Part shown: piece after piece, positions 1 to 64,000 of the stretch
Numbering within the stretch: position 1 is the stretch's first letter
Layout of the letters: every line of letters begins with the position of its first letter
From: a phage
Sequence record: PZ027503.1
Strand: one strand, 5' to 3'
Length of the DNA stretch: 64,000 bases
Made by a program: the position numbers and the translations under genes
Notes under the pieces: model-generated
What the model was told of the DNA's origin: nothing
The model's input: only the letters and a program-made list of their open reading frames with translations
Databases searched by the model: none

Positions 1-1
1 T

Positions 2-1117
2 AGCGGTTATATTTTAATTAAACCTGAAGATCTTCATTTATATGTCAACGAAGAAACAATAGCTGCAATTGATTATGATCAGATCGCTTTCCAAGCAGCA
101 TCTGCATTAGAGAAAAGAACAATCATTGCGAAGCACATCCCTTCAGGTGCTCAAAAGGAATTTAAAAATAAGACAGAGTTTTGGGGTAAAAGCAAGACTA
201 AAATTGGAGGTTGGCTAGGAGATACAAATGCAGAAAGAGCCTCCAAAAACAAACGTCCCTTCACAAAGGAAGAGTTCGAAATCATTGATAAGCAATACCC
301 GCCAGAAGATATCGGACACACCTTCCAAGCAGCTAAAACAAAAGTCTTAGGTATTCTAAAACATCTACGTTTAGAAAAATATTGCGGAGTTATTGGCGTA
401 GGAAAAACTTTCAGACACGCCTTCAAAATGCCTGTAGAATATAAGTCTGAACGATTAGATATTAAACCACTTCAGCTTTCAGAAACCAAAGATTATCTTG
501 TGGAGTTCCACAATGGTGATGTTGTTACTGTAATAGAGGCTGACGATGAGTTAGAGAAGTATGGTTTCCAAGGTTATAAAGATTATAAAAGGACGGGTAA
601 ATTTTCTTATATCGTAGTGTCTATAGATAAAGATAGTTTACATACTCCTAGTATCCTTTTTAATTTCTACAAAGAGGATGGAGTATTTAAAAATCCAGAT
701 ATAATTCTTATTGACGAGTCTATTGGCGACATATGGATCGTAGATAAAGGTAAAAAGAAAGAAGTTAAAGGTTGGGGAAGTTATTGGTTAGCCTATCAGA
801 TGCTAATGGGAGATAAAACAGATAGTATCCGACCTTATCAAGATTTTGATATTAAGTTCGGAGATATTACTTGTTTTAATCTTCTTTCAGCTTGTAAAAC
901 TCAAGCAGAACTTTTCCAAACAGTTAAAGATACTTACTACTCATGGTTCCCAGATGGTGTTAATTTTACTTCTTGGGATGGAGAAGAAGTCCATATGACA
1001 ACAGATGAATGGATAGAAACAATTTTCCAGTTGGTATACATGAAACGCTGGGATAATGACGATACAACATTTGAGAGTATGCTTCAGTCATACATCTCAC
1101 AACAGGAGGCAGAGTGA
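2..1117 (+). CDS. 5'-3' exonuclease / flap endonuclease family protein (RNase H-like); 5' end lies upstream of window
   Basis: Frame open from window edge to stop at 1115-1117; LMGDKTDSIRPYQDFDIKFGDITCFNLL resembles the H3TH region of FEN-type 5' nucleases. Confidence 0.45.
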   Translation, partial: SGYILIKPEDLHLYVNEETIAAIDYDQIAFQAASALEKRTIIAKHIPSGAQKEFKNKTEFWGKSKTKIGGWLGDTNAERASKNKRPFTKEEFEIIDKQYPPEDIGHTFQAAKTKVLGILKHLRLEKYCGVIGVGKTFRHAFKMPVEYKSERLDIKPLQLSETKDYLVEFHNGDVVTVIEADDELEKYGFQGYKDYKRTGKFSYIVVSIDKDSLHTPSILFNFYKEDGVFKNPDIILIDESIGDIWIVDKGKKKEVKGWGSYWLAYQMLMGDKTDSIRPYQDFDIKFGDITCFNLLSACKTQAELFQTVKDTYYSWFPDGVNFTSWDGEEVHMTTDEWIETIFQLVYMKRWDNDDTTFESMLQSYISQQEAE

Positions 1118-2073
1118 GCAGATTAACAGAAGAGCAGAAAGCAGATATCCTCAGTATGAGTGCAGAGGGTATGTCTTCTCGCAATATTGCAGCAATTGTT
1201 TTAGGTAGTCCAACAAGAAAAAGCACAGTAAATGATTTCCTTGCACGTTTCGGTGCAAGTAAACAAGAGCCAGTTAAAAAGAAACAACCAGTTATTAAAA
1301 TTATTGATGTTGAAACTGCACCAGAGATTGCATATACTTTCCGTCGATTCAAAGCCTTCATTTCTCCAGACCAGGTAATTCGTAGGGGTTATTTGTTATC
1401 TTACTCTTCTGCTGATTTGTATACAGGTGAAGTAGAAGGTAAGAACTTATCTTCTTATCCTCTTTTCGATATTGATCATACAGATGATTGGGAACTTTGC
1501 CAAGATCTTTGGAATCTTCTGAATGAAGCTGATGTTGTTGTGGCTCACAATGGGTACAAGTTTGACCGTGCATACATTAACCAACGCTTCGCATATCATG
1601 ATATGGCTCCACCTTCTAACTATGTAGTTGTTGATACCTTGAAGGCAGCTAAGAAACAGTTTGCACTTCCTTCCAATTCTCTTAAAGAAATGGGAGCGTA
1701 TTTTGAAACAGAAAGTGAAAAACTGGATAACGAGGGGTTCCCTTTATGGAAAGCATGTTGTGAAGGTGATCGTGATGCTTTTGAACGTATGCAGATTTAC
1801 AATGATGGTGATGTTGTTTCACTTCGTGATTTGTATATGAAAATCCTTCCGTGGATTCCACAGCATCCTAACTTATCCGCTTATTACCCAGACGAGAAAG
1901 TCCGTTGTTCTCGTTGCGGCAGTGATCATGTTCACGTTGTTACTGGTAAGCAATACCACACTGCGGTAAGTTCTTTCGATATCATTCGTTGTGAATCTTG
2001 TGGAGGTTTGTCACGTAGTAGAGCAAACACCAGATCCAAAGATAAACGAGCAGCAACCATTATTGGAATCTAA
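1114..2073 (+). CDS. DEDD-type 3'-5' exonuclease (DnaQ-like) with C-terminal Cys4 zinc ribbon
   Basis: Exo motifs IDVETA, VVAHNGYKFD, YNDGD; C-terminal CSRCG...CESCGG; ATGA overlap with upstream gene. Confidence 0.55.
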   Translation: MSRLTEEQKADILSMSAEGMSSRNIAAIVLGSPTRKSTVNDFLARFGASKQEPVKKKQPVIKIIDVETAPEIAYTFRRFKAFISPDQVIRRGYLLSYSSADLYTGEVEGKNLSSYPLFDIDHTDDWELCQDLWNLLNEADVVVAHNGYKFDRAYINQRFAYHDMAPPSNYVVVDTLKAAKKQFALPSNSLKEMGAYFETESEKLDNEGFPLWKACCEGDRDAFERMQIYNDGDVVSLRDLYMKILPWIPQHPNLSAYYPDEKVRCSRCGSDHVHVVTGKQYHTAVSSFDIIRCESCGGLSRSRANTRSKDKRAATIIGI

Positions 2074-2079
2074 TAATCA

Positions 2080-2102
2080 GGGAGCTTATTGCTCCCTTTT
2101 TT
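2080..2102 (+). terminator. intrinsic terminator
   Basis: GGGAGC-ttatt-GCTCCC hairpin followed by TTTTTT. Confidence 0.6.
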
Positions 2103-2103
2103 A

Positions 2104-2132
2104 TTGACAAAAATTTGATATTAGTGTATACT
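2104..2132 (+). promoter_or_regulatory. sigma70-like promoter
   Basis: TTGACA, 17-bp spacer, TATACT. Confidence 0.5.
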
Positions 2133-2159
2133 CTGCTAACCACAATAAAAGGAGGAAAT

Positions 2160-2387
2160 ATGAGCATTACATTAACAGGTAACGAAATTTTCGAACTGTT
2201 TGAAATGTTAGGTTTAAACTATACCATCGAGAAAGACCCAGATTTACTTGATGTTGAAATAACAATTCAAGAAGATACAGCAATCTACAATGATGATGGT
2301 GATGTTATCTATCAAGGTAGGGTAGCTTATTATACAGACTACCCAGAAGAAGGCGCAGTAGGAATTCAGGAGGAAAATTATGTCTAA
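2160..2387 (+). CDS. hypothetical protein
   Basis: AAGGAGG 3 nt upstream of ATG at 2160; track ORF trimmed to this start. Confidence 0.5.
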   Translation: MSITLTGNEIFELFEMLGLNYTIEKDPDLLDVEITIQEDTAIYNDDGDVIYQGRVAYYTDYPEEGAVGIQEENYV

Positions 2388-2781
2388 TGCTTTTGATAAT
2401 CAGGTTGACGGTGATCACTACACAAAAATGGCAATGCAACCTATTGAACTAGCTTATTTGGTTGGTGGCACACCTTGTTTTTGTAAATTGGCAAAATATG
2501 CAACACGTATTAAAGGTGAACGTCAGATTAACCTAGATAAAGCTATTCATTGTATTGAACTAGAAAGAACCCTTATGCAAAATAACACGTATATGGTTCG
2601 TGAAAATTATCCATCTATGACAAATGCAGCTAAACATGATCAAGCTATGCTTCTTATTGATTTCTTCACAAAAGATCCTTTAATACGAGTAGCACTGAAA
2701 CACATGTATAACTCTTCTTATGTAGATGCAATCGAAGCTATTAAACAACTTAAGGAACGTATTAGTGGCGAGCAATACTAA
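2380..2781 (+). CDS. DUF3310-like phage protein
   Basis: GDHY...IELAYLVGG...KLAKYATRIKG pattern recalled for DUF3310; start overlaps upstream stop. Confidence 0.45.
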   Translation: MSNAFDNQVDGDHYTKMAMQPIELAYLVGGTPCFCKLAKYATRIKGERQINLDKAIHCIELERTLMQNNTYMVRENYPSMTNAAKHDQAMLLIDFFTKDPLIRVALKHMYNSSYVDAIEAIKQLKERISGEQY

Positions 2782-2870
2782 ACAATATGGAGCAGGAGAA
2801 GTTTATAAAATATTCAACCGAAAAGGTGATAAACTTTTACTAACTTTGACTATTCCAGAAACAATGTGCA

Positions 2871-2899
2871 AGGCGGGGTTAGACCGCCTTTTGTTTTTT
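2871..2899 (+). terminator. intrinsic terminator
   Basis: AGGCGG-ggttaga-CCGCCT hairpin followed by TTTGTTTTTT. Confidence 0.5.
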
Positions 2900-2948
2900 A
2901 AACACAATATCCCACCAGGGGAATATACAGCTAAAAAGGTGAGCAATA

Positions 2949-3524
2949 TTGGCAGGTGAACCAAAAATAATGTGGGGTGAAGGAACACCCTGGAAAACAC
3001 AAGCTGAATTTTATACTTATCTTAGGGGATGTTTTAGAAAAGCATGGATGAGACACCCTAATAAAATTAAGGTTATCAATGCAAGGCGTTTTAAAGTTGA
3101 TCGAGTAGATAAAGACGGCAATGTAATGATAGACAAGAAAACTGGAAAACCAAAACAAGTTTGGAATTGTGAGTGCGAAATATGTGGACATAGGGGAGGA
3201 ATGAAAGACTTCCAAGTGGATCATATTCACGCAGCAAAACAACTTCAATGTTTTGATGATATTCCTCTTTTTGTTTTCCGTTTGATCTATGTGAAAGAAG
3301 AAGATTTGCGAATGGTTTGTAAATTGTGCAACTCTATTCTTGCTTATGCAGACAAGCAAGGCATATCTTTTGAAGAAGCAAAAGCTGAAAAAGAAGCGAT
3401 AGCTTTGTGTAGAGCTAAGAAAGATAAGGCATGGCTGAAGAAGCGTAAAATAGAACCTGAAAGCACAGTAGCAAAACGCCGTAAACAAATAGTCAAAATC
3501 CTATTGCAGGAAATTGAAAGTTAG
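2949..3524 (+). CDS. HNH endonuclease-like protein
   Basis: CECEICGH...DFQVDHIHAAK resembles HNH motif; TTG start after AAGGTG, alternative ATG at 2970. Confidence 0.4.
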   Translation: MAGEPKIMWGEGTPWKTQAEFYTYLRGCFRKAWMRHPNKIKVINARRFKVDRVDKDGNVMIDKKTGKPKQVWNCECEICGHRGGMKDFQVDHIHAAKQLQCFDDIPLFVFRLIYVKEEDLRMVCKLCNSILAYADKQGISFEEAKAEKEAIALCRAKKDKAWLKKRKIEPESTVAKRRKQIVKILLQEIES

Positions 3525-3561
3525 TATAAGATAACTATACTAAAAAGAGAGAGGAGGTTTT

Positions 3562-4170
3562 ATGCAGATAGTATGTGATTGGGATTTAGTTGTGGCTCCG
3601 TTAGATGTTGCTTGGTTAGAATGGTTGAATAAGATTAGTGGCCTTGGTGTTAAAATCGACACATTCACAAAAAATGCAGATTACGATCTTACCAACTATT
3701 TTCCTGGTTTCAGGGAAGAGTTCAACATAGATCCTTACGGATTTCTGGATAATCCTCATCTCTACGATACAATGGGTTTTGTTCCAGGTATGCCAGATTT
3801 CTTAAAGTATGTTTCAAGGAAAGGTGGCAATCTTTTGATCGCAAGTGTGACAAAAGGTGGTCACTTAAGTTCTAAACATAAACATGTTTTAAGAACATTG
3901 GACACGATTGATTTTAGCAAAGGATCTGGTAACGGCTTTTTTGCTACAAAAGAAAAATATTTATTGCCTTGTGATATAGCCATAGATGACAGGGCTGATA
4001 ACCTACTATATTTTCCAGATGAAGTGGTTAAAATATATTTTAATACGCCTTATAAAGATAACCATCTAGAAGAACTAAAGAAAAAACCAAATGTTGTGAT
4101 CACAGGTTTAGAAGATCAGTGGCTAACATGTTTGGATGTTTTTAACACTTTGAACAATTTTAAAAACTAA
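3562..4170 (+). CDS. HAD-superfamily phosphatase (possible 5'(3')-deoxyribonucleotidase)
   Basis: N-terminal CDWDLV (DxDxV-like), later IASVT, K, and IDDRADN motifs in HAD order; GAGGAGG RBS. Confidence 0.4.
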   Translation: MQIVCDWDLVVAPLDVAWLEWLNKISGLGVKIDTFTKNADYDLTNYFPGFREEFNIDPYGFLDNPHLYDTMGFVPGMPDFLKYVSRKGGNLLIASVTKGGHLSSKHKHVLRTLDTIDFSKGSGNGFFATKEKYLLPCDIAIDDRADNLLYFPDEVVKIYFNTPYKDNHLEELKKKPNVVITGLEDQWLTCLDVFNTLNNFKN

Positions 4171-4179
4171 GGAGAAAAA

Positions 4180-5178
4180 ATGACAAAACAGATTTCGGCT
4201 AGTATTATTGCACATTCCATCACTGAAGACGGAAAAGAGATTGTAACTTTCGAACTTGAATATCCACGTATTATTCATTCAGAACTGATGACTCACCGCC
4301 TGTTCAGTCGTAATGCTGCTTCTAGCCGTGCTATACCTGTTAAAACACTGATCGAAATGGTTCGAAATCAGCCTGCTCGTCCTTATCGTTTTGGGGCTAA
4401 CCAACCTGGTATGCAGGACAAAGGTGTTGATCATGACGCTCTTATTGATGCAGGTTATACTGCTCAAGAGTGGTGGGATCTTGCCGCGCTTAGTGCAGCA
4501 CGTTTTGCAGAAGAATTCTCTTTGGCAGGGTACCACAAACAAGTTGCAAACCGTCTTCTGGAACCTTTCCAACGAATTAAAACAGTTCTGACAGCAACAG
4601 AATATGAAAATTTCTGGTGGCTACGTGATGACAAAGAAGCCGATCCTACTATCGAAGCTTTGGCTAAAGAGATGCACAAAGAGTATGAAGAATCTACACC
4701 AGAAGTGCTGAAACCAGGGCAATGGCACACACCTTATGTAGACCATTTCTATGATACTATTGGCACAGAAGGTGACGATCATTTTGTTTTTGGTGGATAC
4801 TACGTTCAAGATGAATCTGGAGAAGTCGTTGTGCTTACTTTGGAAGAAGCCAAAGCTATTTCAGCTTCGTGTTGTGCACAGGTTAGCTATCGTCGTTTGA
4901 ATGCAACTAAAGATAAAGCTTTAGATATCTATGGTCGTTTGCTGACTGGGCGCAAGGTTCATGCTTCTCCGTTTGAACATCAAGCCACTCCAATGCAAGA
5001 AACATACGAACAATATGGAGAGAACTGTTTTGAAGATTTGTTTATCAATGCTCCTTGGGATTTTAACTCTTGGGAACCAGGTATTACCCATGTAGATCGT
5101 AATGGTAAGTTTTGGTCTGGCAATTTCAAAGGCTGGATTCAACATCGTCAACTTTTAACAAATCATACTAAATGGTGA
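4180..5178 (+). CDS. thyX: flavin-dependent thymidylate synthase (ThyX family)
   Basis: THRLFSRNAASSRA matches the ThyX RHR...S...S.R signature; AAGGAGAAAAA RBS. Confidence 0.7.
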   Translation: MTKQISASIIAHSITEDGKEIVTFELEYPRIIHSELMTHRLFSRNAASSRAIPVKTLIEMVRNQPARPYRFGANQPGMQDKGVDHDALIDAGYTAQEWWDLAALSAARFAEEFSLAGYHKQVANRLLEPFQRIKTVLTATEYENFWWLRDDKEADPTIEALAKEMHKEYEESTPEVLKPGQWHTPYVDHFYDTIGTEGDDHFVFGGYYVQDESGEVVVLTLEEAKAISASCCAQVSYRRLNATKDKALDIYGRLLTGRKVHASPFEHQATPMQETYEQYGENCFEDLFINAPWDFNSWEPGITHVDRNGKFWSGNFKGWIQHRQLLTNHTKW

Positions 5179-5194
5179 TCTGTTTAAATAGTTA

Positions 5195-5222
5195 TTGACT
5201 TTAGTATTAGTTTTAGTATAAT
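5195..5222 (+). promoter_or_regulatory. sigma70-like promoter
   Basis: TTGACT, 16-bp spacer, TATAAT. Confidence 0.5.
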
Positions 5223-5276
5223 ATAGCACAATACTGGGAGGAGGTGAGTCCTCCCGTTCAAAACGAAGGAGAAAAT

Positions 5277-5687
5277 ATGTCATTAGTAAATACTACAACT
5301 TGGGCTACCGTAAGCATGTCTACTGTAATGTCTACCCCTATCTGGAAACTAGAATCAAATAAACACAATGGCAATATCCCACACGAGAAACAAAATGCTG
5401 TTATTAGAGCGTCGCTTGTAATGCTGGGTATGGCTGAAGATTCACACTATTCTGTTGAGCGTAATGTGAATATCCGAAGCAATAACGATAAGCGGGTAGT
5501 GTTTGCAAATACAACGCTTTTCACTTTCCCTGTTTCACCTAATTGTGGTTTTAAACGAATCTACCAAGAAAATGATATTTTTCATTTTGGTGATGAAGAA
5601 TTTACAGGTTGGGGTGCGTCACATATTAAGATGGATGATTTCGGTAACTCTTATGATCCTGCGAAAGCAGATGATACTAATCAATGA
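5277..5687 (+). CDS. hypothetical protein
   Basis: GAAGGAG RBS before ATG at 5277; 5' UTR hairpin GGGAGG/CCTCCC. Confidence 0.5.
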   Translation: MSLVNTTTWATVSMSTVMSTPIWKLESNKHNGNIPHEKQNAVIRASLVMLGMAEDSHYSVERNVNIRSNNDKRVVFANTTLFTFPVSPNCGFKRIYQENDIFHFGDEEFTGWGASHIKMDDFGNSYDPAKADDTNQ

Positions 5688-5695
5688 GAGGGACA

Positions 5696-5938
5696 ATGAC
5701 TGATAATAAATATGAAGGCTGTGAAATCGAAGTCTATTTTGATGAAACTGTTGGTTGTAATGTAACTGTAATTCTAGACACTTCAAAACGTTTATCTCCT
5801 AAAAGACAAGAAGCAGACCGTCGAGCAAAAGCAAAAGGGTTTGATGACATAACTCATTTTGAAGGTTTTCTATATGCTAATGGACTTTTTAATGAAATGA
5901 AGTTTGGTTATGATGTAGATGTTTTGAATATGCATTAA
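5696..5938 (+). CDS. hypothetical protein
   Basis: ORF with GAGAGGG RBS; start chosen at ATG 5696. Confidence 0.45.
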   Translation: MTDNKYEGCEIEVYFDETVGCNVTVILDTSKRLSPKRQEADRRAKAKGFDDITHFEGFLYANGLFNEMKFGYDVDVLNMH

Positions 5939-5954
5939 TAATAGGGAGGAGAAG

Positions 5955-8195
5955 TTGATTCGTTTTGTAACTAAATCTAACGGTAAGACAGAGGAGTTTA
6001 ATCCAGAAAAACTTCGCAAATGGTCTGAATTTGCAGCAGGTAAACTAAACTGGTCTGAAATTGAATTAGAAGCTGTGAAGCGGTGTTATGACGGTGTGTC
6101 TACACGTGATCTGCATAAAGCAATGATTGCAGCGTGTATTGACAAGAAAACACAAGCTTACAGTGATATGGCAGGAAGACTTCTTCTTGGTATGATTTAC
6201 AAACAGGCTCATGGGGGATACCACAGTATCCCTTCACTGAATACCTTTTATCATGATATGGTAGAACGTGGACATTGGGCTAAAATGGATTATACTGATG
6301 AAGAGATCAAAGAAATAGGTAAGATTGTAAAGCATAATAAAAATCTAACTTATGGTTATTCTGTTTTACGTCAGATGGTAGATAAATATCTTATTCGAGA
6401 TGCAGTAAACGATGTGGTGCATGAGTCTCCACAGTTTCTTTTCATTGGTATCGCAATGAAGGTTATGGAGATCCAACCAAAAGAACGCCGTATAGAAGAT
6501 ATTAAAAAACTTTATACTTATGTTAGCGATCTTAAGATTAATCTGCCATCGCCGTATCTGACAACTCTACGAACTCCAATCAAAGGAAGTGCGTCTTGTT
6601 GTTTATTCCGTGCAGACGATACGGCAGAATCTTTAGCCATTGCTAATTACTTAGCTCATGAGTATACGTTGAATAACGCAGGTATTGGTGTTAATCTTCA
6701 AACTCGTGCCACAGGTCAAGGTGTTAAGAATAATCGTATTATTCATGGTGGTCTTCTTCCGTATCTGAAATGGATGGAAGATAGTGTTGGAGCTTCGAAG
6801 CAAGCAAGCCGTGGAGGTAGTGCTACAGTTACTTTTACCATACTTGAACCAGACTTCGACGATCTGATTCGACTGAAGAATCCAACAACACCTATAGATA
6901 AACGAGTAGACAAACTGGATTATTCTATTGTTGTTAACCGTTCGTTCTTGCGTCGAGCAGCAAAAAACGAAGATTGGATGTTAGTTAGTTGTGATGATGC
7001 TCCTGAACTTTATGAAGCTTTGTATAAAAGTGAAGAAGAGTTTGATGCAGTTTATGACAAAGTAAGCCGTCGCCGCATTAAGAAAAAATTTGTTAAGGCT
7101 CGTGATCTTCTGACAGAGATTATTGTTCAACGTGCAGAAACAGGACGTATTTACATGTTCTTTGCTGACAACGTTAACAACCATACACCTTTCCTGGATA
7201 CGGTGTATCAATCAAACCTGTGTCAAGAGATCTTCTTACCAACTAAAGCTTTCCACAGTATGCCGGATCTCTTTACTGGTGAGAATACAGAAGATCAAGA
7301 ATTGGCTTTATGCTTCTTATCTTCTATTGTTGCTGGTCGTGTCTTACCTGAAGAATATGAGGATGTTGCATACTACACTGTATTGACAATTGACAACGTT
7401 ATTGAAACAATGGATTATCCATTTAAACATAACGAAATAACTGCTAAAGCACGTAGATCTATTGGTGTAGGCATTACAAACTTAGCGCATTACTTGGCAA
7501 GTAATTTTGTAAATTATTCAGATGCTTATGCTAAAAAATTAATGCATGAACTTGCAGAACGTCATTACTTCTGGTTGGCAAAAGCCTCTCTGCGTCTGGC
7601 TAAGGAAAAAGGTAATGCGGAATGGATTGATAAGACCAAATGGCCTCAAGGTTGGCTACCAATTGACACTTATGCTAAAACAGTAGATAGTATCGGTAAT
7701 TTTGATCTTAAAATGGACTGGGAAGGCTTACGTGCTGAAATCATTGAACAAGGTGGTATCCGTAACAGTGTCTTGGCTGCTATCGCACCTAATGAGTCCA
7801 GCAGTTTGGTAAGCAATACTACTAACTCTCTGTATCCTGTTCGTGATACTATTATGTATAAACAAAGTCAGAAAGGTAGTGTATTATTTATTGTTCCAGA
7901 CTACGAAAAACTGAAAATGTTCTACCAGTCCGCCTGGGACACTCCGGCTAAAGACCTTGCAGAAATGTATGGTATCTTTACCAAGTTTACGGACCAAGGA
8001 ATTTCTTGTGATTCTTGGCTAGATTATTCTAAATTGGTAGGTGGACGTTTATCAGTGAAAGCTGAGATGCAGTTTATTCTGAATTTTGCTAGACTGGGTG
8101 GTAAGTCGTTGTATTACCTTAATAGTAGAACAAAATCAGCAGACTCTTTAGCACAAGAAGATTCTGATGGTGGTTGTGAAGCTTGCAAGATGTGA
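5955..8195 (+). CDS. nrdA: ribonucleoside-diphosphate reductase large subunit (class Ia, NrdA)
   Basis: 746 aa; N-terminal ATP-cone (VTKSNGKTEEFNPEKL); length and overall pattern typical of NrdA; TTG start after GGGAGGAG. Confidence 0.9.
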   Translation: MIRFVTKSNGKTEEFNPEKLRKWSEFAAGKLNWSEIELEAVKRCYDGVSTRDLHKAMIAACIDKKTQAYSDMAGRLLLGMIYKQAHGGYHSIPSLNTFYHDMVERGHWAKMDYTDEEIKEIGKIVKHNKNLTYGYSVLRQMVDKYLIRDAVNDVVHESPQFLFIGIAMKVMEIQPKERRIEDIKKLYTYVSDLKINLPSPYLTTLRTPIKGSASCCLFRADDTAESLAIANYLAHEYTLNNAGIGVNLQTRATGQGVKNNRIIHGGLLPYLKWMEDSVGASKQASRGGSATVTFTILEPDFDDLIRLKNPTTPIDKRVDKLDYSIVVNRSFLRRAAKNEDWMLVSCDDAPELYEALYKSEEEFDAVYDKVSRRRIKKKFVKARDLLTEIIVQRAETGRIYMFFADNVNNHTPFLDTVYQSNLCQEIFLPTKAFHSMPDLFTGENTEDQELALCFLSSIVAGRVLPEEYEDVAYYTVLTIDNVIETMDYPFKHNEITAKARRSIGVGITNLAHYLASNFVNYSDAYAKKLMHELAERHYFWLAKASLRLAKEKGNAEWIDKTKWPQGWLPIDTYAKTVDSIGNFDLKMDWEGLRAEIIEQGGIRNSVLAAIAPNESSSLVSNTTNSLYPVRDTIMYKQSQKGSVLFIVPDYEKLKMFYQSAWDTPAKDLAEMYGIFTKFTDQGISCDSWLDYSKLVGGRLSVKAEMQFILNFARLGGKSLYYLNSRTKSADSLAQEDSDGGCEACKM

Positions 8196-8203
8196 TGAAA
8201 CTA

Positions 8204-8222
8204 GGGGCTTCGGCCCCTTTTT
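8204..8222 (+). terminator. intrinsic terminator
   Basis: GGGGC-ttcg-GCCCC hairpin followed by TTTTT. Confidence 0.6.
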
Positions 8223-8239
8223 ATTGAGGAGAATTTTAA

Positions 8240-9325
8240 ATGGCAGCAATTAATTTACACAACGAAGTTTACAAAACAGGAAAATATCCAGTATTTTTGG
8301 GGGAGCAATTAGGGATCTTTGATTCTGTTAACGTAACTTATCCAGAAATGCACAAACTCTACAAACTTCAAAAAGCACAAGATTGGGATGAAAACGAAGT
8401 TAACTTGGATCAGACACGTAAAGATTTCGTAGCTTGTTCTAAAAACAACTATGATGTTATGATTAAAAACTTATCGTTCCAATGGGAAAATGATTCTCTT
8501 GCAAAATCAATCATCACTTTGTTCTCTCCATTCTTGAGTAACAATGAAGCCTGTGCTATGATGATGAAGCAGAGTGAAATGGAAGTTCTCCATGCGTTAA
8601 CGTATTCTGAAATAATCCGTCAATGTACTCCAGATCCAATTGAAGTCATCAATCAGATTATGATTAATGATAAAATTTTCAATCGTATGGGTATCATTGC
8701 TGATATCATGGGTCAGTTGGAAGAAGCTGGTCATAAGTATGCTCTAGGATTGATTGAAACTAACGATGAACTTCGATTGCTGATTCTTAAAGGGATGGTA
8801 GCCCTGATTGGATTAGAAGGTATTCAGTTTATATCTTCCTTCTCTGCTACTTTTGCTATGGCAGAACAACAATTGTTTGTTGGGGCTTGTAAGCTGATCC
8901 AGAAAATTATGCTAGATGAAATCTTGCATGTTAAGATGGATTATGCTGTAATTGATGCATTGATGCATGACCCAATTTGGCGTAAAATTTACGAAGACAA
9001 TATTGAAGAGTTGACTTTGATCCTCGACACTGTTGTTGAACAAGAGGAACAGTGGTGTGACTACCTGTTTAGTGAAGGTCGTTTTATTGTAGGTCTTAAC
9101 GCCGAATTGTCTAAACAGTGGGTTTATTTCAATGCTGCTCCTATTTATCGTCGATTGAAAATGAAAGCCAAGTTTAAAGCACCTAAACATAGTCCTTTAG
9201 CTTGGATGGAAAAATGGTTGAATCCTGATTTGATTCAGTCAGCAGCCCAAGAGATTCAGTTAACTAATTACAAATTGAATTCAGCTAACAAAGATCTCTC
9301 TGATGATGAGGAGCTTGACTTCTAA
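8240..9325 (+). CDS. nrdB: ribonucleoside-diphosphate reductase small subunit (NrdB)
   Basis: 361 aa directly after nrdA; di-iron ligand pattern (MEVLHALTYSE) and length typical of NrdB. Confidence 0.85.
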   Translation: MAAINLHNEVYKTGKYPVFLGEQLGIFDSVNVTYPEMHKLYKLQKAQDWDENEVNLDQTRKDFVACSKNNYDVMIKNLSFQWENDSLAKSIITLFSPFLSNNEACAMMMKQSEMEVLHALTYSEIIRQCTPDPIEVINQIMINDKIFNRMGIIADIMGQLEEAGHKYALGLIETNDELRLLILKGMVALIGLEGIQFISSFSATFAMAEQQLFVGACKLIQKIMLDEILHVKMDYAVIDALMHDPIWRKIYEDNIEELTLILDTVVEQEEQWCDYLFSEGRFIVGLNAELSKQWVYFNAAPIYRRLKMKAKFKAPKHSPLAWMEKWLNPDLIQSAAQEIQLTNYKLNSANKDLSDDEELDF

Positions 9326-9534
9326 TGATTTTGAGATGTGTTGGTATAATCGACACATTCAAAGACGTTTTTGACAAAGGGGCTTCTTATGAAGCCTCCG
9401 AAATGAAGAATGGTTTTTGTGATGTATTCGGTAAACGCCTGAAGAAAAACGGCGATCCTTGGCTAGGAGTTATGTCTTGTGGTCATATTATTGTAAATGG
9501 TGTTGCCAAGTTTGAAATAATTAAGGAGGAATAA
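9325..9534 (+). CDS. hypothetical protein
   Basis: ORF in track; start overlaps nrdB stop. Confidence 0.45.
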   Translation: MILRCVGIIDTFKDVFDKGASYEASEMKNGFCDVFGKRLKKNGDPWLGVMSCGHIIVNGVAKFEIIKEE

Positions 9535-9680
9535 TGGCTGAAAAACTTATTTTTTGTCCTGTGTGCGGTGGGACTGGACAGATGGAAGTGGAAATTATGG
9601 TAACATTTCCTTGCCTGAATTGTCATGGTGAGGGACGAGTAGTAGTCTTTGAAAAAGAAGAGGTGGAAGATGGAGAATGA
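9534..9680 (+). CDS. small zinc-ribbon protein (48 aa)
   Basis: Below track cutoff; CPVCGG...CLNCHG; TAATG overlap with upstream stop; GGAGGA RBS. Confidence 0.35.
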   Translation: MAEKLIFCPVCGGTGQMEVEIMVTFPCLNCHGEGRVVVFEKEEVEDGE

Positions 9681-9834
9681 AAAAGAGTATGTCCGTATTC
9701 CACGAGAATTAACAGATCACATTGCAGAAGCAATAGCTTTCGAAGCTAGATGTTGTGGAGGCATTGCTTACGATATTTATGAAGCAATTATTAAAGCTGC
9801 TCAAGAAGAGGAGGAGATGAAAAATGGGTATTGA
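9670..9834 (+). CDS. hypothetical protein
   Basis: ORF in track; start set at ATG 9670 (track begins at TTG 9649). Confidence 0.35.
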   Translation: MENEKEYVRIPRELTDHIAEAIAFEARCCGGIAYDIYEAIIKAAQEEEEMKNGY

Positions 9835-10150
9835 TATCGAATGGCGTATGTTACAGGGTGCACCTTTTAATAAGTGGGAAGAGGCTGTAGGAGAAGATCC
9901 TAGAATTGAAGAAGAATTTGACGGAGATTTTAACTGGTTCTTACAAGAAGGTCTGGACTTAAGTCGCATCTCTCCTTTCTACGATGCTGATGAGTCTTAT
10001 TGCATATATGGTATTTATTTAGAAGGCGGAGAAGGAAGCGTAGCTGTAGATCTTGAGCAATTAAATGAGAATGCAAAAGAAGCCTATGCAGAGCTACTTG
10101 AAAAATATAACATTAAAACGGAAACTATTATTTCTCAACATGTCTGGTAA
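9824..10150 (+). CDS. hypothetical protein
   Basis: ORF in track; acidic protein. Confidence 0.5.
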   Translation: MGIDIEWRMLQGAPFNKWEEAVGEDPRIEEEFDGDFNWFLQEGLDLSRISPFYDADESYCIYGIYLEGGEGSVAVDLEQLNENAKEAYAELLEKYNIKTETIISQHVW

Positions 10151-10159
10151 GGAGAGAAA

Positions 10160-10726
10160 ATGAAAGTAGAAAAAACAAAAATTGAAGGTGCGGTAATTAT
10201 CAAACCAGACGTTTATAAAGATGATCGTGGTTTCTTTTTAGAAACATATAATGAACAAAAATACGAAGATATTATTGGTAGACAAACTTTCGTTCAAGAT
10301 AACATGTCTAAATCAAACTTCGGTGTTTTGCGAGGAATGCACTTCCAAACAAACAACCCGCAAGGTAAGCTTGTTCGTTGTGTAAGTGGAGAAGTATTGG
10401 ATTTCGCTGTAGATTTACGTAAAGATAGTCCAACTTACGGTGCTTGGGACGGTGTTGTTCTTCGTGCACGACACCATACGCAGTTTTGGCTTCCACCTGG
10501 TTTGGCACATGGTTTTATAGTTTTGAGTATGGATGCTATCTTTGAATACAAATGCACAACTCCATACGACCCTTCTAGCGAACAAAGTTTACGTTGGGAT
10601 GATCCTGATATAGGGATCGATTGGGGATTTGATATGATTTTTGATGAAGATTTTAAACCTATTTTATCAACAAAAGATGCAATGGCTAAATCTTTTCAAC
10701 AGCTACGTAGTGAGGGTGTATGCTAA
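10160..10726 (+). CDS. rmlC: dTDP-4-dehydrorhamnose 3,5-epimerase-like cupin (RmlC-like)
   Basis: DDRGFFLETY, LRGMHFQ, KLVRCVSGEVLDFAVDLRKDSPTYG match RmlC hallmark motifs; 188 aa. Confidence 0.75.
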   Translation: MKVEKTKIEGAVIIKPDVYKDDRGFFLETYNEQKYEDIIGRQTFVQDNMSKSNFGVLRGMHFQTNNPQGKLVRCVSGEVLDFAVDLRKDSPTYGAWDGVVLRARHHTQFWLPPGLAHGFIVLSMDAIFEYKCTTPYDPSSEQSLRWDDPDIGIDWGFDMIFDEDFKPILSTKDAMAKSFQQLRSEGVC

Positions 10727-11562
10727 CATATCTGGTATTAGGTGGTAATGGACAACTGGGACAAGCTTTACGTAAAGTGGTTCCTTCGAATGTATCTTTA
10801 ATTTATCCTAAAGAACGTGTAGATATTACAAATTTTGAAGCTGTGCGAAACGCTATTGTTGAAGATTATGTAGACGGTGTTATTAACTGTGCTGCTTATA
10901 CGGCTGTAGATAAAGCAGAACATGATTTTGCTACTGCTTTGGCTGTTAATGCGTATGGACCTGCAAATATTGCGGCAGTGTGCAGCAAACTTAAAATTGA
11001 TTTTGTGCATATTTCTACAGATTATATTTTTAATTATTCTCATCCTATTTTTGAAGATACTACACCTAACCCAATAAACAATTATGGGTATACGAAAGAA
11101 CTTGGTGAAAAAATGGTGCGAGGAGTTAACCCAAATGCATATATTATTCGAACAGCCTCGGTATATAGCGAATTTGGAAATAACTTTCTAAAAACCATGT
11201 TGTCTCGCTATAATGATGGACAACGTGATTTTATTGTTGTTGCTGATCAGTTCTCTTGTCCAACATATGCTCCAGATTTAGCAGAAGCTATTTTTGAAGT
11301 ATTAAAAACAGGTTGGTCAAGGTCTGTTAAGACTTACCATTTTGCAGGAAGCCATCTTATTTCTTGGGCGGAGTTTGCGGAAAAGATCTTGACACAGATG
11401 CCAGAACCTGTTAAGATATCGGCGGTATCAGCTTCAACCTATAATGCTCCAGCAGCACGTCCGGTGAAGTCACAACTAGTAACCAGTCACTATCTTACAA
11501 AATCAGATTTAAATAAAGGTATTGAACAGTCTTTAGCAGTATTACTTAATAAGGAGAGGTAA
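10720..11562 (+). CDS. rmlD: dTDP-4-dehydrorhamnose reductase-like (RmlD-like) NAD(P)-binding protein
   Basis: N-terminal LVLGGNGQLGQAL Rossmann motif, ISTDYIF; 280 aa; overlaps rmlC-like stop. Confidence 0.7.
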   Translation: MLTYLVLGGNGQLGQALRKVVPSNVSLIYPKERVDITNFEAVRNAIVEDYVDGVINCAAYTAVDKAEHDFATALAVNAYGPANIAAVCSKLKIDFVHISTDYIFNYSHPIFEDTTPNPINNYGYTKELGEKMVRGVNPNAYIIRTASVYSEFGNNFLKTMLSRYNDGQRDFIVVADQFSCPTYAPDLAEAIFEVLKTGWSRSVKTYHFAGSHLISWAEFAEKILTQMPEPVKISAVSASTYNAPAARPVKSQLVTSHYLTKSDLNKGIEQSLAVLLNKER

Positions 11563-11822
11563 TGGAATTTGTAATTTTTGGTAAACCTAACTGTCAATTT
11601 TGCGAAATGTCAAAACAACTATTAACCATGCGCAATAAACAGTTTGAATATTTAAGTCTTGATCAAGACTATGATTTAGAATCAATGACTAAAACAGTTG
11701 TTGATCTTACCGGAGTTCCTCCACGCACATTTCCACAAATTCTGTCTGAAGTGAACGGGGAGGTAACATACGTAGGCGGTTTTACCGAACTGCGTGATCT
11801 CATGGCTCAAATTGCGGAGTAA
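11562..11822 (+). CDS. nrdC: glutaredoxin/thioredoxin-like protein (NrdC-like)
   Basis: CQFC active-site pair near N-terminus, 86 aa, resembles T4 NrdC. Confidence 0.6.
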   Translation: MEFVIFGKPNCQFCEMSKQLLTMRNKQFEYLSLDQDYDLESMTKTVVDLTGVPPRTFPQILSEVNGEVTYVGGFTELRDLMAQIAE

Positions 11823-11827
11823 CAATT

Positions 11828-11977
11828 ATGAAAAGTAAACAGAAACGTAAGATCTTTTCTCGTGCTTTGGCAAATGAGCTGAAGTCCAACATAAAGAAAA
11901 CGAAACCAAAACGTGAAACTTCTCCAGAACATCTGTTGTTTAACGAGTTGGATCACGGAGTAGGAGACGACGAATAG
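11828..11977 (+). CDS. small basic protein (49 aa)
   Basis: Below track cutoff; ATG 11828 to TAG 11975-11977. Confidence 0.3.
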   Translation: MKSKQKRKIFSRALANELKSNIKKTKPKRETSPEHLLFNELDHGVGDDE

Positions 11978-11984
11978 GAAGTAA

Positions 11985-12485
11985 ATGGCTAAAGTAGTAG
12001 ATGAGTTTGATATGCTACGAGTCGATGAAGGACTGAAGCTTACTGTTTATCAAGACCATCTTGGTTATTGGACAGTCGGCATAGGACACCTTCTGACTAA
12101 AATAAAAGATAAAGCAAAGGCTATTCAAATCTTAGATAATCTTCTTGGTCGTAAGACTAATGGAGTTATCACAGAAAAAGAAGCCCGTCAAATCTTTGCT
12201 GACGATGTTGCAAAAGTGAAGAGAGACATAAAAAACAGTACTATCTTATCACCAATCTATGATAAGGTTAGTGATACTCGTAAATTGGGAATAATTAACA
12301 TGGTTTTCCAGTTGGGGTTAAAAGGTGCTGAAGGGTTTCAAAATAGCTTGACTTTAATCAGCAATGCATATTATACTCAAGCAGGTAAAAACATGCGTAA
12401 AAGCCGATGGTATAGCCAGACGCCAAACCGTGCTGAACGAGTAATTAAAGTTCTGACTTCTGGAACTTTAGATGCTTACAACTAA
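11985..12485 (+). CDS. T4-type lysozyme (glycoside hydrolase family 24 endolysin)
   Basis: MLRVDEGLKLTVYQDHLGYWTVGIGHLL and KSRWYSQTPNRAERVIKVLTSGTLDAY closely parallel T4 lysozyme. Confidence 0.9.
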   Translation: MAKVVDEFDMLRVDEGLKLTVYQDHLGYWTVGIGHLLTKIKDKAKAIQILDNLLGRKTNGVITEKEARQIFADDVAKVKRDIKNSTILSPIYDKVSDTRKLGIINMVFQLGLKGAEGFQNSLTLISNAYYTQAGKNMRKSRWYSQTPNRAERVIKVLTSGTLDAYN

Positions 12486-12489
12486 TAAA

Positions 12490-12503
12490 GGGGCTTCGGC
12501 CCC
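12490..12503 (+). terminator. terminator-like hairpin (weak U-run)
   Basis: GGGGC-ttcg-GCCCC then TTCTAAAA. Confidence 0.35.
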
Positions 12504-12522
12504 TTCTAAAAGGAGTGCTACT

Positions 12523-13281
12523 ATGGGAAATAAAACCGCAGCTAAAACACAACGGCAGAAACTGGCTAATTCAGCAAAGATTGAAAGCCGTTATGCAGCA
12601 AAAGCGGTAGGTAATGACGATTACCGTTTAGATGAATTTATGCCTGAAGGGGACCAAAATAAGATTGTTCAAAGCATGATCTGGAATGATCTGACTGTTG
12701 TAAATGCTCCGGCAGGGACTGGTAAAACATCTGTTGCTTTATGGAAAGCTTTGCAGATGCTTCGTTCAGGAGACTTCCGTAAACTACTTTTTATCAAGAA
12801 CCCTACTGAAGTCGGAGATGACCAGATTGGTTTCTTGTCTGGGGATAAAACAGATAAACTAGCAGCACACTATGAATCTACAAAACGTATTTTCCAGCAA
12901 TTCATGACAGCCAACAAATTGGAAAACGATATTGGATCAGGTAAGATCGAATTGAATATTCCTAACTATTTGTTGGGGGCTACCCTGGATAATACAATCG
13001 TCATTATTGACGAAGCACAACTTATGTCAACAGAAACACTTAAACTTCTTATTGAACGTGCAGGTATTAATACGCATGTTATTGTATTAGGCGATGTTCG
13101 CCAGACATATGCAATTAAAAAACGTAGCAATGGTCTGCATCAAATTTTGGAACTTTTATATCCAGAAAATGAAGAAGGTGTTCGTGAGCCAATTGTAGAT
13201 TTTATTGGATACGTTGAACTGACAACGGACGATAATAAACGTGGACGTTTGTCTAAACTGATTACTGAAGTGTTTATTTAA
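12523..13281 (+). CDS. phoH: PhoH-like ATPase
   Basis: Walker A NAPAGTGKT, Walker B-like IVIIDEAQ; start set at ATG 12523 after AAAAGGAG. Confidence 0.85.
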   Translation: MGNKTAAKTQRQKLANSAKIESRYAAKAVGNDDYRLDEFMPEGDQNKIVQSMIWNDLTVVNAPAGTGKTSVALWKALQMLRSGDFRKLLFIKNPTEVGDDQIGFLSGDKTDKLAAHYESTKRIFQQFMTANKLENDIGSGKIELNIPNYLLGATLDNTIVIIDEAQLMSTETLKLLIERAGINTHVIVLGDVRQTYAIKKRSNGLHQILELLYPENEEGVREPIVDFIGYVELTTDDNKRGRLSKLITEVFI

Positions 13282-13316
13282 TAACATGGCAGGGAAGCCA
13301 TTTATAAGGAGGATTG

Positions 13317-13817
13317 ATGGGTGTAGCAACAATAGCTATCGGAAGAAGCGGTATAGATGAGTGCTATCAAACGGGACTCGTAAAACCTAACGAATTTCGT
13401 CAAATTTGTGTAAACCATATTGAAAAAGAGATTGCTCTTACTTTAGAGAATATGACCCTCCGAGATAAACTGGAAATGTTTAAATGTTGGTGTCTAGGAG
13501 AAGATTGGCTTTTAAACCATTTTCAAGAACTTTCTGATAGTAAAGAAAGCTTGTTTGATTGTATAATAGGAATAGCTGGCTCCGATCCTAGCCTTCTGCA
13601 CATAACAGAAGAAGAGGCGAAGTTACTGTTCTTAAGTAATTTGTTTAATAAGAAAGCACTGCTTGTTCGTGATTGCAGTGATCTTCTTAATAACCCGCTC
13701 GCAACGTCTGATCAAATTTTTGTTGACAAAGAGACACTACGTGCGATAGAATACATCTGCAAATATGTGAATGGCGGGAAAGCGGTTCTTAAAACGTTAA
13801 CAGAGGAGGAAGAATAG
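13317..13817 (+). CDS. hypothetical protein
   Basis: ORF in track; AAGGAGGA RBS. Confidence 0.5.
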   Translation: MGVATIAIGRSGIDECYQTGLVKPNEFRQICVNHIEKEIALTLENMTLRDKLEMFKCWCLGEDWLLNHFQELSDSKESLFDCIIGIAGSDPSLLHITEEEAKLLFLSNLFNKKALLVRDCSDLLNNPLATSDQIFVDKETLRAIEYICKYVNGGKAVLKTLTEEEE

Positions 13818-14509
13818 TGACGACAATTATTGCGACCAAAAATAAGATTTTGAGTGACGGTAAGGTAACTTTTGGTGGACGTGTAGATTCTATTAATTTC
13901 AAAAAGGTCCGAAAAATTGGAGATTACCTTGTAGGTGGTGCTGGTCGTCTGACCTCCGTGCTTTCTTTCTTTCAATGGTTTGAACAAAATCTACAGTGCG
14001 AAGCAGCACGTGATGCTGTCCCTGGTTTGATGATTCACTCTGATCCAGATAAAGAAGATGAAGAGTTTATTGCACTTGTTGTTCATCCAGACGGACGTAT
14101 TTTCCTGCACGAAGGTAACAACCCAACACGTGCATATCCGATTGATGAAGAATATTATGCGGTAGGAAGCGGGTCAGACTTTGCTTTAGCTGCTCTTGAT
14201 GCAGGAGCAACACCAGAACAGGCTATGGAAGTAGCTAAAAAGCGAGATGCTTTTTCTGGTGGTGAAACATTTATTGAAGAACAAGATGAGATTATTGAAT
14301 TAACAGATGATGATTTAGAAAACTTCTCCAAAGAAGAATTAATCAATCTTTTGAAATTCGGTAATCCCTACGGTGAAGAAGAACCTCGTAACGTGGCAGG
14401 TAACGAGGCGGATACTGAAGAAAAATCTGTTGCAGAAAACAACTTGACTTCTAAATCTGAAAATATTAATCTCGTAAATGTGGCGGATTTCGAAGGAACC
14501 GCTATTTAA
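13817..14509 (+). CDS. HslV/proteasome-like Ntn-hydrolase peptidase with acidic C-terminal tail
   Basis: N-terminal MTTII (Thr right after Met), KKVRK, GGAG, AVGSGSDFALAALDAG parallel HslV; GTG start after GAGGAGGAAG. Confidence 0.55.
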   Translation: MTTIIATKNKILSDGKVTFGGRVDSINFKKVRKIGDYLVGGAGRLTSVLSFFQWFEQNLQCEAARDAVPGLMIHSDPDKEDEEFIALVVHPDGRIFLHEGNNPTRAYPIDEEYYAVGSGSDFALAALDAGATPEQAMEVAKKRDAFSGGETFIEEQDEIIELTDDDLENFSKEELINLLKFGNPYGEEEPRNVAGNEADTEEKSVAENNLTSKSENINLVNVADFEGTAI

Positions 14510-14515
14510 CAAACT

Positions 14516-14529
14516 GCCCCTTCGGGGGC
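14516..14529 (+). terminator. terminator-like hairpin
   Basis: GCCCC-ttcg-GGGGC then ATTTCTT. Confidence 0.35.
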
Positions 14530-14554
14530 ATTTCTTAAACATAGGAGATTAATA

Positions 14555-14989
14555 ATGTTACAAGTTCCTGCTAAGTTTGTTGAAGGCGCTATCCACTCTT
14601 ACCGTCAAACATGTAAGAGGGCAAGAAACTGTTTAGATGGTCTGGTGGCAAAAACCTATACTGTTGAAAAGAAGAAACGTTGGTTTGGCAAAGATGTTTA
14701 CGAAGTTAATATTTTTGGTGAACATAAACTAAACCATGATACTCCTGAAAACATGTTAGAAATATTTCTAAGAGATGACAAAATATCTCCTATGGATTAC
14801 CAACTTTTAAAATTTTATGATTCTTCTTTGGCTATTGATAAGTTTGTTGAAGATATTCTGTCTAGAAAAACAGATAAAAACACTTATCCTCTAGAAGCTG
14901 ATCAAATAGGATTATTAAACGAGATTTCATCCTTTAAAGAGTTGGATAATATTACAAAAGAGGAGATTTTAGATGGCATTAGATTATGA
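14555..14989 (+). CDS. hypothetical protein
   Basis: ORF in track; GGAGA RBS. Confidence 0.5.
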   Translation: MLQVPAKFVEGAIHSYRQTCKRARNCLDGLVAKTYTVEKKKRWFGKDVYEVNIFGEHKLNHDTPENMLEIFLRDDKISPMDYQLLKFYDSSLAIDKFVEDILSRKTDKNTYPLEADQIGLLNEISSFKELDNITKEEILDGIRL

Positions 14990-15482
14990 TCGCCCAACGA
15001 GCGATTATTATCCGACACCGCAAAAAGCAATCAATAGTTTGTTTAGTGTTATAGATTTCAAAAATCTAAAGGAAGAAGGTTGGGTTTTTGCAGAACCTTG
15101 CAGAGGTGAAGCTGAAGCGATTTATCGCCATTTTCCTGAAGGTTCGGAATATTGCGAACTTGAAGAAGGTAAAGATTATTTTAGTCATGAATGGGAAAAT
15201 CGTCCCGACATTATAATCACAAACCCTCCATTTAAGTTAGCAATGGAGTTCTTGGAAAAGAGCTTAAAAGAGGCGGATGTTTGTATTTATCTTCTTCGGT
15301 TGGGCTTCTTGGAGTCAAAGAAACGACGAGAGTTCCATCAAAAGAATCCACCAACAAACCTTATAGTCCTTTCAGAACGGCCTTCGTTTGTTGCAGGTGG
15401 AACAGATAAGACAGCATACGCTTGGTATGTATACGACCCAAAGAATCGTTTGGGCCTCTCTCAACCATTTTATTTTGTTTAA
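14973..15482 (+). CDS. putative N6-adenine DNA methyltransferase (small phage Dam-like)
   Basis: DYYPTP near N-terminus and IIITNPPF motif; 169 aa. Confidence 0.45.
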   Translation: MALDYDRPTSDYYPTPQKAINSLFSVIDFKNLKEEGWVFAEPCRGEAEAIYRHFPEGSEYCELEEGKDYFSHEWENRPDIIITNPPFKLAMEFLEKSLKEADVCIYLLRLGFLESKKRREFHQKNPPTNLIVLSERPSFVAGGTDKTAYAWYVYDPKNRLGLSQPFYFV

Positions 15483-15494
15483 GGAGTGTGAACT

Positions 15495-15731
15495 ATGGGT
15501 AAACTAATTATGACAGTGGCTATTGATTTTGATGAAGTAGATGAAAGCCTCAACCTTTCACTTTCTACTGACGTAGATGGCGAAATGGATAATATTGAAG
15601 CAGCTACTGCTCTTTTCTTCAAAAAAGCCATTGAAGTTTATGCCGAACATGCTGCAAATCAGGCAGTAGATTACGGTGGTATCGTGCGAGCTTTAGTTCA
15701 CTCTACCGAGGGCAATGACTGGGAAGATTAA
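15495..15731 (+). CDS. hypothetical protein
   Basis: ORF in track; acidic. Confidence 0.45.
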   Translation: MGKLIMTVAIDFDEVDESLNLSLSTDVDGEMDNIEAATALFFKKAIEVYAEHAANQAVDYGGIVRALVHSTEGNDWED

Positions 15732-15934
15732 TGGCTTACAATTATTACTGCATTTATGCACATGAAAAGAAAAAAGGTGACACTGGGACTAACGTTTATG
15801 CGGAGTCCGAATCTCATGCAAAAGAGATTGGTGCTATCCTTTTATCACGCTGGACTGGAAATAATTACAGTGCAGAAGATATGTTTGCAGAAGTGGATTC
15901 TAGTATCCAAGAAGACAACATAACAACTACGTGA
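15731..15934 (+). CDS. hypothetical protein
   Basis: ORF in track; ATGG/TAATG-type coupling with upstream gene. Confidence 0.45.
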   Translation: MAYNYYCIYAHEKKKGDTGTNVYAESESHAKEIGAILLSRWTGNNYSAEDMFAEVDSSIQEDNITTT

Positions 15935-15950
15935 TATACTTATACTCCCT

Positions 15951-15978
15951 TTTCGGAGGGAGTATTTTAAGGAGGGAT
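15951..15978 (+). terminator. intrinsic terminator
   Basis: ATACTCCC...GGGAGTAT 8-bp stem followed by TTTT. Confidence 0.5.
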
Positions 15979-15979
15979 T

Positions 15980-16174
15980 ATGCAGAGCGGAGAAGAACTT
16001 TTAGAGAAACAATTCTCAACGCGTCAACAAGCTTTAAGTTATATGGTTTTTCTAAGCAATCTTGATGTGAATGAGATACTTTTACGGCGCGAAGGTAATT
16101 TCTGGAGCGTTAAATATCATGCAACAAGGTCTGTAATCTACCTGGAAGAGGCGGAATTCTCTTTGGTAGAATGA
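15980..16174 (+). CDS. hypothetical protein
   Basis: ORF in track; GGAGGG RBS. Confidence 0.45.
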   Translation: MQSGEELLEKQFSTRQQALSYMVFLSNLDVNEILLRREGNFWSVKYHATRSVIYLEEAEFSLVE

Positions 16175-16188
16175 TCCTAGGAGTAGTT

Positions 16189-16761
16189 ATGCGTTCAACT
16201 TTCACTGGCAAAATAAATGCTGGTTTGATTTTTACAGCAGTAAGCATTCTTAGCAAAAAGTTTAAAGTTGTTAACTTACCTGTGTGTGTCGATTTCGATC
16301 ATGTTTTTGATCCTTCGAACCCCACTCGTTGCATAGTAAGGAGTAATGTTGAAAACCCAACAGAAAATCTTTTTTATGTAACAAAACCATCTCAAAGCAT
16401 ACTTAACCAGGTTGAGGCGAAATTGATACCTAACGGTAAATATTACTCCTTTTTACCTTGTAAGTCGGTTGAAGTAGAGAATAGCAATACTTTCGCTAAT
16501 AACTTGTCTGTATTCGTTTTCTTTGTTTCACAGGAAGACGAAACAGATGAAATGGTAGCAACAGTGAGATCACTTTATGACTCTTTAGGGGTTGTTTATA
16601 GTCAACAAGTGTGCGAAAATAATAAAGCCTGTGTAGATTTCATTATCAACGGTATTTGTGTTTGTAGAGTAGAATCTTTTTGGCTGCACGATACATATGT
16701 GACTGTAGCAGAGGTTATATCTGAACCAAGATTTAGTCATGCGGTTTCGTTAATAATTTGA
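16189..16761 (+). CDS. hypothetical protein
   Basis: ORF in track trimmed to ATG 16189 after AGGAG. Confidence 0.45.
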   Translation: MRSTFTGKINAGLIFTAVSILSKKFKVVNLPVCVDFDHVFDPSNPTRCIVRSNVENPTENLFYVTKPSQSILNQVEAKLIPNGKYYSFLPCKSVEVENSNTFANNLSVFVFFVSQEDETDEMVATVRSLYDSLGVVYSQQVCENNKACVDFIINGICVCRVESFWLHDTYVTVAEVISEPRFSHAVSLII

Positions 16762-16771
16762 GGAGGAAGGA

Positions 16772-17101
16772 ATGGAAATTACTACAGAACAAGCCCTTAT
16801 CGACGAGGGTCGTAAAATCTTAGAAAAGTATTTAGGGGAGATTCATAAAACCCCTGGCTATTTGGGTTGGAGAATTGTTGAAGCTGTAGATTTCCTTCCT
16901 CGTAACAGTAAAAGCGTCGAAATGCGATCTCTTTTCTTATTAGTAAAGGTGGATGGGGATACACCTTTTAAAGATGCCGCAGAACATATTGAAAAAGTTG
17001 AAGAGAAAGCTTATGCAGAGTTTGCCGATCTTGTTTTAGAACAAGAGATTGAAGGGAAGGTGAATATTTTTATTTTCTTAGATTTTGAGGAGGATAAGTG
17101 A
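16772..17101 (+). CDS. hypothetical protein
   Basis: ORF in track; GAGGAGGAAGG RBS. Confidence 0.5.
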   Translation: MEITTEQALIDEGRKILEKYLGEIHKTPGYLGWRIVEAVDFLPRNSKSVEMRSLFLLVKVDGDTPFKDAAEHIEKVEEKAYAEFADLVLEQEIEGKVNIFIFLDFEEDK

Positions 17102-17841
17102 TCATACACAGAGAAATTACTGTTAAAAGCGATCAAGATCTTTTTATAATTGGAGATCTACACGGTTGTTATAATTTGTATGAAAAAGGAAAGGCAAAGT
17201 TAGGTATCAGAGATACAGATGTGGTTGTATCTCTAGGAGATCTTACTGACCGTGGAAAGCAAAACTTTCGTTGTGTTTTAGAATTTACTCGTAAACACAA
17301 TCGCTACGCTATTCGTGGCAATCATGAAGACATGATGATTAAAGGTATGCTAGAAGGAGATCGTAGCTACTACGAGTGTTGGTATCAAAATGGAGGATAT
17401 ACGGTCTTTGAAGAATGTGGTGAAGAAGGAGCTACAGCCTTAGCAATGATGACAGAAGATTTACCTGTTGTTCTCGTTGTTAACTACAGAGGCATGAAAC
17501 TTGCGTTTATTCATGGTGGGTATCCCTCTTCTTTGGAATATCTCCCTGTAACAGATATTCCAGAATACATTTCGAAGATGACAAAAACACAGGAAAACCG
17601 TTTTGCTGAAGCACTTATGTGGGACAGAGATATGGTAGACTGTGCTAAAGAGGGAATGAAACTTCCTGTTGTGATGGGTGTGGATTATGTGTTTCATGGA
17701 CACTCTTATGTAAAAACACCTATTATCAATGCGAATCGTGTTTATATGGATACTGGATCTGTGTTCAATAATAACTTAACATTTGCTTATTTCGATATGG
17801 ACGGTGGTCTTCAATTTTATTCAACTCTTGAGGAGGATTAA
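17098..17841 (+). CDS. Ser/Thr protein phosphatase (calcineurin-like metallophosphoesterase)
   Basis: GDLHG, GDLTDRG, GNHE metallophosphatase motifs in canonical order. Confidence 0.8.
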   Translation: MIIHREITVKSDQDLFIIGDLHGCYNLYEKGKAKLGIRDTDVVVSLGDLTDRGKQNFRCVLEFTRKHNRYAIRGNHEDMMIKGMLEGDRSYYECWYQNGGYTVFEECGEEGATALAMMTEDLPVVLVVNYRGMKLAFIHGGYPSSLEYLPVTDIPEYISKMTKTQENRFAEALMWDRDMVDCAKEGMKLPVVMGVDYVFHGHSYVKTPIINANRVYMDTGSVFNNNLTFAYFDMDGGLQFYSTLEED

Positions 17842-18149
17842 TGTATAAGATTACAATTATTCAAAGTGTAGGTAATATCCGTAAAGAAGTTATCTTAGAA
17901 ACAGAAGATGTTAATCTTGTTCGTGAGATTGTTCTTAAGGAAGATAACCTGCAAGCTGTAGAATCAGATGCACCGAATCTTATGGTGGATCAAGAATATT
18001 CTGAACTTCGTCGTATTTTTGAAGAGATTCAGAAGAAAGAAACACAACCGACCATAAAACCTTTTGGTCCTTATGATCCGAGCAATCCTAGCAGTCCTTG
18101 GATCATGAGAAATACGGAACCGTATACACCTTTTGAAATTACTTGTTGA
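17841..18149 (+). CDS. hypothetical protein
   Basis: ORF in track; ATGA-type overlap. Confidence 0.45.
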   Translation: MYKITIIQSVGNIRKEVILETEDVNLVREIVLKEDNLQAVESDAPNLMVDQEYSELRRIFEEIQKKETQPTIKPFGPYDPSNPSSPWIMRNTEPYTPFEITC

Positions 18150-18156
18150 GGTGATT

Positions 18157-18738
18157 ATGGCAGAACTGTTCTATACGGGAGTTGGAAGTAGAGACATATC
18201 CGAAGAAGAGTGGGCTTTGATGGTAGGCATAGGGAAATGGCTTTCAAACCTTGGGTTTAAATTAAGGTCTGGGAAGGCAGAGGGTAGTGATTCTGCTTTT
18301 GAAACAGGTGTCCAAGAGTCTGAAAATCCTACTAACAAGGAGATTTATGTTCCTTGGGAAAATTTCAAAGGTAATCAGATTCCAGGGGATGTTATTGTTC
18401 TTGCAAAACCAGATACAATGAACTATGCTATCTCTGTGCAATGGATCAAAGATGTTCACCCAGCCTATGAAAAGCTTAAGCAGGGTGCTAGAAAATTGCA
18501 CCAACGTAATGTGCATCAAGTGTTAGGTAGAGATTTGGAGAATCCTGCTCCATCATGTTTCTTGTTGGCTTGTGCTAATACTGATAAACATGGAGATGCA
18601 AAAGGTGGAACAGCTACGGCTTGGAAGATAGCTAAAGCCAATAATGTTCCTTGTTTAAACATTCGTGGGAAAACAAAACAAGAGATTTACGATTTTCTAC
18701 GACCTTTGGTAATGAGGGCAATAACAAGTGATTCCTAA
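18157..18738 (+). CDS. SLOG-superfamily (DprA/LOG-like) Rossmann-fold protein
   Basis: YTGVGSR...RSGKAEGSDSAFETG...KGGTATAWKIA resembles DprA/LOG glycine-rich motifs; start at ATG 18157 after GAGGTGA. Confidence 0.4.
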   Translation: MAELFYTGVGSRDISEEEWALMVGIGKWLSNLGFKLRSGKAEGSDSAFETGVQESENPTNKEIYVPWENFKGNQIPGDVIVLAKPDTMNYAISVQWIKDVHPAYEKLKQGARKLHQRNVHQVLGRDLENPAPSCFLLACANTDKHGDAKGGTATAWKIAKANNVPCLNIRGKTKQEIYDFLRPLVMRAITSDS

Positions 18739-19240
18739 ACGTAAACGTGGTGAACAAAGAACAAACTTGGCAGAAATCTTAGATTACAACATGGTTAATG
18801 ATGTGACAAAAGAAATTCTGCCTGTTGTAGAAGATATTCTTCAAAGAGGGTTACGATTCTGCTCGGATCGGGTGCATTTCATGTGGACACATAAAAGTGA
18901 CTCCGCTTTGAATTTCTATCCTTTGGATTATACTCTGAACAATACAGAGATGAAAGATATCAACAAATACTTAATGGGATATAAAGATATAACCGAAACC
19001 GTTCTTGGAGAATTGGCAGAAATCTTGGCTAACGATATTCTTAGAAATATTAATAAGGCTCTTGACAGAAGCCCAGCAGGAGTAGTAGTATCTTTTGCTG
19101 TGCCAGATATGGTTAAATATGAGTCTACAATACCTAATAAAGCTTATGCCTTTCTTCGGAGAGACGTTCGTGGAAATGTGTTGGAGATGGAGTCAAACTA
19201 CAAGATTGAGGAGGTTTTATGGCAGAGTTCGGATCAGTAA
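18728..19240 (+). CDS. hypothetical protein
   Basis: ORF in track. Confidence 0.45.
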   Translation: MIPKRKRGEQRTNLAEILDYNMVNDVTKEILPVVEDILQRGLRFCSDRVHFMWTHKSDSALNFYPLDYTLNNTEMKDINKYLMGYKDITETVLGELAEILANDILRNINKALDRSPAGVVVSFAVPDMVKYESTIPNKAYAFLRRDVRGNVLEMESNYKIEEVLWQSSDQ

Positions 19241-19509
19241 CAAGTTTTGAAAGTAACTTCGTTACCGCTTGGGAAGCTTGGGATGAAATGGGTGTTGGGG
19301 AACTTTATTTTTACAATGTAACACTACGTCCAGAGTATGCTTACCTGGTACCAGAAGGAACAGTTCAAATTGGCATGTATCTGTCTTCTCAAGATGGTGT
19401 TGTTCAATTTGAGTTTTATTCAAACACAACGGACAACGAATTTACATATCGTGCATTTCATGTCAACATGTCTTTAGGAGAGGAGAAATTTTATGACGAC
19501 CAAGTTTAA
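19219..19509 (+). CDS. hypothetical protein
   Basis: ORF in track. Confidence 0.45.
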   Translation: MAEFGSVTSFESNFVTAWEAWDEMGVGELYFYNVTLRPEYAYLVPEGTVQIGMYLSSQDGVVQFEFYSNTTDNEFTYRAFHVNMSLGEEKFYDDQV

Positions 19510-19690
19510 AACAGTAGAAGAAGCCGTAAAAGCAGCTTATGAGGCTTTAGCGGAAGCAGAGCAGTTAGCAGATGAGACTGGTAAAGGTTTCCGTTTCTCC
19601 CCTGAATATGGGATGGGTGGCTATTATGATCCAGAAGATGAAAATGAGAATACTGGAACAAATTGGCATCCATCTTCTTTAAGTTGTTAA
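19493..19690 (+). CDS. small acidic protein ending in NWHPSSLSC
   Basis: ORF in track; GGAGAGGAG RBS; C-terminal W-x-SS-x-SC shared with next two small genes. Confidence 0.5.
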   Translation: MTTKFKTVEEAVKAAYEALAEAEQLADETGKGFRFSPEYGMGGYYDPEDENENTGTNWHPSSLSC

Positions 19691-19701
19691 TAGGAGGTAA
19701 A

Positions 19702-19971
19702 GTGGGAATCGAAGATATCAAAGGTTATAAACCGCATACCGATGACAAAATTGGTAAAGTGAATGCTATTAAAGATGCTGAAGTTCGATTAGGATTAATC
19801 TTTGATGCTCTAATGTCTGAATTGTGGGCTGAACTGGATGATTGTGAAGATTTGGAAGAGTCTACCAATATATCCACCCGCCTTGACCAAATTTCAATAG
19901 CAAAGACTAAGTTGAAAGAAGCTTCTATGTGGGCCTGTCGTTCCGTTTTCCAACCAGAGGAGAAATACTAA
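19702..19971 (+). CDS. hypothetical protein
   Basis: ORF in track trimmed to GTG 19702 after TAGGAGG. Confidence 0.4.
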   Translation: MGIEDIKGYKPHTDDKIGKVNAIKDAEVRLGLIFDALMSELWAELDDCEDLEESTNISTRLDQISIAKTKLKEASMWACRSVFQPEEKY

Positions 19972-20189
19972 TGAGTGATCGTAATGTTGAAGAATTAACT
20001 GAAAAAGCCCAAGCTATTATGGCTTTAGTGGACGAACTTACAAAAGAAGCTGAAGATGCTGGTTTTGGTCTTAGTTTAGAAAATGACGCAATCTGTTTTG
20101 AAGATTGGCAATCCTCTTCTTGTTATGGTGAAGGTGATGATGGTTTCGTCGTTAATTCTCAAGGCGTTTGGCACAGTAGTAGCTGTTAA
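19971..20189 (+). CDS. small acidic protein with internal WQSSSC and C-terminal VWHSSSC
   Basis: ATG 19971 after GAGGAGAAA; paralogous N-terminal helix with 19493 gene. Confidence 0.5.
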   Translation: MSDRNVEELTEKAQAIMALVDELTKEAEDAGFGLSLENDAICFEDWQSSSCYGEGDDGFVVNSQGVWHSSSC

Positions 20190-20198
20190 GGAGAGATT

Positions 20199-20471
20199 GT
20201 GGAGTCTGAAGGCGAACTGCTGATAAAAAAGAAAGTTAAAGAGATGGAACAAGCACAAAGAAAGTTTCGTAAGGAGATTGAAGAACTTTGTGAACAGTTT
20301 CAGGAACAAGCTTGGATAGGTGACTACGGTAACGGAGAAACTTATTACCCTACAGGAACGCCAGCCGCAGATCACTATATTGATTTCATTTGTGAAGATT
20401 ATGGTGTAGAGTTGGATGAAAATGGTTTAACCACAAGAGGTGTTTGGATCTCTTCTTCCTCAATGTGTTAG
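20199..20471 (+). CDS. small acidic protein ending in VWISSSSMC
   Basis: GTG start after AAGGAGAG; same C-terminal motif class. Confidence 0.5.
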   Translation: MESEGELLIKKKVKEMEQAQRKFRKEIEELCEQFQEQAWIGDYGNGETYYPTGTPAADHYIDFICEDYGVELDENGLTTRGVWISSSSMC

Positions 20472-20480
20472 TAAATAATA

Positions 20481-20502
20481 ACCCGCTTCGGCGGGTTTTT
20501 TA
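20481..20502 (+). terminator. intrinsic terminator
   Basis: ACCCGC-ttcg-GCGGGT hairpin followed by TTTTTT. Confidence 0.6.
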
Positions 20503-20531
20503 TTGACAGGAATCTGGAAGCTTGATAAACT
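20503..20531 (+). promoter_or_regulatory. sigma70-like promoter
   Basis: TTGACA, 17-bp spacer, TAAACT. Confidence 0.45.
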
Positions 20532-20561
20532 TAACCTATCAACCAATAGAGGAGAAATATT

Positions 20562-21503
20562 ATGGTGTTAATTGGTAGCCGTGCATTACAAATTCATGCT
20601 ATGGACATGGGAAAAGACTTGTATCGCCCTTGTGTAGATTTAGATTACCTGTGTACAGAACAAGAGTGGGAAGAATTATCAAAAATGTTCTCTCAAGATG
20701 AGTTTGTTGAACTTGTAGAACGTAAAGGAAACAAAGGCCATGTCAAAATGATAGCTGGTGCACATTTGGAATACGATATTGCTTCTCAAGGAGATAGCAC
20801 AGAAGCTTTGATTAGTTATTGTGAAGATTCTGATGATGTTCGTCGAACTTACGCTGGACATGTTGTTGCTCCTTTAGATGTGCTCTACCTTCTTAAAATG
20901 AGTCATCGTTTTAAAAAAGATAGTCCTCACTTCTTTAAAACTATGAAAGATATTCATTTCATGCGGTCACTGGGCGCAAAGATCCCAGAAAATCTTAAGA
21001 GTATTTATGAGTTGCGTGAGAAAGAAACATACACTTACTCTCATCCGAACTTAAACGTAAAAAGTAAAGACTTTTTTAAAGGTGATGAGGTTCCGTATGT
21101 TTATGATCATGATTCTATCCATGAAGCAATCGCGGTAATGGATGCTCCGGCATATAAATCTTATATGAAAGATGGAAGTGAAGTTATGACCAGCAAAGAA
21201 AAGTTTTTTGCTCAACCAAAACATGTGCGCCTGTTAGGTGTTTATGAAGAAGCGTGTGTTTTGGCTTTGGAACGTTCACAAATTCCTTTCGGTGGAGAGA
21301 TCGGAGGTCCAACCCCTAAGCAAAGTTTTATAATGGCTTTATCTAAAGTCTGCACATCCATCACTAGTGGTTGGTTTAGGGAATATGCTTGGGAAAACTT
21401 TTATGTTGTTATTAAACTATATGAAAACATGGGCGAAAACGACTATGTTGAACGTTTTAAAGCTAATCAACATGTAGTAAAGCCTTTTGAAGGAGGTTAT
21501 TAA
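20562..21503 (+). CDS. hypothetical protein (possible nucleotidyltransferase-like fold, weak)
   Basis: 313 aa; N-terminal IGSRA...VDLDYL loosely resembles GS...DxD of Pol-beta-type NTases but spacing atypical. Confidence 0.5.
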   Translation: MVLIGSRALQIHAMDMGKDLYRPCVDLDYLCTEQEWEELSKMFSQDEFVELVERKGNKGHVKMIAGAHLEYDIASQGDSTEALISYCEDSDDVRRTYAGHVVAPLDVLYLLKMSHRFKKDSPHFFKTMKDIHFMRSLGAKIPENLKSIYELREKETYTYSHPNLNVKSKDFFKGDEVPYVYDHDSIHEAIAVMDAPAYKSYMKDGSEVMTSKEKFFAQPKHVRLLGVYEEACVLALERSQIPFGGEIGGPTPKQSFIMALSKVCTSITSGWFREYAWENFYVVIKLYENMGENDYVERFKANQHVVKPFEGGY

Positions 21504-21504
21504 T

Positions 21505-21900
21505 ATGTGTGGATATCTTTCAGAAAGTTATTTCAAAGTGACGCATGAGGATTTAGAAAAAGCACGATTGAAACTGACAGCTATTATTGAATACTCTAAT
21601 ACTGTTGATCACAGATTAAAGACTACTAAAGTATCTGTTCCTTGTTGGTTAGGTTTACGGCATAAAATAATGTCTCAACATGACCATGTTGTTCGAGAGA
21701 TGCATGGTTGGTGTTGGTTTCACGATGTGGCTCTGCATTTTGGTTATATTACAGAAGAAGAGCATAGATTCTGTGAACTAACATATCGTATTCCAACCCT
21801 TCACGATTTAGATTTGTGGAAGAAAGCAAACGAGATTTTTCTTACAGAAAGTGATTGGCGTAAAGTTATGGCTTGTCTTGAATGGAGGGGTAATGAGTAA
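21505..21900 (+). CDS. hypothetical protein
   Basis: ORF trimmed to ATG 21505 after GAAGGAGG. Confidence 0.5.
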   Translation: MCGYLSESYFKVTHEDLEKARLKLTAIIEYSNTVDHRLKTTKVSVPCWLGLRHKIMSQHDHVVREMHGWCWFHDVALHFGYITEEEHRFCELTYRIPTLHDLDLWKKANEIFLTESDWRKVMACLEWRGNE

Positions 21901-22576
21901 AACAGTTTTGTCTATGTTTGACGGATCTGGGATCATGGTGTTACGTTATGCCGAAGCAGGTCACAAGTGTTTTTGTGTAAACGCTGATGAAGGGGATCAC
22001 GGTAAATACGAGGTTAGGATGGAGCACCCAAACATAACCTATGTGAATGCCTGGATAGATTCTACATTCAACCCTGAAGATCATGGGATACCTAAACCCG
22101 ATATTATTTTTGGATTTCCACCTTGCACTATGTTAGCAGGTAGTGGTAGCAAACACGAACGCAGCACAGAGGAATTGGATGAAGCTTTAGCTAATATTCG
22201 TGTAGTGGAAGCTTTGGGTAACAAATATAATGTTCCTTGGATGATTGAGAACCCAGTAGGTAAACTTTCAACCTTATGGCGTAAACCCGATTTTTACTTT
22301 GATCCTTATGAGTATGGTGGGTATTTGTTTGAAGAGGAAGGAAGCTTTCATCCTAAAATGCCTACCCGTGATGGGTATACAAAGAAAACTTGTATTTGGC
22401 ACGGCAATGGTTTTGTTCAACCAGTTAAGAAACCAGTAGATCATATAGGCTGCTTCTGGGGTTGGAAAAGCTTAGGTGGAGCTAGTGCAAAAACAAAACA
22501 ACTTAGATCACTAACCGCACGTGGTTTTGCTCGTGCAGTGTTTTTGTCTAACAATCTTCTAGATAAGGAGAAATAA
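21893..22576 (+). CDS. C5-cytosine methyltransferase-like catalytic-core protein lacking a target-recognition domain
   Basis: LSMFDGSG (motif I-like), FGFPPC (PC motif), MIENP (ENV-like); only 227 aa; ATG 21893 after GGAGGGG. Confidence 0.35.
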   Translation: MSKTVLSMFDGSGIMVLRYAEAGHKCFCVNADEGDHGKYEVRMEHPNITYVNAWIDSTFNPEDHGIPKPDIIFGFPPCTMLAGSGSKHERSTEELDEALANIRVVEALGNKYNVPWMIENPVGKLSTLWRKPDFYFDPYEYGGYLFEEEGSFHPKMPTRDGYTKKTCIWHGNGFVQPVKKPVDHIGCFWGWKSLGGASAKTKQLRSLTARGFARAVFLSNNLLDKEK

Positions 22577-23229
22577 TGTCAAATTCAAAACCAGTGGTTG
22601 CTTATCAAGTAGATCGTAATGATGGTGAAGGAAGTGTTGTTATTTTCAGTACACACGGTCTTGAGGCTCGTCGAAAAGGTGCATATCGTTTAGAATGTGA
22701 GTTTGAAGACTGCACAAGCCACCGTGTCAAACAATTCGATCAATATGCTGATAAAGGCTTCGTCCCTATCAAAGCGTTACTGGAAGATGGTTGGTGGGTA
22801 TATTCTGCTTTTGATTACTCAAAACTGGAGGAGTCAGCTTCGTGCGCCTCCGAGATCGAATATGATGATTACTATGACACTCTATACCTTCCAGAATGGC
22901 TTGTCTTTTCTCCTGATGAGAGAAGTGTCTGGAAAACGTGGGAAGAAATGGAGAGACATGCGTATAGCATCAATGAAGCTTTAGATCGTAAAGCTTGGTT
23001 TATTGAGGCAGTAAAGGCGGCATACCCCCAATTCTCATTCTGTGATTTCACTGGTGGCCCAGGATACATTACACATACAGCCTCTTTTGAGTTTCCTGGT
23101 TCACGTTATAAGGGTAATGTTTATTGGGACTGGGATGAAAATAAACAACCTTCGGCTCAAGACTTCCGTTGCTATGTTTGTCAAGGCGATCAAGAAGCCC
23201 TTGACAAATACCTACAAAGTCTGGTATAG
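22576..23229 (+). CDS. hypothetical protein
   Basis: ORF in track; TAATG overlap. Confidence 0.5.
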   Translation: MSNSKPVVAYQVDRNDGEGSVVIFSTHGLEARRKGAYRLECEFEDCTSHRVKQFDQYADKGFVPIKALLEDGWWVYSAFDYSKLEESASCASEIEYDDYYDTLYLPEWLVFSPDERSVWKTWEEMERHAYSINEALDRKAWFIEAVKAAYPQFSFCDFTGGPGYITHTASFEFPGSRYKGNVYWDWDENKQPSAQDFRCYVCQGDQEALDKYLQSLV

Positions 23230-23244
23230 TGCCAGCATCTGAAC

Positions 23245-23276
23245 AAAGCCTCCTGTTTCAGGGGGCTTTTCTTTTA
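23245..23276 (+). terminator. intrinsic terminator
   Basis: AAAGCCTCC...GGGGGCTTT 9-bp stem (one G-U) followed by TCTTTTAT. Confidence 0.5.
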
Positions 23277-23287
23277 TAGGAGGGAAT

Positions 23288-23773
23288 ATGTTTCAAGTAA
23301 ATGTCAATGTGCATAATAGTTACTCTGATTGTGAAACGTGTGGCTATAATTCATCTAATGTTATTCGTATTAGTGGCGATTTAGGAGAAGCTTCTTTTGG
23401 AGAAGAAGCAAGTTGCTTTAGTGGTATGGATGCAGAATGGAATGATATTGCACATTGGTTAGTGAGCAAACTAAAAGAAAAAGAGAAACCATTTCCTACT
23501 CTGCTTGATCGTTCTCTTGTGGAAGATGCAGGTAAAGCATACGCAGACTATGCGTATGCAGACGGGAAATATTTGGAAGATGATAAGGCTAACCATTTGC
23601 TTTATGTTTACTATGAAGCTGAATCTGCCTACGATAATTATTACAGCATGTCTAACATCCTACGTCTGTTTGCAGAGTTTGATATTTATTTCGAAGTAGA
23701 ATTTTCAGAAGATGATACTTACGAGTACAATTCTTATGATCCATTTGAGGAGGAAGAATGCCAAGACGAGTGA
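23288..23773 (+). CDS. hypothetical acidic protein
   Basis: ORF in track; GGAGGGA RBS. Confidence 0.5.
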   Translation: MFQVNVNVHNSYSDCETCGYNSSNVIRISGDLGEASFGEEASCFSGMDAEWNDIAHWLVSKLKEKEKPFPTLLDRSLVEDAGKAYADYAYADGKYLEDDKANHLLYVYYEAESAYDNYYSMSNILRLFAEFDIYFEVEFSEDDTYEYNSYDPFEEEECQDE

Positions 23774-24573
23774 TTTTTGTAAGCGGTGCAGGTTTAAGTG
23801 CAGACAGTGGGATTCGAACATTTAGAACAGACACAGATAGTGGTCGTGCTTTATGGGAAGAATATGATTTAGAAGAGGTCTGCGATATTGGAGCTTTCCA
23901 AGCAGGTTATCGTGTTAGAACATCTCCAGATCTTCCAGTGGTCGGTGGTGTAGACGAGAACGGTATGGATTTGTATGCCAAAACACACGAATTTTATAAC
24001 AAAAGACGTGTTGAGCTTAAAGATGTACAACCTAATGCTGCACATATTCAAATAGCAAAGTGGTTTAAGGAATATCCTAACCAAATAGTAAACTTGACAA
24101 CAAACGTTGATGATCTACTAGAGCGAGCAGGTGTAGACAGAGATTCTGTTATTCACGTACACGGCTATCTTCCTGAAGTAGTTTACCGTATGCATCCTGG
24201 AGATTACAAAACACTGGTAGATATTGGTTACAATAGTATAAACATAGATGATTATAACTGGGTGAAGCCTAATGTTGTATTTTTTGGTGAGGCTGCACCT
24301 TTGTATGCAGATATGGCTCACTTGTTCGATACTTTGACCATGCAAGATTTGGTTGTAGTAGTAGGATGTTCAAACCAAGTTATCAATTTTAATTGGGAAT
24401 TATTTCCTGCACTTAGTATGGGTACAAAAATGGTTGTAGTTAACCCTGGAGTTAATTACGAAGAAACACTTCTCTATGAAGATCGTGGAGTTTTTGTTTA
24501 CCGAGAAAAAGCTGCAACAGCCTTCAGCAATGAAGGTTTCATTAAAATGGTCGAAGACCACTTAAACAAATAA
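23758..24573 (+). CDS. Sir2-family (sirtuin/CobB-like) protein lacking the zinc-ribbon cysteines
   Basis: GAGLSADSGIRTFR, QPNAAHIQIAKW, TTNVDDLLERAG, VIHVHG, VVFFGE parallel CobB; the Cys4 segment is absent. Confidence 0.8.
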   Translation: MPRRVIFVSGAGLSADSGIRTFRTDTDSGRALWEEYDLEEVCDIGAFQAGYRVRTSPDLPVVGGVDENGMDLYAKTHEFYNKRRVELKDVQPNAAHIQIAKWFKEYPNQIVNLTTNVDDLLERAGVDRDSVIHVHGYLPEVVYRMHPGDYKTLVDIGYNSINIDDYNWVKPNVVFFGEAAPLYADMAHLFDTLTMQDLVVVVGCSNQVINFNWELFPALSMGTKMVVVNPGVNYEETLLYEDRGVFVYREKAATAFSNEGFIKMVEDHLNK

Positions 24574-24582
24574 ACCACTCAA

Positions 24583-24605
24583 GGGGCTTCGGCCCCTTTC
24601 TTATT
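24583..24605 (+). terminator. intrinsic terminator
   Basis: GGGGC-ttcg-GCCCC followed by TTTCTTATT. Confidence 0.55.
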
Positions 24606-24616
24606 AGGAGAATAAA

Positions 24617-24889
24617 ATGACTGAAGAAATCCGTGATTACTACCTTGCACATTACGTTTACTACTTTGCCAATGCTACACAAAAAGGGGAAGGTAATCTT
24701 TACTTGGCAACAGGACATGGAACAGGCGTTAGGAAATCAAATATTGATAATGCCTTGGCTCAAGTGGCTGCGGGGCTAGAAGATAAACTTCAAACACCTG
24801 TAGTTGTAGTGATGCAAAATATAAGTTACTTAGCAAGTTGTACTGAAACCGAATTTAACGCGTCTGAGACGCAATCTAACGAAGAATAA
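24617..24889 (+). CDS. hypothetical protein
   Basis: ORF in track; AGGAGAATAAA RBS; last gene of plus-strand block. Confidence 0.5.
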   Translation: MTEEIRDYYLAHYVYYFANATQKGEGNLYLATGHGTGVRKSNIDNALAQVAAGLEDKLQTPVVVVMQNISYLASCTETEFNASETQSNEE

Positions 24890-24924
24890 AACAAAGGCAC
24901 CCACTTGGGTGCCTTTTCTATTTT
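24885..24924. terminator. bidirectional terminator at convergent strand switch
   Basis: AGGCACCC-actt-GGGTGCCT hairpin flanked by A-rich 5' side and TTTCTATTTT 3' side. Confidence 0.55.
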
Positions 24925-24958
24925 AGAGCGTCTCTGTTCGATTTAGGTGGGTTCTAGC

Positions 24959-25189
24959 TTACTTGTGTAGTGCTCTCTCGTATAACTCAATGATCAATTC
25001 ATCCTCTACTGTAATACGCGCCATTTGATCCGTCTTAAGTATTGTTGGTTGGTAGTGGTGCATTTCACTATTGATACTACAATCCCATTCGTCATAACCT
25101 AAATACTCTCCTACATGGACCTTAACCATAAAGGGAAACGGGTTATCTACCAAAAATGCCATACAACCTTCTTCGATTTTATTTAACAC
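24959..25189 (-). CDS. hypothetical protein
   Basis: ORF in track; AGGAGG upstream of GTG start. Confidence 0.4.
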   Translation of the reverse strand: MLNKIEEGCMAFLVDNPFPFMVKVHVGEYLGYDEWDCSINSEMHHYQPTILKTDQMARITVEDELIIELYERALHK

Positions 25190-25214
25190 ACGACCTCCTA
25201 TTGCTACAGATATG

Positions 25215-25236
25215 AAAAAACCCGCCGAAGCGGGTT
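25215..25236 (-). terminator. intrinsic terminator (minus strand)
   Basis: ACCCGC-ttcg-GCGGGTT hairpin followed by TTTTTT on minus strand. Confidence 0.55.
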
Positions 25237-25280
25237 CTATTGCTACGATAGGATCACTATCCTATAGTATTGTTTCTGTG

Positions 25281-25562
25281 TCAAGCCTTAGCGTAGAAAA
25301 ACTTCTCATATTCAGATTTTGTTACGATTGTGGGGCAACCTTTTGTTCCATCCTCGATAACAGGGGCTTCTACCATTCTGGTGTTGAATAAGCAATAAGT
25401 TCCACGCATGTAAATACCCAGTTTTGTTTCTACGATGTGCTCTTTACTTACGCTTGAAAACTTAATCTCACCATCGGAGTCTCTTATAGCAATAAGCGCA
25501 TGTTCGGGCCAATCTTTTCCTTTTGCTCCTAAAGCATTATACAATTCTTGAACGAGTTCCAT
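25281..25562 (-). CDS. hypothetical protein
   Basis: ORF in track. Confidence 0.45.
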   Translation of the reverse strand: MELVQELYNALGAKGKDWPEHALIAIRDSDGEIKFSSVSKEHIVETKLGIYMRGTYCLFNTRMVEAPVIEDGTKGCPTIVTKSEYEKFFYAKA

Positions 25563-25574
25563 GTGACCTCCTTA

Positions 25575-25748
25575 TTAAATAACAAATTTTTCTTCTTCTG
25601 GCTTATCGTAATCTGGAGAATAAACATGTGCGGGATTAAAACCTTTAAAATTTCCGCGACCTTTACGTGGACAGTTGAATGTGCGAGCTTGATGATCCCC
25701 AAAAGATTTCCCACAATGCATACATTTAAAATCAGTGCGTTTAGTCAT
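25575..25748 (-). CDS. small zinc-ribbon protein
   Basis: CMHCG...CPRKG; start set at ATG 25748 after AAGGAG; 5' UTR hairpin at 25769-25791. Confidence 0.4.
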   Translation of the reverse strand: MTKRTDFKCMHCGKSFGDHQARTFNCPRKGRGNFKGFNPAHVYSPDYDKPEEEKFVI

Positions 25749-25800
25749 GCCATATCTCCTTTTAAAAGGCTGCACCTATTGAAGATGCAGCTTTGATAGA

Positions 25801-25902
25801 TTATTTAGATGAGTCTAAAATGTCTTTTACTTTTGCCGTGATAACGTCTTGATATTTGTTAATAAGATAGCCTACAACTACACCTACGATAAATGAAACC
25901 AT
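25801..25902 (-). CDS. small hydrophobic peptide (33 aa)
   Basis: Below track cutoff; AAGGAG RBS; MVSFIVGVVVGYLI hydrophobic stretch. Confidence 0.3.
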   Translation of the reverse strand: MVSFIVGVVVGYLINKYQDVITAKVKDILDSSK

Positions 25903-25911
25903 TATTTCTCC

Positions 25912-26520
25912 TTATTTAAGTGGTGAGAGAACAATCTCTCGGTTTTTTAAGAACCAAAGCATGTCATCTTGATCATAATCTGATCCCTCTGTAGTAGAAT
26001 TTTTGATAGAATCAAAAAACCAACGAGGTATACCAAAACAACTTCCAGATGACTGCATGTCTTTCTGCGACATTTTAAATGTGATTGGAAAATCACAATT
26101 ATCAATCTCTCGGATATCTGCTGAAGATAAGATTGTAACTTCAACCAGTTCGTCGTTAGATGTAGTATCGTTGTCTTCCTGAATAATGTCAAATGCTTTT
26201 TGCACATCTTTTGCATCTAATGTTAAACCTGTGGCTTTCTGAAAAGCCGAAACAAAAATTAGAGCTTCTTCAGAGCAAGGGGCTTCCAGCAAATGAGCCA
26301 TAATAGGTGACAAGCAAATGTTAAGATCTTTGTCATACCAACGAACAATCCACACAGGCGTTGCTCCGTTTTGTTTGTCACGAGCCAAAATTGTAACGTG
26401 CTGACCTTCTTCTGGTATATGATACCAACCAGAAAAACCAGGACCTGTAGTAGATTTTTTGACACGTGCTACGTGTCCAACTTCTAAAGGATCTTTACCA
26501 TCCCAAATCTTCTCTTCCAT
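25912..26520 (-). CDS. hypothetical protein
   Basis: ORF in track, 202 aa. Confidence 0.5.
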   Translation of the reverse strand: MEEKIWDGKDPLEVGHVARVKKSTTGPGFSGWYHIPEEGQHVTILARDKQNGATPVWIVRWYDKDLNICLSPIMAHLLEAPCSEEALIFVSAFQKATGLTLDAKDVQKAFDIIQEDNDTTSNDELVEVTILSSADIREIDNCDFPITFKMSQKDMQSSGSCFGIPRWFFDSIKNSTTEGSDYDQDDMLWFLKNREIVLSPLK

Positions 26521-26528
26521 ATAACCTC

Positions 26529-26792
26529 CTAAATAACATCTTTGAAATAGTGAATCACTTCAATATTATGGTACAAAGTGCTTCGCTCTTTTGTGTACTC
26601 TGTTTTAGTAACAAACACTTTTGCAATACCGTACTTATGTGCTGGTAGGTTTGGATTGGTTTGCATAATTTCTTTCACTACACTTATAGTTTCGTGCTCG
26701 GATTCCCAATAAGTGAAGTAACCCTCACTATCAACGATTAAAGACTCGTTTTCAAGATCTACAAAACAGAAAAATATTGACGGATGGCTCAT
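26529..26792 (-). CDS. hypothetical protein
   Basis: ORF in track; ATGA overlap with upstream small gene. Confidence 0.45.
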   Translation of the reverse strand: MSHPSIFFCFVDLENESLIVDSEGYFTYWESEHETISVVKEIMQTNPNLPAHKYGIAKVFVTKTEYTKERSTLYHNIEVIHYFKDVI

Positions 26793-26956
26793 TCTTTTTC
26801 TTCAACCTTCCTCAAAGCTTTTTGATCGAATATGGCGTGTTGCAATTCCCCGTTTTCATCGAACCAAGTTACTTTACAAGATTCACCATAACTTTCTATT
26901 ACTGTCATTTGTTTGTTTGCACCTTTAAGACAAACCACATCACCTACTTGCATCAT
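26789..26956 (-). CDS. small protein, DUF2158-like (55 aa)
   Basis: Below track cutoff; GDVVCLKGANKQMTV pattern; ATGA overlaps on both sides. Confidence 0.35.
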   Translation of the reverse strand: MMQVGDVVCLKGANKQMTVIESYGESCKVTWFDENGELQHAIFDQKALRKVEEKE

Positions 26957-27402
26957 GATTGAGTTCCTTTTTGTTTTTCAATGGCTGCACGAATTTCTGC
27001 TAAAGGCTCTGCTACCAGATCTTCAACTTCTTGGATTTGTTCATTCATTACGTCACGAACCATTTGAATCCGCTCTTCAAGGGAAACAGCAAGTTCATCT
27101 GCATAAGCCATATTAAGAACGTGGTAGAAATTTTCTTGTGCACTTAAAGCACCAGATAACAAATAATCCTGATCTTCCTCTGGTAAAAGCATGTGTTGCT
27201 CATATTCAGCAAAAGTGTTTTTGTTAATCTCAAGCAAAGCACCCATCATAACATCATACTGATAATCTTTATGGCCAGGGTTGTTTAAAATAACATCTTC
27301 AAAGATATTAAGAAGAATCTTAGTAACAAAAGCATTGTTTTCGGCACCTTCCATCTGACGGATTACCGTGATTACTTCTTTTTCTTTAGCGTTTTGGCTC
27401 AT
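26953..27402 (-). CDS. hypothetical protein
   Basis: ORF in track. Confidence 0.5.
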   Translation of the reverse strand: MSQNAKEKEVITVIRQMEGAENNAFVTKILLNIFEDVILNNPGHKDYQYDVMMGALLEINKNTFAEYEQHMLLPEEDQDYLLSGALSAQENFYHVLNMAYADELAVSLEERIQMVRDVMNEQIQEVEDLVAEPLAEIRAAIEKQKGTQS

Positions 27403-27592
27403 AGTGTTTCTCCTCTGATTCTATTTGGATATAACCTGTGGTTTTGCACGGGTTACACTCGTAAATTTGACCTACATCCGCCATAACATATCCTGCACCA
27501 CCACAATAGGGGCAAGGCATAGGAGAACAAGGTGTGGACGTAGTGATTGTTACGACATTATCAATTTCCAACATTTTCGCCATTATTACCAT
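27386..27592 (-). CDS. small zinc-finger protein
   Basis: CPYCGG...CNPC; ORF in track. Confidence 0.4.
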   Translation of the reverse strand: MVIMAKMLEIDNVVTITTSTPCSPMPCPYCGGAGYVMADVGQIYECNPCKTTGYIQIESEEKHYEPKR

Positions 27593-27834
27593 TCCGCTAT
27601 TAACGTCAAACCAAGTGCATCGTTAAAACGCTCAACATTTGAGTATAGGTATGGAGGGGTTATTTGCTCTAAAATTTGTGCTGCTTCCACTTGGTGTTCT
27701 ATGTTTTGAGAAGTTCGGGCATAAACTAAGACACCCATTTTATTCAAAATAAAAACAGAATCAGACCCATCCAGCTTATCAACGGCTGCATACATTTTAG
27801 TCATATTTTCTCCTGGATTACCATTCAGCAACAA
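27586..27834 (-). CDS. hypothetical protein
   Basis: ORF in track. Confidence 0.4.
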   Translation of the reverse strand: MLLNGNPGENMTKMYAAVDKLDGSDSVFILNKMGVLVYARTSQNIEHQVEAAQILEQITPPYLYSNVERFNDALGLTLIAEW

Positions 27835-28033
27835 GACTGGGATTCATTGCAAAAGCTTTGAAAGTTGTTATGTCATGACTAACATTAAAACTAACACCTT
27901 TTACTTTCTCCAGTATTTGAACTTTTGTCTCTCCGTCCCACGGTAGGATGATAACACCATCTCCTGTGATCAACCACCAATGTTTCTCTCCATCTCGTGA
28001 ATCTTTTGCTTTGTATAGAAAATTGGAACTCAT
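27818..28033 (-). CDS. hypothetical protein
   Basis: ORF in track; AGGAGGAAGA RBS; promoter-like TTGACA upstream. Confidence 0.45.
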   Translation of the reverse strand: MSSNFLYKAKDSRDGEKHWWLITGDGVIILPWDGETKVQILEKVKGVSFNVSHDITTFKAFAMNPSLVAEW

Positions 28034-28393
28034 TCTTCCTCCTGTTCGGTATTATTCACCTGTGAGACACAATGTAACACAAGTTTTGTGAGTTTGTCAA
28101 GGATCTAATTACATTCTATAGAAGAAGAGGGTTAATAACCATAGGAATAATCTTACTATAGGTGCAATACTAGTTAAGAGTTAGATTGATAGGTAAGACT
28201 TATCTTAAACAGATAATTGATAGGTGAATCAGCATTGACTTTTTCAAAAAAATATGGTACCCTAAACATATGTTTACGAGCGATAGCGAGTAGTAGATTT
28301 CTATATAATAATGTTTCATGTTACTCACGATAGTGAGGTATGAAACGTAAGTGAAGGTAGATAAACTATGATCATCTATCTACCATCTATTAA

Positions 28394-28603
28394 TCAATAT
28401 AGATCTAATGTTAGACTAACAGTTATCCAACAAACAATAGCAGTCCATATAACAAGTAATGATCTACAAACTACATCCCATTCAAATACATTGTATGTTA
28501 ACCATTCTCCCATCACAACAGAAGAACCCAACCAACATCCAACAACAACTATAATCCAATAAAAGAATCCTACAGTAGAGTATACAGCAAAAGCTTTTAA
28601 CAT
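28394..28603 (-). CDS. small membrane protein
   Basis: Strongly hydrophobic 69-aa ORF; GGAGGA RBS. Confidence 0.45.
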   Translation of the reverse strand: MLKAFAVYSTVGFFYWIIVVVGCWLGSSVVMGEWLTYNVFEWDVVCRSLLVIWTAIVCWITVSLTLDLY

Positions 28604-29016
28604 CTTTCCTCCAGAAGTTGTTCAACAGTTTGACGAGTATGATTGTCCCAGTAAACCTTAGTGAAGTCAAGAGTTCCTTGTTCGTTTCTCTTAGTTTCGA
28701 AGAAGTATCCGCCTTCTCTTTCTACTCTGTCTCTAATGTGCTCTATAAGGTGCTTTTTACAAGATGCTGATAAACAATAGTCATACTCCCCACGAAGCAA
28801 TGCTATAGCTGCAAGTCTGTTATCACCAACTTGAGATATTGTCCAAGAAAGCATACTACCTTTTATACCTAAAGGTGTTTGTCGAATGGAATATCCACCA
28901 TGCCGACTGATAGAAATTATGGCAAGTGGTTCTCCTGTTAGGGATCTTCCTAATGCACCTTCTGTTGGACTTCCTTCAATAACACGTTTGAAAAAAGCTT
29001 TGATCTTACCTAACAT
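28597..29016 (-). CDS. hypothetical protein
   Basis: ORF in track. Confidence 0.5.
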   Translation of the reverse strand: MLGKIKAFFKRVIEGSPTEGALGRSLTGEPLAIISISRHGGYSIRQTPLGIKGSMLSWTISQVGDNRLAAIALLRGEYDYCLSASCKKHLIEHIRDRVEREGGYFFETKRNEQGTLDFTKVYWDNHTRQTVEQLLEERC

Positions 29017-29034
29017 AAGTCCCCCCTTAAAAAC

Positions 29035-29169
29035 TTACTTGTTTAAAGTATCTCTTACTTGTTCTGCTTGACGTTTAGTAATAAAAGTCCCAACCGAAAC
29101 GTTAAATTCATTGACTACAGAGAACGATCCATCACGATTCTCACGAATATTAAACAATTTCTTACTCAT
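29035..29169 (-). CDS. small protein (44 aa)
   Basis: Below track cutoff; AAGGAGG RBS 5 nt before ATG. Confidence 0.35.
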   Translation of the reverse strand: MSKKLFNIRENRDGSFSVVNEFNVSVGTFITKRQAEQVRDTLNK

Positions 29170-29365
29170 TTCTACCTCCTTCGATGCTTTGTGCCGTACC
29201 ATCCCAAGCCATTAGAATATTTGCCAATAGTTCACGAGGCTCTTTAAACCAAACTTCCATTTCATCAAGAATCTCGTCCGTGTCGTAAGTATAACCTGGA
29301 ACACCAAGTTCGCATTTCTTAAGATAGCTTTCTAACCAGCGGTGATAATTCTTAACCCCATTCAT
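29162..29365 (-). CDS. hypothetical protein
   Basis: ORF in track. Confidence 0.4.
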   Translation of the reverse strand: MNGVKNYHRWLESYLKKCELGVPGYTYDTDEILDEMEVWFKEPRELLANILMAWDGTAQSIEGGRNE

Positions 29366-29738
29366 ACTGTGCTACCTTTTCTTTTACCCAATCTACACGA
29401 TCTTTATCATAATGTTGAGTGCCAAGGAAAAGACCATTGTGGAAACTTTCCTCACCGAAAGGATAAATCGGATCTAAACCATCTTCTTCAAATAACATTT
29501 TTAGTCTCTGTGATGTAGATTTCTTAGTTTCTGAGTTGTAGTTTGTGGTTATAAGCCAATCTTCCAAACAACGACACAAACCTTGACGAGAATCCCAAGG
29601 AAAAACGCAATCTCCGACAGGAGCTTGTTCAGCCCATTTCAACCAGCCTTTAAAAAAGTTATACAGTATGTAGTCTTCAGTGTAATACATTAGCGCCTCC
29701 TTTACGTATACAATAACACCCCGAAGAACGGGGTGCAA
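29352..29738 (-). CDS. paralogous small-protein family A member
   Basis: Shares GLC...PF...VDWVKEKV pattern with six other ORFs; AAGGAGG RBS. Confidence 0.55.
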   Translation of the reverse strand: MHPVLRGVIVYVKEALMYYTEDYILYNFFKGWLKWAEQAPVGDCVFPWDSRQGLCRCLEDWLITTNYNSETKKSTSQRLKMLFEEDGLDPIYPFGEESFHNGLFLGTQHYDKDRVDWVKEKVAQYEWG

Positions 29739-29741
29739 CTG

Positions 29742-30353
29742 TTATTTAATCTGTTTGAAAATTTCGTTTGGAACGGTACCGTTTAAAATACCTTCTACGA
29801 TCTCCTGTGCAGACGTGTAAGAGAGTCCAAAAGAAGCTACGCCTAAAATTGCCTCCTTCAAAGGATCTGGCAGGGGTTCAAAATTACCTGCAACAAAGCC
29901 ACCTGCACAAGCAGCGCCTTCATCATCCCAGAAAACAACTGCTACATCGTTACCATGCGAAGTTGTGCGATGTGCAATAACTTCAACTTCGGTGCCTTCT
30001 TTAGGAACAGAATAAGAACTGTCCCAAGAATATCTTTCCAAATCAGGAACAAAGATAACCTTTTCACCTACTGGTGGCAGTTCACAACGATAGTACCAAG
30101 AATTTTTTTCGTTCATTGTTTTATTTTCCTCCACGTCTTCAAAAGTAACGATCCAATCGTAGCCGTAAGAAAACGGATATTTTAGATCTAAAGAATAAGT
30201 TTGACCTAGATCATCCTCAACAAGAACCATCCTGTCAAAGTTTGCGATGTTAGGATTATGTTTAATGATAGGGTATGTTTCCCCTACAGTAAATTGTCCC
30301 AAATGGTAAAGTTCATCTCTCCAAGTAATTTGGATATGAGTGCATTGAATCAT
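29742..30353 (-). CDS. hypothetical protein
   Basis: ORF in track, 203 aa. Confidence 0.5.
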   Translation of the reverse strand: MIQCTHIQITWRDELYHLGQFTVGETYPIIKHNPNIANFDRMVLVEDDLGQTYSLDLKYPFSYGYDWIVTFEDVEENKTMNEKNSWYYRCELPPVGEKVIFVPDLERYSWDSSYSVPKEGTEVEVIAHRTTSHGNDVAVVFWDDEGAACAGGFVAGNFEPLPDPLKEAILGVASFGLSYTSAQEIVEGILNGTVPNEIFKQIK

Positions 30354-30357
30354 AAAA

Positions 30358-30633
30358 TCACCCCCAAGAAATATTTATATATCTTACAATGTTTGCACTG
30401 TCTAAAGCCATGTTTGCACCACACCCACGCTCGCGCCAGTAACTAACAATACCTTCGCAGATACTTTCTTGTATCTTCTTATCACTTGGCATTTCTAGTA
30501 TAAGACTTGGGTTGTGGATGTTTATGTTATAATATCCTTCCTCTGCGGCTTGAGCTACCAACTTACTTACTTTTTCAAAGTACGGGGAATTAGTAGCATC
30601 TGCCATTGTTTTTAAGGTTTGTCTATCCATCAT
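30358..30633 (-). CDS. hypothetical protein
   Basis: ORF in track. Confidence 0.45.
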   Translation of the reverse strand: MMDRQTLKTMADATNSPYFEKVSKLVAQAAEEGYYNINIHNPSLILEMPSDKKIQESICEGIVSYWRERGCGANMALDSANIVRYINISWG

Positions 30634-31028
30634 TCTACCTCATCATAGAAGAAATCCAACTCTTGTTCCAGTTGTTTAACTCGATCCTTAACCCACTGTA
30701 CACGTTTTTCATTAAACATACAACGTTTTTCCTTACACTCTTGCTCAAAAGATTTTGCTGTGTTAAATGGGAAAGTTGTATCTAAGCCAGCGTTTTCAAA
30801 ACTGGCTAATTGCATACCATAAACAGAATATGCTAAAGAATGCTCTGCCCGAAATTCATCACTTATATACATACGCAGACCTCGGCATAAGCCAACATCA
30901 GCGTAACCACTTTCTCTTGGAAAGAGACGGAGGTGTTCTAACCAATTATTATAGAAATCTAAAAGAATCCTCTTACACTTCAAATCAATTGTCATAAAAA
31001 GTTTCTCCTTCATCAAACAAGTTGGCAA
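30630..31028 (-). CDS. paralogous small-protein family A member
   Basis: GLCRGL...PFN...RVQWVKDRV pattern. Confidence 0.5.
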   Translation of the reverse strand: MPTCLMKEKLFMTIDLKCKRILLDFYNNWLEHLRLFPRESGYADVGLCRGLRMYISDEFRAEHSLAYSVYGMQLASFENAGLDTTFPFNTAKSFEQECKEKRCMFNEKRVQWVKDRVKQLEQELDFFYDEVE

Positions 31029-31395
31029 GATTGTTCATGGCAATCTGGGTGGAAAGAAGACAACTGTTTGCAGACACATAAGCACGAGCTATTTTGTAAA
31101 CATAGACTTTCGTATTACAATTGTCTAGGATCGGAAGGCTTTCGTCGATAGCATCTATAACACTAAACATCACATCTAAAACTTTAATGGTGAGTGTTGT
31201 ATTTGTATCTTCGTAACCTTTTTCAATCAGACCTGAATAGAAGGTATAGTCCTCAACAGTTCGTCGTTTAAATTGGCGCATAAAATCGGAACCATCTGTA
31301 GCAGAATTGAACAAATTTTCAAAAAATACGTCCCATCCGGCAAAAAGGGCTGACAGCATGATTAAGTGATCTACAGATTCATTTTCTTGTTTCAT
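30985..31395 (-). CDS. hypothetical protein
   Basis: ORF in track. Confidence 0.45.
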   Translation of the reverse strand: MKQENESVDHLIMLSALFAGWDVFFENLFNSATDGSDFMRQFKRRTVEDYTFYSGLIEKGYEDTNTTLTIKVLDVMFSVIDAIDESLPILDNCNTKVYVYKIARAYVSANSCLLSTQIAMNNLANLFDEGETFYDN

Positions 31396-31403
31396 ATCCT
31401 CTC

Positions 31404-32075
31404 CTATTTAATGTTAAGTCTGGCACACAAACGAGAAACAGTTTTAGCATCCCATTTACCACCACGTGCTGTTGCTATTTTCTTACTGTTGAATTTTTCA
31501 GCAATAGTTTTGTAAGGTGTATTTAAATCTCTAAGGATCTCCAAACGTTCACGGAATGTCTCTGCAAAAGCATCTGCTTTAACAGAGTTGTATTCCATTT
31601 TTCCTTTTCTACGCGCAGCGGCAGTTTTAGGATTAGCACTGCCTAATAAAACACCTTTGCTTTTTGCTACAGCAAGACCCTTTTTAATACGATCAGCAAT
31701 ACCTCTAACCTCTTGTTCAGCCAGAACAGACAGAAGCTGTATAACCATTTTATCTGCATCTGGCATAATGGCTATCTTAACATCAATCATTTCTAGAAGA
31801 GTTGCTACGGAGGCGTTGTTACGACCCAAGCGGTCAACTTTAGCTACCAATAAAGTTGCTCCGGTAGCTTTACACATTTCAACCGCTTTAACCAGTTCCT
31901 TACGTTGCTTCCAATCGCCCTTACCCGAATAGTATTCAGAAAATTGACCAATAACTTCCGCATCAGGCACAGAGTCTAAGAAGTAACGGATATCGTTCTC
32001 TTGGCTCTCCATACCATATTGTGCCTCGCCTTTTTTCTGTTTAGAAAGACGACTGTAAACAACAAACTTTTTCAT
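31404..32075 (-). CDS. small serine recombinase (resolvase/invertase family)
   Basis: YSRLS...SQE catalytic region, KVDRLGRN, LAEQEVRGIADRIKKGLAVAKSKG, C-terminal HTH; start ATG 32075 after AGGAG; TTGACA-17-TAAAGT upstream. Confidence 0.8.
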   Translation of the reverse strand: MKKFVVYSRLSKQKKGEAQYGMESQENDIRYFLDSVPDAEVIGQFSEYYSGKGDWKQRKELVKAVEMCKATGATLLVAKVDRLGRNNASVATLLEMIDVKIAIMPDADKMVIQLLSVLAEQEVRGIADRIKKGLAVAKSKGVLLGSANPKTAAARRKGKMEYNSVKADAFAETFRERLEILRDLNTPYKTIAEKFNSKKIATARGGKWDAKTVSRLCARLNIK

Positions 32076-32145
32076 AACCACTCCTAAACCATTGCTGTAT
32101 TCTCACTTTACAAAATGAATAAACACTTGTCAAGGTATTTATTAT

Positions 32146-32358
32146 TTACAGCCATTCTACTCTTAAGCAGTATTCCTCGACATGTTGTTTACGCTTGTTT
32201 TTGTCTATGTAAGTGTATTCAACAAATGTCCCAAGATAGTCCTTGTCTACATTGTGTGGGCTATTGATTGGACATTTAGTACGACAAACCCGTTGCCACT
32301 GACGAAGAATTACGGCTTTGTTTTTAGGATCAAACGGATGAGGGTAATATACCTTCAT
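32146..32358 (-). CDS. hypothetical protein
   Basis: ORF in track. Confidence 0.45.
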   Translation of the reverse strand: MKVYYPHPFDPKNKAVILRQWQRVCRTKCPINSPHNVDKDYLGTFVEYTYIDKNKRKQHVEEYCLRVEWL

Positions 32359-32682
32359 TCACGCCCCCTGTTTTAGTCGAAAAATATTTTGAATAACTAG
32401 AGATGTATAGTTATCACCTAGTCCCATAAGTTCTACTTCCAAGTTTCGAATATCTTCCACCGTAGGAGGATATGTTGGTAAAAATGCTTGAGCATTGCCA
32501 GATCCAACCTCATTGCTGTAAGCAGTTGTAAAATTGTAAGATACAAAACATGAAACACCTTTTTGTCGGTACCCGATTAATCGACGAATACACCAGATAA
32601 GAGCCAAACCTATGAGAACACCTCCTAAACCAGCTAACAAGAAGGATAAGTTCATAATAGCTTCGTTAACAACTGCTTGCAT
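32359..32682 (-). CDS. membrane protein (one predicted TM helix)
   Basis: NLSFLLAGLGGVLIGLALIWCI hydrophobic segment. Confidence 0.45.
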   Translation of the reverse strand: MQAVVNEAIMNLSFLLAGLGGVLIGLALIWCIRRLIGYRQKGVSCFVSYNFTTAYSNEVGSGNAQAFLPTYPPTVEDIRNLEVELMGLGDNYTSLVIQNIFRLKQGA

Positions 32683-32692
32683 TCTTTTCTCC

Positions 32693-32992
32693 TTAGTTAT
32701 GTAAACCCAAATGTGCTACAACTTCTCTACGATAAGATAACTGCATAGCGATTTTATAGCCAGGATGAAAACCATTTACATCAATGTCATCAAACCAAAC
32801 CTCAAACGAACCGTGCTTAAGAGTCATTAAGTTGATATACCATTCGATAGTATAATGATCGTCAGCAATACCTTCGATGTAAAACTCTCGGCAACAATGA
32901 GATAAATCTTCACTTGTTTCACGTTTCCAGTCTTTGATAGCACCCTTCTCTTTAGCTTTATTCAGAATGTGGATCAGGTCTTCAACTTGCAT
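32693..32992 (-). CDS. hypothetical protein
   Basis: ORF in track. Confidence 0.45.
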   Translation of the reverse strand: MQVEDLIHILNKAKEKGAIKDWKRETSEDLSHCCREFYIEGIADDHYTIEWYINLMTLKHGSFEVWFDDIDVNGFHPGYKIAMQLSYRREVVAHLGLHN

Positions 32993-33044
32993 ATTCTCTC
33001 CTTTGTGGTTAATCTTTATATTTTAAATATTGTACCGTCTTCTG

Positions 33045-33458
33045 TCAAATAGTCTCTTTCTCTAAAACAACTCTTTGGATCACAACATCTTCAATGTTTG
33101 CCAAACAATGACCCAAAGTCAATCCCGCCTTGAAAGGTGCTTGTAGTTTGGATTCGGCTTCTACGCGAACAGAATGTTCCGCTCCGCACATGGTGTAATC
33201 TACACGGTAAACGTTTAAACCTAAGAACATAGATTCTTCTTCCTCACAACAAGGATGAAGTTCAGCCCAGTCCCAAGCATCTCCTTCTAAAGCAAATGGA
33301 GTATTGTAATTGAAGAAAGTGCAGCGCGGATATTCCCCGTTGAAAGAATCTTTCAGCAGAATATATTTCTTACCGTTTGCATGGAAGAGTTCTCCTTTGA
33401 TAACTTTACCTACAAGGATATCACTGTTAGTGGAACGGGTGCAAATAAACTTTTTCAT
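33045..33458 (-). CDS. hypothetical protein
   Basis: ORF in track. Confidence 0.45.
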   Translation of the reverse strand: MKKFICTRSTNSDILVGKVIKGELFHANGKKYILLKDSFNGEYPRCTFFNYNTPFALEGDAWDWAELHPCCEEEESMFLGLNVYRVDYTMCGAEHSVRVEAESKLQAPFKAGLTLGHCLANIEDVVIQRVVLEKETI

Positions 33459-33512
33459 GATTTTCTCCTCTCTGTTTCGATGAGATGATTATGACAAAGA
33501 CAGATCCTTCTG

Positions 33513-33839
33513 TCAACCAATTATTTCTTCTGCTACACGTTCTTTTACCCAGTTCACACGATCCACATTCAAATGACAACGGCCTTTTTCCGCTTCTAAG
33601 GTGTACTTTCCAAAATTACTGTTGAAAGGCAACACCATAACCAAACCTTTGAGGTAGAACTGCTCATGCATTTCATCCAGTACAGGTTCGTATCGTTCGC
33701 TTTCTCCTATGTCGTAAAAATCATAGAGGTTCGTGCACAAACCTGTGCAACGGGTGAACGGTTCACCTTCAGGAGCACCAGCTTCCAACCATGCCAAATA
33801 CGTGCGGTAAAATGTTAATAGCTCTTCGCTCATTTCCAC
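33513..33839 (-). CDS. paralogous small-protein family A member
   Basis: FYRTYLAWLEAGAP...GLC...QFY.KGL...PFN...CHLNVDRVNWVKERV. Confidence 0.55.
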   Translation of the reverse strand: MEMSEELLTFYRTYLAWLEAGAPEGEPFTRCTGLCTNLYDFYDIGESERYEPVLDEMHEQFYLKGLVMVLPFNSNFGKYTLEAEKGRCHLNVDRVNWVKERVAEEIIG

Positions 33840-34042
33840 TCTCCTTCGTGATAGTAAACCTCAAAAGAATAGTAAGTGAACATGCTCATTGTAACACCTG
33901 CCATTTCTGGATCAAAGGGGGTGTTGTTATACATGTCAACTACTGCCTGACCCGCTGCTTTGGCATGTGCTGCTGAATCACAGGCACAAACATCTTTCTC
34001 CCACGGAAACTTGCCATCATACTTAAGACGGACAATCCACAT
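33830..34042 (-). CDS. hypothetical protein
   Basis: ORF in track. Confidence 0.4.
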   Translation of the reverse strand: MWIVRLKYDGKFPWEKDVCACDSAAHAKAAGQAVVDMYNNTPFDPEMAGVTMSMFTYYSFEVYYHEGEWK

Positions 34043-34044
34043 GC

Positions 34045-34272
34045 TTATTCCTCCATCTCAAACCATTCAGGGAACACTTTATGGAAGACACGGGTTGTTT
34101 CCAAAAGGAATTCCAATTCTTTTTCCAGATCTGCGTTCCAATCGTGCACTTTAACATTGATTGCCAATGCACTTGCACGGCGACTCAATTCTTGACAGAT
34201 TGGATCACGCAGAACTATTGAGTCATAAAACTGACAAACAGCCTCAAGTTCATACCAGTTATAATCCGACAT
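34045..34272 (-). CDS. hypothetical protein
   Basis: ORF in track. Confidence 0.4.
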   Translation of the reverse strand: MSDYNWYELEAVCQFYDSIVLRDPICQELSRRASALAINVKVHDWNADLEKELEFLLETTRVFHKVFPEWFEMEE

Positions 34273-34598
34273 TATTCATCCTCCTCTGCAATACGATCTC
34301 TTACCCAATTAATCCTGTCCACGTTCAGGTGACATACCTCTGCATCTGATTCTAAGACATATGCATCGTAGTTCTCATTGAAAGGGAGTTCTTGACTCAA
34401 CCCTTTGTGGTAAAACTGTGAGTGCATTTCATCTGACAAGGTTGTTATAAGAGGATTGTAGCCATCCGCGTGCACATAGTCGAATAAGTTGGCACACAAA
34501 CCGCAATCCCGCCGAAAAGGTTTACCATCAGGAGCACCAACATCAATCCACGCTAGATAAATTTTATAAAACTCCATCAACCTTGCACTTGTTTTCAT
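34272..34598 (-). CDS. paralogous small-protein family A member
   Basis: Near-colinear with 33513 gene (FYKIYLAWIDVGAP...CHLNVDRINWVRDRI). Confidence 0.55.
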   Translation of the reverse strand: MKTSARLMEFYKIYLAWIDVGAPDGKPFRRDCGLCANLFDYVHADGYNPLITTLSDEMHSQFYHKGLSQELPFNENYDAYVLESDAEVCHLNVDRINWVRDRIAEEDE

Positions 34599-34836
34599 TT
34601 AGCCACCTCGTTAGTTTTTCTTGCTCTTTGTTTGCGCGTTCTAAGCTTCTGAACTTTAAACAGAGGGAACGAGAATCCCTACCCATGCACAAGCTTTCAT
34701 CTAAGCTGTGCTCCCCAACCAACCAAAGAGAGTATGTTTGAACATCTAACCCATAGTTTCTGTCTTTCCATAATCTCACCCCAAGAACATCAAAAGGCGC
34801 TTCCGCGACTAAAGAAAGAAACCGATCTTTATTCAT
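34564..34836 (-). CDS. hypothetical protein
   Basis: ORF in track. Confidence 0.4.
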   Translation of the reverse strand: MNKDRFLSLVAEAPFDVLGVRLWKDRNYGLDVQTYSLWLVGEHSLDESLCMGRDSRSLCLKFRSLERANKEQEKLTRWLNENKCKVDGVL

Positions 34837-34898
34837 ATTACACCACCTTGCTCACGTTGATAATGTATGTATACCATACATAAAATAAATGTCAAGGC

Positions 34899-35099
34899 TT
34901 ATCGACACAGATAGTTGTAACGATCTGCTTTATCCTCTGCTTCAGCAAAGTCAGCAATCAAGGAAGTTTTGAGTTCTTCCAACTCTTTCACCCAAGAGTC
35001 GTAATCGTTCTGTGTTTCTCCAATAGTTTGGAGAAAACAATCGTCGTAGCCAATAGACATGGCTAACTCGATAATACGTTCCAGTTTTTCTTCCATCAT
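34899..35099 (-). CDS. hypothetical protein
   Basis: ORF in track. Confidence 0.4.
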   Translation of the reverse strand: MMEEKLERIIELAMSIGYDDCFLQTIGETQNDYDSWVKELEELKTSLIADFAEAEDKADRYNYLCR

Positions 35100-35458
35100 T
35101 TCTCTCCTTCTACAGGCTTCTGTTTAACATAAAAGTAAGCACCACGAGCAAGATACAAATCATGTTCAATATCGCTCACAGGAAAACCATCTGGATTTTT
35201 AAAACCATCTTCTACAGCCAAAATGAGAGATCGTAAACTGATAGCTAACAACTCCATTTGATCTTGTAGTTTTCTATTTTCTGCGTAAAGGTTTTTGCAT
35301 TTTTGTTCTGCATTTTTCCATTGTTCTAATGCATGATCATAGCGGTGCATAAGAATAGCTTTTTCTTGTTCACGCTTAAAAGTTTCTTCGCAAATGAAAC
35401 CTGTGCCTAAACCAGTTTCTTCGTCTTTGACAAACACTTCAACAAAATCTTTAGACAT
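35096..35458 (-). CDS. hypothetical protein
   Basis: Track ORF trimmed to ATG 35458 after AGGAG, removing overlap with upstream gene. Confidence 0.4.
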   Translation of the reverse strand: MSKDFVEVFVKDEETGLGTGFICEETFKREQEKAILMHRYDHALEQWKNAEQKCKNLYAENRKLQDQMELLAISLRSLILAVEDGFKNPDGFPVSDIEHDLYLARGAYFYVKQKPVEGEK

Positions 35459-35459
35459 A

Positions 35460-35750
35460 TTATCTCCTATTTGCTTTAGGATACTCCCAACCCTCTGGGA
35501 GATCTTCTTTACACATCCACTCAAAAGGCCAGCGACAATAACTGTGCCATTTTCCATTGAGATACAAACAATCTTCATCTACTGGTCCACAAGGGTTGAT
35601 AACTACAACACACCCTTTCGCTCGCCAATATTGAACTATTTCAGGGTAAAAACAAGAAACGTCGGTCCACTCCCAAATACGTTCATCATTCAGACGGTAG
35701 GCTGCTGGTAATGTTTCTTTCATAGTATTAAACCTGAGCCAAGGAGTCAC
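35460..35750 (-). CDS. hypothetical Cys/Trp-rich protein
   Basis: ORF in track. Confidence 0.4.
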   Translation of the reverse strand: MTPWLRFNTMKETLPAAYRLNDERIWEWTDVSCFYPEIVQYWRAKGCVVVINPCGPVDEDCLYLNGKWHSYCRWPFEWMCKEDLPEGWEYPKANRR

Positions 35751-36183
35751 GCCAATTACGGCTATCTCCTTCTCCTAAATACCAGTAATCCGCAGCATTA
35801 AAAACTTGATAAGGAATACGCCACGCATAAGCGAAATCTGGAATCTCCGGTTTATGACTGTAACCATAACGCTCGCCATTCGAATCTGTTGCAATATAAT
35901 TAACAAATTCAGGAACCTCTAAAGTTTCACCTTGATACTCTACACGCTTGAAGCCATCTTCCACTTGTTCCTCCCCTTCTACCAGAAGGGCAAGAAGTTT
36001 GATGTGAGGGCAAGTGAAATCTTGTCCTGGATAACGTGAACGGATATCAGTTAACAATGCGATCACAGCATCCGATAACTCTTTATAATCCTCATATCTT
36101 ACAAATGTGCCTTCTGTCGGATCATCAGGACATAAACGCCAAACATCGTTGCAGTTTACAGCATAATGTCGCATTTTAGTCAT
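35728..36183 (-). CDS. hypothetical protein
   Basis: ORF in track. Confidence 0.45.
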   Translation of the reverse strand: MTKMRHYAVNCNDVWRLCPDDPTEGTFVRYEDYKELSDAVIALLTDIRSRYPGQDFTCPHIKLLALLVEGEEQVEDGFKRVEYQGETLEVPEFVNYIATDSNGERYGYSHKPEIPDFAYAWRIPYQVFNAADYWYLGEGDSRNWRDSLAQV

Positions 36184-36193
36184 AAATACCCCC

Positions 36194-36592
36194 TTATCGT
36201 TGCGTACAATCAGCTTCTAGAGTAAGAACATTCGTTATTGTTTTATCATTTTTTAGAAATGCAAACCAAGCCAAAGTGTCTCGATACTCTGTGCGCATCA
36301 TTACTACTTCAGTAGTGCCAATAAACTGTTGTGAACCGTACATAGCACTACCATCTTTACTTTTTTCTCCTGTGTATTGCAGAATGCCACTCATCAAAGC
36401 ACCACCTGAATTTTTAAGGATAAAGGAGTTATCTTTGTTAATGACAACAGAAGCCATTTTCTTAGGACCAGAAATAACTTCACCTTTCAGATTTTTAACA
36501 ACCACCTCTGACACACACTCATAAACTTGAGACGCATTTGCTGTTCCAAGTGATGCAATGAGTAACAATAAACCTACAATGATCTTTTTCAT
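36194..36592 (-). CDS. secreted protein with N-terminal signal peptide
   Basis: MKKIIVGLLLLIASLGTANA then polar mature region; GAGGAG RBS. Confidence 0.5.
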   Translation of the reverse strand: MKKIIVGLLLLIASLGTANASQVYECVSEVVVKNLKGEVISGPKKMASVVINKDNSFILKNSGGALMSGILQYTGEKSKDGSAMYGSQQFIGTTEVVMMRTEYRDTLAWFAFLKNDKTITNVLTLEADCTQR

Positions 36593-36687
36593 ATAAACTC
36601 TCCTCTTTATTTACCCGACGCGCCCCTGTTGGGCGGAAAGGGTTGTACGCAAAATTTTTAGCTCCAATCGTCGGGTGTCCCGACTCC

Positions 36688-36894
36688 TTACGCTTTTAAT
36701 GTTTTAACAGAATGACAAGCTTTGCAAACCATAACCGGAACAAGTTCATCTCCATTATCCGCATAAATCACTGTTTTCTTCATTCTGCCACCACATGAAC
36801 AATACTCCGTATGATCCACTGGAATATTAAATATTCCGTAATCACTTTCATACTGTTTCTTACATATGGACACTGCTTTTGTAAAACAAGACAT
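36688..36894 (-). CDS. small zinc-binding protein
   Basis: CSCGG...CKAC pairs. Confidence 0.4.
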   Translation of the reverse strand: MSCFTKAVSICKKQYESDYGIFNIPVDHTEYCSCGGRMKKTVIYADNGDELVPVMVCKACHSVKTLKA

Positions 36895-36896
36895 AC

Positions 36897-37118
36897 CTAC
36901 TCCGAAAGAACATTCACTTCATCAGAGAAAAATACGTAATCACAACCTTCCCAAACATCTTCTTCAAACCACTCCCATCCCTCAACTTTGGACATTTCTT
37001 CTATCGTAACAAAGAATGTTGTCATGTCATCGCTAACAAGATGTGCTTCAACAACAAAAGGAATCTGAACATTCTCAAAACCAACATAACCCAATACATC
37101 GCAAACTCTAATTTTCAT
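36897..37118 (-). CDS. hypothetical protein (paralog of 42078..42308)
   Basis: Shared KIR...EWF.E...EG.DYVFF pattern. Confidence 0.45.
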   Translation of the reverse strand: MKIRVCDVLGYVGFENVQIPFVVEAHLVSDDMTTFFVTIEEMSKVEGWEWFEEDVWEGCDYVFFSDEVNVLSE

Positions 37119-37119
37119 A

Positions 37120-37320
37120 TTATGCTCCTTTGTAGATTATGTTGGTGCGTTCACACTCTGCCACCAGCAAGCGATTAGCAATGTTGTCCATAGGAACATC
37201 AATCTCTACGCTCCAGGCATTGATATACACTTCTTCAATCTTTGCTCCAAGCGTTTGTGCGATCAGAGCAACAGCCCCAGCATATTCAAGTTTAATCTCA
37301 ATTACCATTTTGCACCTCAA
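37120..37320 (-). CDS. hypothetical protein
   Basis: ORF in track. Confidence 0.4.
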   Translation of the reverse strand: MRCKMVIEIKLEYAGAVALIAQTLGAKIEEVYINAWSVEIDVPMDNIANRLLVAECERTNIIYKGA

Positions 37321-37322
37321 GG

Positions 37323-37559
37323 TTATTTATCTTGCTTGTATCTTACAAGGCGATCACACTCTAGGTCAAGAAATTTCTCCGCATTTCGTTCATGTTTGAG
37401 CACAATACATTGTTCTTTCCAGTCTGTAGCTCTTTGCTGCGCTGCTCCTGGGTCAAAATCCCAAAGCCATGCCGCGAAAAGAACTACCATAACAATTACT
37501 AAGAAACTAAACACTATTGGCATTGCACATCCTCCTGTGTGGCATGGTCTTTTACCCAT
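37323..37559 (-). CDS. small membrane protein
   Basis: MPIVFSFLVIVMVVLFAAWLW hydrophobic helix. Confidence 0.4.
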   Translation of the reverse strand: MGKRPCHTGGCAMPIVFSFLVIVMVVLFAAWLWDFDPGAAQQRATDWKEQCIVLKHERNAEKFLDLECDRLVRYKQDK

Positions 37560-37828
37560 TTTATACGGGCAGCATTCAAATGCAATAGCCCGTTTCTTTG
37601 TGCAAAATCATATTTAAACCAGTCTCCGTCATCAAACGGGTATTCTTCAGACAATCCTGCCTCACGGAATTGCATTTGCATTTCATAATTTAGATCATCA
37701 TAACCTCCAGTCCAAAGGTAGAGGCAACTACATAATCCTTTATCATGCCAGAAAGGATTATTATCTGGAGCACCAGCTAACAGCCAGTTATGATATGCTT
37801 GATAAAATTCTTTAAGTTCTTCTGACAT
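37514..37828 (-). CDS. paralogous small-protein family A member
   Basis: FYQAYHNWLLAGAP...GLC...QF.EAGL...PFD...LHLNAARIKWVKDH. Confidence 0.5.
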   Translation of the reverse strand: MSEELKEFYQAYHNWLLAGAPDNNPFWHDKGLCSCLYLWTGGYDDLNYEMQMQFREAGLSEEYPFDDGDWFKYDFAQRNGLLHLNAARIKWVKDHATQEDVQCQ

Positions 37829-38005
37829 TTAACCTCCTGTGTACAGGGTTGAAAGATACACAGCAAACGCATTCTCGGCTGTTTTCACCTCCTCTTCAAG
37901 ATCTTCACGCTCTGCTGGCGTTAATGCATTCCGCACAGCAGCGTCTGCTTCTCGGATTTTTCTTACTAAACGTGAAACATCTTTCAATTGTTGAAAAGTA
38001 GCCAT
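37829..38005 (-). CDS. small protein (58 aa)
   Basis: Below track cutoff; AGGAG RBS; TAAATG junction with downstream gene. Confidence 0.35.
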   Translation of the reverse strand: MATFQQLKDVSRLVRKIREADAAVRNALTPAEREDLEEEVKTAENAFAVYLSTLYTGG

Positions 38006-38019
38006 AATTTTCTCCTGTT

Positions 38020-38379
38020 TTAGTGAGTATCACGCCATTCGGCAATCTCTTCGGCTAAACGATCACAAGAATCGAAAGCCACTTTACCTTCACCAGGGTA
38101 GTTCCAGAAGACACCCCGTGAATCTGTAATGTTTATATGATACTTGTCCCACATCTCTTTTGCAAGTGGTCGATCAACATATCCTTCAAAATATATTTCA
38201 GTTTCTGCTGAATATGGAGTGTAATCACTGGCAGCAAAAGCATCCTGGAAGATCACCATCACGTTACGTGTTGTGCTTGGGTACATCAATTGGTGAAATT
38301 TCAACAACCTTCCGTTGATCCTAACAACATCTCCTTCAAACAAGGAGATATCTTTTACTTTACGAAATTCTCCGCTCAT
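38020..38379 (-). CDS. hypothetical protein
   Basis: ORF in track. Confidence 0.45.
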   Translation of the reverse strand: MSGEFRKVKDISLFEGDVVRINGRLLKFHQLMYPSTTRNVMVIFQDAFAASDYTPYSAETEIYFEGYVDRPLAKEMWDKYHINITDSRGVFWNYPGEGKVAFDSCDRLAEEIAEWRDTH

Positions 38380-38388
38380 TTTACCCCC

Positions 38389-38580
38389 TTAATACACATC
38401 TCCTACAAACCAGATTTCTGGATCGCCATACTGATCCTTCTCGTAAGATTTATAGACATTACAGCAATATTTCAAAACACCATCGACAAAGATTGTTGAT
38501 CTTTCTTCTGGAATCTCTGTGATTTCACCTTTACGGGTTTCGAAGATGGTATCACCATTTTCAATTAGTCTGATTTTCAT
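38389..38580 (-). CDS. hypothetical protein
   Basis: ORF in track. Confidence 0.4.
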   Translation of the reverse strand: MKIRLIENGDTIFETRKGEITEIPEERSTIFVDGVLKYCCNVYKSYEKDQYGDPEIWFVGDVY

Positions 38581-38779
38581 ATCGTACTTCCTTCAATGCG
38601 AGTAATGCATTCACCAGATTATCAACACCTTGATCATCCAGTGCAATAACATCAAAGTTAAACCCTGTATCAGTTGGGACTTTACGTTTTATGGTGTAAT
38701 AGTCTCCTTCATGACGTTCAACATCCGCGTATGGGTAACTGCTGTTTGGATCATGTTTTACGCGAATAGATGTTTTCAT
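38561..38779 (-). CDS. hypothetical protein
   Basis: ORF in track. Confidence 0.4.
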   Translation of the reverse strand: MKTSIRVKHDPNSSYPYADVERHEGDYYTIKRKVPTDTGFNFDVIALDDQGVDNLVNALLALKEVRYENQTN

Positions 38780-39249
38780 GTTTTGTTCTCCTCTTTAATT
38801 GCAACACGGAACTTATTAGCTTCTCTCACCTGGTGCATGAAGTCTTTCTTCTTCATAATCCAGATGGACATTTCATCCAGTTCTTCTGGGTGAATCTGAA
38901 GATTACGGCGATCAGACAGGAACCAAGTTTTCTCCCACCAGAAGCGTTGATCCTCCTCTTCGTGATATTTATATGTCTCTTTTTCTTCTTCTGTGAGAAG
39001 TTTGAATCGGTTTTTCGCTTCGTACCTCATTGGGGTATGAAAAGGAATGCCATTATCACCATTATACACCGCAGACGTACCCAGACAATAACCAGTTTCT
39101 GCGTCGATCATTTGGTAGTGAAACTCACACTCCAGTTCAACATACTCTAAATCCCCATAAAAATCACTAATCAAGAAAGCAATGTAAGTTTCACCGTGTT
39201 CGGGAACAAATTCTTGCTTTGTCAACATCTCCAGTTTCAAACCTGCCAT
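38776..39249 (-). CDS. hypothetical protein
   Basis: ORF in track, 157 aa. Confidence 0.45.
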   Translation of the reverse strand: MAGLKLEMLTKQEFVPEHGETYIAFLISDFYGDLEYVELECEFHYQMIDAETGYCLGTSAVYNGDNGIPFHTPMRYEAKNRFKLLTEEEKETYKYHEEEDQRFWWEKTWFLSDRRNLQIHPEELDEMSIWIMKKKDFMHQVREANKFRVAIKEENKT

Positions 39250-39261
39250 TGCTTTTTCCTT

Positions 39262-39513
39262 TTAGTCAAACCAGTTGTATTCAGAAGGGTAACGAGCGTA
39301 GTTTGGCTTGTACCCCAGCCTTTTCATCTTAACAGACATACGAGTGAAGCCAAAGGTTGTTTTGCCCTTAGACATAAACTTCTTCCCACTCTTCATTGGC
39401 TTCTTAGGGTCTTTGATCGTCTGGTGTAACGCTCGCGCAAGCCATAAAGTGTATGCGCTCGGCACTTGATTAACTTTCATCTTGTTACCTTTCATCATTT
39501 CACCTCGGACCAA
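39262..39513 (-). CDS. small basic protein
   Basis: Lys/Arg-rich 83-aa ORF. Confidence 0.4.
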   Translation of the reverse strand: MVRGEMMKGNKMKVNQVPSAYTLWLARALHQTIKDPKKPMKSGKKFMSKGKTTFGFTRMSVKMKRLGYKPNYARYPSEYNWFD

Positions 39514-39794
39514 TCAATAGTGATCCACTCATATGCTCCGTTTAGGTCCATTTCTTTATAAACAACAAGCCCACGCTCACGAAGAATTGCTACTGCTTCA
39601 TCCATCCACTTCACCTGATTGTAGATCTGCTCTGGGTGGGTGGGAGAATTATTCAGACCAAAATCAGATGGCGTGAAATTTCTTGAAGAGTTTCCCGCTC
39701 GTGCTTCAGCAAAACATGTCTCGATCACTTCTTCAACAGGGAAGTTGAAGGAAGCTTCTTTTGCAATACGGCGTAACTGTTCGGTCAGATTCAT
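39495..39794 (-). CDS. hypothetical protein
   Basis: ORF in track. Confidence 0.45.
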   Translation of the reverse strand: MNLTEQLRRIAKEASFNFPVEEVIETCFAEARAGNSSRNFTPSDFGLNNSPTHPEQIYNQVKWMDEAVAILRERGLVVYKEMDLNGAYEWITIDWSEVK

Positions 39795-39821
39795 CTTATT
39801 CTCCTTTCGTTGTGCGAAACA

Positions 39822-40259
39822 TTACAGCAGATCTAATGCTTTCAACTCTTCTTTCAATGATTCAGGCAGGTCACATTCAATGTCAATCAGAGATAACAAG
39901 TGACCAACAATGCCTTCCAGATGTTGATACTCACTATAACTTATAAATTCAGAATTGTAAACAGAAACATCCTTAGTTTCTTTCACAACTTCCCCCGCAG
40001 ACACGCACATAAAAAAGTTACGCTCTCCGCGAGCTAACAATATCTCCCAACTCCTGAACGGATACTGTCCAGCTTCAATAATATCCCCGCTGTCCAATAA
40101 AGTCAATGAGCAAACAGACCCTGATTCACTAACATCTTCGACGCGGAAACAAGACCCTTCAATCAAAGCTGCCATTTTGAAATTTTCATCAGAGATCATA
40201 GAGAAAGCTTCACATGCAGCTTTACTTTTGAAACAGTAAACAGCATTAACTTTAAACAT
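39822..40259 (-). CDS. hypothetical protein
   Basis: ORF in track. Confidence 0.45.
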   Translation of the reverse strand: MFKVNAVYCFKSKAACEAFSMISDENFKMAALIEGSCFRVEDVSESGSVCSLTLLDSGDIIEAGQYPFRSWEILLARGERNFFMCVSAGEVVKETKDVSVYNSEFISYSEYQHLEGIVGHLLSLIDIECDLPESLKEELKALDLL

Positions 40260-40271
40260 AACATTCCCCTT

Positions 40272-40727
40272 TTAAACAAAAGATACGCCGATGGTAGCAA
40301 CAACCAAACGTTTATAAACTTCAACCTCTTCTGTAGGATTAGCCATTTTATGCTCTGCTGCTTCTTTCAAAGCTTCTTCATAACTTTCAAATCCAGAAAT
40401 ACAGGTGTCATCAGTCATTACAACATACCACTCTTCTTTTGTTGTATCAACAGGTTCTTCTTGGGGTTTTCCACGACCACCACGAATACCACCGTCAACA
40501 AAATAATCTATATGAGCAGAATTGATTATGTAACGATCCCCATCACTAGCAGTGATAATACCGTCTCTCCCTATCACAACAATTGACAAGATATTACCAT
40601 TTGCATCAGTGCTCAACACCTCGAAAAAATTCTCTCCAATGATAGCAGCCATACTGTTATCAAAGGTAGAATATAATTGCATATAATCTTCATCCTGGAA
40701 ACGGTAGACATGACCTTCTTTGAACAT
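40272..40727 (-). CDS. hypothetical protein (tandem paralog B1)
   Basis: C-terminal WYVVMTDD...EVYKRLVVATIG resembles adjacent gene. Confidence 0.45.
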   Translation of the reverse strand: MFKEGHVYRFQDEDYMQLYSTFDNSMAAIIGENFFEVLSTDANGNILSIVVIGRDGIITASDGDRYIINSAHIDYFVDGGIRGGRGKPQEEPVDTTKEEWYVVMTDDTCISGFESYEEALKEAAEHKMANPTEEVEVYKRLVVATIGVSFV

Positions 40728-40732
40728 TGGCT

Positions 40733-41269
40733 TTACTCCTTATCAATAGTGATTGTGGCGTTTGCTACTGCAACACGAGCGTAAATCTCAACCGTCTTCG
40801 ACGGATAATCCTTCTTAGCTTTTGTAGCGACTTCAGAAGCTTTTTCAAAACTAGAACAAACATCTACACACTCTGATCCTACGATCACAACATGCCATTG
40901 TGGTTCTGCTTTACCCATTGTTTCCTCCTTTACTTCTTCAAAATATTTAAATTCTTCGTTATCAATCAAATAAGTATACGAATTAAACCCTGGGGTAACA
41001 CCTGCTGTATAGAGGGTACCATTGATATAAAACTCAAGAACATGACCATACTTATCATCTGTATTCATAACTTTGAAAACTTCGTTTCCAATTGCTTGAC
41101 AAACAGCAATATTTGCTTTGTCCTGTGTTGCCATAGCTCCTTGGTCAGCAACGCTTTTGAATTTATAAGTAAACCCTACTTTAAACACGATGTGCTCCTT
41201 CTTGTTCAAGAGTAAAAGGAATGATTTCACCGTAGCTGTATCGCATAGCATCCACTTCTTCTTCTGCAC
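40733..41269 (-). CDS. hypothetical protein (tandem paralog B2)
   Basis: C-terminal WHVVIVGS...EIYARVAVANAT resembles adjacent gene. Confidence 0.45.
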   Translation of the reverse strand: MQKKKWMLCDTATVKSFLLLLNKKEHIVFKVGFTYKFKSVADQGAMATQDKANIAVCQAIGNEVFKVMNTDDKYGHVLEFYINGTLYTAGVTPGFNSYTYLIDNEEFKYFEEVKEETMGKAEPQWHVVIVGSECVDVCSSFEKASEVATKAKKDYPSKTVEIYARVAVANATITIDKE

Positions 41270-41375
41270 GTTGTGCTAGTTCTAATGTTGCACAGATTTT
41301 GTAAGGGACAGTGCTGCATTGGCTCCAGCCTGGGGTATTCTTTGTTACTAAATATACAGTAGTTCCTTTATTCAT
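41181..41375 (-). CDS. hypothetical protein
   Basis: ORF in track; overlaps upstream ORF end, start uncertain. Confidence 0.3.
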   Translation of the reverse strand: MNKGTTVYLVTKNTPGWSQCSTVPYKICATLELAQRAEEEVDAMRYSYGEIIPFTLEQEGAHRV

Positions 41376-41829
41376 AACTTTCTCCTCCTAGTTCATCATA
41401 CCATTTCAAAGCGTCTTTTGGAAGCATACCAAAATCTTCTTTCAGTTCTTTTTCAATCTCTTCTTGCATTTCCATCAGCGTTTTCAGTTGACGGACTTTT
41501 TTGTGCATAGCCACATTCCTTTCATTAAGGTTTGTCACTACATTATTTGCACGACTCGGTGGAAATGACAAAGGTTTCACGGGAAGATAATCTTCGATAT
41601 TATCTAGTGCGTTACGAAAATTATGATCCAAGAAACGCACATCTACACGATTGTAATCAGCAGCTACAACAGTGAACACTTTAAACGGCACGTTGGATAA
41701 AGTATGTTGCACACAGACAGTACCCATATTACCTTCAATTTTACTGGTAACTTCCAGCAAACCTGTATGAGCACTAACATAATCGTGAACACATTGCACA
41801 TAAGCTGCCAGTATAGTGAATTGTCTCAT
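41368..41829 (-). CDS. hypothetical protein
   Basis: ORF in track. Confidence 0.45.
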   Translation of the reverse strand: MRQFTILAAYVQCVHDYVSAHTGLLEVTSKIEGNMGTVCVQHTLSNVPFKVFTVVAADYNRVDVRFLDHNFRNALDNIEDYLPVKPLSFPPSRANNVVTNLNERNVAMHKKVRQLKTLMEMQEEIEKELKEDFGMLPKDALKWYDELGGESYE

Positions 41830-42074
41830 TTTCTACCTCCCCATAATGCTAACATTTTATTGAAAATGGAAACGCGTCGTGCGCGAGATGCCATATCATA
41901 GTTCATTCTTTCCGTCTCTGCAAGAAATTGATCTACTGTAATCAACGCTTCTGTTTTCTCTTTCAGAGTTTGCATATTCATCCATTCACATTCGGAGTAC
42001 CAATTATCGAAATACAAACTATCAAGAAGATCCATTGCTGCTTCGTTCTGTTGTGGTGTGATCATTGCACACAA
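41826..42074 (-). CDS. hypothetical protein
   Basis: ORF in track. Confidence 0.4.
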   Translation of the reverse strand: MCAMITPQQNEAAMDLLDSLYFDNWYSECEWMNMQTLKEKTEALITVDQFLAETERMNYDMASRARRVSIFNKMLALWGGRK

Positions 42075-42077
42075 CCT

Positions 42078-42308
42078 TTAATAGACAATTTCATATTCGT
42101 GAGGAAAGAAAACATAATCTTCCCCTTCTCGTGCATCTATCTCGTCCCAAAACCACTCCTGCACTTCCATCATCTTCGAGAATCGCACATGAGCAAGCCC
42201 ACTGTATTCCACTGTAGCTTCCAACACAAGTGGAAATTTTGCATGTGCCAATCCTTTATAACCACCATCATTCTCAATACGAATTTTCATACGTTTCATG
42301 TTATGCAT
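42078..42308 (-). CDS. hypothetical protein (paralog of 36897..37118)
   Basis: Shared EWFWDEIDAREGEDYVFF pattern. Confidence 0.45.
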   Translation of the reverse strand: MHNMKRMKIRIENDGGYKGLAHAKFPLVLEATVEYSGLAHVRFSKMMEVQEWFWDEIDAREGEDYVFFPHEYEIVY

Positions 42309-42510
42309 CTTTCATATTCTCCACGAAGTGACGAGCAACAGGATTCCCGTGGAAATATTCATTGATGAAATCGATCACACACGTTTCACTGCCTGTCACA
42401 ACGGACGGTGCGAAGTTTCGGAACTGCACGAGTACACGACTTGCATTAGCAAGGGTGTGCACACGATCAGTGTTAGCTAAATACAAGGATACAGTTTTCA
42501 TATTTGACAT
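42301..42510 (-). CDS. hypothetical protein
   Basis: ORF in track. Confidence 0.4.
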   Translation of the reverse strand: MSNMKTVSLYLANTDRVHTLANASRVLVQFRNFAPSVVTGSETCVIDFINEYFHGNPVARHFVENMKDA

Positions 42511-42569
42511 TTCAATCTCCTCATTGGCTATCTGTTATGTGCGGTATGCAAACCACTATACAGACATTT

Positions 42570-42953
42570 TTATTCAATGCAAGCATTATTTGCATCTTCA
42601 ATGCGATCTTTCACCCATTGAAGACGTAACGTGTTGGTATGACACGCCAAGTTTATACACTCTGAAAGGTAATCCATGCAATCTGCATTGAACGGAAGAT
42701 TGTAGTCCAGCCCTGCACATGTAAATTGTTTCCTCATTTCATATTTCAAACGGTCTAACAAACTATCCCGCCATCTTCTATCTTCTTCTCTAGTTGTCTC
42801 ACCAACAAAATCATCTACATAATCTACCAGACAACCACATAAGCCACTCGTTGTGCGATTCATTGCAGGATAGTTGGCAATCCATGCTTTATAGAAGCGA
42901 AGCAATGTTGCACTACTCAACGGAATATTATTTGTCATTTTTCTCTCCTTCAT
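42570..42953 (-). CDS. paralogous small-protein family A member
   Basis: FYKAWIANYP...SGLCGCL...QF.CAGLDYNLPFN...RLQWVKDRI. Confidence 0.5.
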   Translation of the reverse strand: MKERKMTNNIPLSSATLLRFYKAWIANYPAMNRTTSGLCGCLVDYVDDFVGETTREEDRRWRDSLLDRLKYEMRKQFTCAGLDYNLPFNADCMDYLSECINLACHTNTLRLQWVKDRIEDANNACIE

Positions 42954-43272
42954 AATCCTGAATTCTATCTAACACCCATTGTATACGATGTTTGTTTTTA
43001 TGGCAAATATGTTTTTTATGTTCGAAGGTGTATTCTTCATAACCACCTTCATTAAACGGGAAATTGTAATCTAGTCCTGCACTAATAAACTGTGATTTCA
43101 TCTCCTGTTGTAGACGAGGTAACAGTTCATCAGGGTATGTTCCCTCTACATACTTAATCAAACATATGCACAAACCACTCGTTGTGTGACCTTCTACCTC
43201 ACCAGTAAGCCAAGCTTTGTAAAACTTCATTAGACGTAAGCTACTCAACGGAACATTTCTACTCTCTTGCAT
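42928..43272 (-). CDS. paralogous small-protein family A member
   Basis: FYKAWLTGE...SGLCICL...QF.SAGLDYNFPFN...RIQWVLDRI; GAGAGGAG RBS. Confidence 0.5.
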   Translation of the reverse strand: MQESRNVPLSSLRLMKFYKAWLTGEVEGHTTSGLCICLIKYVEGTYPDELLPRLQQEMKSQFISAGLDYNFPFNEGGYEEYTFEHKKHICHKNKHRIQWVLDRIQDYEGEKNDK

Positions 43273-43793
43273 GATAATCTCCTCTCATTCTTAGCCATCT
43301 TTCATGGCAATCATCAATCACCAACATCATACGATCAATCTTAGGGAATTACAATCGAATTATCATAGGGGATTCCTATCAATTATCCCATATATACCGA
43401 TTATTTTTGACACCCCACTCTTGTATAAAAAGTAACCCAAAATATCTACGGGGAGAGATTATTTCGGGACACCCTGTTTCATGGCAATCATGGCAAGAAT
43501 ATCTAATAGAATCAATATGATATGGCAAAAATCATGGCGCATACGTAAGAAGTGCTTAACGCGAACTTTCGGGCCGTCAGGTCCACGCAGCGACAATTCC
43601 CAAATATCATGCGAATGAGAATAATTATCATTCGTATTCAATGACTTATGCAAGGCTCATGCCAACATAGCGACAAGGTGGGCCACTTGATTATAAATCA
43701 CACAAACACTTATTTATCAATAGGTTGGCAACTTCATCATATGACGGAACAATGTCAACTAATCCCGCTCATAACAGACAGACTATTATTTAT

Positions 43794-43807
43794 ATGAGAA
43801 TGATTAT
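43794..43807. repeat. ATGAGAATGATTAT direct repeat, copy 1
   Basis: Identical 14-mer at 56494-56507; both within near-palindromic AT-rich sites. Confidence 0.4.
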
Positions 43808-44202
43808 TATTTAAACGTTTATTAACATAAAACCAGAATAAATCAAGAATTTTCTGATTTTATTTACGTTTAAGAGAAGATGCTCAACATCCTACCGGAT
43901 CGCCGTTGGCAATCCTGCGGATATTTACGCCCCCATGATTAAGGTTTATCTCTTTTCTTAGTGCTCAACATTCCCGCCCGTGGCGGTAACATTTCGCCCC
44001 CAAAATTATTGACTTTTATTCTATTATGTGCATAGTGTGCAATGTATCGGAATGATGATAATCATCCTCCCATTGCCCCCAATAATTATTGCCATGCTAA
44101 TGATCTCATATTGTAATTATTACAATGATTATTGTTATTGCGCTAATGTTATGATCTTGGTAATTACATATAATGCTAATAATAAGCCAGCGCAATGAGT
44201 GT

Positions 44203-44218
44203 AAGCGTAATTACGCTT
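44203..44218. repeat. perfect 16-bp palindrome AAGCGTAATTACGCTT
   Basis: Self-complementary over 16 bp. Confidence 0.5.
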
Positions 44219-44379
44219 GCAATTATTGCAAGCTACGCAATAACAAGAAATAACCGTCACCGATGGTTATGATTGTTGGGGTGTAGTTGGCTTATTATTA
44301 GCTCGCTATGTGTCCGGCATAGCGTGCTAATGATGATCCTGGGAATGATTCGTTTTGTAATGATTTCATTCAGTCACTA

Positions 44380-44620
44380 TTATGGCAATAGTTATTATTT
44401 TAATGGTTTCGTTTGTTATTGTTCGTTAGTTGGTTGTTTTGTCGTGTTATCGTTATTTTGCTTAGTATTCATCATGGTTTGATTGTTTGTCGTTATCAAT
44501 CATCTTGCTATTATTCCTTTGATTATGATTAGTTTGCTTATTGTTTTATGTTGTTTGTTGGTTAGTTGTTGCGAACTATTATCAACATTATAATTATGCG
44601 CTTATATTGCATAGATAATC
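44380..44620. repeat. strand-skewed GT-rich low-complexity tract
   Basis: About 240 bp composed mostly of T and G on the plus strand with degenerate GTT/ATT repeats. Confidence 0.4.
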
Positions 44621-44852
44621 ATGGGTAGATGATAATGGTTATCATTGCACTAGAAAGGAGGTAGAAGGGTGTTTTTGATGGTTTGTTGTTGGTTGTTGAT
44701 CGATTTTAACCGCTATAAATGGCTCTCTAACAGCCTGTTACCCTGGGAGGTATGGTTATTCGTTTAATGGTTGATTAGCTCGATACCGCGATTTATTCAA
44801 TTTTGTTCTGTGTCGGTTTTTCATAGGCGAAAGCTATCAACATTGTTCGGGC

Positions 44853-44889
44853 AAAAAGAAAGGGCGCTTGGTGCGCCCTTGTTTTGTTG
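44853..44889. terminator. bidirectional terminator
   Basis: GGGCGC-ttggt-GCGCCC hairpin flanked by AAAAAGAAA and TTGTTTTGTTG. Confidence 0.5.
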
Positions 44890-44893
44890 TCAA

Positions 44894-45313
44894 TTATAAC
44901 GCTTCATAGATTGAGTAGATCCGGTTTGCCAGGTCATTACGAAAGCGGAATTTTTCATCACGTTTGATCATCAGATCCTTAAAACCGCATTCTTTCAGTG
45001 CTTCATTAACTTTACTGCGGCATACTTTCATATTGTCCTGCGCGTCACCAATAAACTTGTTACTATGATGCATTGCTTTGATCTCTTCTTCCAGGACCAG
45101 GGCAACTACACGGATCGGATCAAGCTGATACGCGGTAACATCCATGCGGCATTGTAAACGGCTTTTAACGTCTGCCACCGGATATACTGCAACCTCTTCC
45201 CCGTCAACGTTCACAATAACCAATTTACCATCGATTTCGAAGCCTTTAGCGGCGCTACCGTGACAAAAAGCGTTGTCGAAGGAGTAAGCTGGATTATTTG
45301 ATTTAATGTTCAT
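44894..45313 (-). CDS. hypothetical protein
   Basis: ORF in track; first gene of the GC-richer sub-region. Confidence 0.5.
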   Translation of the reverse strand: MNIKSNNPAYSFDNAFCHGSAAKGFEIDGKLVIVNVDGEEVAVYPVADVKSRLQCRMDVTAYQLDPIRVVALVLEEEIKAMHHSNKFIGDAQDNMKVCRSKVNEALKECGFKDLMIKRDEKFRFRNDLANRIYSIYEAL

Positions 45314-45453
45314 GGTGTTGTCCTTTGTTTCGTTTCGTTGTTTGCTGCCAGTGAGTTAAATATAATATAACGCCGATCCCCTGTCAATAGGGGATAGCGC
45401 ATTATTTACATTTCTTTACGTTAAAGGGCGCTTAGTGCGCCCCTTGTACAATC

Positions 45454-45822
45454 TTACTTTGTGCGGTTGTGAACGTTATCGCGTTCAACCATCAGGGCAA
45501 GGCGGATCAGTTGATCAGTTGTATCGCGTAAATTGTCGGGCCATGTTTTACTGTTCCAGCTATCCATGTTTGATTGTATATAGGTTTCAATGGCTTGATC
45601 CATATTATCAAACAAGTTTTCCTCCAGGCTCTCGGCTGTTTCACACTGGAAAGCATTAGCGACACTATTAATCAATAAGCAAGCCAGTAAATCAGCATTA
45701 CGCCAATTTTTACGGATAGTTTCATCTGTCAGATAACCAACGAGATTAACCTTTGCGCCAGTGGTTGACGTTGCGATCACTTCTTGTGCTTTTTCAAGTG
45801 CTTTAATTGCTGATTTGCTCAT
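45454..45822 (-). CDS. hypothetical protein
   Basis: Track ORF trimmed to ATG 45822 after AAAGAGGAAAA. Confidence 0.45.
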   Translation of the reverse strand: MSKSAIKALEKAQEVIATSTTGAKVNLVGYLTDETIRKNWRNADLLACLLINSVANAFQCETAESLEENLFDNMDQAIETYIQSNMDSWNSKTWPDNLRDTTDQLIRLALMVERDNVHNRTK

Positions 45823-46206
45823 TTTATTTTCCTCTTTGTGGGCTTGCTGTATTGCTCGCCCTACGTGATAAATAATAATGTAAGCGTGATCCGGTGTCAA
45901 TAGGTAGCATTGTAAAGATTTGATAGTTTATTCCTTTGATGTTTTGTTGTTTGATAGATGTTAGCTATCAATATATGGCGGGGTCGTCCGGTGATTATCT
46001 TCCCCTGCTCCCAGGTGCCGCCCGTTCAATAAGTATAACAAAAAACAGGACAAAAACAAGCCCTGTTTATTTATCTTAAAACCAGTTGCCAACCGTTTCC
46101 AATAGGTCACTGACTACCAGGACAACATTGATCAGCACATATTTAATCAGGAAGGGGATTAGCGCCAGCGCCGCTACTATGATCCCCATTGTCATGATTA
46201 CCTTTC

Positions 46207-46497
46207 TCATTGTTGGCGGTTTACGTAAGCTTTACCGTTTACGGTCATCTGTATGGCTTCAAGGTCTGGATCTTCCTTAAGGTCGCGTGCAAGCTCACCG
46301 CAGCGGATACCCTCGAATCCGTAGTATTCTGTTTCCCCGTCCTTAAAAGTTTTAGCGGCAAGGCATAGGCGATAATTAACGCCGATCCGGTTTACCGCGT
46401 TGATATCGGTTAACGCGATGGATTCAGGCAAATCATTAGCCATTACAGGCGCGTTAATACCAACAACCAGGGCAACTACTGCGATCATCTTTTTCAT
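46207..46497 (-). CDS. secreted protein with N-terminal signal peptide
   Basis: MKKMIAVVALVVGINAPVMA signal-like N-terminus; hairpin GGGGCGGTAACGCCCC in leader. Confidence 0.5.
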   Translation of the reverse strand: MKKMIAVVALVVGINAPVMANDLPESIALTDINAVNRIGVNYRLCLAAKTFKDGETEYYGFEGIRCGELARDLKEDPDLEAIQMTVNGKAYVNRQQ

Positions 46498-46552
46498 GCT
46501 TTCTAGCCTCTTCCTATTGCGTTTAATGGGGCGTTACCGCCCCGCTTATGGT

Positions 46553-46789
46553 TTATTGATTGATGTTATAATGAAAATTATTTTCTTCAATAGCTTTTAA
46601 AATAAAAGCCGTGATCGCTTTCGTGTCTACTTGTTCGAACGTATCGGAATAGCACCAATAATGATCATCCCCTACTTTCGGCGGGTAAACCTGGACAAGG
46701 AGATCGCCACCTGGTTGATCTATAAGCTCAACATGTAAGCCGGATGATTCAGCGGTTTTAACGGCGTTTAATACTGTTGCAATACTCAT
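46553..46789 (-). CDS. hypothetical protein
   Basis: ORF in track; AAAGGAA RBS; leader hairpin. Confidence 0.45.
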   Translation of the reverse strand: MSIATVLNAVKTAESSGLHVELIDQPGGDLLVQVYPPKVGDDHYWCYSDTFEQVDTKAITAFILKAIEENNFHYNINQ

Positions 46790-46833
46790 AATCTTTTCCT
46801 TTCTGATGTGGGGCGTTGCCGCCCCTTTGTTGA

Positions 46834-47133
46834 TTAGATCGCTGTTTCCAGTAGTTCGGCTAACGTCTTACCGCCTGATAGTTGGTCTAACGTTTGCTCT
46901 TCTGGCAAGAAATTAGCTGATATTAATCCGACTTGATTCCCTTTGTGCCAATTGGCTTGACGGATGATTCCATCCTTTAAAGATTTTACCGCCATTGTGC
47001 AACCGTCGCCAAATGATTCATTTTTATGATCCATTACTTCATAAGCGCCCAGCTTGCTGCTGTTAGGCACCATCAACGCGAATACATCACCAACAACCAG
47101 TTTTTCTACGGTAACAATAGCGATAGTTTCCAT
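46834..47133 (-). CDS. hypothetical protein
   Basis: ORF in track; GAGGAAAG RBS; leader hairpin. Confidence 0.5.
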   Translation of the reverse strand: METIAIVTVEKLVVGDVFALMVPNSSKLGAYEVMDHKNESFGDGCTMAVKSLKDGIIRQANWHKGNQVGLISANFLPEEQTLDQLSGGKTLAELLETAI

Positions 47134-47151
47134 TTTACTTTCCTCATTATC

Positions 47152-47169
47152 GGCGGCACCATTGCCGCC
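47152..47169 (-). promoter_or_regulatory. 5' leader stem-loop of promoter/stem-loop cassette
   Basis: GGCGGCA-atgg-TGCCGCC on the sense (minus) strand, no U-run, preceded by TTGATC/TATATT promoter-like elements. Confidence 0.5.
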
Positions 47170-47211
47170 CTACGCATTAAATATAAGTTATCTAAGAGAT
47201 TAGATCAAGGA

Positions 47212-47403
47212 TTATTTTGTAAAGATTACAGCTTCATCAAAATTTTCAACATAGTAAGCAAGCTCCTCATTTGCTGCAACCATTCCTAAAAGTTGGCTAT
47301 AAGATAAACCTTTGATCCCTTCCTCGTTGTTTAATGCTTCGATGATTTCATCAACGGGCGCAAAAAACATGTTATTCGATTCCAGGTAGGAGATGGTTTT
47401 CAT
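47212..47403 (-). CDS. hypothetical protein
   Basis: ORF in track. Confidence 0.45.
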   Translation of the reverse strand: MKTISYLESNNMFFAPVDEIIEALNNEEGIKGLSYSQLLGMVAANEELAYYVENFDEAVIFTK

Positions 47404-47424
47404 AATGTTTACCTTTTTCGGGGA

Positions 47425-47480
47425 GCGGCACCATTGCCGCCCTACGTGGTAAATATTAGCACACTGGCGATCTGTGTCAA
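47425..47480 (-). promoter_or_regulatory. promoter plus 5' stem-loop cassette
   Basis: TTGACA (plus tgtcaa 47475-47480), -10-like AT-rich hexamer, then GCGGCAATGGTGCCGC hairpin. Confidence 0.5.
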
Positions 47481-47486
47481 TACTTT

Positions 47487-47873
47487 TTATTCAATATAAA
47501 TCAAATTATCTTCACCAATGTAAGCCGACACGTTCGGCATAAACTTAGCTGCATTGGTTAGGCGGTTCGCCGTGTTAGTGGTGTATATTTCAGGGCGATC
47601 CCAAAAGCCTACGCCGTGACTGTTACGGGTAAAATGTAAATCATTCCCGATCTGGTTGGCTGTTGCGCCGTCGCTCATTGCCTCAGAGATAGCGGCAAGA
47701 TTAGCATTAATAAAGGCTGTTACATCCTGGGCGATCCGTTGATCCGCACTAGGAGAAAAATCATAATCGTCTAAGTTATCAATAAAATTACCTTCATAAT
47801 CCCTTGCTGATTCAGCAAAAATAAAGGCTTCTTTATAGCCGTTGATGATTTCAATAATGATTTCTGTTTTCAT
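47487..47873 (-). CDS. hypothetical protein
   Basis: ORF in track; ATGA overlap. Confidence 0.5.
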   Translation of the reverse strand: MKTEIIIEIINGYKEAFIFAESARDYEGNFIDNLDDYDFSPSADQRIAQDVTAFINANLAAISEAMSDGATANQIGNDLHFTRNSHGVGFWDRPEIYTTNTANRLTNAAKFMPNVSAYIGEDNLIYIE

Positions 47874-48085
47874 GCTGTACGCTCGACAATAATAATAGTT
47901 TGCGGGATCTCGTTTTCTACTACTAACAAGGCTTTTTTCTGTGTGATAGATATTTTAACACGTTGTAAAGTAGCGGTAAAATCTTTCATTTCATTATGCG
48001 CGGATTTAGTACAATGCCAGATCTCAGGTTTACCAACTTGCAAGCCGCGTAAAAATTCCGTTTTACCTGTCTTATTCGTGATCAT
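47870..48085 (-). CDS. hypothetical protein
   Basis: Track ORF trimmed to ATG 48085 after AAGGTGA. Confidence 0.45.
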   Translation of the reverse strand: MITNKTGKTEFLRGLQVGKPEIWHCTKSAHNEMKDFTATLQRVKISITQKKALLVVENEIPQTIIIVERTA

Positions 48086-48095
48086 TTGTTTCACC

Positions 48096-48200
48096 TTAAC
48101 CGATACCGTGGGAAGATAGGATCATATTAGCCATAGTTGCAACTACTCCAACCGATAACGCCAGGCCAACCACTGCAACCGTGAAAATTTTCTCTAACAT
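48096..48200 (-). CDS. small hydrophobic peptide (34 aa)
   Basis: Below track cutoff; GAGGG RBS; directly downstream of a cassette. Confidence 0.35.
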   Translation of the reverse strand: MLEKIFTVAVVGLALSVGVVATMANMILSSHGIG

Positions 48201-48218
48201 GATTCTACCCTCATTAAT

Positions 48219-48280
48219 GGGCGTTGCACCATTGCCCCGCCCTACGTAATACACTTTACCAGATAACAAACCATTGTCAA
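48219..48280 (-). promoter_or_regulatory. promoter plus 5' stem-loop cassette
   Basis: TTGACA at 48275-48280 (minus), nested hairpin GGGCG..GCA-ccat-TGC..CGCCC. Confidence 0.45.
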
Positions 48281-48338
48281 GGTTTATTTACTACATCTTT
48301 TAAGCTGTATTTTTAAAATACAGCTTTCAGGCTGTCAA

Positions 48339-48509
48339 TTACTCTTCATCGTCGCCGTTATAGTATTCAATGCCGTTTTCATCGGTTACGGTGATGTTAA
48401 CGCCACCGATAGCAACACGATCACGGGCAAACGTCATAGCTTCGTTTAAATCTTCAGACCAAAAAATATTGTGACCTTTGCGCGATACATAAAACATAGT
48501 TGGGATCAT
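48339..48509 (-). CDS. hypothetical protein
   Basis: Track ORF trimmed to ATG 48509; the longer N-terminus would translate the leader hairpin. Confidence 0.4.
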   Translation of the reverse strand: MIPTMFYVSRKGHNIFWSEDLNEAMTFARDRVAIGGVNITVTDENGIEYYNGDDEE

Positions 48510-48594
48510 GATTTGTTTCTCTTCTGTTGTGAGCGGTGGACCATTCCGCCGCTCTATGTAATAAACTTTACTACGTTGTTTGCCTACTGTCAAA

Positions 48595-48879
48595 TTATTT
48601 TTTAATGTTTTGCCCTACAAAATTGATCACTTCCTTAAGCTGTCTCTCTGTCATGATCGTACCTGGTAACTCTTCTTTAATTTCTTCCGGTAAATAAATA
48701 TTACCGCGCCAGGTTAACAAACAACCGTTTTGATCTTCGCAGATAGAATAAGAAAACATCCACTCGCAATCATTCTCAAGCTCCCAAAAACACAAAAAGT
48801 CTTCTTTCCCTAAGTTTTCAACGGTTAAACATAATCCGCGACGTGCTGCATAATTAGTTAGGCTTTTTGTGATTTTCAT
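48595..48879 (-). CDS. hypothetical protein
   Basis: Track ORF trimmed to ATG 48879; track start at 48912 lies inside the hairpin loop. Confidence 0.45.
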   Translation of the reverse strand: MKITKSLTNYAARRGLCLTVENLGKEDFLCFWELENDCEWMFSYSICEDQNGCLLTWRGNIYLPEEIKEELPGTIMTERQLKEVINFVGQNIKK

Positions 48880-48959
48880 GATTTTTCTCTCTTCTGTTGT
48901 GAGCGGCACCATTGCCGCCCTACAAGATACATATTATCAGACTACGCGGACTTGTCAAA

Positions 48960-49070
48960 CTATTTTTTCTTTTTCTTTGCTTCCAACCGTCTAAGGTTAC
49001 GGCTTGACTTATTGCGCAAGGCGCTTAGATCGTCGTACCCTTTCCATGCTTGCATATCTTTCGGATTCAT
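48960..49070 (-). CDS. small basic protein (36 aa)
   Basis: AAGGGGGA RBS before ATG 49070; the longer track ORF would overlap the upstream gene by 150 nt. Confidence 0.35.
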   Translation of the reverse strand: MNPKDMQAWKGYDDLSALRNKSSRNLRRLEAKKKKK

Positions 49071-49080
49071 GTTATCCCCC

Positions 49081-49359
49081 TTAACGATTATAAACATTAT
49101 GGATGGCTTCAAAGGCAAGATGACCATAAGCCGCCAAATCGGGATTGATCCAAGCGTTATCCAACATCGTTTCAAGGACTGTGGAATCATCGTATAAAGC
49201 ATCATAGAAATCTGCACGGATGATCGTTTCAATGTCGTCCGGTGTTAGTTTGTCGTTCAACTTGCACACTGTTTCAACGTCAACACCAATTTTCCAATTT
49301 TGTAAATTAGTGGTTAACATTGTTTTCATTTCTTCGGTTGTTAATTTAACGATGGTCAT
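49081..49359 (-). CDS. hypothetical protein
   Basis: ORF in track; cassette immediately upstream. Confidence 0.5.
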   Translation of the reverse strand: MTIVKLTTEEMKTMLTTNLQNWKIGVDVETVCKLNDKLTPDDIETIIRADFYDALYDDSTVLETMLDNAWINPDLAAYGHLAFEAIHNVYNR

Positions 49360-49383
49360 GATTTTTTCTCTCTTCTGTTAGGC

Positions 49384-49400
49384 GGGGCGCTTGTCGCCCC
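49384..49400 (-). promoter_or_regulatory. 5' leader stem-loop (cassette variant)
   Basis: GGGGCG-acaag-CGCCCC with TTGACA about 40 nt upstream on minus strand. Confidence 0.45.
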
Positions 49401-49439
49401 TATGTGATACATCTTATCAGGTTGATTCAGCTTGTCAAA

Positions 49440-49601
49440 CTATTTGTTAGCCGGATTATATGCCAGGACCGCGCCGCTTGCTTTCACGCTTTCCGCTTCA
49501 TAGTTGCGCAGATCGTTTTCTGTAAGATTGAGCGCGATCACTTCCTCAATCTCAACACCAGCGGCAATGGCGATCTCTTTGATAATGTCTGCTGTTTTCA
49601 T
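49440..49601 (-). CDS. hypothetical protein
   Basis: Track ORF trimmed to ATG 49601. Confidence 0.4.
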   Translation of the reverse strand: MKTADIIKEIAIAAGVEIEEVIALNLTENDLRNYEAESVKASGAVLAYNPANK

Positions 49602-49611
49602 GGTATGTACC

Positions 49612-49731
49612 TTATAAGATGATTGATAAGATAGTGACAACGAAAGCGATTATACTGATGGCAAATGTCATCTTTTTACCTTCGGATACTGCCGGATTTT
49701 CTACCGTGTATTCTACTGTGTACTTGCTCAT
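49612..49731 (-). CDS. small hydrophobic peptide (39 aa)
   Basis: Below track cutoff; GAGAGGA RBS; C-terminal hydrophobic helix. Confidence 0.3.
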   Translation of the reverse strand: MSKYTVEYTVENPAVSEGKKMTFAISIIAFVVTILSIIL

Positions 49732-49829
49732 CGTGTAATCCTCTCGTTTGCTTTGGGAACTATTCCCGCCGCCCTATGAATTAAATATACACTATCTCAA
49801 AATGATTGCAAGCCTTTTTCTAAATTATT

Positions 49830-50114
49830 TTATGCAGTAAACAAACCATCATTTACAACGGCGGCGATGATCTCCCGTGCCATTGATTCAGGGAAAGGGG
49901 CGCTATAGTCCTGGCTTGTCTCATCGGTATCGGTGATCCAATGATAAGCTAACGAGTAAAAGCCTTTACTAACTGTTTTCAGTGAGATGATGATCACTCG
50001 GTCAAGCTTATTGGTGAATGTTGCCGTTAATGTGTCACCCTCCTGCGTCATGTTGGACAAGTAAGCGGGATCATTAATCAGGGAAAACATTAGCACGGTG
50101 TTAGCTTTACTCAT
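49830..50114 (-). CDS. hypothetical protein
   Basis: Track ORF trimmed to ATG 50114 after GAGGA. Confidence 0.45.
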   Translation of the reverse strand: MSKANTVLMFSLINDPAYLSNMTQEGDTLTATFTNKLDRVIIISLKTVSKGFYSLAYHWITDTDETSQDYSAPFPESMAREIIAAVVNDGLFTA

Positions 50115-50186
50115 GATTGCATCCTCAAAGGGGGCGCGGCACCATTGCCGCCCTACACGATAACTATAACACAATATAAAACAGGA

Positions 50187-50393
50187 TCAACCTTTATTTT
50201 TCCACGGTGTCAGCTTGTTAATCATTGGTGATAAATAGCGTTTACCAACGTAAAACAGCACGCCAACTGATGCAACGGCGGCGACCTCATGCATAGCCGA
50301 CGGGAAACGGGTATCATAATAAGATCCAATAATAGCAATAGCGGCAACGGCTGCAACGTCGATAATGATTTTTTCTTGTTTTGCGGTGATCAT
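50187..50393 (-). CDS. small membrane protein (two hydrophobic segments)
   Basis: IIIDVAAVAAIAIIG and VAAVASVGVLFYVG segments. Confidence 0.45.
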   Translation of the reverse strand: MITAKQEKIIIDVAAVAAIAIIGSYYDTRFPSAMHEVAAVASVGVLFYVGKRYLSPMINKLTPWKNKG

Positions 50394-50478
50394 AATATTT
50401 ACCTTTTTGTATGGTGGGGAACTATTCCCCGCCTGATGTAATACAGTTTAACAGGTCCGGTTATGGTGTCAACCACTT

Positions 50479-50664
50479 TTAAAGATATTTTATGTTAATG
50501 ATGTTTTCAGGTTTTACCTTGTTATGATGTGCATCAACATAGATCAAACCATCGTCAGAAAAGCCCAGGATCACGCCCTGCGCAATAAAACCGTATTCGT
50601 CACGGTAACGCACGGCTATTTTTAATGTTGCGCTGTAGGCTGTTTTAAGCTCGTTTAAAGTCAT
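50479..50664 (-). CDS. hypothetical protein
   Basis: ORF in track; GAGGA RBS. Confidence 0.45.
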   Translation of the reverse strand: MTLNELKTAYSATLKIAVRYRDEYGFIAQGVILGFSDDGLIYVDAHHNKVKPENIINIKYL

Positions 50665-50685
50665 TTTTGTTTATCCTCTACATGT

Positions 50686-50711
50686 AAAAAGAAAGGGCGC
50701 TTGGTGCGCCC
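50686..50711 (-). terminator. intrinsic terminator (minus strand)
   Basis: GGGCGC-accaa-GCGCCC followed by TTTCTTTTT on minus strand. Confidence 0.55.
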
Positions 50712-50719
50712 TTGTTATG

Positions 50720-50866
50720 TTAATCCTCTAAATCCATCCAATTATATTTGTCACTCTTCCCGCGCTTTGTTTTATTGCGCTTGTCGCCTTTGCGGATCAC
50801 TTCCTCGTTCCAGGCCTTGCGGATCTTGGAAGATTGAATTTTTTCTGCGCGATTAGATGTATTCAT
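50720..50866 (-). CDS. small basic protein (48 aa)
   Basis: Below track cutoff; AAAGAGGAAA RBS. Confidence 0.35.
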   Translation of the reverse strand: MNTSNRAEKIQSSKIRKAWNEEVIRKGDKRNKTKRGKSDKYNWMDLED

Positions 50867-50945
50867 TTTGTTTCCTCTTTATATGAGCGGCACTATTGCC
50901 GCTATATTGTTAATTTAAACTGTTTTGTAAAATTGTCAAGGTTTA

Positions 50946-51299
50946 TCATTCATAAGAGCAAGCAAGGATCACGCCTGCAATATAAAGCCAATAATTTTCC
51001 CTTTCTCGTTGGATTTTATCATCGCTGCTATTCTCTTTAATGTATCCCCAGGATGTTAACAACCGATCTACTTCCCAATACTCGAAAGCTATATTAATAT
51101 TTGACGGTAAACCTTGTAACCATGATGCTATTGCTCTGATAATGTTATGATCGTAACGTTTTTGATTATCGGTGTACCAATATTCAGATTTAAAACAGCG
51201 CATCAATTCCGCGATCTTCTCTTTCTCTTCTGTGATGCCATACTCGCTATAATCAATTGAGGCCAGAATATAAAGTTTAATTGCATTTTGTGCTTTCAT
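50946..51299 (-). CDS. hypothetical protein
   Basis: ORF in track; cassette upstream. Confidence 0.5.
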   Translation of the reverse strand: MKAQNAIKLYILASIDYSEYGITEEKEKIAELMRCFKSEYWYTDNQKRYDHNIIRAIASWLQGLPSNINIAFEYWEVDRLLTSWGYIKENSSDDKIQRERENYWLYIAGVILACSYE

Positions 51300-51319
51300 G
51301 GTGTCTCTCTTCTGTTGTT

Positions 51320-51337
51320 GGCGGCACCATTGCCGCC
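51320..51337 (-). promoter_or_regulatory. 5' leader stem-loop of cassette
   Basis: GGCGGCA-atgg-TGCCGCC. Confidence 0.5.
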
Positions 51338-51376
51338 CTATGTGTTACATCTTACCGGATTTTTAAAACTTGTCAA

Positions 51377-51598
51377 TCATTTTTCTACTATCATTTGATA
51401 CCCTGTTTCCAGGTTAGTAAACACCGTGATCCCGTCCTGGCGTTCACTCATTAGCATACAAGGCGCTAACATCCTTTCTACTGCCTTGCACTCATTGTAA
51501 ACGGCGGTTATGTCTCCTGCGGCCTTGTCTTCTGTGGTGAATGTATCGTTTACGTAAACCTGACCAGCGACAACGGCGACAATAGCGAAAGTGATCAT
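51377..51598 (-). CDS. hypothetical protein
   Basis: ORF in track; N-terminus MITFA shared with next small ORF. Confidence 0.45.
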   Translation of the reverse strand: MITFAIVAVVAGQVYVNDTFTTEDKAAGDITAVYNECKAVERMLAPCMLMSERQDGITVFTNLETGYQMIVEK

Positions 51599-51665
51599 GG
51601 TGTTTCCTTGTTAGTAGTGGTTTCTCTTCTCTATAGCGCCCATTGTAAGGCGCTATAACGAAAAG

Positions 51666-51839
51666 TCAACGATTATTTTTAAGGCTTAAAGTACCTAACT
51701 TGTCAGCATGACGCAGACCAGGGAAGATCCATTTGCCTGATTCATCTTTTACAGGTGCTTTAAACGTAGCGCCCAGGTTGGCGGCGTTAATTTTACGGGC
51801 AACGTTGCGAGCGGCTTCACGGGTAGCGAAAGTGATCAT
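51666..51839 (-). CDS. small protein (57 aa)
   Basis: Below track cutoff; begins MITFA like neighbouring gene. Confidence 0.3.
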   Translation of the reverse strand: MITFATREAARNVARKINAANLGATFKAPVKDESGKWIFPGLRHADKLGTLSLKNNR

Positions 51840-51931
51840 GGTGTTTTCCTCTTCTCTTTGTTAGGCGGTGGACCATTCCGCCGCCTTGATGTAATACAGT
51901 TTACTTTATTTTTGCAGTATTGCAAGCGGTT

Positions 51932-52144
51932 TTATGAAATAATCGTCAAAGTAAAATTGTAATCACCTGATTGATACAATACTTTATCACCGAACGTTCC
52001 AACACGTTTAACATTGCAATATATACCCATAACACTTTTTACATCTTTGATATTCTTCACGCCTGTAATATCTTTATTAAAATGATCGTGATCAGAAAAT
52101 AAAACTTGACTTGCATTTTTTAACAGTGTGCGGATATTAGCCAT
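51932..52144 (-). CDS. hypothetical protein
   Basis: ORF in track; cassette upstream. Confidence 0.45.
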   Translation of the reverse strand: MANIRTLLKNASQVLFSDHDHFNKDITGVKNIKDVKSVMGIYCNVKRVGTFGDKVLYQSGDYNFTLTIIS

Positions 52145-52234
52145 CGTAATAATCTCTCTTCTGTTGTGAGCGGCACCATTGCCGCCCTACGTAATATAGT
52201 TTACTCTTTTTCTTTCCCGTGTCAACAATCTTTT

Positions 52235-52462
52235 TCAGATTAATTCATCCAGGCATAACAGGCGATCAACGTTGAGATCGGTTAGGCTGATGGTTGGCAC
52301 CTGGTAGGATTCGATGTACTCGACGCTTGCATATTCCCCAAAATTAGCAATAGCCCACTTATTCAAGATCTCACATACATCATTAATCTTTTTGTTTGTT
52401 ACGACTGCAATAACCTGGGAAGTGCCAACGGTGCCGGATACGCGAACAATATTGATAGCCAT
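52235..52462 (-). CDS. hypothetical protein
   Basis: ORF in track; N-terminus MAINI shared with 52882 gene. Confidence 0.45.
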   Translation of the reverse strand: MAINIVRVSGTVGTSQVIAVVTNKKINDVCEILNKWAIANFGEYASVEYIESYQVPTISLTDLNVDRLLCLDELI

Positions 52463-52552
52463 AATCTTTAATCTCTCTGTTTTGGCGGGAAACCACTTCC
52501 CGCCCTATGTGATACATCTTACACTAATTTTAAACGTTGTCAACTGTTTTTA

Positions 52553-52792
52553 TTACATTCCAACCATCGCGGCACGGATCGCAGTAGTGCTATATTTGAA
52601 ACCGTCTGGCGTTTTATCTTGTCCAGTTTGTTCCAGAAAAAGCATCATATCCCGCGCCGCATCATTACGATTAGCATTAGCGTTAATAAAATCTTGGGCC
52701 AACCGGTATAACGATTCATCGTTATTAATCCAAAGGCTTACATTCCAATGAGTTTTGTTTTTGTGACCGTTGTACATTTTAGATTTAGCCAT
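52553..52792 (-). CDS. hypothetical protein
   Basis: ORF in track. Confidence 0.45.
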   Translation of the reverse strand: MAKSKMYNGHKNKTHWNVSLWINNDESLYRLAQDFINANANRNDAARDMMLFLEQTGQDKTPDGFKYSTTAIRAAMVGM

Positions 52793-52881
52793 GATTTTTC
52801 TCTCTTTTTCAGTGAGGCGGGAAGTGTTCCCGCTCTCTATGTAATACAGTTTACTCTTTTTATTCGTGCTGTCAATGCTTT

Positions 52882-53247
52882 TTATAAATCTTTTTTACGT
52901 TTTACATCGCTCGCATGACTGTATACAGTGATCCCATTGTCACGGCAAAAACGGGAAAGGTAGGCATAATTTGAAAACTCTTTACCTTCCAGGTTGATAA
53001 CCTTGCTAAACTCTTCTAGGGCAACGGTATCAAAATGATCACCATAGCCATATTGAAACGGAACGTTAACCACCTCGATCAGTTTACCGCCGATCTCAAC
53101 GTCAACCATTAAAGAGAAATATGTGTTACCGTAGGACCGTTGAAACCAGCGACGGGCGCTAATGTGCACCGCTTCAATGCTGGATAATTCAATTTTAGCC
53201 GTGTTAGCCAGGGTAGCATAAGCGGAAACATTGATATTAATAGCCAT
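52882..53247 (-). CDS. hypothetical protein
   Basis: ORF in track. Confidence 0.5.
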   Translation of the reverse strand: MAININVSAYATLANTAKIELSSIEAVHISARRWFQRSYGNTYFSLMVDVEIGGKLIEVVNVPFQYGYGDHFDTVALEEFSKVINLEGKEFSNYAYLSRFCRDNGITVYSHASDVKRKKDL

Positions 53248-53344
53248 GATGATAATCTCTCTTTTTGGTTAGTGGGAAGTATTCCCGATAAAAGTTATTA
53301 TGCTTATACTATCACTCATTGTCAATAGTATAAGACTAAAACTT

Positions 53345-53524
53345 TTAACGATAATCGTTATAGGCTTTATTGACCTGGCGAATGTAACATTCGAAAGCAA
53401 GATCAATGTATTCGTATTCACGCACATAATCACCATAGGTCACTACATACATTTTTAAAGTTTCCTCATAAGCCAGGAGGATCGAATCTAAACCTATAAT
53501 CTCAGTTTTTGCAATGATAGCCAT
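53345..53524 (-). CDS. small protein (59 aa)
   Basis: Below track cutoff; begins MAII; cassette directly upstream. Confidence 0.35.
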   Translation of the reverse strand: MAIIAKTEIIGLDSILLAYEETLKMYVVTYGDYVREYEYIDLAFECYIRQVNKAYNDYR

Positions 53525-53544
53525 GATGTTAACCTTTTATTGTT

Positions 53545-53602
53545 GGCGGCACCATTGCCGCCCTACGTGATAAACTATACCAGAAGTTTAAACAGTGTCA
53601 AC
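53545..53602 (-). promoter_or_regulatory. promoter plus 5' stem-loop cassette (best-resolved copy)
   Basis: Minus strand: TTGACA (53602-53597), 17-bp spacer, TATAGT (53579-53574), 11 nt, GGCGGCA-atgg-TGCCGCC (53562-53545). Confidence 0.55.
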
Positions 53603-53607
53603 CGTTT

Positions 53608-53970
53608 TTATTCGTAAATTTTACCGCTTTCGGCCCATACCATAACGCGGCGCATACTATCCCAAGTGTTTTGATCCAGGTTTAAGCCGTGCAACTCTTC
53701 GGTACTTCCCAGACCAGGTACCGCTTTGTTGTAAGTCGCATATAAGCGCCCTTGATACTCATACGCCAGAGTAAGATCCGTTTGAATCATCTTTTTAAGC
53801 ATAGCATTAAGCATCATATTAGCGGCATGTTGATCACGTTTTAGCGGTAACATATCAATAAGGGCGCGATAAGCTGAAACATGGATATCAACCGTTTCAC
53901 GTGGTAAATTTTTCATATCATCGCGGAAAGATACCAGATTAAATATGATAGTATTGATTTGCTTGCTCAT
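53608..53970 (-). CDS. hypothetical protein
   Basis: ORF in track. Confidence 0.5.
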   Translation of the reverse strand: MSKQINTIIFNLVSFRDDMKNLPRETVDIHVSAYRALIDMLPLKRDQHAANMMLNAMLKKMIQTDLTLAYEYQGRLYATYNKAVPGLGSTEELHGLNLDQNTWDSMRRVMVWAESGKIYE

Positions 53971-54185
53971 TGTGTTACCCTTTTTTGTTTTGGCGGGGAA
54001 GTATTCCGCCGCCCTATGTGATACATCTTATCAGATTAAAAAACGTTGTCAAGAATATTTTTAGAAAATAATATCCGCTACTACAACCCAAAATGGAACG
54101 GCTAGAATGATAGCGTTAATCGTTCCAACCGTCAAGCTATTTTCTTTATTAATCATTGTAAGCCTCTTGCATAATTTCACTATGA

Positions 54186-54201
54186 GCGGCACCATTGCCG
54201 C
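54186..54201 (-). promoter_or_regulatory. 5' leader stem-loop of cassette
   Basis: GCGGCA-atgg-TGCCGC. Confidence 0.45.
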
Positions 54202-54238
54202 CCTACGTGGTAAATATTATGCCAGTGGCGGCGATATG

Positions 54239-54805
54239 TCAAAGACTATTTTCAAAGTTTTCTAGTGCGATCCTTTTTTCTTCCTCTGTCGGCTGATAAT
54301 CAGGAAAAGCATCAACACACAACAACGGCGGGATCTCTTCGTACTCTTCCTCTTCCGTTGTCTCCTCGTCTTCCTCCTGGGCTATGGCTGCAATTTTGGC
54401 TAATTTTCTTTCGGCTTGAATCAATTTACCATCAAGTACGTTTTTTGCCATGTTGTAAGCGGTCCAGGTGATGCGCTTACTTTCCAACGCTTCATCAAGC
54501 GCCGCTATCTTGCTGGGGTATTCATCCAGGACACGAAAAGCCGGATCAATTTTGTACAAAGGATTATCTTTCGCGCCGTCGCTTGCATCTTCCGCACTGG
54601 ATAAATCAGCGTTACCATTTGCCAGCCAGCCAGGGCGCACATAACGCGCTTTTACGTTGCCGTTACTACGTGCTAATCTGTTACCTATTTGCTCACCGCT
54701 ATATCCCGTGGATTCATCGATAAGATGATCGGGAATGATGCGCGGATCATCTGCTTCATGTTTTACCCAAGACTGGATCACATATTCGCGGCCCATATTA
54801 ACCAC
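54239..54805 (-). CDS. hypothetical acidic protein
   Basis: ORF in track, 188 aa with Glu-rich segment. Confidence 0.5.
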   Translation of the reverse strand: MVNMGREYVIQSWVKHEADDPRIIPDHLIDESTGYSGEQIGNRLARSNGNVKARYVRPGWLANGNADLSSAEDASDGAKDNPLYKIDPAFRVLDEYPSKIAALDEALESKRITWTAYNMAKNVLDGKLIQAERKLAKIAAIAQEEDEETTEEEEYEEIPPLLCVDAFPDYQPTEEEKRIALENFENSL

Positions 54806-55055
54806 CTTTTTTCAACAATTGGCATACTTTAAAAAGACTTGCTGAATCCTTGCAAGGGTAGAAAGATGTACGATAATCACGTACGCCAACCTTGCGGATC
54901 TCGATGTTCTCGCATGTTGTTTGATCAAAGATATTTATTTCATCACGCCCCCTTATATAAACATAGTGGGGATGTATTAACGCATATTTTGCTAATCTGT
55001 AAAAAGCGTTATCTTTGAACGCGATCACGTGACCTTTTAATTTGATGTAAAACAT
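54798..55055 (-). CDS. hypothetical protein
   Basis: ORF in track; cassette upstream. Confidence 0.45.
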   Translation of the reverse strand: MFYIKLKGHVIAFKDNAFYRLAKYALIHPHYVYIRGRDEINIFDQTTCENIEIRKVGVRDYRTSFYPCKDSASLFKVCQLLKKGG

Positions 55056-55131
55056 TCTACCACCTTACAAATAGCGGGAACTATTCCCGCTTTATGTAAC
55101 ATATTAACAAATTATTCGTTAATGTCAAGCC

Positions 55132-55404
55132 TTAAAGCAAAAACGCTACATCTTGCGCTTTTAGTGTAGTATCAACCATTTTCGGGCTTTTATAATCAAC
55201 AAAGCGCGCGGTTTTTTCAATAGCGAAACCGAGATAATCTTGCTTGTTGAAATTACACTCTTTCTTAAATGTTTCCCGTGCAATGGCAATCGCTGCGTCC
55301 AGGGATAAACGCCCGTCAATATTGATATTAGCGAAAGATCCGCCACCGCTCATAGGTTTACCAGTTGTGCCAGCTACGATCATTGTTGCGCTATATGATG
55401 CCAT
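55132..55404 (-). CDS. hypothetical protein
   Basis: ORF in track; cassette upstream. Confidence 0.45.
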   Translation of the reverse strand: MASYSATMIVAGTTGKPMSGGGSFANINIDGRLSLDAAIAIARETFKKECNFNKQDYLGFAIEKTARFVDYKSPKMVDTTLKAQDVAFLL

Positions 55405-55494
55405 GATGATAATCTCTCTTCTGTTACGAGCGGGAAACCACTTCCCGCCCTATGTGATACATCTTATCAGGTTGTTGTTTGTTGTCAATACTTT

Positions 55495-55692
55495 TTATTC
55501 TATCCCTGCAATTTGATTAACGCGCTTGCATTTTGTAGCGTGCTGGTCTTCTGTAATGACTCCCATTTCTAACAGGGAATCAATGAAAGATAAAACCGTT
55601 TCATGATCATCCTGGGGATGACTGAACTCAGTAAAACCGTTTACCACGACGCTGATTTGTCCTGCTTTCGCCACAATGTGCAATGTTGCCAT
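55495..55692 (-). CDS. hypothetical protein
   Basis: ORF in track; last gene of the cassette array. Confidence 0.45.
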   Translation of the reverse strand: MATLHIVAKAGQISVVVNGFTEFSHPQDDHETVLSFIDSLLEMGVITEDQHATKCKRVNQIAGIE

Positions 55693-55891
55693 GATTTTAA
55701 CTCCAGGTGATGAATGATGTTTTTTGTTGGTGGACGGTGGATTATGGAGATCCTCACCTTTGCCCGTCCTGCATTGCGCCCCTCCTGTTGTTTATTGTCG
55801 TTGTGCCGCGCCCCCCTCGACAAGATGAATACTACGCCACCAGGTGAGGAACGTCAACCACTTTTTCAATCTTTTTTATTTTCTTTTTTGC

Positions 55892-55920
55892 TTGCTGTAT
55901 ATGAAGGAAACGGCTATCAT
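55892..55920 (+). promoter_or_regulatory. possible sigma70-like promoter
   Basis: TTGCTG, 17-bp spacer, TATCAT upstream of lone plus-strand gene. Confidence 0.3.
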
Positions 55921-55967
55921 CTTTCTACCGCGCCAACCAGGGCGCACAACAAAGAAAGGGCGATACC

Positions 55968-56234
55968 ATGACAAATACTACATTACACCTTATGCACTCA
56001 TTGGGCTGGCAAGGCGGCACGGTGCACCAGGTAGCAAGCGCAACGGGCTTAAAGGTTGAAACAGTTCTCAACCTGGGCGATCATAAGGTGGAAGAGATAG
56101 ATCATTTTGATTCGTTCGCTGATGGTTATTTATGGGCTTGCAGTGGCGGCGGGGAAAGCAAGATACCGCCAGGGGAGCGGGGTAATATGTATTTTTGGTT
56201 AGGTGTCCTATCCTGGCAAGAAGATAAAAAATAA
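55968..56234 (+). CDS. hypothetical protein (lone plus-strand gene inside minus-strand block)
   Basis: 88-aa ORF with AAGGG RBS; GC-richer than surroundings. Confidence 0.45.
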   Translation: MTNTTLHLMHSLGWQGGTVHQVASATGLKVETVLNLGDHKVEEIDHFDSFADGYLWACSGGGESKIPPGERGNMYFWLGVLSWQEDKK

Positions 56235-56262
56235 TCTTGACAAGCCCAGGGATCGGGCTTAT
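56234..56262 (+). promoter_or_regulatory. sigma70-like promoter
   Basis: TTGACA, 17-bp spacer, TATACT; no sizeable ORF downstream. Confidence 0.5.
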
Positions 56263-56269
56263 ACTGTTT

Positions 56270-56480
56270 TACATACAGAAGAGGAAGCGCCACCCCACGG
56301 CGTAAAGGCGGGGCTAACATACCAGGGCGCTGGTTGGAAGGTTGATCGCCGGTAGGCTGGGCGCTATATATTTGTAAAGAAATGTAAAGATAAAATAATC
56401 GCTTGCTTTCCTGGCTGGATCTGTTATTCTTATTACATGGCGAGGGGACACGGGAGCGCGAGACAAACACCACCCCTGCG
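56270..56480 (+). ncRNA. candidate non-coding transcribed region (unclassified)
   Basis: Downstream of consensus promoter; GC-rich with several potential helices; no ORF over 20 codons. Confidence 0.2.
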
Positions 56481-56493
56481 CGTCATTCTCTAG

Positions 56494-56507
56494 ATGAGAA
56501 TGATTAT
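56494..56507. repeat. ATGAGAATGATTAT direct repeat, copy 2
   Basis: Identical to 43794-43807; lies in Fur-box-like near-palindrome GAGAATGATTATCATTC. Confidence 0.4.
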
Positions 56508-56617
56508 CATTCACCTTATTAAATAAGAATCAATCTCATTTATAAACTTAAATGCGAATCATTATCATTTGCATTTCCATATGAGAACTCTTCTCATTCT
56601 CACCTGCATAAATTTTT

Positions 56618-56660
56618 GTAAACTTTAAATTTTGCTTTTGTACTTTCATTTTTGTAAAAG
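56618..56660. repeat. about 40-bp direct repeat, copy 1 (AAACTTTAAATTTTG...TTTTGTAAA)
   Basis: About 35 of 39 positions identical to copy at 56756-56798; period about 138 bp. Confidence 0.5.
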
Positions 56661-56755
56661 CAAAAAAACTTTAAATACTGTGGGCGCGCAAAATTTTTAA
56701 AATTTTCCTTGACTTTTGAGTTTTGTTTTGTATCTAACATTTTAAGATAATTTTC

Positions 56756-56798
56756 CTAAACTTTAAATTTTGGTTTTCAACTTTCACTTTTGTAAATT
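56756..56798. repeat. about 40-bp direct repeat, copy 2
   Basis: See 56618-56660; each copy followed by a shorter related AAAACTTTAAATA motif. Confidence 0.5.
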
Positions 56799-56957
56799 CT
56801 TAAAAAGTTTAAATAATTTGAGGGATTTTTGAGATAATGGATAGTGGGAATTTGATATAACCTTTAATCTTATTAGTAGACCTTCAGGAACCCACTTAGA
56901 TCGAATCCTAGTGATGCAAACTGAAAAAGATAAGGGTTTGTATAGGACAAAATAACA

Positions 56958-56990
56958 GGCTCTCTACGGTGCTGTAGGAGCCTTATTTCT
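56958..56990. terminator. bidirectional terminator-like hairpin
   Basis: GGCTC.CTAC-ggtgct-GTAG.GAGCC followed by TTATTTCT (plus) and TGTTATTTTG (minus). Confidence 0.45.
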
Positions 56991-57038
56991 ATGCTACAAA
57001 GTGACACCTTTGTTCTAAAAATGAAAAAAGTTAAAATA

Positions 57039-57581
57039 TCACAAATATCGTCTTTGCGGTATTTTGTCTGGGAAAAGTATTTCGATCAGTTTATTATGAT
57101 ATTTACCTAAAAGATTCTGCCCTTTCCAGGTGGCAGGGTTTAGCACCCCTGGTTCATACATCCCCATTCCAATTCCGTAAACCTTATCGTAGGGGCTTGC
57201 TTCAACAAACGTTTTGTATTGGTAAAGGTGTAAGTCTGCATACAAATCTGGATTCTGTACATATTTCAAGCATAAACCTCGCATAACAATACGCTCACGG
57301 TTCTCTTCCCATACGTTGTTATCAAAATCCGACACTGCCCTACCCATACGTTTGTAATAAGCTTGGATCTTCTCATCTTTCCGTATCAAACTATGAGTCA
57401 GAATAGCCTGTGCAGTGTTGTGATCATTAAAAAGCAAAGCTTTACGCCACATCATGTATTGTTCGACACAATTAAATGTCTGATTGTAACCTGGTTCGGT
57501 TTCTGTAAAGGGTGCAATATACCAATTACTAAAAACATCTTTATGTGAAAAGAAGAATACATAATCATCAGTTATTCGCAT
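57039..57581 (-). CDS. NADAR-domain protein (YbiA-like, DUF1768)
   Basis: FFFS...FSNW, VEQYMMWRKALLF, KRMGR, VEASPYDKVYGIGMG, NLLGK follow the YbiA/NADAR pattern. Confidence 0.75.
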   Translation of the reverse strand: MRITDDYVFFFSHKDVFSNWYIAPFTETEPGYNQTFNCVEQYMMWRKALLFNDHNTAQAILTHSLIRKDEKIQAYYKRMGRAVSDFDNNVWEENRERIVMRGLCLKYVQNPDLYADLHLYQYKTFVEASPYDKVYGIGMGMYEPGVLNPATWKGQNLLGKYHNKLIEILFPDKIPQRRYL

Positions 57582-57756
57582 TTTTCATACTCTCCAAAAT
57601 TTCACGTTGCCCTTGCTGATAGGCTTTCATCAGAACTACTTTAAGGTTTGTCTCCAAGAGGTCTTCATTGTAATTATACCGCTCCACAACATATGTCAAT
57701 TCATCATAAAGATCAAGAACGGGGTAGAATACAGGGTTATCTGCTAAACGTGCCAT
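57568..57756 (-). CDS. hypothetical protein
   Basis: Track ORF trimmed to ATG 57756 after AAAGGAGAAA. Confidence 0.4.
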   Translation of the reverse strand: MARLADNPVFYPVLDLYDELTYVVERYNYNEDLLETNLKVVLMKAYQQGQREILESMKNANN

Positions 57757-57769
57757 AATTTCTCCTTTG

Positions 57770-58135
57770 TTAGTCCATCCACCAGTAGCCATAAACTGCG
57801 TCTGCGTCGATGAGTTTGTGTTTGTTGTTTCGCATGTAGTCTAAGATAAGTAGACGTTTATTGTATCTGGAGAGATTATGACCCTCTTTTCCGCCATAGT
57901 CAAAATATTTTGCAAGATCTTTGCACTCAAACAAAATTAGTTCGGGAGTTTCTTCACACTGGTCTGTCTGGTACACTTGACGAATGATCATGTATACATC
58001 ATCGTCTTCCGCTAAATGCTCTACTGGTCCACATCCAGCAGGAACAAATTCATAGTCCCATCTGATCAGATGTTTCTCTACTGCTTCAAAGAAGTCCATT
58101 CTTTCGTTGCGCATAATTTGAACGTCAACTAACAT
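57770..58135 (-). CDS. hypothetical protein
   Basis: ORF in track; AGGAGGAAAC RBS. Confidence 0.5.
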   Translation of the reverse strand: MLVDVQIMRNERMDFFEAVEKHLIRWDYEFVPAGCGPVEHLAEDDDVYMIIRQVYQTDQCEETPELILFECKDLAKYFDYGGKEGHNLSRYNKRLLILDYMRNNKHKLIDADAVYGYWWMD

Positions 58136-59136
58136 GTTTCCTCCTGTAATATTCCACCATAAAGTTTATAAATGTTTTGTATTGATGCCAGACAAGATAG
58201 CTCCACTGTTTCTGTGTAGCCGTCTGGCATAGCATATTTGCTCACTGCTTCTGTGTCTAACACCTTTTTGCAATACTTTTCTGAATTTTTGCACTGCTTC
58301 ACAGTGGGGAACTGCCACACTTGAACTTGTCTCATAGTAAACACATTGCGGCTATTCTGTTCTTTGATACGGCGATCACTACTATTGGCAATACCAAACT
58401 TCAGTGCACAAAGAATACCATCTTCATCATAAATATGATTAATGTAACATTGTTGTTGGTTTTGGCCCCCGCACTGCGGACACCCACTCCCCTTATGTAG
58501 CAAACCATCTGCACGCCCTATCTGTTCCCCGTGCTCCTTACATCCATATTTAAACTTACCCATTGTTGAAGGTTTACCGATCCATCCTACCCATATATAT
58601 CCTCTCCTTTCTACTTCCTTTCTTGTTCTATAGGTGGTCTGATCCTCTGTGTATTTGTAACTTGTAGAACAGCGGCAAGGGAGACACCCACGTTTAAGAT
58701 GACTTCCGGTAGCATAGAATTTACCATCACACACCCCAGCTTCCACATATTCATCATGAGAGCAAACAGGACATTCAACCATCCATACTATATCACACCC
58801 TTTACGTTCCCCTGTATTGGTGAAAATAGTGCCTTCCTTAAATTTACCTACCTTCATAAAATCTTGTATGTGTTGCTGGTCTGGAATAGTGATAGCTTTG
58901 CTTCTCTTTTTCGAACGTTCCCTGTAGGCGCACTTAGGACAACCTCGACCATCTTTAAAACTGTGAAACGTTGTAGTATTCCATTCATGACCATGCTCAC
59001 AACGATTGATCATCTTCGTATGCACACCTTTATCTTCTCCATACGTGCCGAGAATGGTAATCCCTTTAGCCTCAGCTATCGGCTTACATTCTTCCATATA
59101 TGTTTCAATACTCTTCTTTACTGGCATATCTAACAA
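58129..59136 (-). CDS. Cys-rich protein with repeated G-x-G-C-P-x-C zinc-ribbon-like motifs
   Basis: CEHGHEW...GRGCPKC, ECPVC, RGCLPCRC, GSGCPQCGG; 335 aa. Confidence 0.45.
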   Translation of the reverse strand: MLDMPVKKSIETYMEECKPIAEAKGITILGTYGEDKGVHTKMINRCEHGHEWNTTTFHSFKDGRGCPKCAYRERSKKRSKAITIPDQQHIQDFMKVGKFKEGTIFTNTGERKGCDIVWMVECPVCSHDEYVEAGVCDGKFYATGSHLKRGCLPCRCSTSYKYTEDQTTYRTRKEVERRGYIWVGWIGKPSTMGKFKYGCKEHGEQIGRADGLLHKGSGCPQCGGQNQQQCYINHIYDEDGILCALKFGIANSSDRRIKEQNSRNVFTMRQVQVWQFPTVKQCKNSEKYCKKVLDTEAVSKYAMPDGYTETVELSCLASIQNIYKLYGGILQEETC

Positions 59137-59164
59137 TTCTCTTCCTATTAAACTGAAATCAATA

Positions 59165-59188
59165 TAACAAAACCCGCCGAAGCGGGTT
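59165..59188 (-). terminator. intrinsic terminator (minus strand)
   Basis: ACCCGC-ttcg-GCGGGTT followed by TTTGTT on minus strand, just after ATPase stop. Confidence 0.5.
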
Positions 59189-59205
59189 TAGCTATTTGTG
59201 CTGTA

Positions 59206-60345
59206 TCAGAATACGCTACCCAGTGTGGTAGATCGCTGCGTTACAGGCTCCAGCACCACTCGCAGAGTGTTTCCTGGTGTAGTGCTCATCACCAGGATCT
59301 TACCACCTTCAATCAGATCACAAGTTAGACCATCAGCAGTTGCACATAGATCAATATGTGGGTCGCCATCTTCGTCTAGGATAACATAACTATTGGTTTC
59401 CATTGCTTCCACTTCATCATCTTTCAAGCTTTGTAGATAGATGTTCAAGGAACAAGCACCCGACAAAAACTTAGTAGGGGTAAAGTCGTGCCAGTTATTG
59501 ATCCAATTCACCTTCAAGGTTTTACCATTAGCTACAATAGAAGCCACATTCCATTTAGCATCATTGCCTAAAGAAATACCCATCATTTCAAGACATTCTT
59601 TAAAAGTCATTTTTGGATAGAAATTCAATTCTTCTACAATGCCTTGAATAACATCGAAAGACAACTCTGTGCTAACATCCCATAAACGTTGGAAGTTATC
59701 TACGTGTTTTTTATTTACCAAGTTCTTATCCAAGTAATCTAACATAGTTTCACTAGACAGTTTATCGTAATTGAAACTGTAGTAGATACGACTAGGACGG
59801 TTTACAAAATATTCCGAGATATAGCCACTATTTTTAGTGAGGATGTAAAGTTTATTCCCACTTCCTGTTCCATCCAACAAGGTCAACAGTGCTTCCTGAT
59901 CTTCTTTCTTAGCGTACACTTTATCAAATTCGTCAAATAAAACAACAGCACGATCTGTAATTTTACTCATAAATTCTAAGAAGCCAGCATCTGTGTAAGG
60001 CTGTGTAACCAAAATGGTTGGAATACCTAAACCTTCTGTGGACATTAGAGACATGCTAATCAGTTTAGCTAACATCGTCTTACCACTGCCTTTTGTCCCT
60101 GTCAGTAACACCCCAGTATTTTTACCTTCTTTACTACGACGAGCAAATGTTTTAATAACATGTGCGGCGCGATCTTTAGTTTCCCCATAAAGAGTGTTCG
60201 GAAGAGAGAAACTTTCGCCACGCACTAAAGAGTAGTTACCGTGCGGATCGCAGTTGACAACCCAAACTCCAGCAGGAAGTTTATTAGCTTCAACACCATA
60301 TTCCTTATTTACAACAGCCACATCTCCAAAAATAGTGTATTTCAT
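59206..60345 (-). CDS. P-loop ATPase (AAA-like)
   Basis: Walker A LTGTKGSGKT, Walker B VVLFDEFD; 379 aa; TAATG coupling to upstream gene. Confidence 0.6.
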   Translation of the reverse strand: MKYTIFGDVAVVNKEYGVEANKLPAGVWVVNCDPHGNYSLVRGESFSLPNTLYGETKDRAAHVIKTFARRSKEGKNTGVLLTGTKGSGKTMLAKLISMSLMSTEGLGIPTILVTQPYTDAGFLEFMSKITDRAVVLFDEFDKVYAKKEDQEALLTLLDGTGSGNKLYILTKNSGYISEYFVNRPSRIYYSFNYDKLSSETMLDYLDKNLVNKKHVDNFQRLWDVSTELSFDVIQGIVEELNFYPKMTFKECLEMMGISLGNDAKWNVASIVANGKTLKVNWINNWHDFTPTKFLSGACSLNIYLQSLKDDEVEAMETNSYVILDEDGDPHIDLCATADGLTCDLIEGGKILVMSTTPGNTLRVVLEPVTQRSTTLGSVF

Positions 60346-60701
60346 TAGAACGTTTCTCCTTTTAAAATAATTACTGTAAACTTTGCAGTTTTTTCACTCT
60401 TAATATTCTTGATTAATAAGTACTCTCCTCCAGGGGCATCTTTGTATTGTTTAATAGCTACTATTTCATTTTTGCAAGTAGCTATAATCGAATAAAAAGG
60501 ACGTTCCGTGTTATCTTCTTTTCCTGTATATGCCTCAACATCTTGGCACTCTTCTAGAACACCATTTCCAGGTGTATAGTAAAATTTGTTGCCTGTGATC
60601 ACAACATCTTTACCAATATCTGTTTTAACTGCTACAAATTTTTGAGCGTAAGTGGTGAAGCTTACGGTAGCCAGCAATGTGGCTAAGATTAATTTTTTCA
60701 T
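60345..60701 (-). CDS. secreted protein with N-terminal signal peptide
   Basis: MKKLILATLLATVSFTTYA signal-like N-terminus; AGGAGGGAAG RBS; start set at ATG 60701. Confidence 0.5.
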   Translation of the reverse strand: MKKLILATLLATVSFTTYAQKFVAVKTDIGKDVVITGNKFYYTPGNGVLEECQDVEAYTGKEDNTERPFYSIIATCKNEIVAIKQYKDAPGGEYLLIKNIKSEKTAKFTVIILKGETF

Positions 60702-60712
60702 AAACTTCCCTC

Positions 60713-60877
60713 CTATTCCCACAACATACAAATCGCAGCGACAAACATATTAGCAATAGCTGCACCAAGAACTATAAACATCGCCAGTTCAGAACAATAT
60801 TCACCAACCAGAGGGGATACTATTGCACAGAGTAGTCCCAATGTCAAACACAAGTTGATGATGAAGTTTAAAATCAT
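60713..60877 (-). CDS. small hydrophobic membrane protein (54 aa)
   Basis: Below track cutoff; AAGGAGAGAAT RBS; two hydrophobic segments. Confidence 0.4.
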   Translation of the reverse strand: MILNFIINLCLTLGLLCAIVSPLVGEYCSELAMFIVLGAAIANMFVAAICMLWE

Positions 60878-60886
60878 ATTCTCTCC

Positions 60887-61078
60887 TTACAACCAACCCT
60901 TTGCCTGGTAGCCTTTAGAAAATCCATTTTCCCATTCTTCGAATTCCTTTTTGTGTGTCATTGGACAGTATGGATTTACTTTATTAAACATACCAAACTT
61001 GAACCCTGCGGTATACCCTTTCTTAAAAGCTATTGATTCTAAAGAGATCATATTCTTTCTCCTCTTAGAACTCGACAA
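60887..61078 (-). CDS. hypothetical protein
   Basis: ORF in track. Confidence 0.4.
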   Translation of the reverse strand: MSSSKRRKNMISLESIAFKKGYTAGFKFGMFNKVNPYCPMTHKKEFEEWENGFSKGYQAKGWL

Positions 61079-61316
61079 TGATTTTGTCTAAGTGTTCTGC
61101 TTCAACTTGGGATAATGTTAACACCTGCACCAAACCTCTGTCAATGCCTAATTTGATCACTTGCAAATAATCACCGAAAAGATCAGAGATTTCAATCTGG
61201 TGTTCAGTAACCACCACGACCTCGTTACCCTTGGTATACTCTCTCCAGATTCGTCCACACTTGTAAATGAAATCTTTCTGGTCTTCACTGATCATCTTAG
61301 GCTTAACGCTTAACAT
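61065..61316 (-). CDS. hypothetical protein
   Basis: ORF in track. Confidence 0.4.
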   Translation of the reverse strand: MLSVKPKMISEDQKDFIYKCGRIWREYTKGNEVVVVTEHQIEISDLFGDYLQVIKLGIDRGLVQVLTLSQVEAEHLDKIIVEF

Positions 61317-61672
61317 TACATACTCCCGTATTCTGGTTCAATATTATGTTTACGACAAATGGTATCCCAACGTTCATTACCAAAACTTCTTCCATGTAGA
61401 GCGTTAAATGCGAAATGCTCTGCCAACCACAATACTACATCATCAGGATCTGTGTCAAGAGGAATTCTAAACTCTCGATCATAACGCATACGCAGAATAA
61501 AATCCTTATCATCTTCAAGGAGATACATGTGACTTTTAGCCCGTGATGCCAAATCAAAGAAAGGAGGCTCATCTTTCCAAACGTGACGCTCAACTTCAAC
61601 ACCATGATCAACTACCAGAGTAGCGATTACCTCTCTCATTTCTTTACTAAACATATTACCTCCATTAACCAA
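61316..61672 (-). CDS. hypothetical protein
   Basis: ORF in track. Confidence 0.45.
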   Translation of the reverse strand: MVNGGNMFSKEMREVIATLVVDHGVEVERHVWKDEPPFFDLASRAKSHMYLLEDDKDFILRMRYDREFRIPLDTDPDDVVLWLAEHFAFNALHGRSFGNERWDTICRKHNIEPEYGSM

Positions 61673-61853
61673 TTAGTTCAACCGATTTGCAAATGTAAAT
61701 CCAAACTGGAGTGAGCATAAGAGCTATACCGAATGCACAATTCCACTTAATTCCCATTTCCTCTATTAGAGACATGATTAAGCCAACAGCACTAATAATC
61801 AGATAGATCCCTAAGAAAGCCATTGTGAAGAATTCAGACATATTTAGCTCCAA
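61665..61853 (-). CDS. small membrane protein
   Basis: Two hydrophobic segments (FFTMAFLGIYLIISAVGLIM, FGIALMLTPVWIYI). Confidence 0.45.
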   Translation of the reverse strand: MELNMSEFFTMAFLGIYLIISAVGLIMSLIEEMGIKWNCAFGIALMLTPVWIYICKSVELIG

Positions 61854-62200
61854 AGATTATCAAAATAACTAGCGAATAAAAGACGGCCCTCTAACCGTGC
61901 CTTCCTTTGATCTTCAGCATACACGATTTCTGGATTACCACTATCAATAAAAGCATTCTCCATCTTTTCTAAAATATTTAACCACTCTCTTCTACCTGTC
62001 TCCTCTTCTTCATCTGTATACGGCGCACTTCTATTTGGATACAAAACACGCATCAGTTTAGTGGGGATCATGACAAACGTGCTATTGTTTGCCTTCTCAC
62101 GGAAGGCTTTAATTCCTGCATAGATTACCTTCCCCAAAGCTGCATCCAAATCCATCAGGTCACTTTCTTCTATTTGAATTTCATCGTGTACAATTTTCAT
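61844..62200 (-). CDS. hypothetical protein
   Basis: ORF in track. Confidence 0.45.
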   Translation of the reverse strand: MKIVHDEIQIEESDLMDLDAALGKVIYAGIKAFREKANNSTFVMIPTKLMRVLYPNRSAPYTDEEEETGRREWLNILEKMENAFIDSGNPEIVYAEDQRKARLEGRLLFASYFDNLWS

Positions 62201-62484
62201 CGTGCCTTCTCCCGATCTGCATCTAATTTCAACAAGAAAGCTGTATACTCTTCCGAACCTTGGTGTAAAAACATGTGATAAGAGCTTACCAGTTTCTTCG
62301 TTGTCGTATAACGTTCCATTTCCCCAACAACACCTCCACCTAGTGTGTAGAGCACAATACCTTCAACTCCAACATAGGTTACTACTTCAACCAAGTCTGT
62401 GTTATCCCAATAGTAGTTAGGTGACACAATAAGATCGCCAACTGCCAGTTTAATGTTTGCTACTTCATCTTGTGAATAATACAT
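62197..62484 (-). CDS. hypothetical protein
   Basis: Track ORF trimmed to ATG 62484 after AGAGAGGAGAA. Confidence 0.4.
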   Translation of the reverse strand: MYYSQDEVANIKLAVGDLIVSPNYYWDNTDLVEVVTYVGVEGIVLYTLGGGVVGEMERYTTTKKLVSSYHMFLHQGSEEYTAFLLKLDADREKAR

Positions 62485-62521
62485 TTGGTTCTCCTCTCTT
62501 AATTGATGGAAATAGTATACC

Positions 62522-63013
62522 TTACCACATAATCTCGCGCAACTCTTTTTCTTCTTTAAAATTACGCAAGTTTTCCAGTGCACGGTTTAGGTCTTCTTCC
62601 GTCTCTGCTTTCTGGACTTTTTCCATCATTTTCGCAACAATATTTTTCTTAACTTGCAAATCTGGAACAGGCATACGTTTTTCCATTTCATAAACTTCTC
62701 GTTTATGACGTTCCTCCATCTCTGCTTTTTCTTTTACCCAATCCGCCTCGTCCATTGCACCTTTGCAGACACAAGTGTAACCTTTAATAGTATAATCACC
62801 ATGTTCAATACCAGGTTGAAGAGCTAAGGCTTCATTACCACAATACGCGCACAACGGACGACCTGGCATTTTCAAAGTTTTGGTAGCCTTAGCGCCACAT
62901 TGACTATCCCAGCTTGTTTTATAACTGGAACCGTTGTCTCCGTGAGAACGACCAACCAAGAAGTTACGGAAGAAACCCATAGCACGTTCGTCAATGTAAT
63001 CAGGGTAAGCCAT
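62522..63013 (-). CDS. hypothetical protein with Cys cluster
   Basis: ORF in track; CAYCG...CVCKG. Confidence 0.45.
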   Translation of the reverse strand: MAYPDYIDERAMGFFRNFLVGRSHGDNGSSYKTSWDSQCGAKATKTLKMPGRPLCAYCGNEALALQPGIEHGDYTIKGYTCVCKGAMDEADWVKEKAEMEERHKREVYEMEKRMPVPDLQVKKNIVAKMMEKVQKAETEEDLNRALENLRNFKEEKELREIMW

Positions 63014-63025
63014 TATATTCTCCTT

Positions 63026-63319
63026 TCACATTAAGACACGTTTTGTGTCGATGGGTGCATTATCAAACATGTTAAGAACATTGTCAAGCAGTTTTACTAA
63101 TTCGTTTGTAATTTGTTCCTTTGAACGGGAGGAAGTGAGCACTTTGCTTTCACCAACAATATGCATAACTTTTATAGGAGCGTCTAAAATGATGTTGTGC
63201 TGACGATCCTCTTCAAAAGAAGCCAACCATTTCTCATTGTTACCGTGCAAGGCTATAATCACACCAAAACCGTTAATTGTTTCAGAAATATTCTTAGTTG
63301 CTAAAGTAATGTTCATCAT
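63026..63319 (-). CDS. hypothetical protein
   Basis: ORF in track; first gene of minus block; TTGATC-16-TATCAT promoter-like element upstream. Confidence 0.45.
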   Translation of the reverse strand: MMNITLATKNISETINGFGVIIALHGNNEKWLASFEEDRQHNIILDAPIKVMHIVGESKVLTSSRSKEQITNELVKLLDNVLNMFDNAPIDTKRVLM

Positions 63320-63375
63320 CTACCTCTCTTGTTAATGTTCATACATGATACCTGAAAATAATTTCAGATCAAGTG

Positions 63376-63403
63376 TTGACATGCTTTTTAGTCCTGTTAA
63401 GAT
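63376..63403 (+). promoter_or_regulatory. sigma70-like promoter at divergent junction
   Basis: TTGACA, 16-bp spacer, TAAGAT. Confidence 0.45.
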
Positions 63404-63433
63404 CAACTCATACAAAACGAGAGGAGAAAACAA

Positions 63434-63862
63434 ATGCAAAACATGACTTGGACCGAAGCTAAAGAAGCGATGCAGAATGGCAAACGTGTGAAGCACGAAT
63501 ACTTCTGTAGTGATGAGTGGTTTGAGATGCAATACGGTGTTATTCTGGATGAGCATGGCTACAATATGTCAAACTGGTTCCGAGGGGAAGCTTGGCAGGA
63601 ACAGGGTTGGTTTGTAATTGAAAAAGAAGACAGTAAGGAAGAAGGCGTGTTGTCTAATGTAGAACGCGAGATGAGGGAAACAAAGATACCTGCTTTGGAT
63701 TTTGTATACCTGGAAGAACTTGTGGCAGCATCTTTTGTAGCAGGAAACCTTTGGAATACACCTGTTAGCCGACTGGAGAACCAAAATAACCCGTCTGCTC
63801 GTAATCACAAGCTTTATAAGGGTAAAGGTCACAACAAATTAAAGAAAGGAAAGAAGAAATGA
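63434..63862 (+). CDS. DUF2829-like protein with basic C-terminal tail
   Basis: N-terminal MTWTEAKEAMQNGKRVKHEYF...GWFVIE resembles DUF2829 pattern; GAGAGGAGAAAAC RBS. Confidence 0.4.
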   Translation: MQNMTWTEAKEAMQNGKRVKHEYFCSDEWFEMQYGVILDEHGYNMSNWFRGEAWQEQGWFVIEKEDSKEEGVLSNVEREMRETKIPALDFVYLEELVAASFVAGNLWNTPVSRLENQNNPSARNHKLYKGKGHNKLKKGKKK

Positions 63863-63999
63863 TCTACAAAAACAAGTTCACTGGTTGTCTCCGTAAATTT
63901 ATCGATAAGAAAGGGTATGTTTCTCTTGACAACGGGGCTACATGGATAGAGAATGGTGCTTCAGAACAATTGATTAAAGCTTTGCCTTACTACGAGGAG
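63859..63999 (+). CDS. hypothetical protein, 3' end beyond window
   Basis: ATGA overlap with upstream stop; frame open to window end. Confidence 0.4.
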   Translation, partial: MIYKNKFTGCLRKFIDKKGYVSLDNGATWIENGASEQLIKALPYYEE

Positions 64000-64000
64000 G

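What the first reader, a model, noticed from the sequence alone, without database searches (positions are those of the whole stretch)
57039..57581. NADAR (YbiA-like) domain protein, a candidate ADP-ribosylation reversal enzyme
Clear YbiA/NADAR pattern (FFFS..FSNW, VEQYMMWRKALLF, KRMGR, VEASPYDKVYGIG). NADAR proteins are associated with NAD and ADP-ribose metabolism, and some hydrolyse ADP-ribose from modified guanine in DNA, reversing DarT-type toxin/defense activity. In a phage this is a plausible counter-defense or DNA-repair function. It sits at the edge of the repeat-rich noncoding region, just upstream of a bidirectional terminator.
Basis: partly seen in the sequence, partly recalled or inferred. 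Interest (0 to 1): 0.6.

Follow-up and report, generated by a model that had tools for sequence, protein, structure and literature searches.

The report
Phage NADAR enzyme, likely anti-DarTG1 factor
This is a real, well-conserved phage gene for a NADAR-family enzyme, and its counterpart in a sister phage genus has been shown to strip ADP-ribose from DNA and defeat the bacterial DarTG1 defence. It is therefore a sound but expected find.

Summary
The ORF at 57039..57581 (minus strand, 180 aa) is a genuine NADAR-domain gene. It hits Pfam PF08719 at E 7.8e-36. The AlphaFold2 model (pLDDT 95.5) superposes on the ADP-ribose-bound Phytophthora NADAR 8BAU (TM 0.79). All ADP-ribose-contacting and catalytic residues are kept (E40, K47, K77, R81, W91, R95, E127, D132). 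dN/dS among relatives is about 0.05.

The window is a Phapecoctavirus (phAPEC8-like coliphage). The gene is the syntenic ortholog, at 59% identity, of the NADAR of BASEL phage Bas60. That protein was published in 2025 as AdfN^Bas60. It neutralises the guanine-specific DNA ADP-ribosyltransferase DarT1 and rescues phages on DarTG1 hosts, but not on DarTG2 hosts.

The expected target is guanine-ADP-ribose made by DarT1, not thymine-ADP-ribose made by DarT2.

It is not a DarG1-type antitoxin: it has no N-terminal extension, carries Glu rather than Asp at the catalytic position, and has no DarT next to it. It is not a T4-type AdfN either. The database labels "GTP cyclohydrolase II" and "riboflavin N-glycosidase" do not discriminate between these roles.

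Activity of this particular protein is untested. I rate it a new member of a known kind, of modest interest.

The parts
57039..57581 (-). NADAR-domain CDS, 180 aa. It is the predicted DNA guanine-ADP-ribose glycohydrolase and the ortholog of AdfN^Bas60.
   Evidence: ORF. Pfam PF08719 E 7.8e-36. AF2 pLDDT 95.5 with Foldseek 8BAU TM 0.79. 59% identity to Bas60 bas60_0111. dN/dS about 0.05.
57590..57595 (-). Shine-Dalgarno GGAGAG, 8 nt upstream of the ATG. The start codon lies inside the last codons of the upstream ORF, giving a 14-nt overlap that suggests translational coupling.
   Evidence: Read directly from the sequence.
56957..56983 (.). Bulged GC-rich hairpin (AGGCTC-T-CTACG / loop / TGTAG-GAGCCT). 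It is followed by GTTATTTTGT on the minus strand and TATTTCTAT on the plus strand. It is the likely intrinsic terminator closing the NADAR operon, and possibly works in both directions.
   Evidence: Folds of 56925-57040 (z -3.1 and -2.6). The equivalent ARNold terminator is annotated in phAPEC8. The simple scan did not flag it.
57568..57792 (-). Upstream co-directional small ORF (74 aa, phrog_22330, function unknown). It is context only. It is present in Phapecoctavirus and absent between the CapR gene and the NADAR gene in Bas60.
57770..58135 (-). Upstream co-directional ORF (121 aa, phrog_24465, function unknown). Context only.
58129..59136 (-). CapR-homology/zinc-finger protein, annotated 'endonuclease'. 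It is a conserved neighbour of the NADAR gene in both genera (56% identity to bas60_0110). Context only.
59206..60345 (-). AAA-type ATPase (phrog_2376). It is a conserved upstream gene in the same transcription direction (64% identity to bas60_0109). Context only.

Best explanation
The gene encodes a stand-alone ('orphan') NADAR ADP-ribosyl-glycohydrolase of the AdfN^Bas60 type.

During infection of a host carrying DarTG1, or another guanine-directed DNA ADP-ribosyltransferase, the toxin DarT1 attaches ADP-ribose to the N2 of guanines in phage DNA and blocks replication. The phage enzyme binds the ADP-ribose moiety: K47, R81, W91 and R95 hold the diphosphate, F86 stacks on the adenine, and E40 and E127 hold the distal ribose. 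It then hydrolyses the N-glycosidic bond between ribose and guanine. This releases free ADP-ribose and restores intact DNA, so replication proceeds.

It works catalytically on the lesion and does not bind the toxin, so it should work against any enzyme that makes the same adduct. It should not remove thymine-ADP-ribose made by DarT2.

Shown here: domain identity, fold, conservation of the active site, purifying selection, and orthology and synteny with the tested Bas60 protein. Inferred: the enzymatic activity and the counter-defence role of this particular protein.
For: - Domain identity: NADAR profile hits.
- Fold: a confident AF2 model (pLDDT 95.5, pTM 0.89). Its only significant PDB neighbours are NADAR with ADP-ribose, 8BAU (TM 0.79, E 8e-10), and YbiA 2B3W (TM 0.66).
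- Active site: residues that contact ADP-ribose in 8BAU (E43, K50, K75, R79, Y84, W89, R93, E125, D130, W133; PMC11543638) align to E40, K47, K77, R81, F86, W91, R95, E127, D132 and Y135. E40, K47, G80, W91, E127 and D132 are invariant in 83 homologs.
- Orthology: 59% identity (E 2e-69) over the full length to bas60_0111 of phage PaulScherrer = Bas60. Megablast with the near-identical Bas62 gene found one matching place in the Bas60 genome. The gene order ATPase, CapR protein, NADAR, terminator/noncoding region is shared.
- Published function of the ortholog: AdfN^Bas60 neutralises DarT1 toxicity without phage. It restores RB69, T5 and Bas25 plating on DarTG1 and has no effect on DarTG2 (PMC11825919).
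- Generality of the chemistry: all four E. coli/T4 NADAR subtypes tested hydrolyse guanine-ADP-ribose in vitro (PMC11125620).
- Selection: dN/dS 0.03-0.07.
- Location: the gene sits in a block of small genes of unknown function, with no riboflavin genes nearby.
Against: - No experiment exists on this protein or on any Phapecoctavirus NADAR. 41% of residues differ from the tested ortholog.
- In vivo rescue from DarT1 is clade-specific even though in vitro activity is general. YbiA and T4 gp30.3 fail to rescue uninfected cells.
- AdfN^Bas60 was tested by ectopic expression only in the passages read. No deletion in its native phage is described in the results or discussion sections read, so its natural target is not proven.
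- The protein carries the YbiA-type glutamate and exceeds the TIGR02464 'riboflavin intermediates N-glycosidase' cut-off.
- N88 replaces the Asp that contacts the proximal ribose in 8BAU, and Y135 replaces a Trp. Y135 is shared with Bas60; at the N88 position Bas60 has Glu.
Confidence: 0.72

Rival explanations
1. The enzyme is an ADP-ribose N-glycosidase, but its main physiological substrate is something other than DarT1-modified DNA. Candidates are ADP-ribosylated RNA, cytidine-ADP-ribose, products of other host or competitor ADP-ribosyltransferases, or low-molecular-weight ADP-ribose-derived immune signals. Under this reading the anti-DarT1 activity is one facet or a side activity.
For: - Iyer et al. 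2022 argue from context that phage NADARs mostly target soluble ADPr derivatives (PMC9503650).
- Some NADARs, including YbiA-type ones, also remove cytidine-ADP-ribose (PMC12945103).
- Schuller et al. note that non-DarT-linked NADARs may have other targets.
- The phage also encodes a Sir2-family NAD-dependent enzyme 33 kb away.
- The closest bacterial relatives are stand-alone with no DarT next to them.
Against: - The only experimental data for this clade show full rescue from DarTG1.
- No NADAR has yet been shown to degrade an immune signal.
- The Sir2 gene is not linked to the NADAR gene.
Confidence: 0.18
2. It is a YbiA-type housekeeping N-glycosidase. It would hydrolyse reactive riboflavin-pathway intermediates (5-amino-6-ribosylamino-uracil phosphate and its precursor) in the infected cell, as the database labels 'riboflavin biosynthesis intermediates N-glycosidase' and 'GTP cyclohydrolase II' suggest.
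For: - TIGR02464 at 113 bits, above the 73.7 cut-off.
- The YbiA-type conserved glutamate E127 is present.
- GenBank records for relatives carry 'GTP cyclohydrolase II' or 'YbiA-like N-glycosidase'.
Against: - The DarT1-neutralising AdfN^Bas60 scores the same on TIGR02464 (109 bits), so the label does not discriminate.
- Identity is only 30% to E. coli YbiA against 59% to Bas60.
- No Pfam match to a riboflavin-synthesis family among the 45 window ORFs scanned, which covers most ORFs of 140 aa or more.
- Johannesman et al. place the Bas60 clade outside the YbiA-like housekeeping group.
- The 'GTP cyclohydrolase II' name comes from RibA-fused homologs and matches no domain in this 180-aa protein.
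Confidence: 0.05
3. It is a decaying or functionless hitch-hiker gene with no role in infection.
For: It is the last gene of an operon, in a region rich in small genes of unknown function.
Against: - dN/dS is about 0.05.
- The active site is intact.
- tblastn hits at 80% identity or more in 71 phage records. Megablast with the Bas62 gene found the ortholog in 56 records, mostly Justusliebigvirus by name.
- A Shine-Dalgarno is present and the start overlaps the upstream ORF.
Confidence: 0.02

Closest known systems
AdfN^Bas60, anti-DarT factor NADAR of BASEL phages Bas60-62 (Justusliebigvirus, Stephanstirmvirinae; Johannesman et al., Nat Commun 2025, PMC11825919)
   Same: - 59% identity over the full length.
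- Nearly the same length: 180 against 183 aa.
- The same clade-specific features: Tyr instead of Trp in the D-x-x-(W/Y)-G motif, and an extra loop segment before YYKR(M/L)GR.
- The same genomic slot after the ATPase and CapR genes and before a terminator/noncoding region.
- Orphan: no toxin gene next to it.
   Different: - It comes from a different genus (Phapecoctavirus).
- 41% of residues differ.
- Two extra small ORFs lie between the CapR gene and the NADAR gene.
- It is untested experimentally.
Phytophthora nicotianae NADAR bound to ADP-ribose (PDB 8BAU; Schuller et al., Mol Cell 2023, PMC11543638)
   Same: - Best structural match (TM 0.79).
- YbiA-type Glu at the catalytic position.
- All ADP-ribose-contacting residues are conserved or conservatively replaced.
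- Not linked to a DarT.
   Different: - About 29% identity, and eukaryotic.
- Different loop insertions.
- D86 (8BAU) is N88 here, and W133 is Y135.
DarG1, the NADAR antitoxin of DarTG1 (E. coli C7, Geobacter lovleyi)
   Same: It belongs to the same superfamily and is predicted to perform the same chemical reaction, hydrolysis of guanine-N2-ADP-ribose. The E and K of the E-x6-K motif are shared.
   Different: - No N-terminal beta-beta-alpha extension: 180 aa against 229-234 aa.
- Glu (E127) rather than the DarG1-specific Asp at the catalytic position.
- No adjacent DarT1.
- The solved G. lovleyi NADAR structure was not among the matches in the profile search (E limit 0.01) or the Foldseek search of the PDB.
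AdfN^T4 (gp30.3) of T-even phages
   Same: [quoted passage not shown] The E-x6-K motif is shared.
   Different: - Only 18% identity.
- The T4 clade has His in place of the conserved Glu and needs another T-even factor for full activity.
- It was acquired independently.
E. coli YbiA (PDB 2B3W), riboflavin-intermediate N-glycosidase
   Same: - The same fold (TM 0.66).
- The conserved Glu/Lys/Glu/Asp set.
- Both exceed the TIGR02464 cut-off.
   Different: - 30% identity.
- YbiA is a chromosomal gene flanked by rhlE and dinG. The literature places it in a LexA-controlled, DNA-damage-induced operon.
- YbiA does not rescue DarT1 toxicity in vivo.

Membership tests
NADAR superfamily (Pfam PF08719 / DUF1768) | Significant match to the family profile over most of its length | tested here: met
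   E 7.8e-36, 124.2 bits against a cut-off of 35.1, profile positions 3-154 of 163.
NADAR superfamily (Pfam PF08719 / DUF1768) | Alpha-helical core flanked by two small beta-sheets (YbiA-like fold) | tested here: met
   AF2 pLDDT 95.5. The only significant PDB neighbours are 8BAU (TM 0.79) and 2B3W (TM 0.66).
NADAR superfamily (Pfam PF08719 / DUF1768) | Conserved E-x6-K pair (E88/K95 of E. coli C7 NADAR; E43/K50 of PnNADAR), needed for hydrolysis | tested here: met
   E40 and K47 are invariant in 83 homologs and align to E43/K50 of 8BAU.
AdfN, Bas60 type (orphan phage NADAR countering DarTG1) | Orthology with the tested protein (sequence and synteny) | tested here: met
   59% identity, E 2e-69. 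Flanking ATPase at 64% and CapR protein at 56% identity in the same order. The identification of bas60_0111 as AdfN^Bas60 is inferred: the paper's accession table is not held. Megablast with the near-identical Bas62 gene found one matching place in the Bas60 genome, and the record annotates it as a YbiA-like N-glycosidase.
AdfN, Bas60 type (orphan phage NADAR countering DarTG1) | No cognate toxin gene next to it (orphan) | tested here: met
   The neighbours scanned carry no ADP-ribosyltransferase or DarT domain. Pfam covered all four upstream genes; PADLOC covered the CapR protein and the ATPase.
AdfN, Bas60 type (orphan phage NADAR countering DarTG1) | Neutralises DarT1 toxicity and restores phage plating on DarTG1 but not on DarTG2 | not testable with these tools
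   This needs wet-lab assays. It is shown only for the Bas60 ortholog.
DarG1 antitoxin (BC4488-type NADAR) | N-terminal extension of the YbiA-like fold (beta1-beta2-alpha1), giving proteins of about 230 aa | tested here: not met
   The protein is 180 aa. The core beta-strand starts at residue 7 in the model and the Pfam match starts at residue 11. DarG1 lengths of 229-234 aa are from PMC11543638.
DarG1 antitoxin (BC4488-type NADAR) | Aspartate at the structural position of PnNADAR E125 (D171 in E. coli C7) | tested here: not met
   This position is E127, a glutamate, invariant in the clade.
DarG1 antitoxin (BC4488-type NADAR) | Encoded next to a DarT1 gene | tested here: not met
   No such neighbour. 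The gene lies in a phage genome.
AdfN, T4 type (gp30.3) | Histidine replacing the conserved glutamate, and sequence similarity to gp30.3 | tested here: not met
   Glu is retained (E127). Identity to gp30.3 is 18%.
YbiA-type riboflavin-intermediate N-glycosidase (TIGR02464) | Score above the TIGR02464 cut-off, with the conserved YbiA-type glutamate | tested here: met
   113.1 bits against a cut-off of 73.7. The feature does not discriminate, because AdfN^Bas60 scores 109.4 bits.
YbiA-type riboflavin-intermediate N-glycosidase (TIGR02464) | Fusion to, or clustering with, riboflavin genes (RibA/RibD), or a YbiA-like chromosomal context | tested here: not met
   It is a single-domain protein. No Pfam match to a riboflavin-synthesis family among the 45 window ORFs scanned, which covers most ORFs of 140 aa or more.
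YbiA-type riboflavin-intermediate N-glycosidase (TIGR02464) | Hydrolysis of riboflavin-pathway ribosylamino-pyrimidine intermediates | not testable with these tools
   This needs a biochemical assay.

The most novel reading that the evidence does not exclude
The Stephanstirmvirinae NADAR clade has a YbiA-type glutamate but is phage-adapted, with a Tyr135 signature and extra loops. It could be a broad-spectrum eraser of base-linked ADP-ribose (guanine and cytidine, on DNA and RNA). As such it would protect these broad-host-range phages against several still-unknown nucleic-acid ADP-ribosylating defences, not only DarTG1. A further possibility is that it acts together with the conserved upstream CapR/zinc-finger protein and AAA ATPase.
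Probability: 0.12. Interest if true: 0.55.

Novelty: new member of a known kind. Interest (0 to 1): 0.25.

Why it matters
Phapecoctaviruses are broad-host-range coliphages that are often proposed for therapy. Knowing that they carry a likely anti-DarTG1 enzyme helps predict which defence-carrying strains they can still kill. It also corrects a widespread mis-annotation, since relatives are labelled "GTP cyclohydrolase II" or "hypothetical protein". Scientifically it adds one more genus to a counter-defence class described in 2025. It opens no new question.

Tried and rejected
- **DarG1 antitoxin homolog.** Rejected: no N-terminal extension, Glu rather than Asp at the catalytic position, and no DarT neighbour. 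A profile of 83 homologs did not retrieve the solved G. lovleyi NADAR at E 0.01 or better.
- **"GTP cyclohydrolase II" label.** Rejected: the only Pfam domain is NADAR. The name is inherited from RibA-fused homologs.
- **Using TIGR02464 to tell a riboflavin N-glycosidase from an AdfN.** Not informative, because the experimentally anti-DarT1 Bas60 protein scores alike.
- **Linked ADP-ribose or NAD genes.** None lies near the gene. A Sir2-family gene sits 33 kb away. Most ORFs of 140 aa or more were scanned, but not smaller ones.
- **Structured RNA, tRNA or Rfam family in the adjacent noncoding region.** None found.
- **Simple terminator scan.** It missed the hairpin at 56957-56983. Folding and the phAPEC8 annotation support the hairpin.
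- **Accession of AdfN^Bas60.** The paper's supplementary tables are not held. The link to bas60_0111 therefore rests on the single matching place found in the Bas60 genome.
- **Literature search for DarTG tests on Phapecoctavirus.** Nothing relevant found.
- **Genomic context of the nearest bacterial relatives.** They are stand-alone or in a possibly prophage-like region, which gave no functional clue.

Full report
**1. The observation**

The ORF listing gives an ATG-initiated ORF at 57039..57581 on the minus strand, 180 aa.

The family assignment is strong:
- Pfam NADAR (PF08719): E 7.8e-36, 124 bits against a gathering score of 35.1, over 152 of 163 profile positions.
- phrog_1017: E 7.5e-52.
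- TIGR02464: 113 bits, above its 73.7 cut-off.
- PADLOC PDC-M42C: E 1e-35.
- One solved structure by sequence, the Phytophthora nicotianae NADAR 8BAU: E 3.8e-15.

A GGAGAG Shine-Dalgarno lies 8 nt before the ATG. The start overlaps the last codons of the upstream ORF.

Against the orthologs of phages Mt1B1_P17, tuntematon and phAPEC8, synonymous changes far outnumber non-synonymous ones (for example 32 against 10). This gives dN/dS of 0.03-0.07. The gene is real and under purifying selection.

**2. Where the window comes from**

Megablast of 56000-59200 finds 145 phage records. The best is Escherichia phage PNJ1809-36 at 98.1% over 100% of the query. Further matches include Mt1B1_P17, tuntematon and phAPEC8, all genus Phapecoctavirus, subfamily Stephanstirmvirinae.

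In those records the gene is labelled 'hypothetical protein' or 'GTP cyclohydrolase II (Uncharacterized domain COG3236)'.

tblastn finds NADAR homologs in 719 phage records. Of these, 71 are at least 80% identical (the phapecoctavirus group) and the rest are below 60%.

**3. Local anatomy**

The gene is the last of a long leftward gene string:
- AAA-type ATPase, 59206-60345.
- CapR-homology/zinc-finger 'endonuclease', 58129-59136.
- Two small ORFs of unknown function, 57770-58135 and 57568-57792.
- The NADAR gene.

A bulged GC-rich hairpin (56957-56983) lies 55 nt past the stop codon, with T-rich runs on both sides. The 116-nt stretch around it (56925-57040) folds with z -3.1 on the minus strand and -2.6 on the plus strand. 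phAPEC8 has an ARNold-predicted terminator annotated at the equivalent place. The simple consensus scan missed the hairpin.

Beyond it lies about 800 bp without a convincing ORF. This stretch contains 29-nt-spaced repeats and a 72-nt direct repeat in a 24-26% GC segment.

**4. Structure and active site**

An alignment of 83 homologs gave an AlphaFold2 model with mean pLDDT 95.5 and pTM 0.89. Foldseek against the PDB returns only two significant matches:
- 8BAU, NADAR in complex with ADP-ribose: TM 0.79, E 8e-10.
- E. coli YbiA, 2B3W: TM 0.66.

Schuller et al. (PMC11543638) list the residues that hold ADP-ribose in 8BAU. The chain numbering is offset by two residues from the paper's numbering. 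The HMMER alignments map them as follows:

| 8BAU residue (paper numbering) | Window protein |
|---|---|
| E43 | E40 |
| K50 | K47 |
| K75 | K77 |
| R79 | R81 |
| Y84 | F86 |
| D86 | N88 |
| W89 | W91 |
| R93 | R95 |
| E125 | E127 |
| D130 | D132 |
| W133 | Y135 |

E40, K47, G80, W91, E127 and D132 are invariant across the 83 homologs. The protein thus has the YbiA-type glutamate at the catalytic position. It has neither the aspartate of DarT1-linked antitoxins nor the histidine of T4-type phage NADARs.

**5. What is known about the closest relative**

Johannesman et al. (Nat Commun 2025, PMC11825919) showed three things:
- T4 gp30.3 (AdfN^T4) is a DNA ADP-ribosyl-glycohydrolase that counters DarTG1.
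- Two unrelated phage NADARs, AdfN^Bas32 and AdfN^Bas60, neutralise DarT1 in uninfected cells.
- These two also restore full titre of RB69, T5 and Bas25 on DarTG1 hosts, and leave DarTG2 defence untouched.

AdfN^Bas60 is shared by Bas60, Bas61 and Bas62. These three are the phi92-like phages, now genus Justusliebigvirus in the same subfamily as the window's phage.

Bas60 is phage PaulScherrer. Megablast with the near-identical Bas62 gene found one matching place in its genome, and the record annotates that gene, bas60_0111, as a 'putative YbiA-like N-glycosidase'. The window protein is 59% identical to it over the full length (E 2e-69).

The upstream genes are orthologous too: the ATPase at 64% and the CapR protein at 56% identity, in the same order. 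Both loci end at a noncoding region that holds a 267-nt ORF on the opposite strand. The window gene is therefore the positional ortholog of a published anti-DarTG1 factor.

**6. Most likely mechanism**

The shown and inferred steps need to be kept apart.
- Shown here: domain, fold, active-site conservation, purifying selection and orthology.
- Established by others: DarT1 links ADP-ribose to guanine N2 in ssDNA, NADARs hydrolyse that bond, and the Bas60 ortholog does so well enough in vivo to defeat DarTG1.
- Inferred: this protein does the same during Phapecoctavirus infection. It would clear ADP-ribose from phage DNA so that replication continues. It would act on the lesion, not on the toxin, and would not act on thymine adducts made by DarT2.

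I put this at about 0.72.

**7. Rival explanations**

- *A different main substrate (about 0.18).* The enzyme may chiefly target RNA, cytidine-ADPr or soluble ADPr-derived signals. Iyer et al. argued this for phage NADARs in general. Some NADARs remove cytidine-ADPr. For the Bas60 ortholog the passages read describe only ectopic expression.
- *A YbiA-like riboflavin damage-control glycosidase (about 0.05).* The TIGR02464 hit seems to favour this. However, AdfN^Bas60 scores the same, identity to YbiA is 30%, and no riboflavin genes are nearby.
- *A functionless remnant (about 0.02).* The selection analysis excludes this.

**8. Membership**

The protein is a member of the NADAR superfamily, with all testable criteria met. 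It matches the sequence and synteny criteria of the Bas60-type AdfN group. The defining activity could not be tested here.

It is not a DarG1-type antitoxin. It is 180 aa against about 230 aa and has no N-terminal extension. It has Glu, not Asp, at the catalytic position, and no DarT next to it. The solved DarG1 structure was not retrieved by the profile or fold searches.

It is not T4-type either, with 18% identity and no histidine substitution.

The nearest bacterial relatives (41-48% identity) are stand-alone NADARs, one in a possibly prophage-like region of Burkholderia, with no toxin neighbour. [quoted passage not shown]

**9. Novelty and verdict**

The concept was published in 2023-2025, and the direct ortholog has been tested.

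What remains new is small. The phapecoctavirus copy itself is uncharacterised and is mis-annotated in public records.

I classify it as a new member of a known kind and give it an interest score of 0.25.

The most novel reading still open is a broad eraser of base-linked ADP-ribose, possibly working with the conserved CapR/ATPase neighbours. I give that about 0.12.

Noticed in passing
window 56491-56605: Four near-palindromic elements at 29-nt spacing (for example GAGAATGATTATCATTC and GCGAATCATTATCATTT). By eye, from my own knowledge, they resemble the E. coli Fur-box consensus GATAATGATAATCATTATC. They could be operator or iteron sites. Phage tuntematon has a repeat_region annotated at the equivalent place.
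   Followed up: partly
window 56600-56900: A very AT-rich segment (24-26% GC) with a 72-nt direct repeat (56611-56682 and 56749-56820, 82% identical) and related 29-nt units. Together with the neighbouring repeats this layout looks like a replication origin or a regulatory hub.
   Followed up: partly
window 56237-56490: A near-consensus sigma70-type promoter (TTGACA-17-TATACT, 11 of 12) faces rightwards into a 200-nt GC-richer stretch with no ORF. There is no Rfam match, and the predicted fold is no more stable than shuffles (z +0.49). What it transcribes is unclear.
   Followed up: partly
window 23758-24573 (+): A phage-encoded Sir2-family protein (PF02146, E 1.9e-22). Matches to NCBIfam NAD-dependent deacylase (CobB-type) models fall below their cut-offs. 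It is an NAD-consuming enzyme in the same genome as the NADAR but 33 kb away.
   Followed up: no
window 10160-11562 (+): Adjacent homologs of RmlC (dTDP-4-dehydrorhamnose 3,5-epimerase, E 1e-66) and RmlD (reductase, E 1e-73) in a phage genome. This suggests phage-directed dTDP-sugar synthesis for an unknown purpose.
   Followed up: no
window 58129-59136 (-): The gene annotated 'endonuclease' has two matched stretches of the CapR homology domain plus a weak treble-clef zinc-finger match (DUF4379, below its cut-off). The Bas60 ortholog is about 130 aa longer and shows internal repeats of the same module. It is a conserved neighbour of the NADAR gene in both genera.
   Followed up: partly
window 31404-32081 (-): An ORF with a serine-recombinase (Resolvase N-terminal) domain, E 5e-18, in a virulent-type myovirus genome.
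   Followed up: no
window 1-15000 (+): A nucleotide-metabolism block: class I ribonucleotide reductase large and small subunits (5955-9325), a ThyX-like protein (4180-5178), an NT5C-type nucleotidase (3562-4170), PhoH (12472-13281) and a lysozyme (11985-12485). There are no tRNA genes anywhere in the window.
   Followed up: no
public records of relatives (for example NC_052662.1 JR327_gp037, PQ571289.1): The orthologous gene is widely mis-annotated as 'GTP cyclohydrolase II'. One Justusliebigvirus record labels it 'DNA methyltransferase'.
   Followed up: yes

Follow-up and report, generated by a model that had tools for sequence, protein, structure and literature searches.

Three neighbouring genes in the analysed window, a 64,000-nucleotide stretch of phage DNA (PZ027503.1), raise the question whether a small membrane protein, a secreted protein and an ATPase that are encoded side by side also act together. 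A first-pass annotation had regarded them as a self-contained module, in which an envelope-targeted pair is coupled to a cytoplasmic ATPase and might serve superinfection exclusion or modification of the host envelope. The window is 99.9% identical to Escherichia phage ETEC-TG and represents a Phapecoctavirus (phAPEC8-like coliphage). All three ORFs lie on the minus strand at the positions assigned to them by that annotation: a 54-aa, phAPEC8_00250-like membrane protein (TM54; 60713..60877) with an ATG start and an AAGGAG Shine-Dalgarno sequence, a 118-aa putative periplasmic protein precursor (sec118; 60345..60701) with an ATG start and GGAGGG upstream, and a soluble, phAPEC8_00252-like ATPase of 379 aa (59206..60345). 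Each of them matches one PHROG family (TM54 phrog_27459, E 1.4e-38; sec118 phrog_5474, E 1e-39; ATPase phrog_2376, E 3.9e-111), and 66 phage records retain the three-gene stretch at ≥95% identity. Therefore, they are real genes and not chance ORFs. The adjacent or overlapping start and stop codons are also as described before: the stop codon of sec118 overlaps the start codon of the ATPase gene (TAATG), which couples the translation of the two genes, and only 11 nt separate the TM54 stop from the sec118 start.

The notion of a self-contained unit, on the other hand, had to be abandoned, as TM54, sec118 and the ATPase are the final three of approximately 11 tightly packed co-directional genes that extend from about 63319 to 59206. 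The operon ends in an intrinsic terminator hairpin (59170..59189, minus strand) whose 8-bp stem, containing five G-C pairs, is capped by a UUCG loop and followed by a U-rich tail; the terminator lies 17 nt past the ATPase stop and had already been postulated at this site. At a predicted -18.2 kcal/mol (z = -3.95), the hairpin is more stable than any of 200 shuffled sequences. An identical hairpin core is found 3' of the ATPase gene in two loci (L003 and L013) of the sister genus Justusliebigvirus. A promoter scan of the region yielded 20 sites compared to 22.3 expected from shuffled sequences, and without such an excess no promoter was assigned. No tRNA genes are present within the 64-kb window.

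The subfamily of the ATPase, which had not been recognizable by eye, was resolved by profile and sequence searches and by motif comparison. Judged by its sequence, the 379-aa protein is a member of the classic clade of AAA+ ATPases (Cdc48/Rix7/Bcs1-like). Residues 79–170 match the Pfam family AAA (PF00004) with 29.9 bits at a gathering cut-off of 21.2 (E 8.7e-7), and all other P-loop families stay under their own gathering thresholds. PDB searches with the single sequence as well as with a profile (matches taken at E ≤0.001) returned exclusively Cdc48/p97, NVL, Rix7, AFG2, VAT, and Msp1. The catalytic motifs were inspected in an alignment of 56 homologues; residue numbers given here are those of the protein and are one lower in the alignment and in the structural model, which lack Met1. 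Invariant in 56/56 sequences are the Walker A (GTKGSGKT, K89/T90) and Walker B motifs (VLFDEF, D138/E139) by which the protein had been identified as an ATPase, the sensor-1 residue N172, the sequence LLTLLDG (LLxLLDG motif, D158/G159), and the second region of homology NRPSR with the arginine fingers R183 and R186. The latter two signatures align with the LLTxMDG and RPGR motifs, respectively, of Cdc48/Rix7. At the aromatic position of pore loop 1 (Y117), 55 of the 56 homologues carry Y or F, but the residue is followed by T and D/G instead of forming the canonical aromatic-hydrophobic-Gly motif.

An AlphaFold2 (AF2) monomer model divides the ATPase into four parts. A small N-terminal beta domain of five short strands plus a linker (residues ~1–55; 60181..60345, minus strand, like all parts) has a mean identity of 33% over the family with invariant G17, L40, P49, and Y53, and distant tblastn matches start at residues 2–23. 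It is followed by the AAA+ alpha/beta core, which contains the invariant motif residues (~56–196; 59758..60180), and by a lid domain of four helices (~197–259; 59569..59757) with 50% mean identity and a conserved SFD..Q..EELN.YP motif. The beta-rich C-terminal domain (~260–370) is variable, with a family-wide mean identity of only 19%, and continues into a flexible tail that ends in the conserved aromatic F379 (together 59209..59568) and is modeled with a pLDDT below 50. No significant Pfam, NCBIfam, or PADLOC family was obtained for the N- and C-terminal domains. A detail that is new to the family is an aromatic residue among the last five positions, which 227 of 254 members possess, compared to 107 ± 7.6 expected. 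Its position ranges from the last to the fifth-from-last residue, Phe is more frequent than Tyr, and it is part of a conserved hydrophobic-aromatic dipeptide (e.g., ...RRLFK, ...SVF, or ...SGLY). This tail looks like a docking motif of the HbYX type.

Several other assignments were considered and rejected. The ATPase is not a clamp loader: the NCBIfam DnaX and RFC models reach 11–15 bits at cut-offs of 250–969, phrog_168 is matched with an E of merely 1.4e-4 compared to 3.9e-111 for phrog_2376, the arginine finger motif is NRPSR and not SRC, and no clamp loader is found among the PDB profile matches at E ≤0.001. Neither is it a terminase, as no terminase family appears in its Pfam, PHROG, and NCBIfam match lists. 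The labels given to the family in GenBank vary and are incorrect, comprising Hda, FtsH-like protease, and packaging motor. Hda (OM362897) is contradicted by a TIGR03420 score of 19.0 bits at a cut-off of 194.8, and an FtsH-like protease (MZ501084, OM386654) by the lack of a transmembrane segment and of an HExxH motif and by the beta-rich C-terminal domain, for which no Pfam match exists. Among the known anti-phage defence ATPases in PADLOC the best match was mad8 (E 4.4e-5, 21 bits), a similarity at the level of the P-loop only.

The two small proteins carry the envelope-targeting features that had been attributed to them. TM54 contains two hydrophobic segments, at residues 2 and 34, which both reach a Kyte–Doolittle 19-residue mean of 2.45 and were called as transmembrane segments by our own hydropathy heuristic, not by TMHMM; its C-terminus reads ...CMLWE. 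The N-terminus of sec118 (MKKLILATLLATVSFTTYA, followed by QK after the putative cleavage point) has the properties of a Sec signal peptide (residues 1–19), namely a KK n-region, a hydrophobic core (11-residue Kyte–Doolittle mean of ~2.3), a T-x-A cleavage-type site with small residues at -3 and -1, and no Cys and hence no lipobox; this call, too, rests on a heuristic of our own (hydropathy and the -3,-1 rule) and not on SignalP. Homologues of sec118 at 39–66% identity keep the signal peptide, with cleavage-type sites SYA/Q, AHA/Q, and ASA/A, as well as two cysteines (C52 and C76), which are probably disulphide-bonded. The mature part of ~99 aa would thus be located in the periplasm and is modeled, with low to medium confidence, as an all-beta small beta-barrel. 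Deep homology searches retrieved only close Phapecoctavirus relatives of both proteins, from which no remote family could be built: five clusters for sec118, and for TM54 a single 90%-identity cluster among 5.8 billion proteins, labelled "TMhelix containing protein." Sec118 has no Pfam match (its mature part none at E ≤10), the best Pfam hit of TM54 is DUF6358 with an E of 0.45 far under the cut-off of that family, and neither protein has a significant family in NCBIfam or PADLOC.

The slot that harbors the two genes is bounded upstream by a conserved 83-aa gene (61065..61316, minus strand; 76–95% identity between Phapecoctavirus and Justusliebigvirus) and downstream by the ATPase, and sequence comparison indicates that it is hypervariable. 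Relative to phage phiWec186, the 83-aa protein is 95% and the ATPase 80% identical, whereas TM54 and sec118 share only ~48% (47–50%) and 39%, respectively. In Justusliebigvirus their place is taken by unrelated proteins with two transmembrane segments. TM54 and sec118 are lineage-specific accessory genes that diverge rapidly and are confined to Phapecoctavirus. The block around the pair consists of small accessory genes, including a homing endonuclease and a NADAR gene. A third occupant of the slot, outside the three-gene group, encodes a 54-aa RMF/CrpP-like protein (60887..61051, minus strand; phrog_26347, E 1.6e-42) that is missing from the equivalent slot in phiWec186 and locus L011. It has no Pfam match at E ≤10, and the NCBIfam ribosome modulation factor model PRK14563 is hit with 25.2 bits (E 1.1e-5) under its cut-off of 40, so that the protein resembles this factor in its GYxAG...CP...W..G pattern and is not a member of the family.

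In contrast to its two neighbours, the ATPase is part of a very large family that, according to database sequences, is almost exclusively viral. Searches with tblastn identified homologues in 395 phage records, which span Stephanstirmvirinae, the jumbo phages Mimasvirus and Eneladusvirus, Grimontviridae, Herelleviridae, Lactococcus 949-like, and crAss-like phages, and 2,993 clusters at 50% identity were obtained at E ≤1e-30. In 185,579 prokaryotic species genomes only 27 loci were detected, mostly on MAG contigs. No homologues of sec118 or TM54 are present in approximately 90 ATPase loci outside Phapecoctavirus. Furthermore, in a test of 51 diverse ATPase clusters, which used a crude ORF caller of our own and hydropathy thresholds, envelope-type proteins were encoded at position -1 in 5/42 and at position -2 in 5/39 distant clusters (12–13%), compared to 13–29% at other positions, and both positions were envelope-like in 1/39. 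As such proteins are no more common directly upstream than elsewhere, there is no conserved link between them and the ATPase outside Stephanstirmvirinae. Across the ~90 loci no neighbour of any kind is universally conserved. Apart from antisense shadow ORFs, recurring neighbours reflect lineage-specific synteny, namely a macro-like gene (13 loci) and an SGNH-like gene (12 loci). Within the Stephanstirmvirinae-like phages the situation differs, since membrane proteins are encoded immediately upstream of the ATPase in every lineage examined (the window, phiWec186/L011, BME3/L012/L013, and L014), and a functional link restricted to this lineage may exist.

These data probably, albeit not with great certainty, describe two functionally separate things, an independent cytoplasmic AAA+ unfoldase and a set of lineage-specific envelope accessory genes. 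The earlier view of a cytoplasmic ATPase coupled to an envelope pair is thereby retained in its first half, the protein being soluble without a transmembrane segment (maximal 19-residue Kyte–Doolittle mean 1.42, no segment ≥1.6), and left without support in its second. By analogy to every characterized member of the classic clade, the ATPase would most likely assemble into a ring, probably a hexamer, with ATP held at the subunit interfaces by K89 of Walker A, D138/E139 of Walker B, sensor-1 N172, and the fingers R183/R186. The pore-loop aromatic Y117 would tug at a protein substrate and thereby unfold or remodel it, the N-terminal and the variable C-terminal beta domains would choose the substrate or a partner, and the flexible aromatic tail would dock on a partner or on the adjacent subunit. 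Since the family is almost exclusively viral and independent of the envelope genes, we assume that the ATPase has a general cytoplasmic job during infection by large virulent phages. Early expression is likewise presumed. A bolder version of this idea, to which we attach little credence, is that the ring is a stand-alone, phage-only unfoldase that plugs via its HbYX- or HslU-like tail onto a peptidase of the host or the phage, or onto a partner ring, and, early in infection, redirects proteolysis or disassembly at host defence or housekeeping proteins; the Stephanstirmvirinae version might additionally service the membrane proteins encoded upstream.

The competing proposal of one module, in which the cytoplasmic ATPase powers, assembles, or extracts the membrane and periplasmic pair in the manner of Bcs1, FtsH, or Msp1 for a change of the envelope or for exclusion, would agree with the TAATG overlap and with the membrane proteins upstream of the ATPase in all Stephanstirmvirinae-like lineages examined. 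We nevertheless regard it as quite unlikely, because members of the ATPase family are encoded by hundreds of unrelated phages that lack TM54 and sec118, and because these two genes diverge far more than the ATPase and are exchanged for non-homologous ones in the sister genus. Only slightly less doubtful is a function in replication, as helicase loader, clamp-loader-like factor, or DnaA/Hda-type regulator, instead of protein unfolding. In the crAss-like phages the homologues are indeed situated in a replication block, but outside this group the gene is surrounded by small hypothetical genes and not by replication genes. Moreover, the Hda, RFC, DnaX, and DnaC-type models score far under their cut-offs, the PDB profile retrieves only classic-clade protein remodellers at E ≤0.001, the LLxLLDG and two-arginine NRPSR signatures are invariant, and the AF2 model lacks the initiator-specific helical insertion between strand 2 and helix 2.

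Less probable still is that TM54 and sec118 are lysis proteins, i.e., a holin or antiholin and a spanin-like periplasmic component. In its size and two-segment topology TM54 would fit class II holins or pinholins, and export is predicted for sec118, but the C-terminus of TM54 is not the charged cytoplasmic tail typical of holins, and sec118 with neither lipobox nor membrane anchor corresponds neither to the o-spanin nor to the i-spanin type. There is no Pfam or PHROG match to a holin or spanin and no adjacent endolysin, and the pair resides in the small accessory block with the RMF-like, homing endonuclease, and NADAR genes. An essential lysis cassette with a fixed position would also not normally be replaced by unrelated genes, as the pair is in the sister genus.

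Compared with the known classic-clade remodellers (Cdc48/p97/VAT D2, Rix7/NVL, AFG2/SPATA5, Bcs1, Msp1, NSF-D2, and Mpa/PAN), the phage ATPase is only 15–20% identical, comprises a single AAA module in 379 aa with N- and C-terminal beta domains of its own, has a Y/F-T-D/G pore loop, and carries no protease domain; in contrast to Bcs1, Msp1, and FtsH, it has no membrane anchor. It is a full-length member of PHROG 2376, residues 1–372 covering profile positions 1–358. By tblastn and Foldseek, it is linked through the N-terminal domain, AAA core, and lid to the ATPases cr124_1, cr118_1, and cr272_1 of crAss-like phages. These homologues are shorter (~297 aa), with most of the C-terminal domain missing, and they belong to the replication block, whereas the Phapecoctavirus gene closes an operon made up of small accessory genes. 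The gene is conserved in both groups. The protein is presumably equivalent to the crAss ATP_43b (AAA domain ATPase), as this is the sole conserved AAA ATPase in the published list. The tail shares a flexible hydrophobic-aromatic C-terminus and a poorly conserved preceding domain with PAN, Rpt, Mpa, and Cdc48, which use HbYX motifs on the 20S proteasome, and with HslU on HslV, but the phage aromatic varies in position and is more often Phe than Tyr, a resemblance in sequence statistics and not a membership. To our knowledge, E. coli has no 20S proteasome.

A search of the literature on phAPEC8-like, Stephanstirmvirinae, and Herelleviridae phages, on ATP_43b, and on phage AAA+ unfoldases retrieved no functional study of a family member. 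As a three-gene envelope module the group does not stand up to the analysis and matters little; what is useful is the clearer description of one ATPase, whose family is among the larger uncharacterized ones of virulent tailed phages, including Stephanstirmvirinae, Herelleviridae, crAss-like, jumbo, and many aquatic phages. Its protein-remodelling class, its solo travel, and its conserved C-terminal aromatic tail are handles for a substrate hunt.

Under the favored reading of an unfoldase and separate accessory genes, TM54 would form a hairpin in the inner membrane and sec118 a small beta-barrel in the periplasm, and both would most likely function independently at the envelope, for instance in superinfection exclusion, which is a reasonable guess, in envelope protection, or as a binder or inhibitor in the periplasm. 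In phage T4, superinfection exclusion is mediated by a pair of proteins, the small inner-membrane Imm and the periplasmic Sp (spackle), whose genes are not adjacent. Like these, TM54 and sec118 are a small protein with two transmembrane segments and a periplasmic protein of ~100 aa with signal peptide, encoded by accessory genes of a large virulent myovirus. T4 Sp is helical, in contrast to the predicted all-beta sec118, and membership in the Imm and Sp families was not indicated by any significant Pfam match, the PHROG matches being to families of unknown function. Also among the closest known systems are small periplasmic or secreted beta-barrel binders, such as the lipocalin fold of Tp0751, the T6SS immunity protein BtaiB, the Cap15 barrel, avidins, and staphostatin. 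In phAPEC8-like therapeutic phages, the TM54/sec118 slot can be regarded as a candidate site for genes of superinfection exclusion or envelope protection.

Over positions 59000 to 61100 the DNA shares 99.9% identity with Escherichia phage ETEC-TG and no less than 95% with 66 GenBank phage records. Nearly all of these belong to Phapecoctavirus, a genus of phAPEC8-like myoviruses (Stephanstirmvirinae) with genomes of about 150 kb; their annotations call the first two of the three ORFs under study "hypothetical protein" and the third "ATPase" (phAPEC8_00250 to 00252). All three are present on the minus strand where the first-pass annotation had placed them, and each matches a PHROG phage protein family (E ≤ 1e-38). 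The 54-aa TM54 (60713–60877, minus strand) follows an AAGGAG ribosome-binding site and has the hydrophobic character of the proposed small membrane protein, with two strongly hydrophobic segments (Kyte–Doolittle 19-residue means of 2.45, from residues 2 and 34) joined by a short loop, PLVGEYCSE. The 118-aa sec118 (60345–60701, minus strand) starts with ATG preceded by GGAGGG; a longer alternative ORF (TTG start, 128 aa) lacks a ribosome-binding site. Its N-terminus, MKKLILATLLATVSFTTYA|QK, combines a basic n-region, a hydrophobic core and small residues at −3/−1, which agrees with the claimed signal peptide, and homologs with 39–66% identity retain this peptide, the A19/Q20 junction, C52, and C76. 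As the N-terminus contains no cysteine, sec118 is not a lipoprotein. The third ORF (59206–60345, minus strand, 379 aa) contains the GTKGSGKT and VLFDEF motifs of the reported Walker A/B ATPase and, by hydropathy, no membrane-type segment. Its start overlaps the sec118 stop (TAATG), and 17 nt past its own stop lies the expected terminator, a hairpin with a UUCG loop and a U-rich tail (59170–59189, minus strand; −18.2 kcal/mol, z = −3.95, none of 200 shuffles as stable), which also occurs 3′ of the orthologous gene in the sister genus Justusliebigvirus. The coordinates, translation signals, hairpin, and PHROG matches thus confirm the observed gene arrangement.

The three genes do not form a unit of their own; they close a closely spaced, co-directional series of about eleven genes, which starts at a divergent junction near 63320–63433. 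The same operon encodes, all on the minus strand, a DUF7325 protein (63026–63319; PF24011, E = 6e-24), a "Phage tudor" domain protein (62197–62484; PF24144, E = 8e-25) and a small two-TM protein (61665–61853; 62 aa from a TTG start, 58 aa in the ETEC-TG annotation).

The subfamily of the ATPase had not been recognizable by eye. In Pfam it exceeds the gathering threshold of PF00004 (AAA; 29.9 versus 21.2 bits), while all other P-loop families scored below their own thresholds, and both single-sequence and family-profile searches of the PDB (E ≤ 0.001) retrieved only classic-clade remodelers (Cdc48/p97, NVL, Rix7, AFG2/SPATA5, VAT, and Msp1). An AlphaFold2 model built with 56 homologs is confident (pLDDT 86.6): a small beta domain at the N-terminus precedes an alpha/beta core and a lid of four helices, and the C-terminal domain is rich in beta structure. 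Invariant in the 56-sequence alignment (protein numbering) are K89/T90 of Walker A, D138/E139 of Walker B, D158/G159 of LLxLLDG, the sensor-1 N172, and both arginines of NRPSR (R183 and R186); at the pore-loop-1 aromatic position (Y117), 55 of the 56 sequences have Y or F. Judged from this conservation, these residues are the signatures of a putatively active classic-clade AAA+ protein. To our knowledge, every characterized member of this clade unfolds or remodels proteins. Clamp loader, terminase, Hda, and FtsH identities were ruled out by HMM scans, the PDB profile search, and hydropathy. Orthologous genes bear inconsistent or doubtful GenBank labels: "DnaA regulatory inactivator Hda" (OM362897) and "FtsH-like protease" (MZ501084), both over-annotations, as well as "putative ATPase or Zn metalloprotease" (OM386654).

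The ATPase is a further classic-clade AAA+ protein from a large, uncharacterized phage family; a literature search retrieved no functional study of any member. By tblastn it occurs in 395 of 50,697 phage records, including Stephanstirmvirinae, Agrobacterium phage Atu_ph07, jumbo phages of the Mimasvirus/Eneladusvirus type (GAP32, Serratia BF, Yersinia fHe-Yen9), Grimontviridae (Salmonella 7-11, Aeromonas BUCT695), Herelleviridae of Bacillus, Enterococcus, Staphylococcus, and Lactobacillus, Lactococcus 949-like phages, and crAss-like phages. A profile search against 1.84 billion cluster representatives yielded 2,993 clusters (E ≤ 1e-30), almost all of 350–410 aa and aligned over N-domain, core, and lid. 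Only 27 homologous loci, mainly on MAG contigs, were found in 185,579 prokaryotic species (one genome each). Among viral models, Foldseek ranked the protein's own family first, followed by Bcs1-like ATPases of giant viruses. The replication block of crAss-like phages has four highly conserved genes, among them ATP_43b, a conserved "AAA domain ATPase" (PMC7886860). In cr124_1, the homolog of the ATPase studied here is flanked by a primase and an exonuclease. Outside this group the gene is surrounded by small hypothetical genes, often with tRNAs nearby. It is single-copy in Phapecoctavirus records; three Justusliebigvirus contigs contain a second paralog (43–44% identical) just 3′ of genes resembling, by eye, anaerobic ribonucleotide reductase (nrdD/nrdG-like).

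The C-terminal domain shares only about 19% identity across the family, but the extreme C-terminus (59209–59230, minus strand; compared across proteins P0001–P0268) almost always has an aromatic residue, usually with a hydrophobic one before it (...LGSVF here; ...RRLFK, ...MFDGK, ...SGLY, or ...FRVW elsewhere). In counts that ignore relatedness, an F, Y, or W falls within the last five residues of 227 of 254 members (107 ± 7.6 expected from random windows in the last 100 residues), and 139 of 254 have a hydrophobic-aromatic dipeptide (31.5 ± 5.5 expected). The AlphaFold2 model shows this tail as disordered. Its resemblance to the docking tails of ring ATPases (HbYX and HslU-type) would suggest a partner; that the protein is an unfoldase docking onto a partner ring through this tail is an improbable reading.

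The interpretation in the first-pass annotation is supported in part; its suggestion that the envelope pair and the ATPase could be one functional module has no support from comparative evidence. TM54 and sec118 occupy a hypervariable slot (60345–61064, minus strand; compared with L003, L006, and L011–L014) bounded by two conserved anchors, the ATPase and an 83-aa gene (61065–61316). Relative to phiWec186-type Phapecoctavirus, the anchors are 80 and 95% identical, respectively, versus 48% for TM54 and 39% for sec118, and slot content differs between Phapecoctavirus sublineages (39–50% identity). In Justusliebigvirus (ATPase 64.5%, 83-aa gene 76%) the slot holds unrelated proteins, either two-TM proteins of 57 and 145 aa or a pair of two-TM paralogs of 130–153 aa; these two-TM proteins, sometimes duplicated, bear a ...FGKQQIPEVIHQLLMWK...WIAPKVYLIEYAA motif. 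Among 5.8 billion proteins, clustering at 90% identity gave no more than five clusters for sec118 and a single one for TM54, all from close relatives. Co-directional neighbors were called at 80 IMG/VR loci with an ATPase homolog and scored for TM segments or signal peptides. Outside Stephanstirmvirinae (51 ATPase clusters at 70% identity), envelope-type proteins occurred at position −1 in 5/42, at −2 in 5/39, and at both in 1/39 clusters, with 13–29% at other positions, and no homolog of sec118 or TM54 was present. No neighbor is conserved family-wide among the compared loci. The restricted partners, the slot replacement, and the missing excess of envelope neighbors argue for an independent ATPase gene. 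A lineage-restricted link may nevertheless exist in Stephanstirmvirinae-like phages, as all such lineages examined encode some membrane protein just 5′ of the ATPase, and sec118 and ATPase are translationally coupled.

TM54 and sec118 are lineage-specific accessory genes. Judging by their fast divergence, sister-genus replacement, and accessory-type neighbors (the RMF-like, homing-endonuclease, and NADAR genes described below), they appear to serve an accessory envelope role of the conflict type. The best available analogy is the T4 Imm/Sp exclusion pair, a likeness in architecture only; Pfam scans assigned neither protein to these families. They are unlikely to act in lysis: TM54 lacks the charged tail of holins, sec118 lacks a lipobox, and no endolysin gene adjoins them. 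With limited confidence (62.8 overall, about 75 in the core), sec118 is modeled as an all-beta protein of seven strands. Its C52 and C76 lie on adjacent strands, consistent with a disulfide in the predicted periplasmic protein.

Several neighboring genes deserve mention. Directly 5′ of TM54, a 54-aa ORF (60887–61051, minus strand) resembles ribosome modulation factor and Rmf-CrpP-type small proteins (GYxAG...CP...W..G); it matches NCBIfam PRK14563 below the cut-off of 40 (25.2 bits, E = 1.1e-5) and nothing in Pfam. The window, ETEC-TG, and SKA64 encode it; the phiWec186 and L011 slots lack it. Immediately 3′ of the terminator, a free-standing homing-endonuclease-like gene (58129–59136, minus strand) combines three CapR-homology repeats (E = 1.5e-23) with weak treble-clef and T5orf172 matches and belongs to phrog_681 ("endonuclease," E = 1e-64); its 38–58% identity, versus 80–96% for flanking genes, is what a mobile gene lodged beside a conserved one should show. 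Four genes downstream of the ATPase lies a 180-aa NADAR-domain protein (57039–57581, minus strand; PF08719, E = 7.8e-36, above cut-off). Since NADAR enzymes undo the ADP-ribosylation of DNA bases, it could act in counter-defense against DarT-type toxins. In metagenomic, mostly aquatic phage contigs, 13 IMG/VR loci (e.g., L072, 180–677) encode a 165-aa protein, macro-domain-like by eye, directly ahead of the ATPase; 12 loci have an SGNH/GDSL-like 138-aa protein about 1.4 kb 3′ of it. Both probably reflect lineage synteny. Finally, some 96% identical records bear the names Campylobacter phage B15/A150 and Acinetobacter phage vB_AbaM_ABPW7; these appear to be coliphage-type genomes assigned to the wrong host.

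Follow-up and report, generated by a model that had tools for sequence, protein, structure and literature searches.

Tad2 (SPO1 gp34.65; PF11195; PDB 8SME-8SMG) is a small phage-encoded protein in which W25, N26, W73 and D79 directly contact 3'cADPR or its waters, with supporting contacts from I63, T65, D67, H71, S76 and T78. Its pocket is formed by the beta1-beta2 loop, the beta3-beta4 loop, beta4, the beta4-alpha3 loop and alpha3. The beta2-beta3 loop and alpha2 make up the V-shaped dimer of the Tad2 homotetramer, whose two ligand pockets lie between protomers that are not paired in a dimer (10.1101/2023.05.01.538930). Fusions of canonical Tad2 to Acb4 or Sequestin are frequent (10.1101/2025.07.12.664507). 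Sponges of the Tad2 fold have repeatedly led to new bacterial immune messengers. AcrIIA7, which shares the fold, binds tracrRNA via the basic groove of its tetramer (PMC13133391). Among motif-poor Tad2 homologues, five of six were inactive against seven signalling systems, although one divergent Tad2 without the WNG and SQTD motifs, homologue #79, inhibits type I and type IV Thoeris (Hadary et al. 2025).

The stretch of DNA analysed here, referred to as the window, comprises 64,000 nucleotides of phage sequence record PZ027503.1. It is 98-99% identical to the Phapecoctavirus genomes WPEC1 and tuntematon (Stephanstirmvirinae), and its source is a Phapecoctavirus-type E. coli myophage. A 142-aa protein is encoded at 63434..63862 on the plus strand, and we are confident that its residues 1-62 form a pared-down and divergent version of the fold shared by the Tad2/DUF2829 superfamily; we call it mini-Tad2. 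By analogy, the protein is a candidate anti-defence protein.

Gene structure and expression signals

The ORF lies exactly where a preliminary description of this sequence had placed it (63434-63862); it is on the plus strand, with an ATG at 63434 and a TGA stop at 63860-63862. The N-terminus of the protein reads MQNMTWTEAKEAMQNGKRVKHEYFCSDEWFEMQYGVILDEHGYNMSNWFRGEAWQEQGWFVIE, and the motif quoted in that description is literally present (MQNM-TWTEAKEAMQNGKRVKHEYFCSDEWFEMQ...GWFVIE). A good ribosome-binding site read from the sequence, GAGAGGAG (63419..63426, plus strand), lies 7 nt upstream of the ATG. Further upstream, in the divergent intergenic region, is a sigma-70-like promoter at 63376..63403 (plus strand; TTGACA-16 nt-TAAGAT, with TG before the -10; 10/12 matches), an assignment that is suggestive only; the same region holds five promoter-like sites, compared to 2.5 +/- 1.7 in shuffles. 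At the other end of the gene, the stop overlaps the ATG of the next ORF in an ATGA at 63859-63862, suggesting translational coupling between the two. Only the start of that ORF, 63859..64000 (plus strand), is contained in the window; it belongs to phrog_2381 and its equivalent in tuntematon is gp066.

Orthologues of the 142-aa protein at 52-99% identity are found in approximately 70 phage records, forming 21 protein clusters across which conservation follows a pattern like that of purifying selection. Together with the ribosome-binding site and the promoter-like site, this conservation rules out a spurious ORF, and 63434..63862 is a real gene. The tuntematon orthologue, gp065, is the leading gene of an operon of small genes that runs rightward, back to back with a leftward one, and the gene is plausibly expressed early. 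Its neighbours are all either 'hypothetical' or members of PHROGs with no assigned function. The divergent upstream ORF (62522-63013, minus strand, 163 aa), which matches phrog_11258, is rich in Cys (CAYCG...CVCKG), and its C-terminus is helical and highly charged.

Phage distribution and size of the family

Searched alone, the 142-aa protein has no match in Pfam, PF11195 included even at E <= 10, and none among PDB sequences or in NCBIfam. Over its full length it matches phrog_22208, while residues 1-63 match the 64-aa family phrog_3474 (E 5e-30); both are PHROGs without assigned function. A tblastn search of 50,697 phage records matched 494, including approximately 70 Stephanstirmvirinae records which cover >= 80% of the query and > 400 further records which match residues 1-65 only; among the matches listed, nearly all of the homologue records are annotated 'hypothetical protein'.

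Enterobacterial phages of the T4-like, T5-like, Felix O1-like and rV5/phAPEC8-like groups all carry members of the family. In the first three groups the members consist of the domain without linker or tail, and a stand-alone form of 60-70 aa is usual in T4-like Klebsiella phages (Jiaodavirus, where the orthologue is 62 aa), in Felix O1-like phages (Suspvirus and relatives) and in T5-like Epseptimavirus, where the homologue is located at approximately 7.4-9.2 kb. In the T5-like phage cott162, the homologue gene lies within the annotated left terminal repeat and is thus present twice per genome. As the T5 terminal repeat is the first DNA to enter the cell, the gene would be expected to arrive with the earliest injected DNA.

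With only the 66-aa domain as query, a word-indexed search for homologues returned a single match, while a family profile seeded with seven phage homologues gathered 88 proteins. An exhaustive HMM search of 1.84 billion representatives returned 1,447 at E <= 1e-3 and 187 at E <= 1e-10, giving a family of at least 1,447 clusters at 50% identity. Among the best 150 of the 1,447 representatives, 80 are no longer than 80 aa, 32 are 81-120 aa and 38 exceed 120 aa. Two single chains carry tandem domains (two copies in P0132, 175 aa; three in P0160, 331 aa), a hint of what would be expected of a domain that works as an oligomer.

Conservation was computed over 257 aligned domains. The best conserved positions are E28 (98%), A9, G16 and F24 (97% each), E40 (96%) and W59 (93%), followed by G42 (89%), M13 (88%), V19 (84%), Y43 (76%) and H21 (65%, with N in a further 26%). 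A basic residue, K or R, occupies position 18 in 93% of the domains, and positions 48/49 are aromatic in most members.

A remote relationship to Tad2

The relationship to Tad2 emerges at the level of the family. A profile built from seven sequences and compared with the PDB returned SptTad2, Tad2 and ModTad2 as its top three matches (E 0.0055-0.14), in alignments that extend over the N-terminal helix as well as the C-terminal W...W-x-V segment. Of 85 family members, 47 matched PF11195 at sub-threshold level (E <= 1; lowest E-value 1.5e-5), as did 40 of 74 members in a second set; other Pfam families were matched by at most two members of the former set (24,736 models) and at most three of the latter. 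In hhalign, the family aligned to eight bona fide Tad2 domains with 90.9% probability (P 1.1e-6). The resemblance to DUF2829 is beyond chance at the family level.

Structure prediction agrees with the profiles. An AlphaFold2 model of residues 1-66, made with the family alignment (pLDDT 91.5, pTM 0.77), has the core Tad2 arrangement, in which an N-terminal helix packs against a sheet of antiparallel strands and the short alpha3 is followed by a last strand with D/G-W-x-V at its end. Foldseek comparison of the full-length model with the PDB gave SPO1 Tad2 chains for all of the top five matches (probability 0.72-0.97, E 0.3-1.1), and in BFVD the neighbours beyond the family itself bear the names 'DUF2829 domain-containing' or 'Thoeris anti-defense 2-like', and two have a length of only 60-63 aa. 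The order of core elements (alpha1, beta1, beta2, beta3, beta4, alpha3, beta5) is that of Tad2, as are the alpha1 motif [FW]-x-x-A-x-x-A-[LM]-x-x-G-K-[KR]-V and the C-terminal [DG]-W-x-[VI] strand. The predicted elements are alpha1 at residues 6-14, beta strands at 18-21, 30-33 and 36-39, a short helix at 53-56 and a beta strand at 59-62.

The likeness to DUF2829 put forward in the preliminary description is therefore borne out for the fold, the family being a remote relative by profiles, AlphaFold2 and Foldseek, but it does not extend to a PF11195 match for the single sequence. The DUF2829 profile search that was proposed alongside it went against membership, as the 142-aa protein gives no match and its relatives score 15-19 bits (14.8-18.6 bits for five of ten individually checked), below the PF11195 gathering score of 25 bits. 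Judged by Pfam threshold or by motif, the 142-aa protein is not a PF11195 member. This differs from ModTad2 (PDB 9EIB), an 89-aa sponge of His-ADPR and cUMP, whose alpha1 is near the Tad2 consensus and which scores 95 bits against the Tad2 profile, whereas the window protein does not reach the PF11195 cut-off and has none of the Tad2 motifs.

Divergence from Tad2 in motifs and insertion

Two motifs, R-x-G-W-N-G-K-G-M and W-x-[AP]-S-Q-T-D-x-L-A-x-D-W, are common to eight bona fide Tad2 sequences, in which the first is invariant or nearly so, and to five solved chains, and neither is found in the 142-aa protein. In place of the first it has H21-E-Y-F24-C-S-D-E28, which keeps only the aromatic F24, and in place of the second W48-F-R-G-E-A-W54-Q-E-Q-G-W59, in which the flanking tryptophans are kept and S-Q-T-D is gone. 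The corresponding family patterns are H-x-x-F-T-x-x-E for R-x-G-W-N-G-K-G-M and G-E-x-W-Q-x-x-G for S-Q-T-D-x-L-A-x-D. The Tad2 contacts N26, S76, T78 and D79 are missing, and so are R22, G24, Q77 and D84, which Tad2 proteins conserve. Only about half of family members are acidic at positions 52/53, and mini-Tad2 has its own invariant E28 and E40. Aromatic residues remain at three Tad2 positions, with F24 for W25, W48/F49 for W73 and W59 for W85.

The second difference is one of size. Tad2 proteins have 25-45 residues between beta2 and beta3, while in the AlphaFold2 model beta2 (30-33) is joined to beta3 (36-39) by a 2-residue turn, so that mini-Tad2 lacks the extended beta2-beta3 loop with alpha2 and is approximately 25 residues shorter. 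Several homologues in Hadary et al. 2025 (#69, #72, #75, #78, #79, #80 and #81) are likewise short (69-108 aa) with degenerate WNG/SQTD motifs, and #80 (73 aa) also appears without the long insertion; however, none of the proteins tested in that study belongs to the FT-x-x-E / E-x-GY family described here (<= 13 bits against the family HMM). In the portion of the supplementary tables of that study available to us, the mini-Tad2 family motifs were not found.

These differences bear directly on the simplest functional reading, implied by the preliminary description, in which the protein would be a canonical Tad2 that sequesters 3'cADPR and so inhibits type I Thoeris. We consider this highly improbable. 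Fold and phage origin are shared, as are the aromatics at the positions equivalent to W25, W73 and W85, but the family falls below the Pfam threshold and has neither the WNG and SQTD motifs nor the alpha2 insert, and binding of the type I Thoeris signal by SPO1 Tad2 relies on polar contacts of N26 and D79.

A putative ligand pocket

Each of the pocket-forming elements of Tad2 has a counterpart in mini-Tad2. By secondary-structure register, the near-invariant residues of the mini-Tad2 family fall on these elements, and on this register alone F24, E28, E40, G42, Y43, W48 and W54 would all lie on such elements. Equivalences of individual residues in the beta3-beta4 region are approximate, since hhalign and HMMER align this region differently; in global or low-mact hhalign alignments both ends are consistent, and the beta3-beta4 hairpin is set against the Tad2 insertion.

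We tentatively propose, by analogy with Tad2, that the 142-aa protein may be an early anti-defence binder of a small ligand, a reading that we regard as possible while holding it short of probable. The same reserve applies to its molecular part, namely that the mini-Tad2 domain could oligomerise via alpha1 and bind a ligand, probably nucleotide-derived, at the Tad2-equivalent site. The domain would self-associate through alpha1 as Tad2 does, and the ligand would be enclosed by the beta1-beta2 loop, the beta3-beta4 turn, beta4 and the beta4-alpha3 loop, elements which carry H/N21, F24, E28, E40, G42, Y43, W48/F49, W54 and W59. Such a candidate pocket would combine aromatic residues with two invariant glutamates where Tad2 has W-N and S-Q-T-D, and as this chemistry is unlike that of Tad2, the ligand is probably not bound in the way that SPO1 Tad2 binds 3'cADPR, and the specificity probably differs or is new. 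An immune signal derived from a nucleotide would be the most plausible ligand, and its capture would weaken a signalling defence of the host at an early stage of infection.

Several observations favour this sponge-like role. Most relatives are short stand-alone proteins, the family is borne by four groups of enterobacterial phages with the T5-like copy in the terminal repeat, and the window gene is the first behind the sigma-70-like promoter. Tandem chains occur, conserved residues map to the Tad2 pocket elements, the aromatics equivalent to W25, W73 and W85 persist, and the motif-poor homologue #79 is still an inhibitor of Thoeris. Against it stand the lack of any Pfam or PDB match for the query and the sub-gathering scores of the family, the loss of the Tad2 contact residues and of the alpha2/beta2 dimer interface, and the inactivity of most of the motif-poor Tad2 homologues. 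In addition, fusions to the known sponge domains Acb4 (PF13876) and Sequestin (PF21825) were absent from 50 longer relatives, and polybasic and SEC-C tails such as those described below are not features of sponges.

C-terminal extensions and alternative binding partners

The window protein differs from Tad2 also in having an 80-aa C-terminal extension that ends in a polybasic tail. The compact Tad2/DUF2829-fold domain (residues 1-63; 63434..63622, plus strand) has a net charge of -6. It is followed by an acidic linker (residues 64-123; 63623..63802, plus strand; net -4), which is specific to this phage group, with the full-length match to phrog_22208 as its only one, and which contains two predicted helices (71-82 and 90-102; pLDDT approximately 47-69) and, in the orthologue alignment, a conserved D-[FY]-x-x-L-E segment. 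The tail itself, NHKLYKGKGHNKLKKGKKK (residues 124-142; 63803..63859, plus strand), has a net charge of +9; its sequence in the Phapecoctavirus version of the protein is also given as KGKGHNKLKKGKKK. Despite divergence of the linker, the tail core K-G-[KR]-G-H-N-[KR]-L-[KQ]-[KR]-x-K-K-K-COOH is nearly invariant in Stephanstirmvirinae orthologues (for example P0110, P0112, P0121 and L001:1501-1962). Residues 124-142 weakly match the C-terminus of the unrelated phrog_27594 (E 0.011), and no second polybasic tail of this kind was found elsewhere in the window.

Other members of the family carry different extensions. The domain is N-terminal in 45 of 49 relatives longer than 100 aa and the tails that follow it are diverse. 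Pfam searches of the 50 longer relatives identified SEC-C in three members, other matches being isolated and probably spurious. These SEC-C zinc motifs (PF02810, SecA-type) form the ends of P0152, P0171 and P0182, and GNKRxIY-type basic tails are present in P0127, P0157, P0165 and P0192. The SEC-C and basic tails suggest a recurrent C-terminal tethering module on the mini-Tad2 domain. In the window protein, the phage-group-specific linker and polybasic tail are an add-on that may tether the domain to nucleic acid, the ribosome or a membrane.

One alternative is a nucleic-acid (RNA) binder of the AcrIIA7 type, in which an oligomeric Tad2-fold domain and the +9 tail would together bind a structured RNA from host or phage, or else DNA or the ribosome. 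Such binding seems to us distinctly unlikely, and no less so its proposed outcome, that a host process or defence is blocked without sequestration of a small molecule. The strong conservation of the tail while the linker drifts would fit, as would the SEC-C motifs and GNKRxIY tails elsewhere in the family. The basic pair in G-K-[KR]-V after alpha1 (K17/R18) is conserved as well. Of the AcrIIA7 groove residues K58, K66, K71, K93 and R101 (pdAcrIIA7 numbering), two of these five RNA contacts, K93 and R101, fall by an offset calculation in the missing insertion. Moreover the domain itself is acidic, and most family members have no basic tail. HgmTad2/AcrIIA7 (PDB 8KBI, 9KZR) differs further, in that AcrIIA7 is 104-158 aa with the full insertion, pdAcrIIA7 has an N-terminal head domain, and AcrIIA7 keeps the canonical WNG and SQTD motifs in a tetramer with a basic groove, whereas the window protein has an acidic domain and is basic in its tail only. 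E. coli is not known to have type II CRISPR or a tracrRNA, which counts against a counterpart of the AcrIIA7 interaction, and an anti-Cas9 role is rejected because the host lacks type II CRISPR.

Variable C-terminal extensions on an N-terminal domain suggest a targeting or adaptor module, and a further alternative is a host-takeover protein, in which the Tad2-like fold would act as a scaffold that binds and inhibits a host protein, for example one that acts as effector or sensor in defence or one that serves metabolism or translation, with no small ligand involved. This we regard as rather doubtful. It would suit an early, small, acidic gene product encoded amid accessory early regions rich in small genes without assigned function, and the conserved surface is acidic and aromatic (E28, E40, F24, Y43, W48), as in many protein-binding inhibitors; that motif-poor Tad2 relatives are mostly inactive as sponges, and that the tails of longer relatives are so diverse, points the same way. 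However, by secondary-structure register the conserved residues coincide with Tad2 pocket elements and not with a new face, the tandem chains fit an oligomeric pocket better, and there is no known partner.

Returning to the small-ligand binder, a more specific version of it would have the mini-Tad2 family form a distinct minimal class of immune-signal sponge, whose aromatic/di-glutamate pocket captures a molecule bound by no known sponge. We think this unlikely, though its consequences would be considerable. The captured molecule might be made by a defence system with an as yet unidentified messenger, and mini-Tad2 could be used as bait for it, as ModTad2 was for His-ADPR. At 62 residues the domain would rank among the smallest sponge scaffolds. 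A large, compact branch of the fold, plausibly expressed early by many well-studied coliphage groups and with its pocket-lining residues replaced wholesale, is a candidate either for a ligand specificity not seen before or for a novel use of the fold, and one that is easy to test given the assays available in E. coli for Thoeris, CBASS and Pycsar. If it binds no small molecule, it would mark a functional boundary of the DUF2829 superfamily and advise caution against 'anti-Thoeris' labels assigned from fold alone. There would also be a gain for annotation, since hundreds of phage records carry homologues.

Signal-related genes in the window and neighbourhoods of distant relatives

The preliminary description had grouped the gene with others touching NAD/ADP-ribose chemistry, and a Pfam scan of 76 window ORFs upheld two of these, a SIR2-family protein (23758-24573, plus strand; PF02146, 69.7 bits) and a NADAR domain protein (57039-57581, minus strand; PF08719, 117.6 bits), but gave no match at E < 1e-3 for the third, a 'SLOG-like' ORF (~18133-18738). 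The scan also identified a CapR-homology-domain protein (58129-59136, minus strand; PF21817), annotated in tuntematon as 'endonuclease'.

The 102-aa ORF at 19663-19971 (plus strand) matches the Acb2/Tad1 hairpin domain (PF24729, 62.8 bits), and its residues 16-102 match T4 Vs.4/Acb2 (PDB 7UQ2) with E 3.3e-42; the true start is probably about 14 codons downstream of the listed one. These matches identify it as a true Acb2 (T4 Vs.4) sponge, so that the phage demonstrably invests in signal sequestration already, which lends some weight to a sponge role for the 142-aa protein. If that role is correct, the two would be alike as small early phage proteins sequestering immune nucleotides. They are otherwise unrelated in fold and family, the Acb2 gene being a separate one 43 kb away and the 142-aa protein having no Pfam match to PF24729.

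Beyond the window, the neighbourhoods of three distant family members consist almost entirely of small genes without assigned function. On one metagenomic phage contig (L019; 5001-5321, 6061-9488), a family member is located 1-4 kb from genes for PRTase_3, a HAD hydrolase, HD (faint) and Macro (weak), a single case of a possible NAD/ADP-ribose-related cluster.
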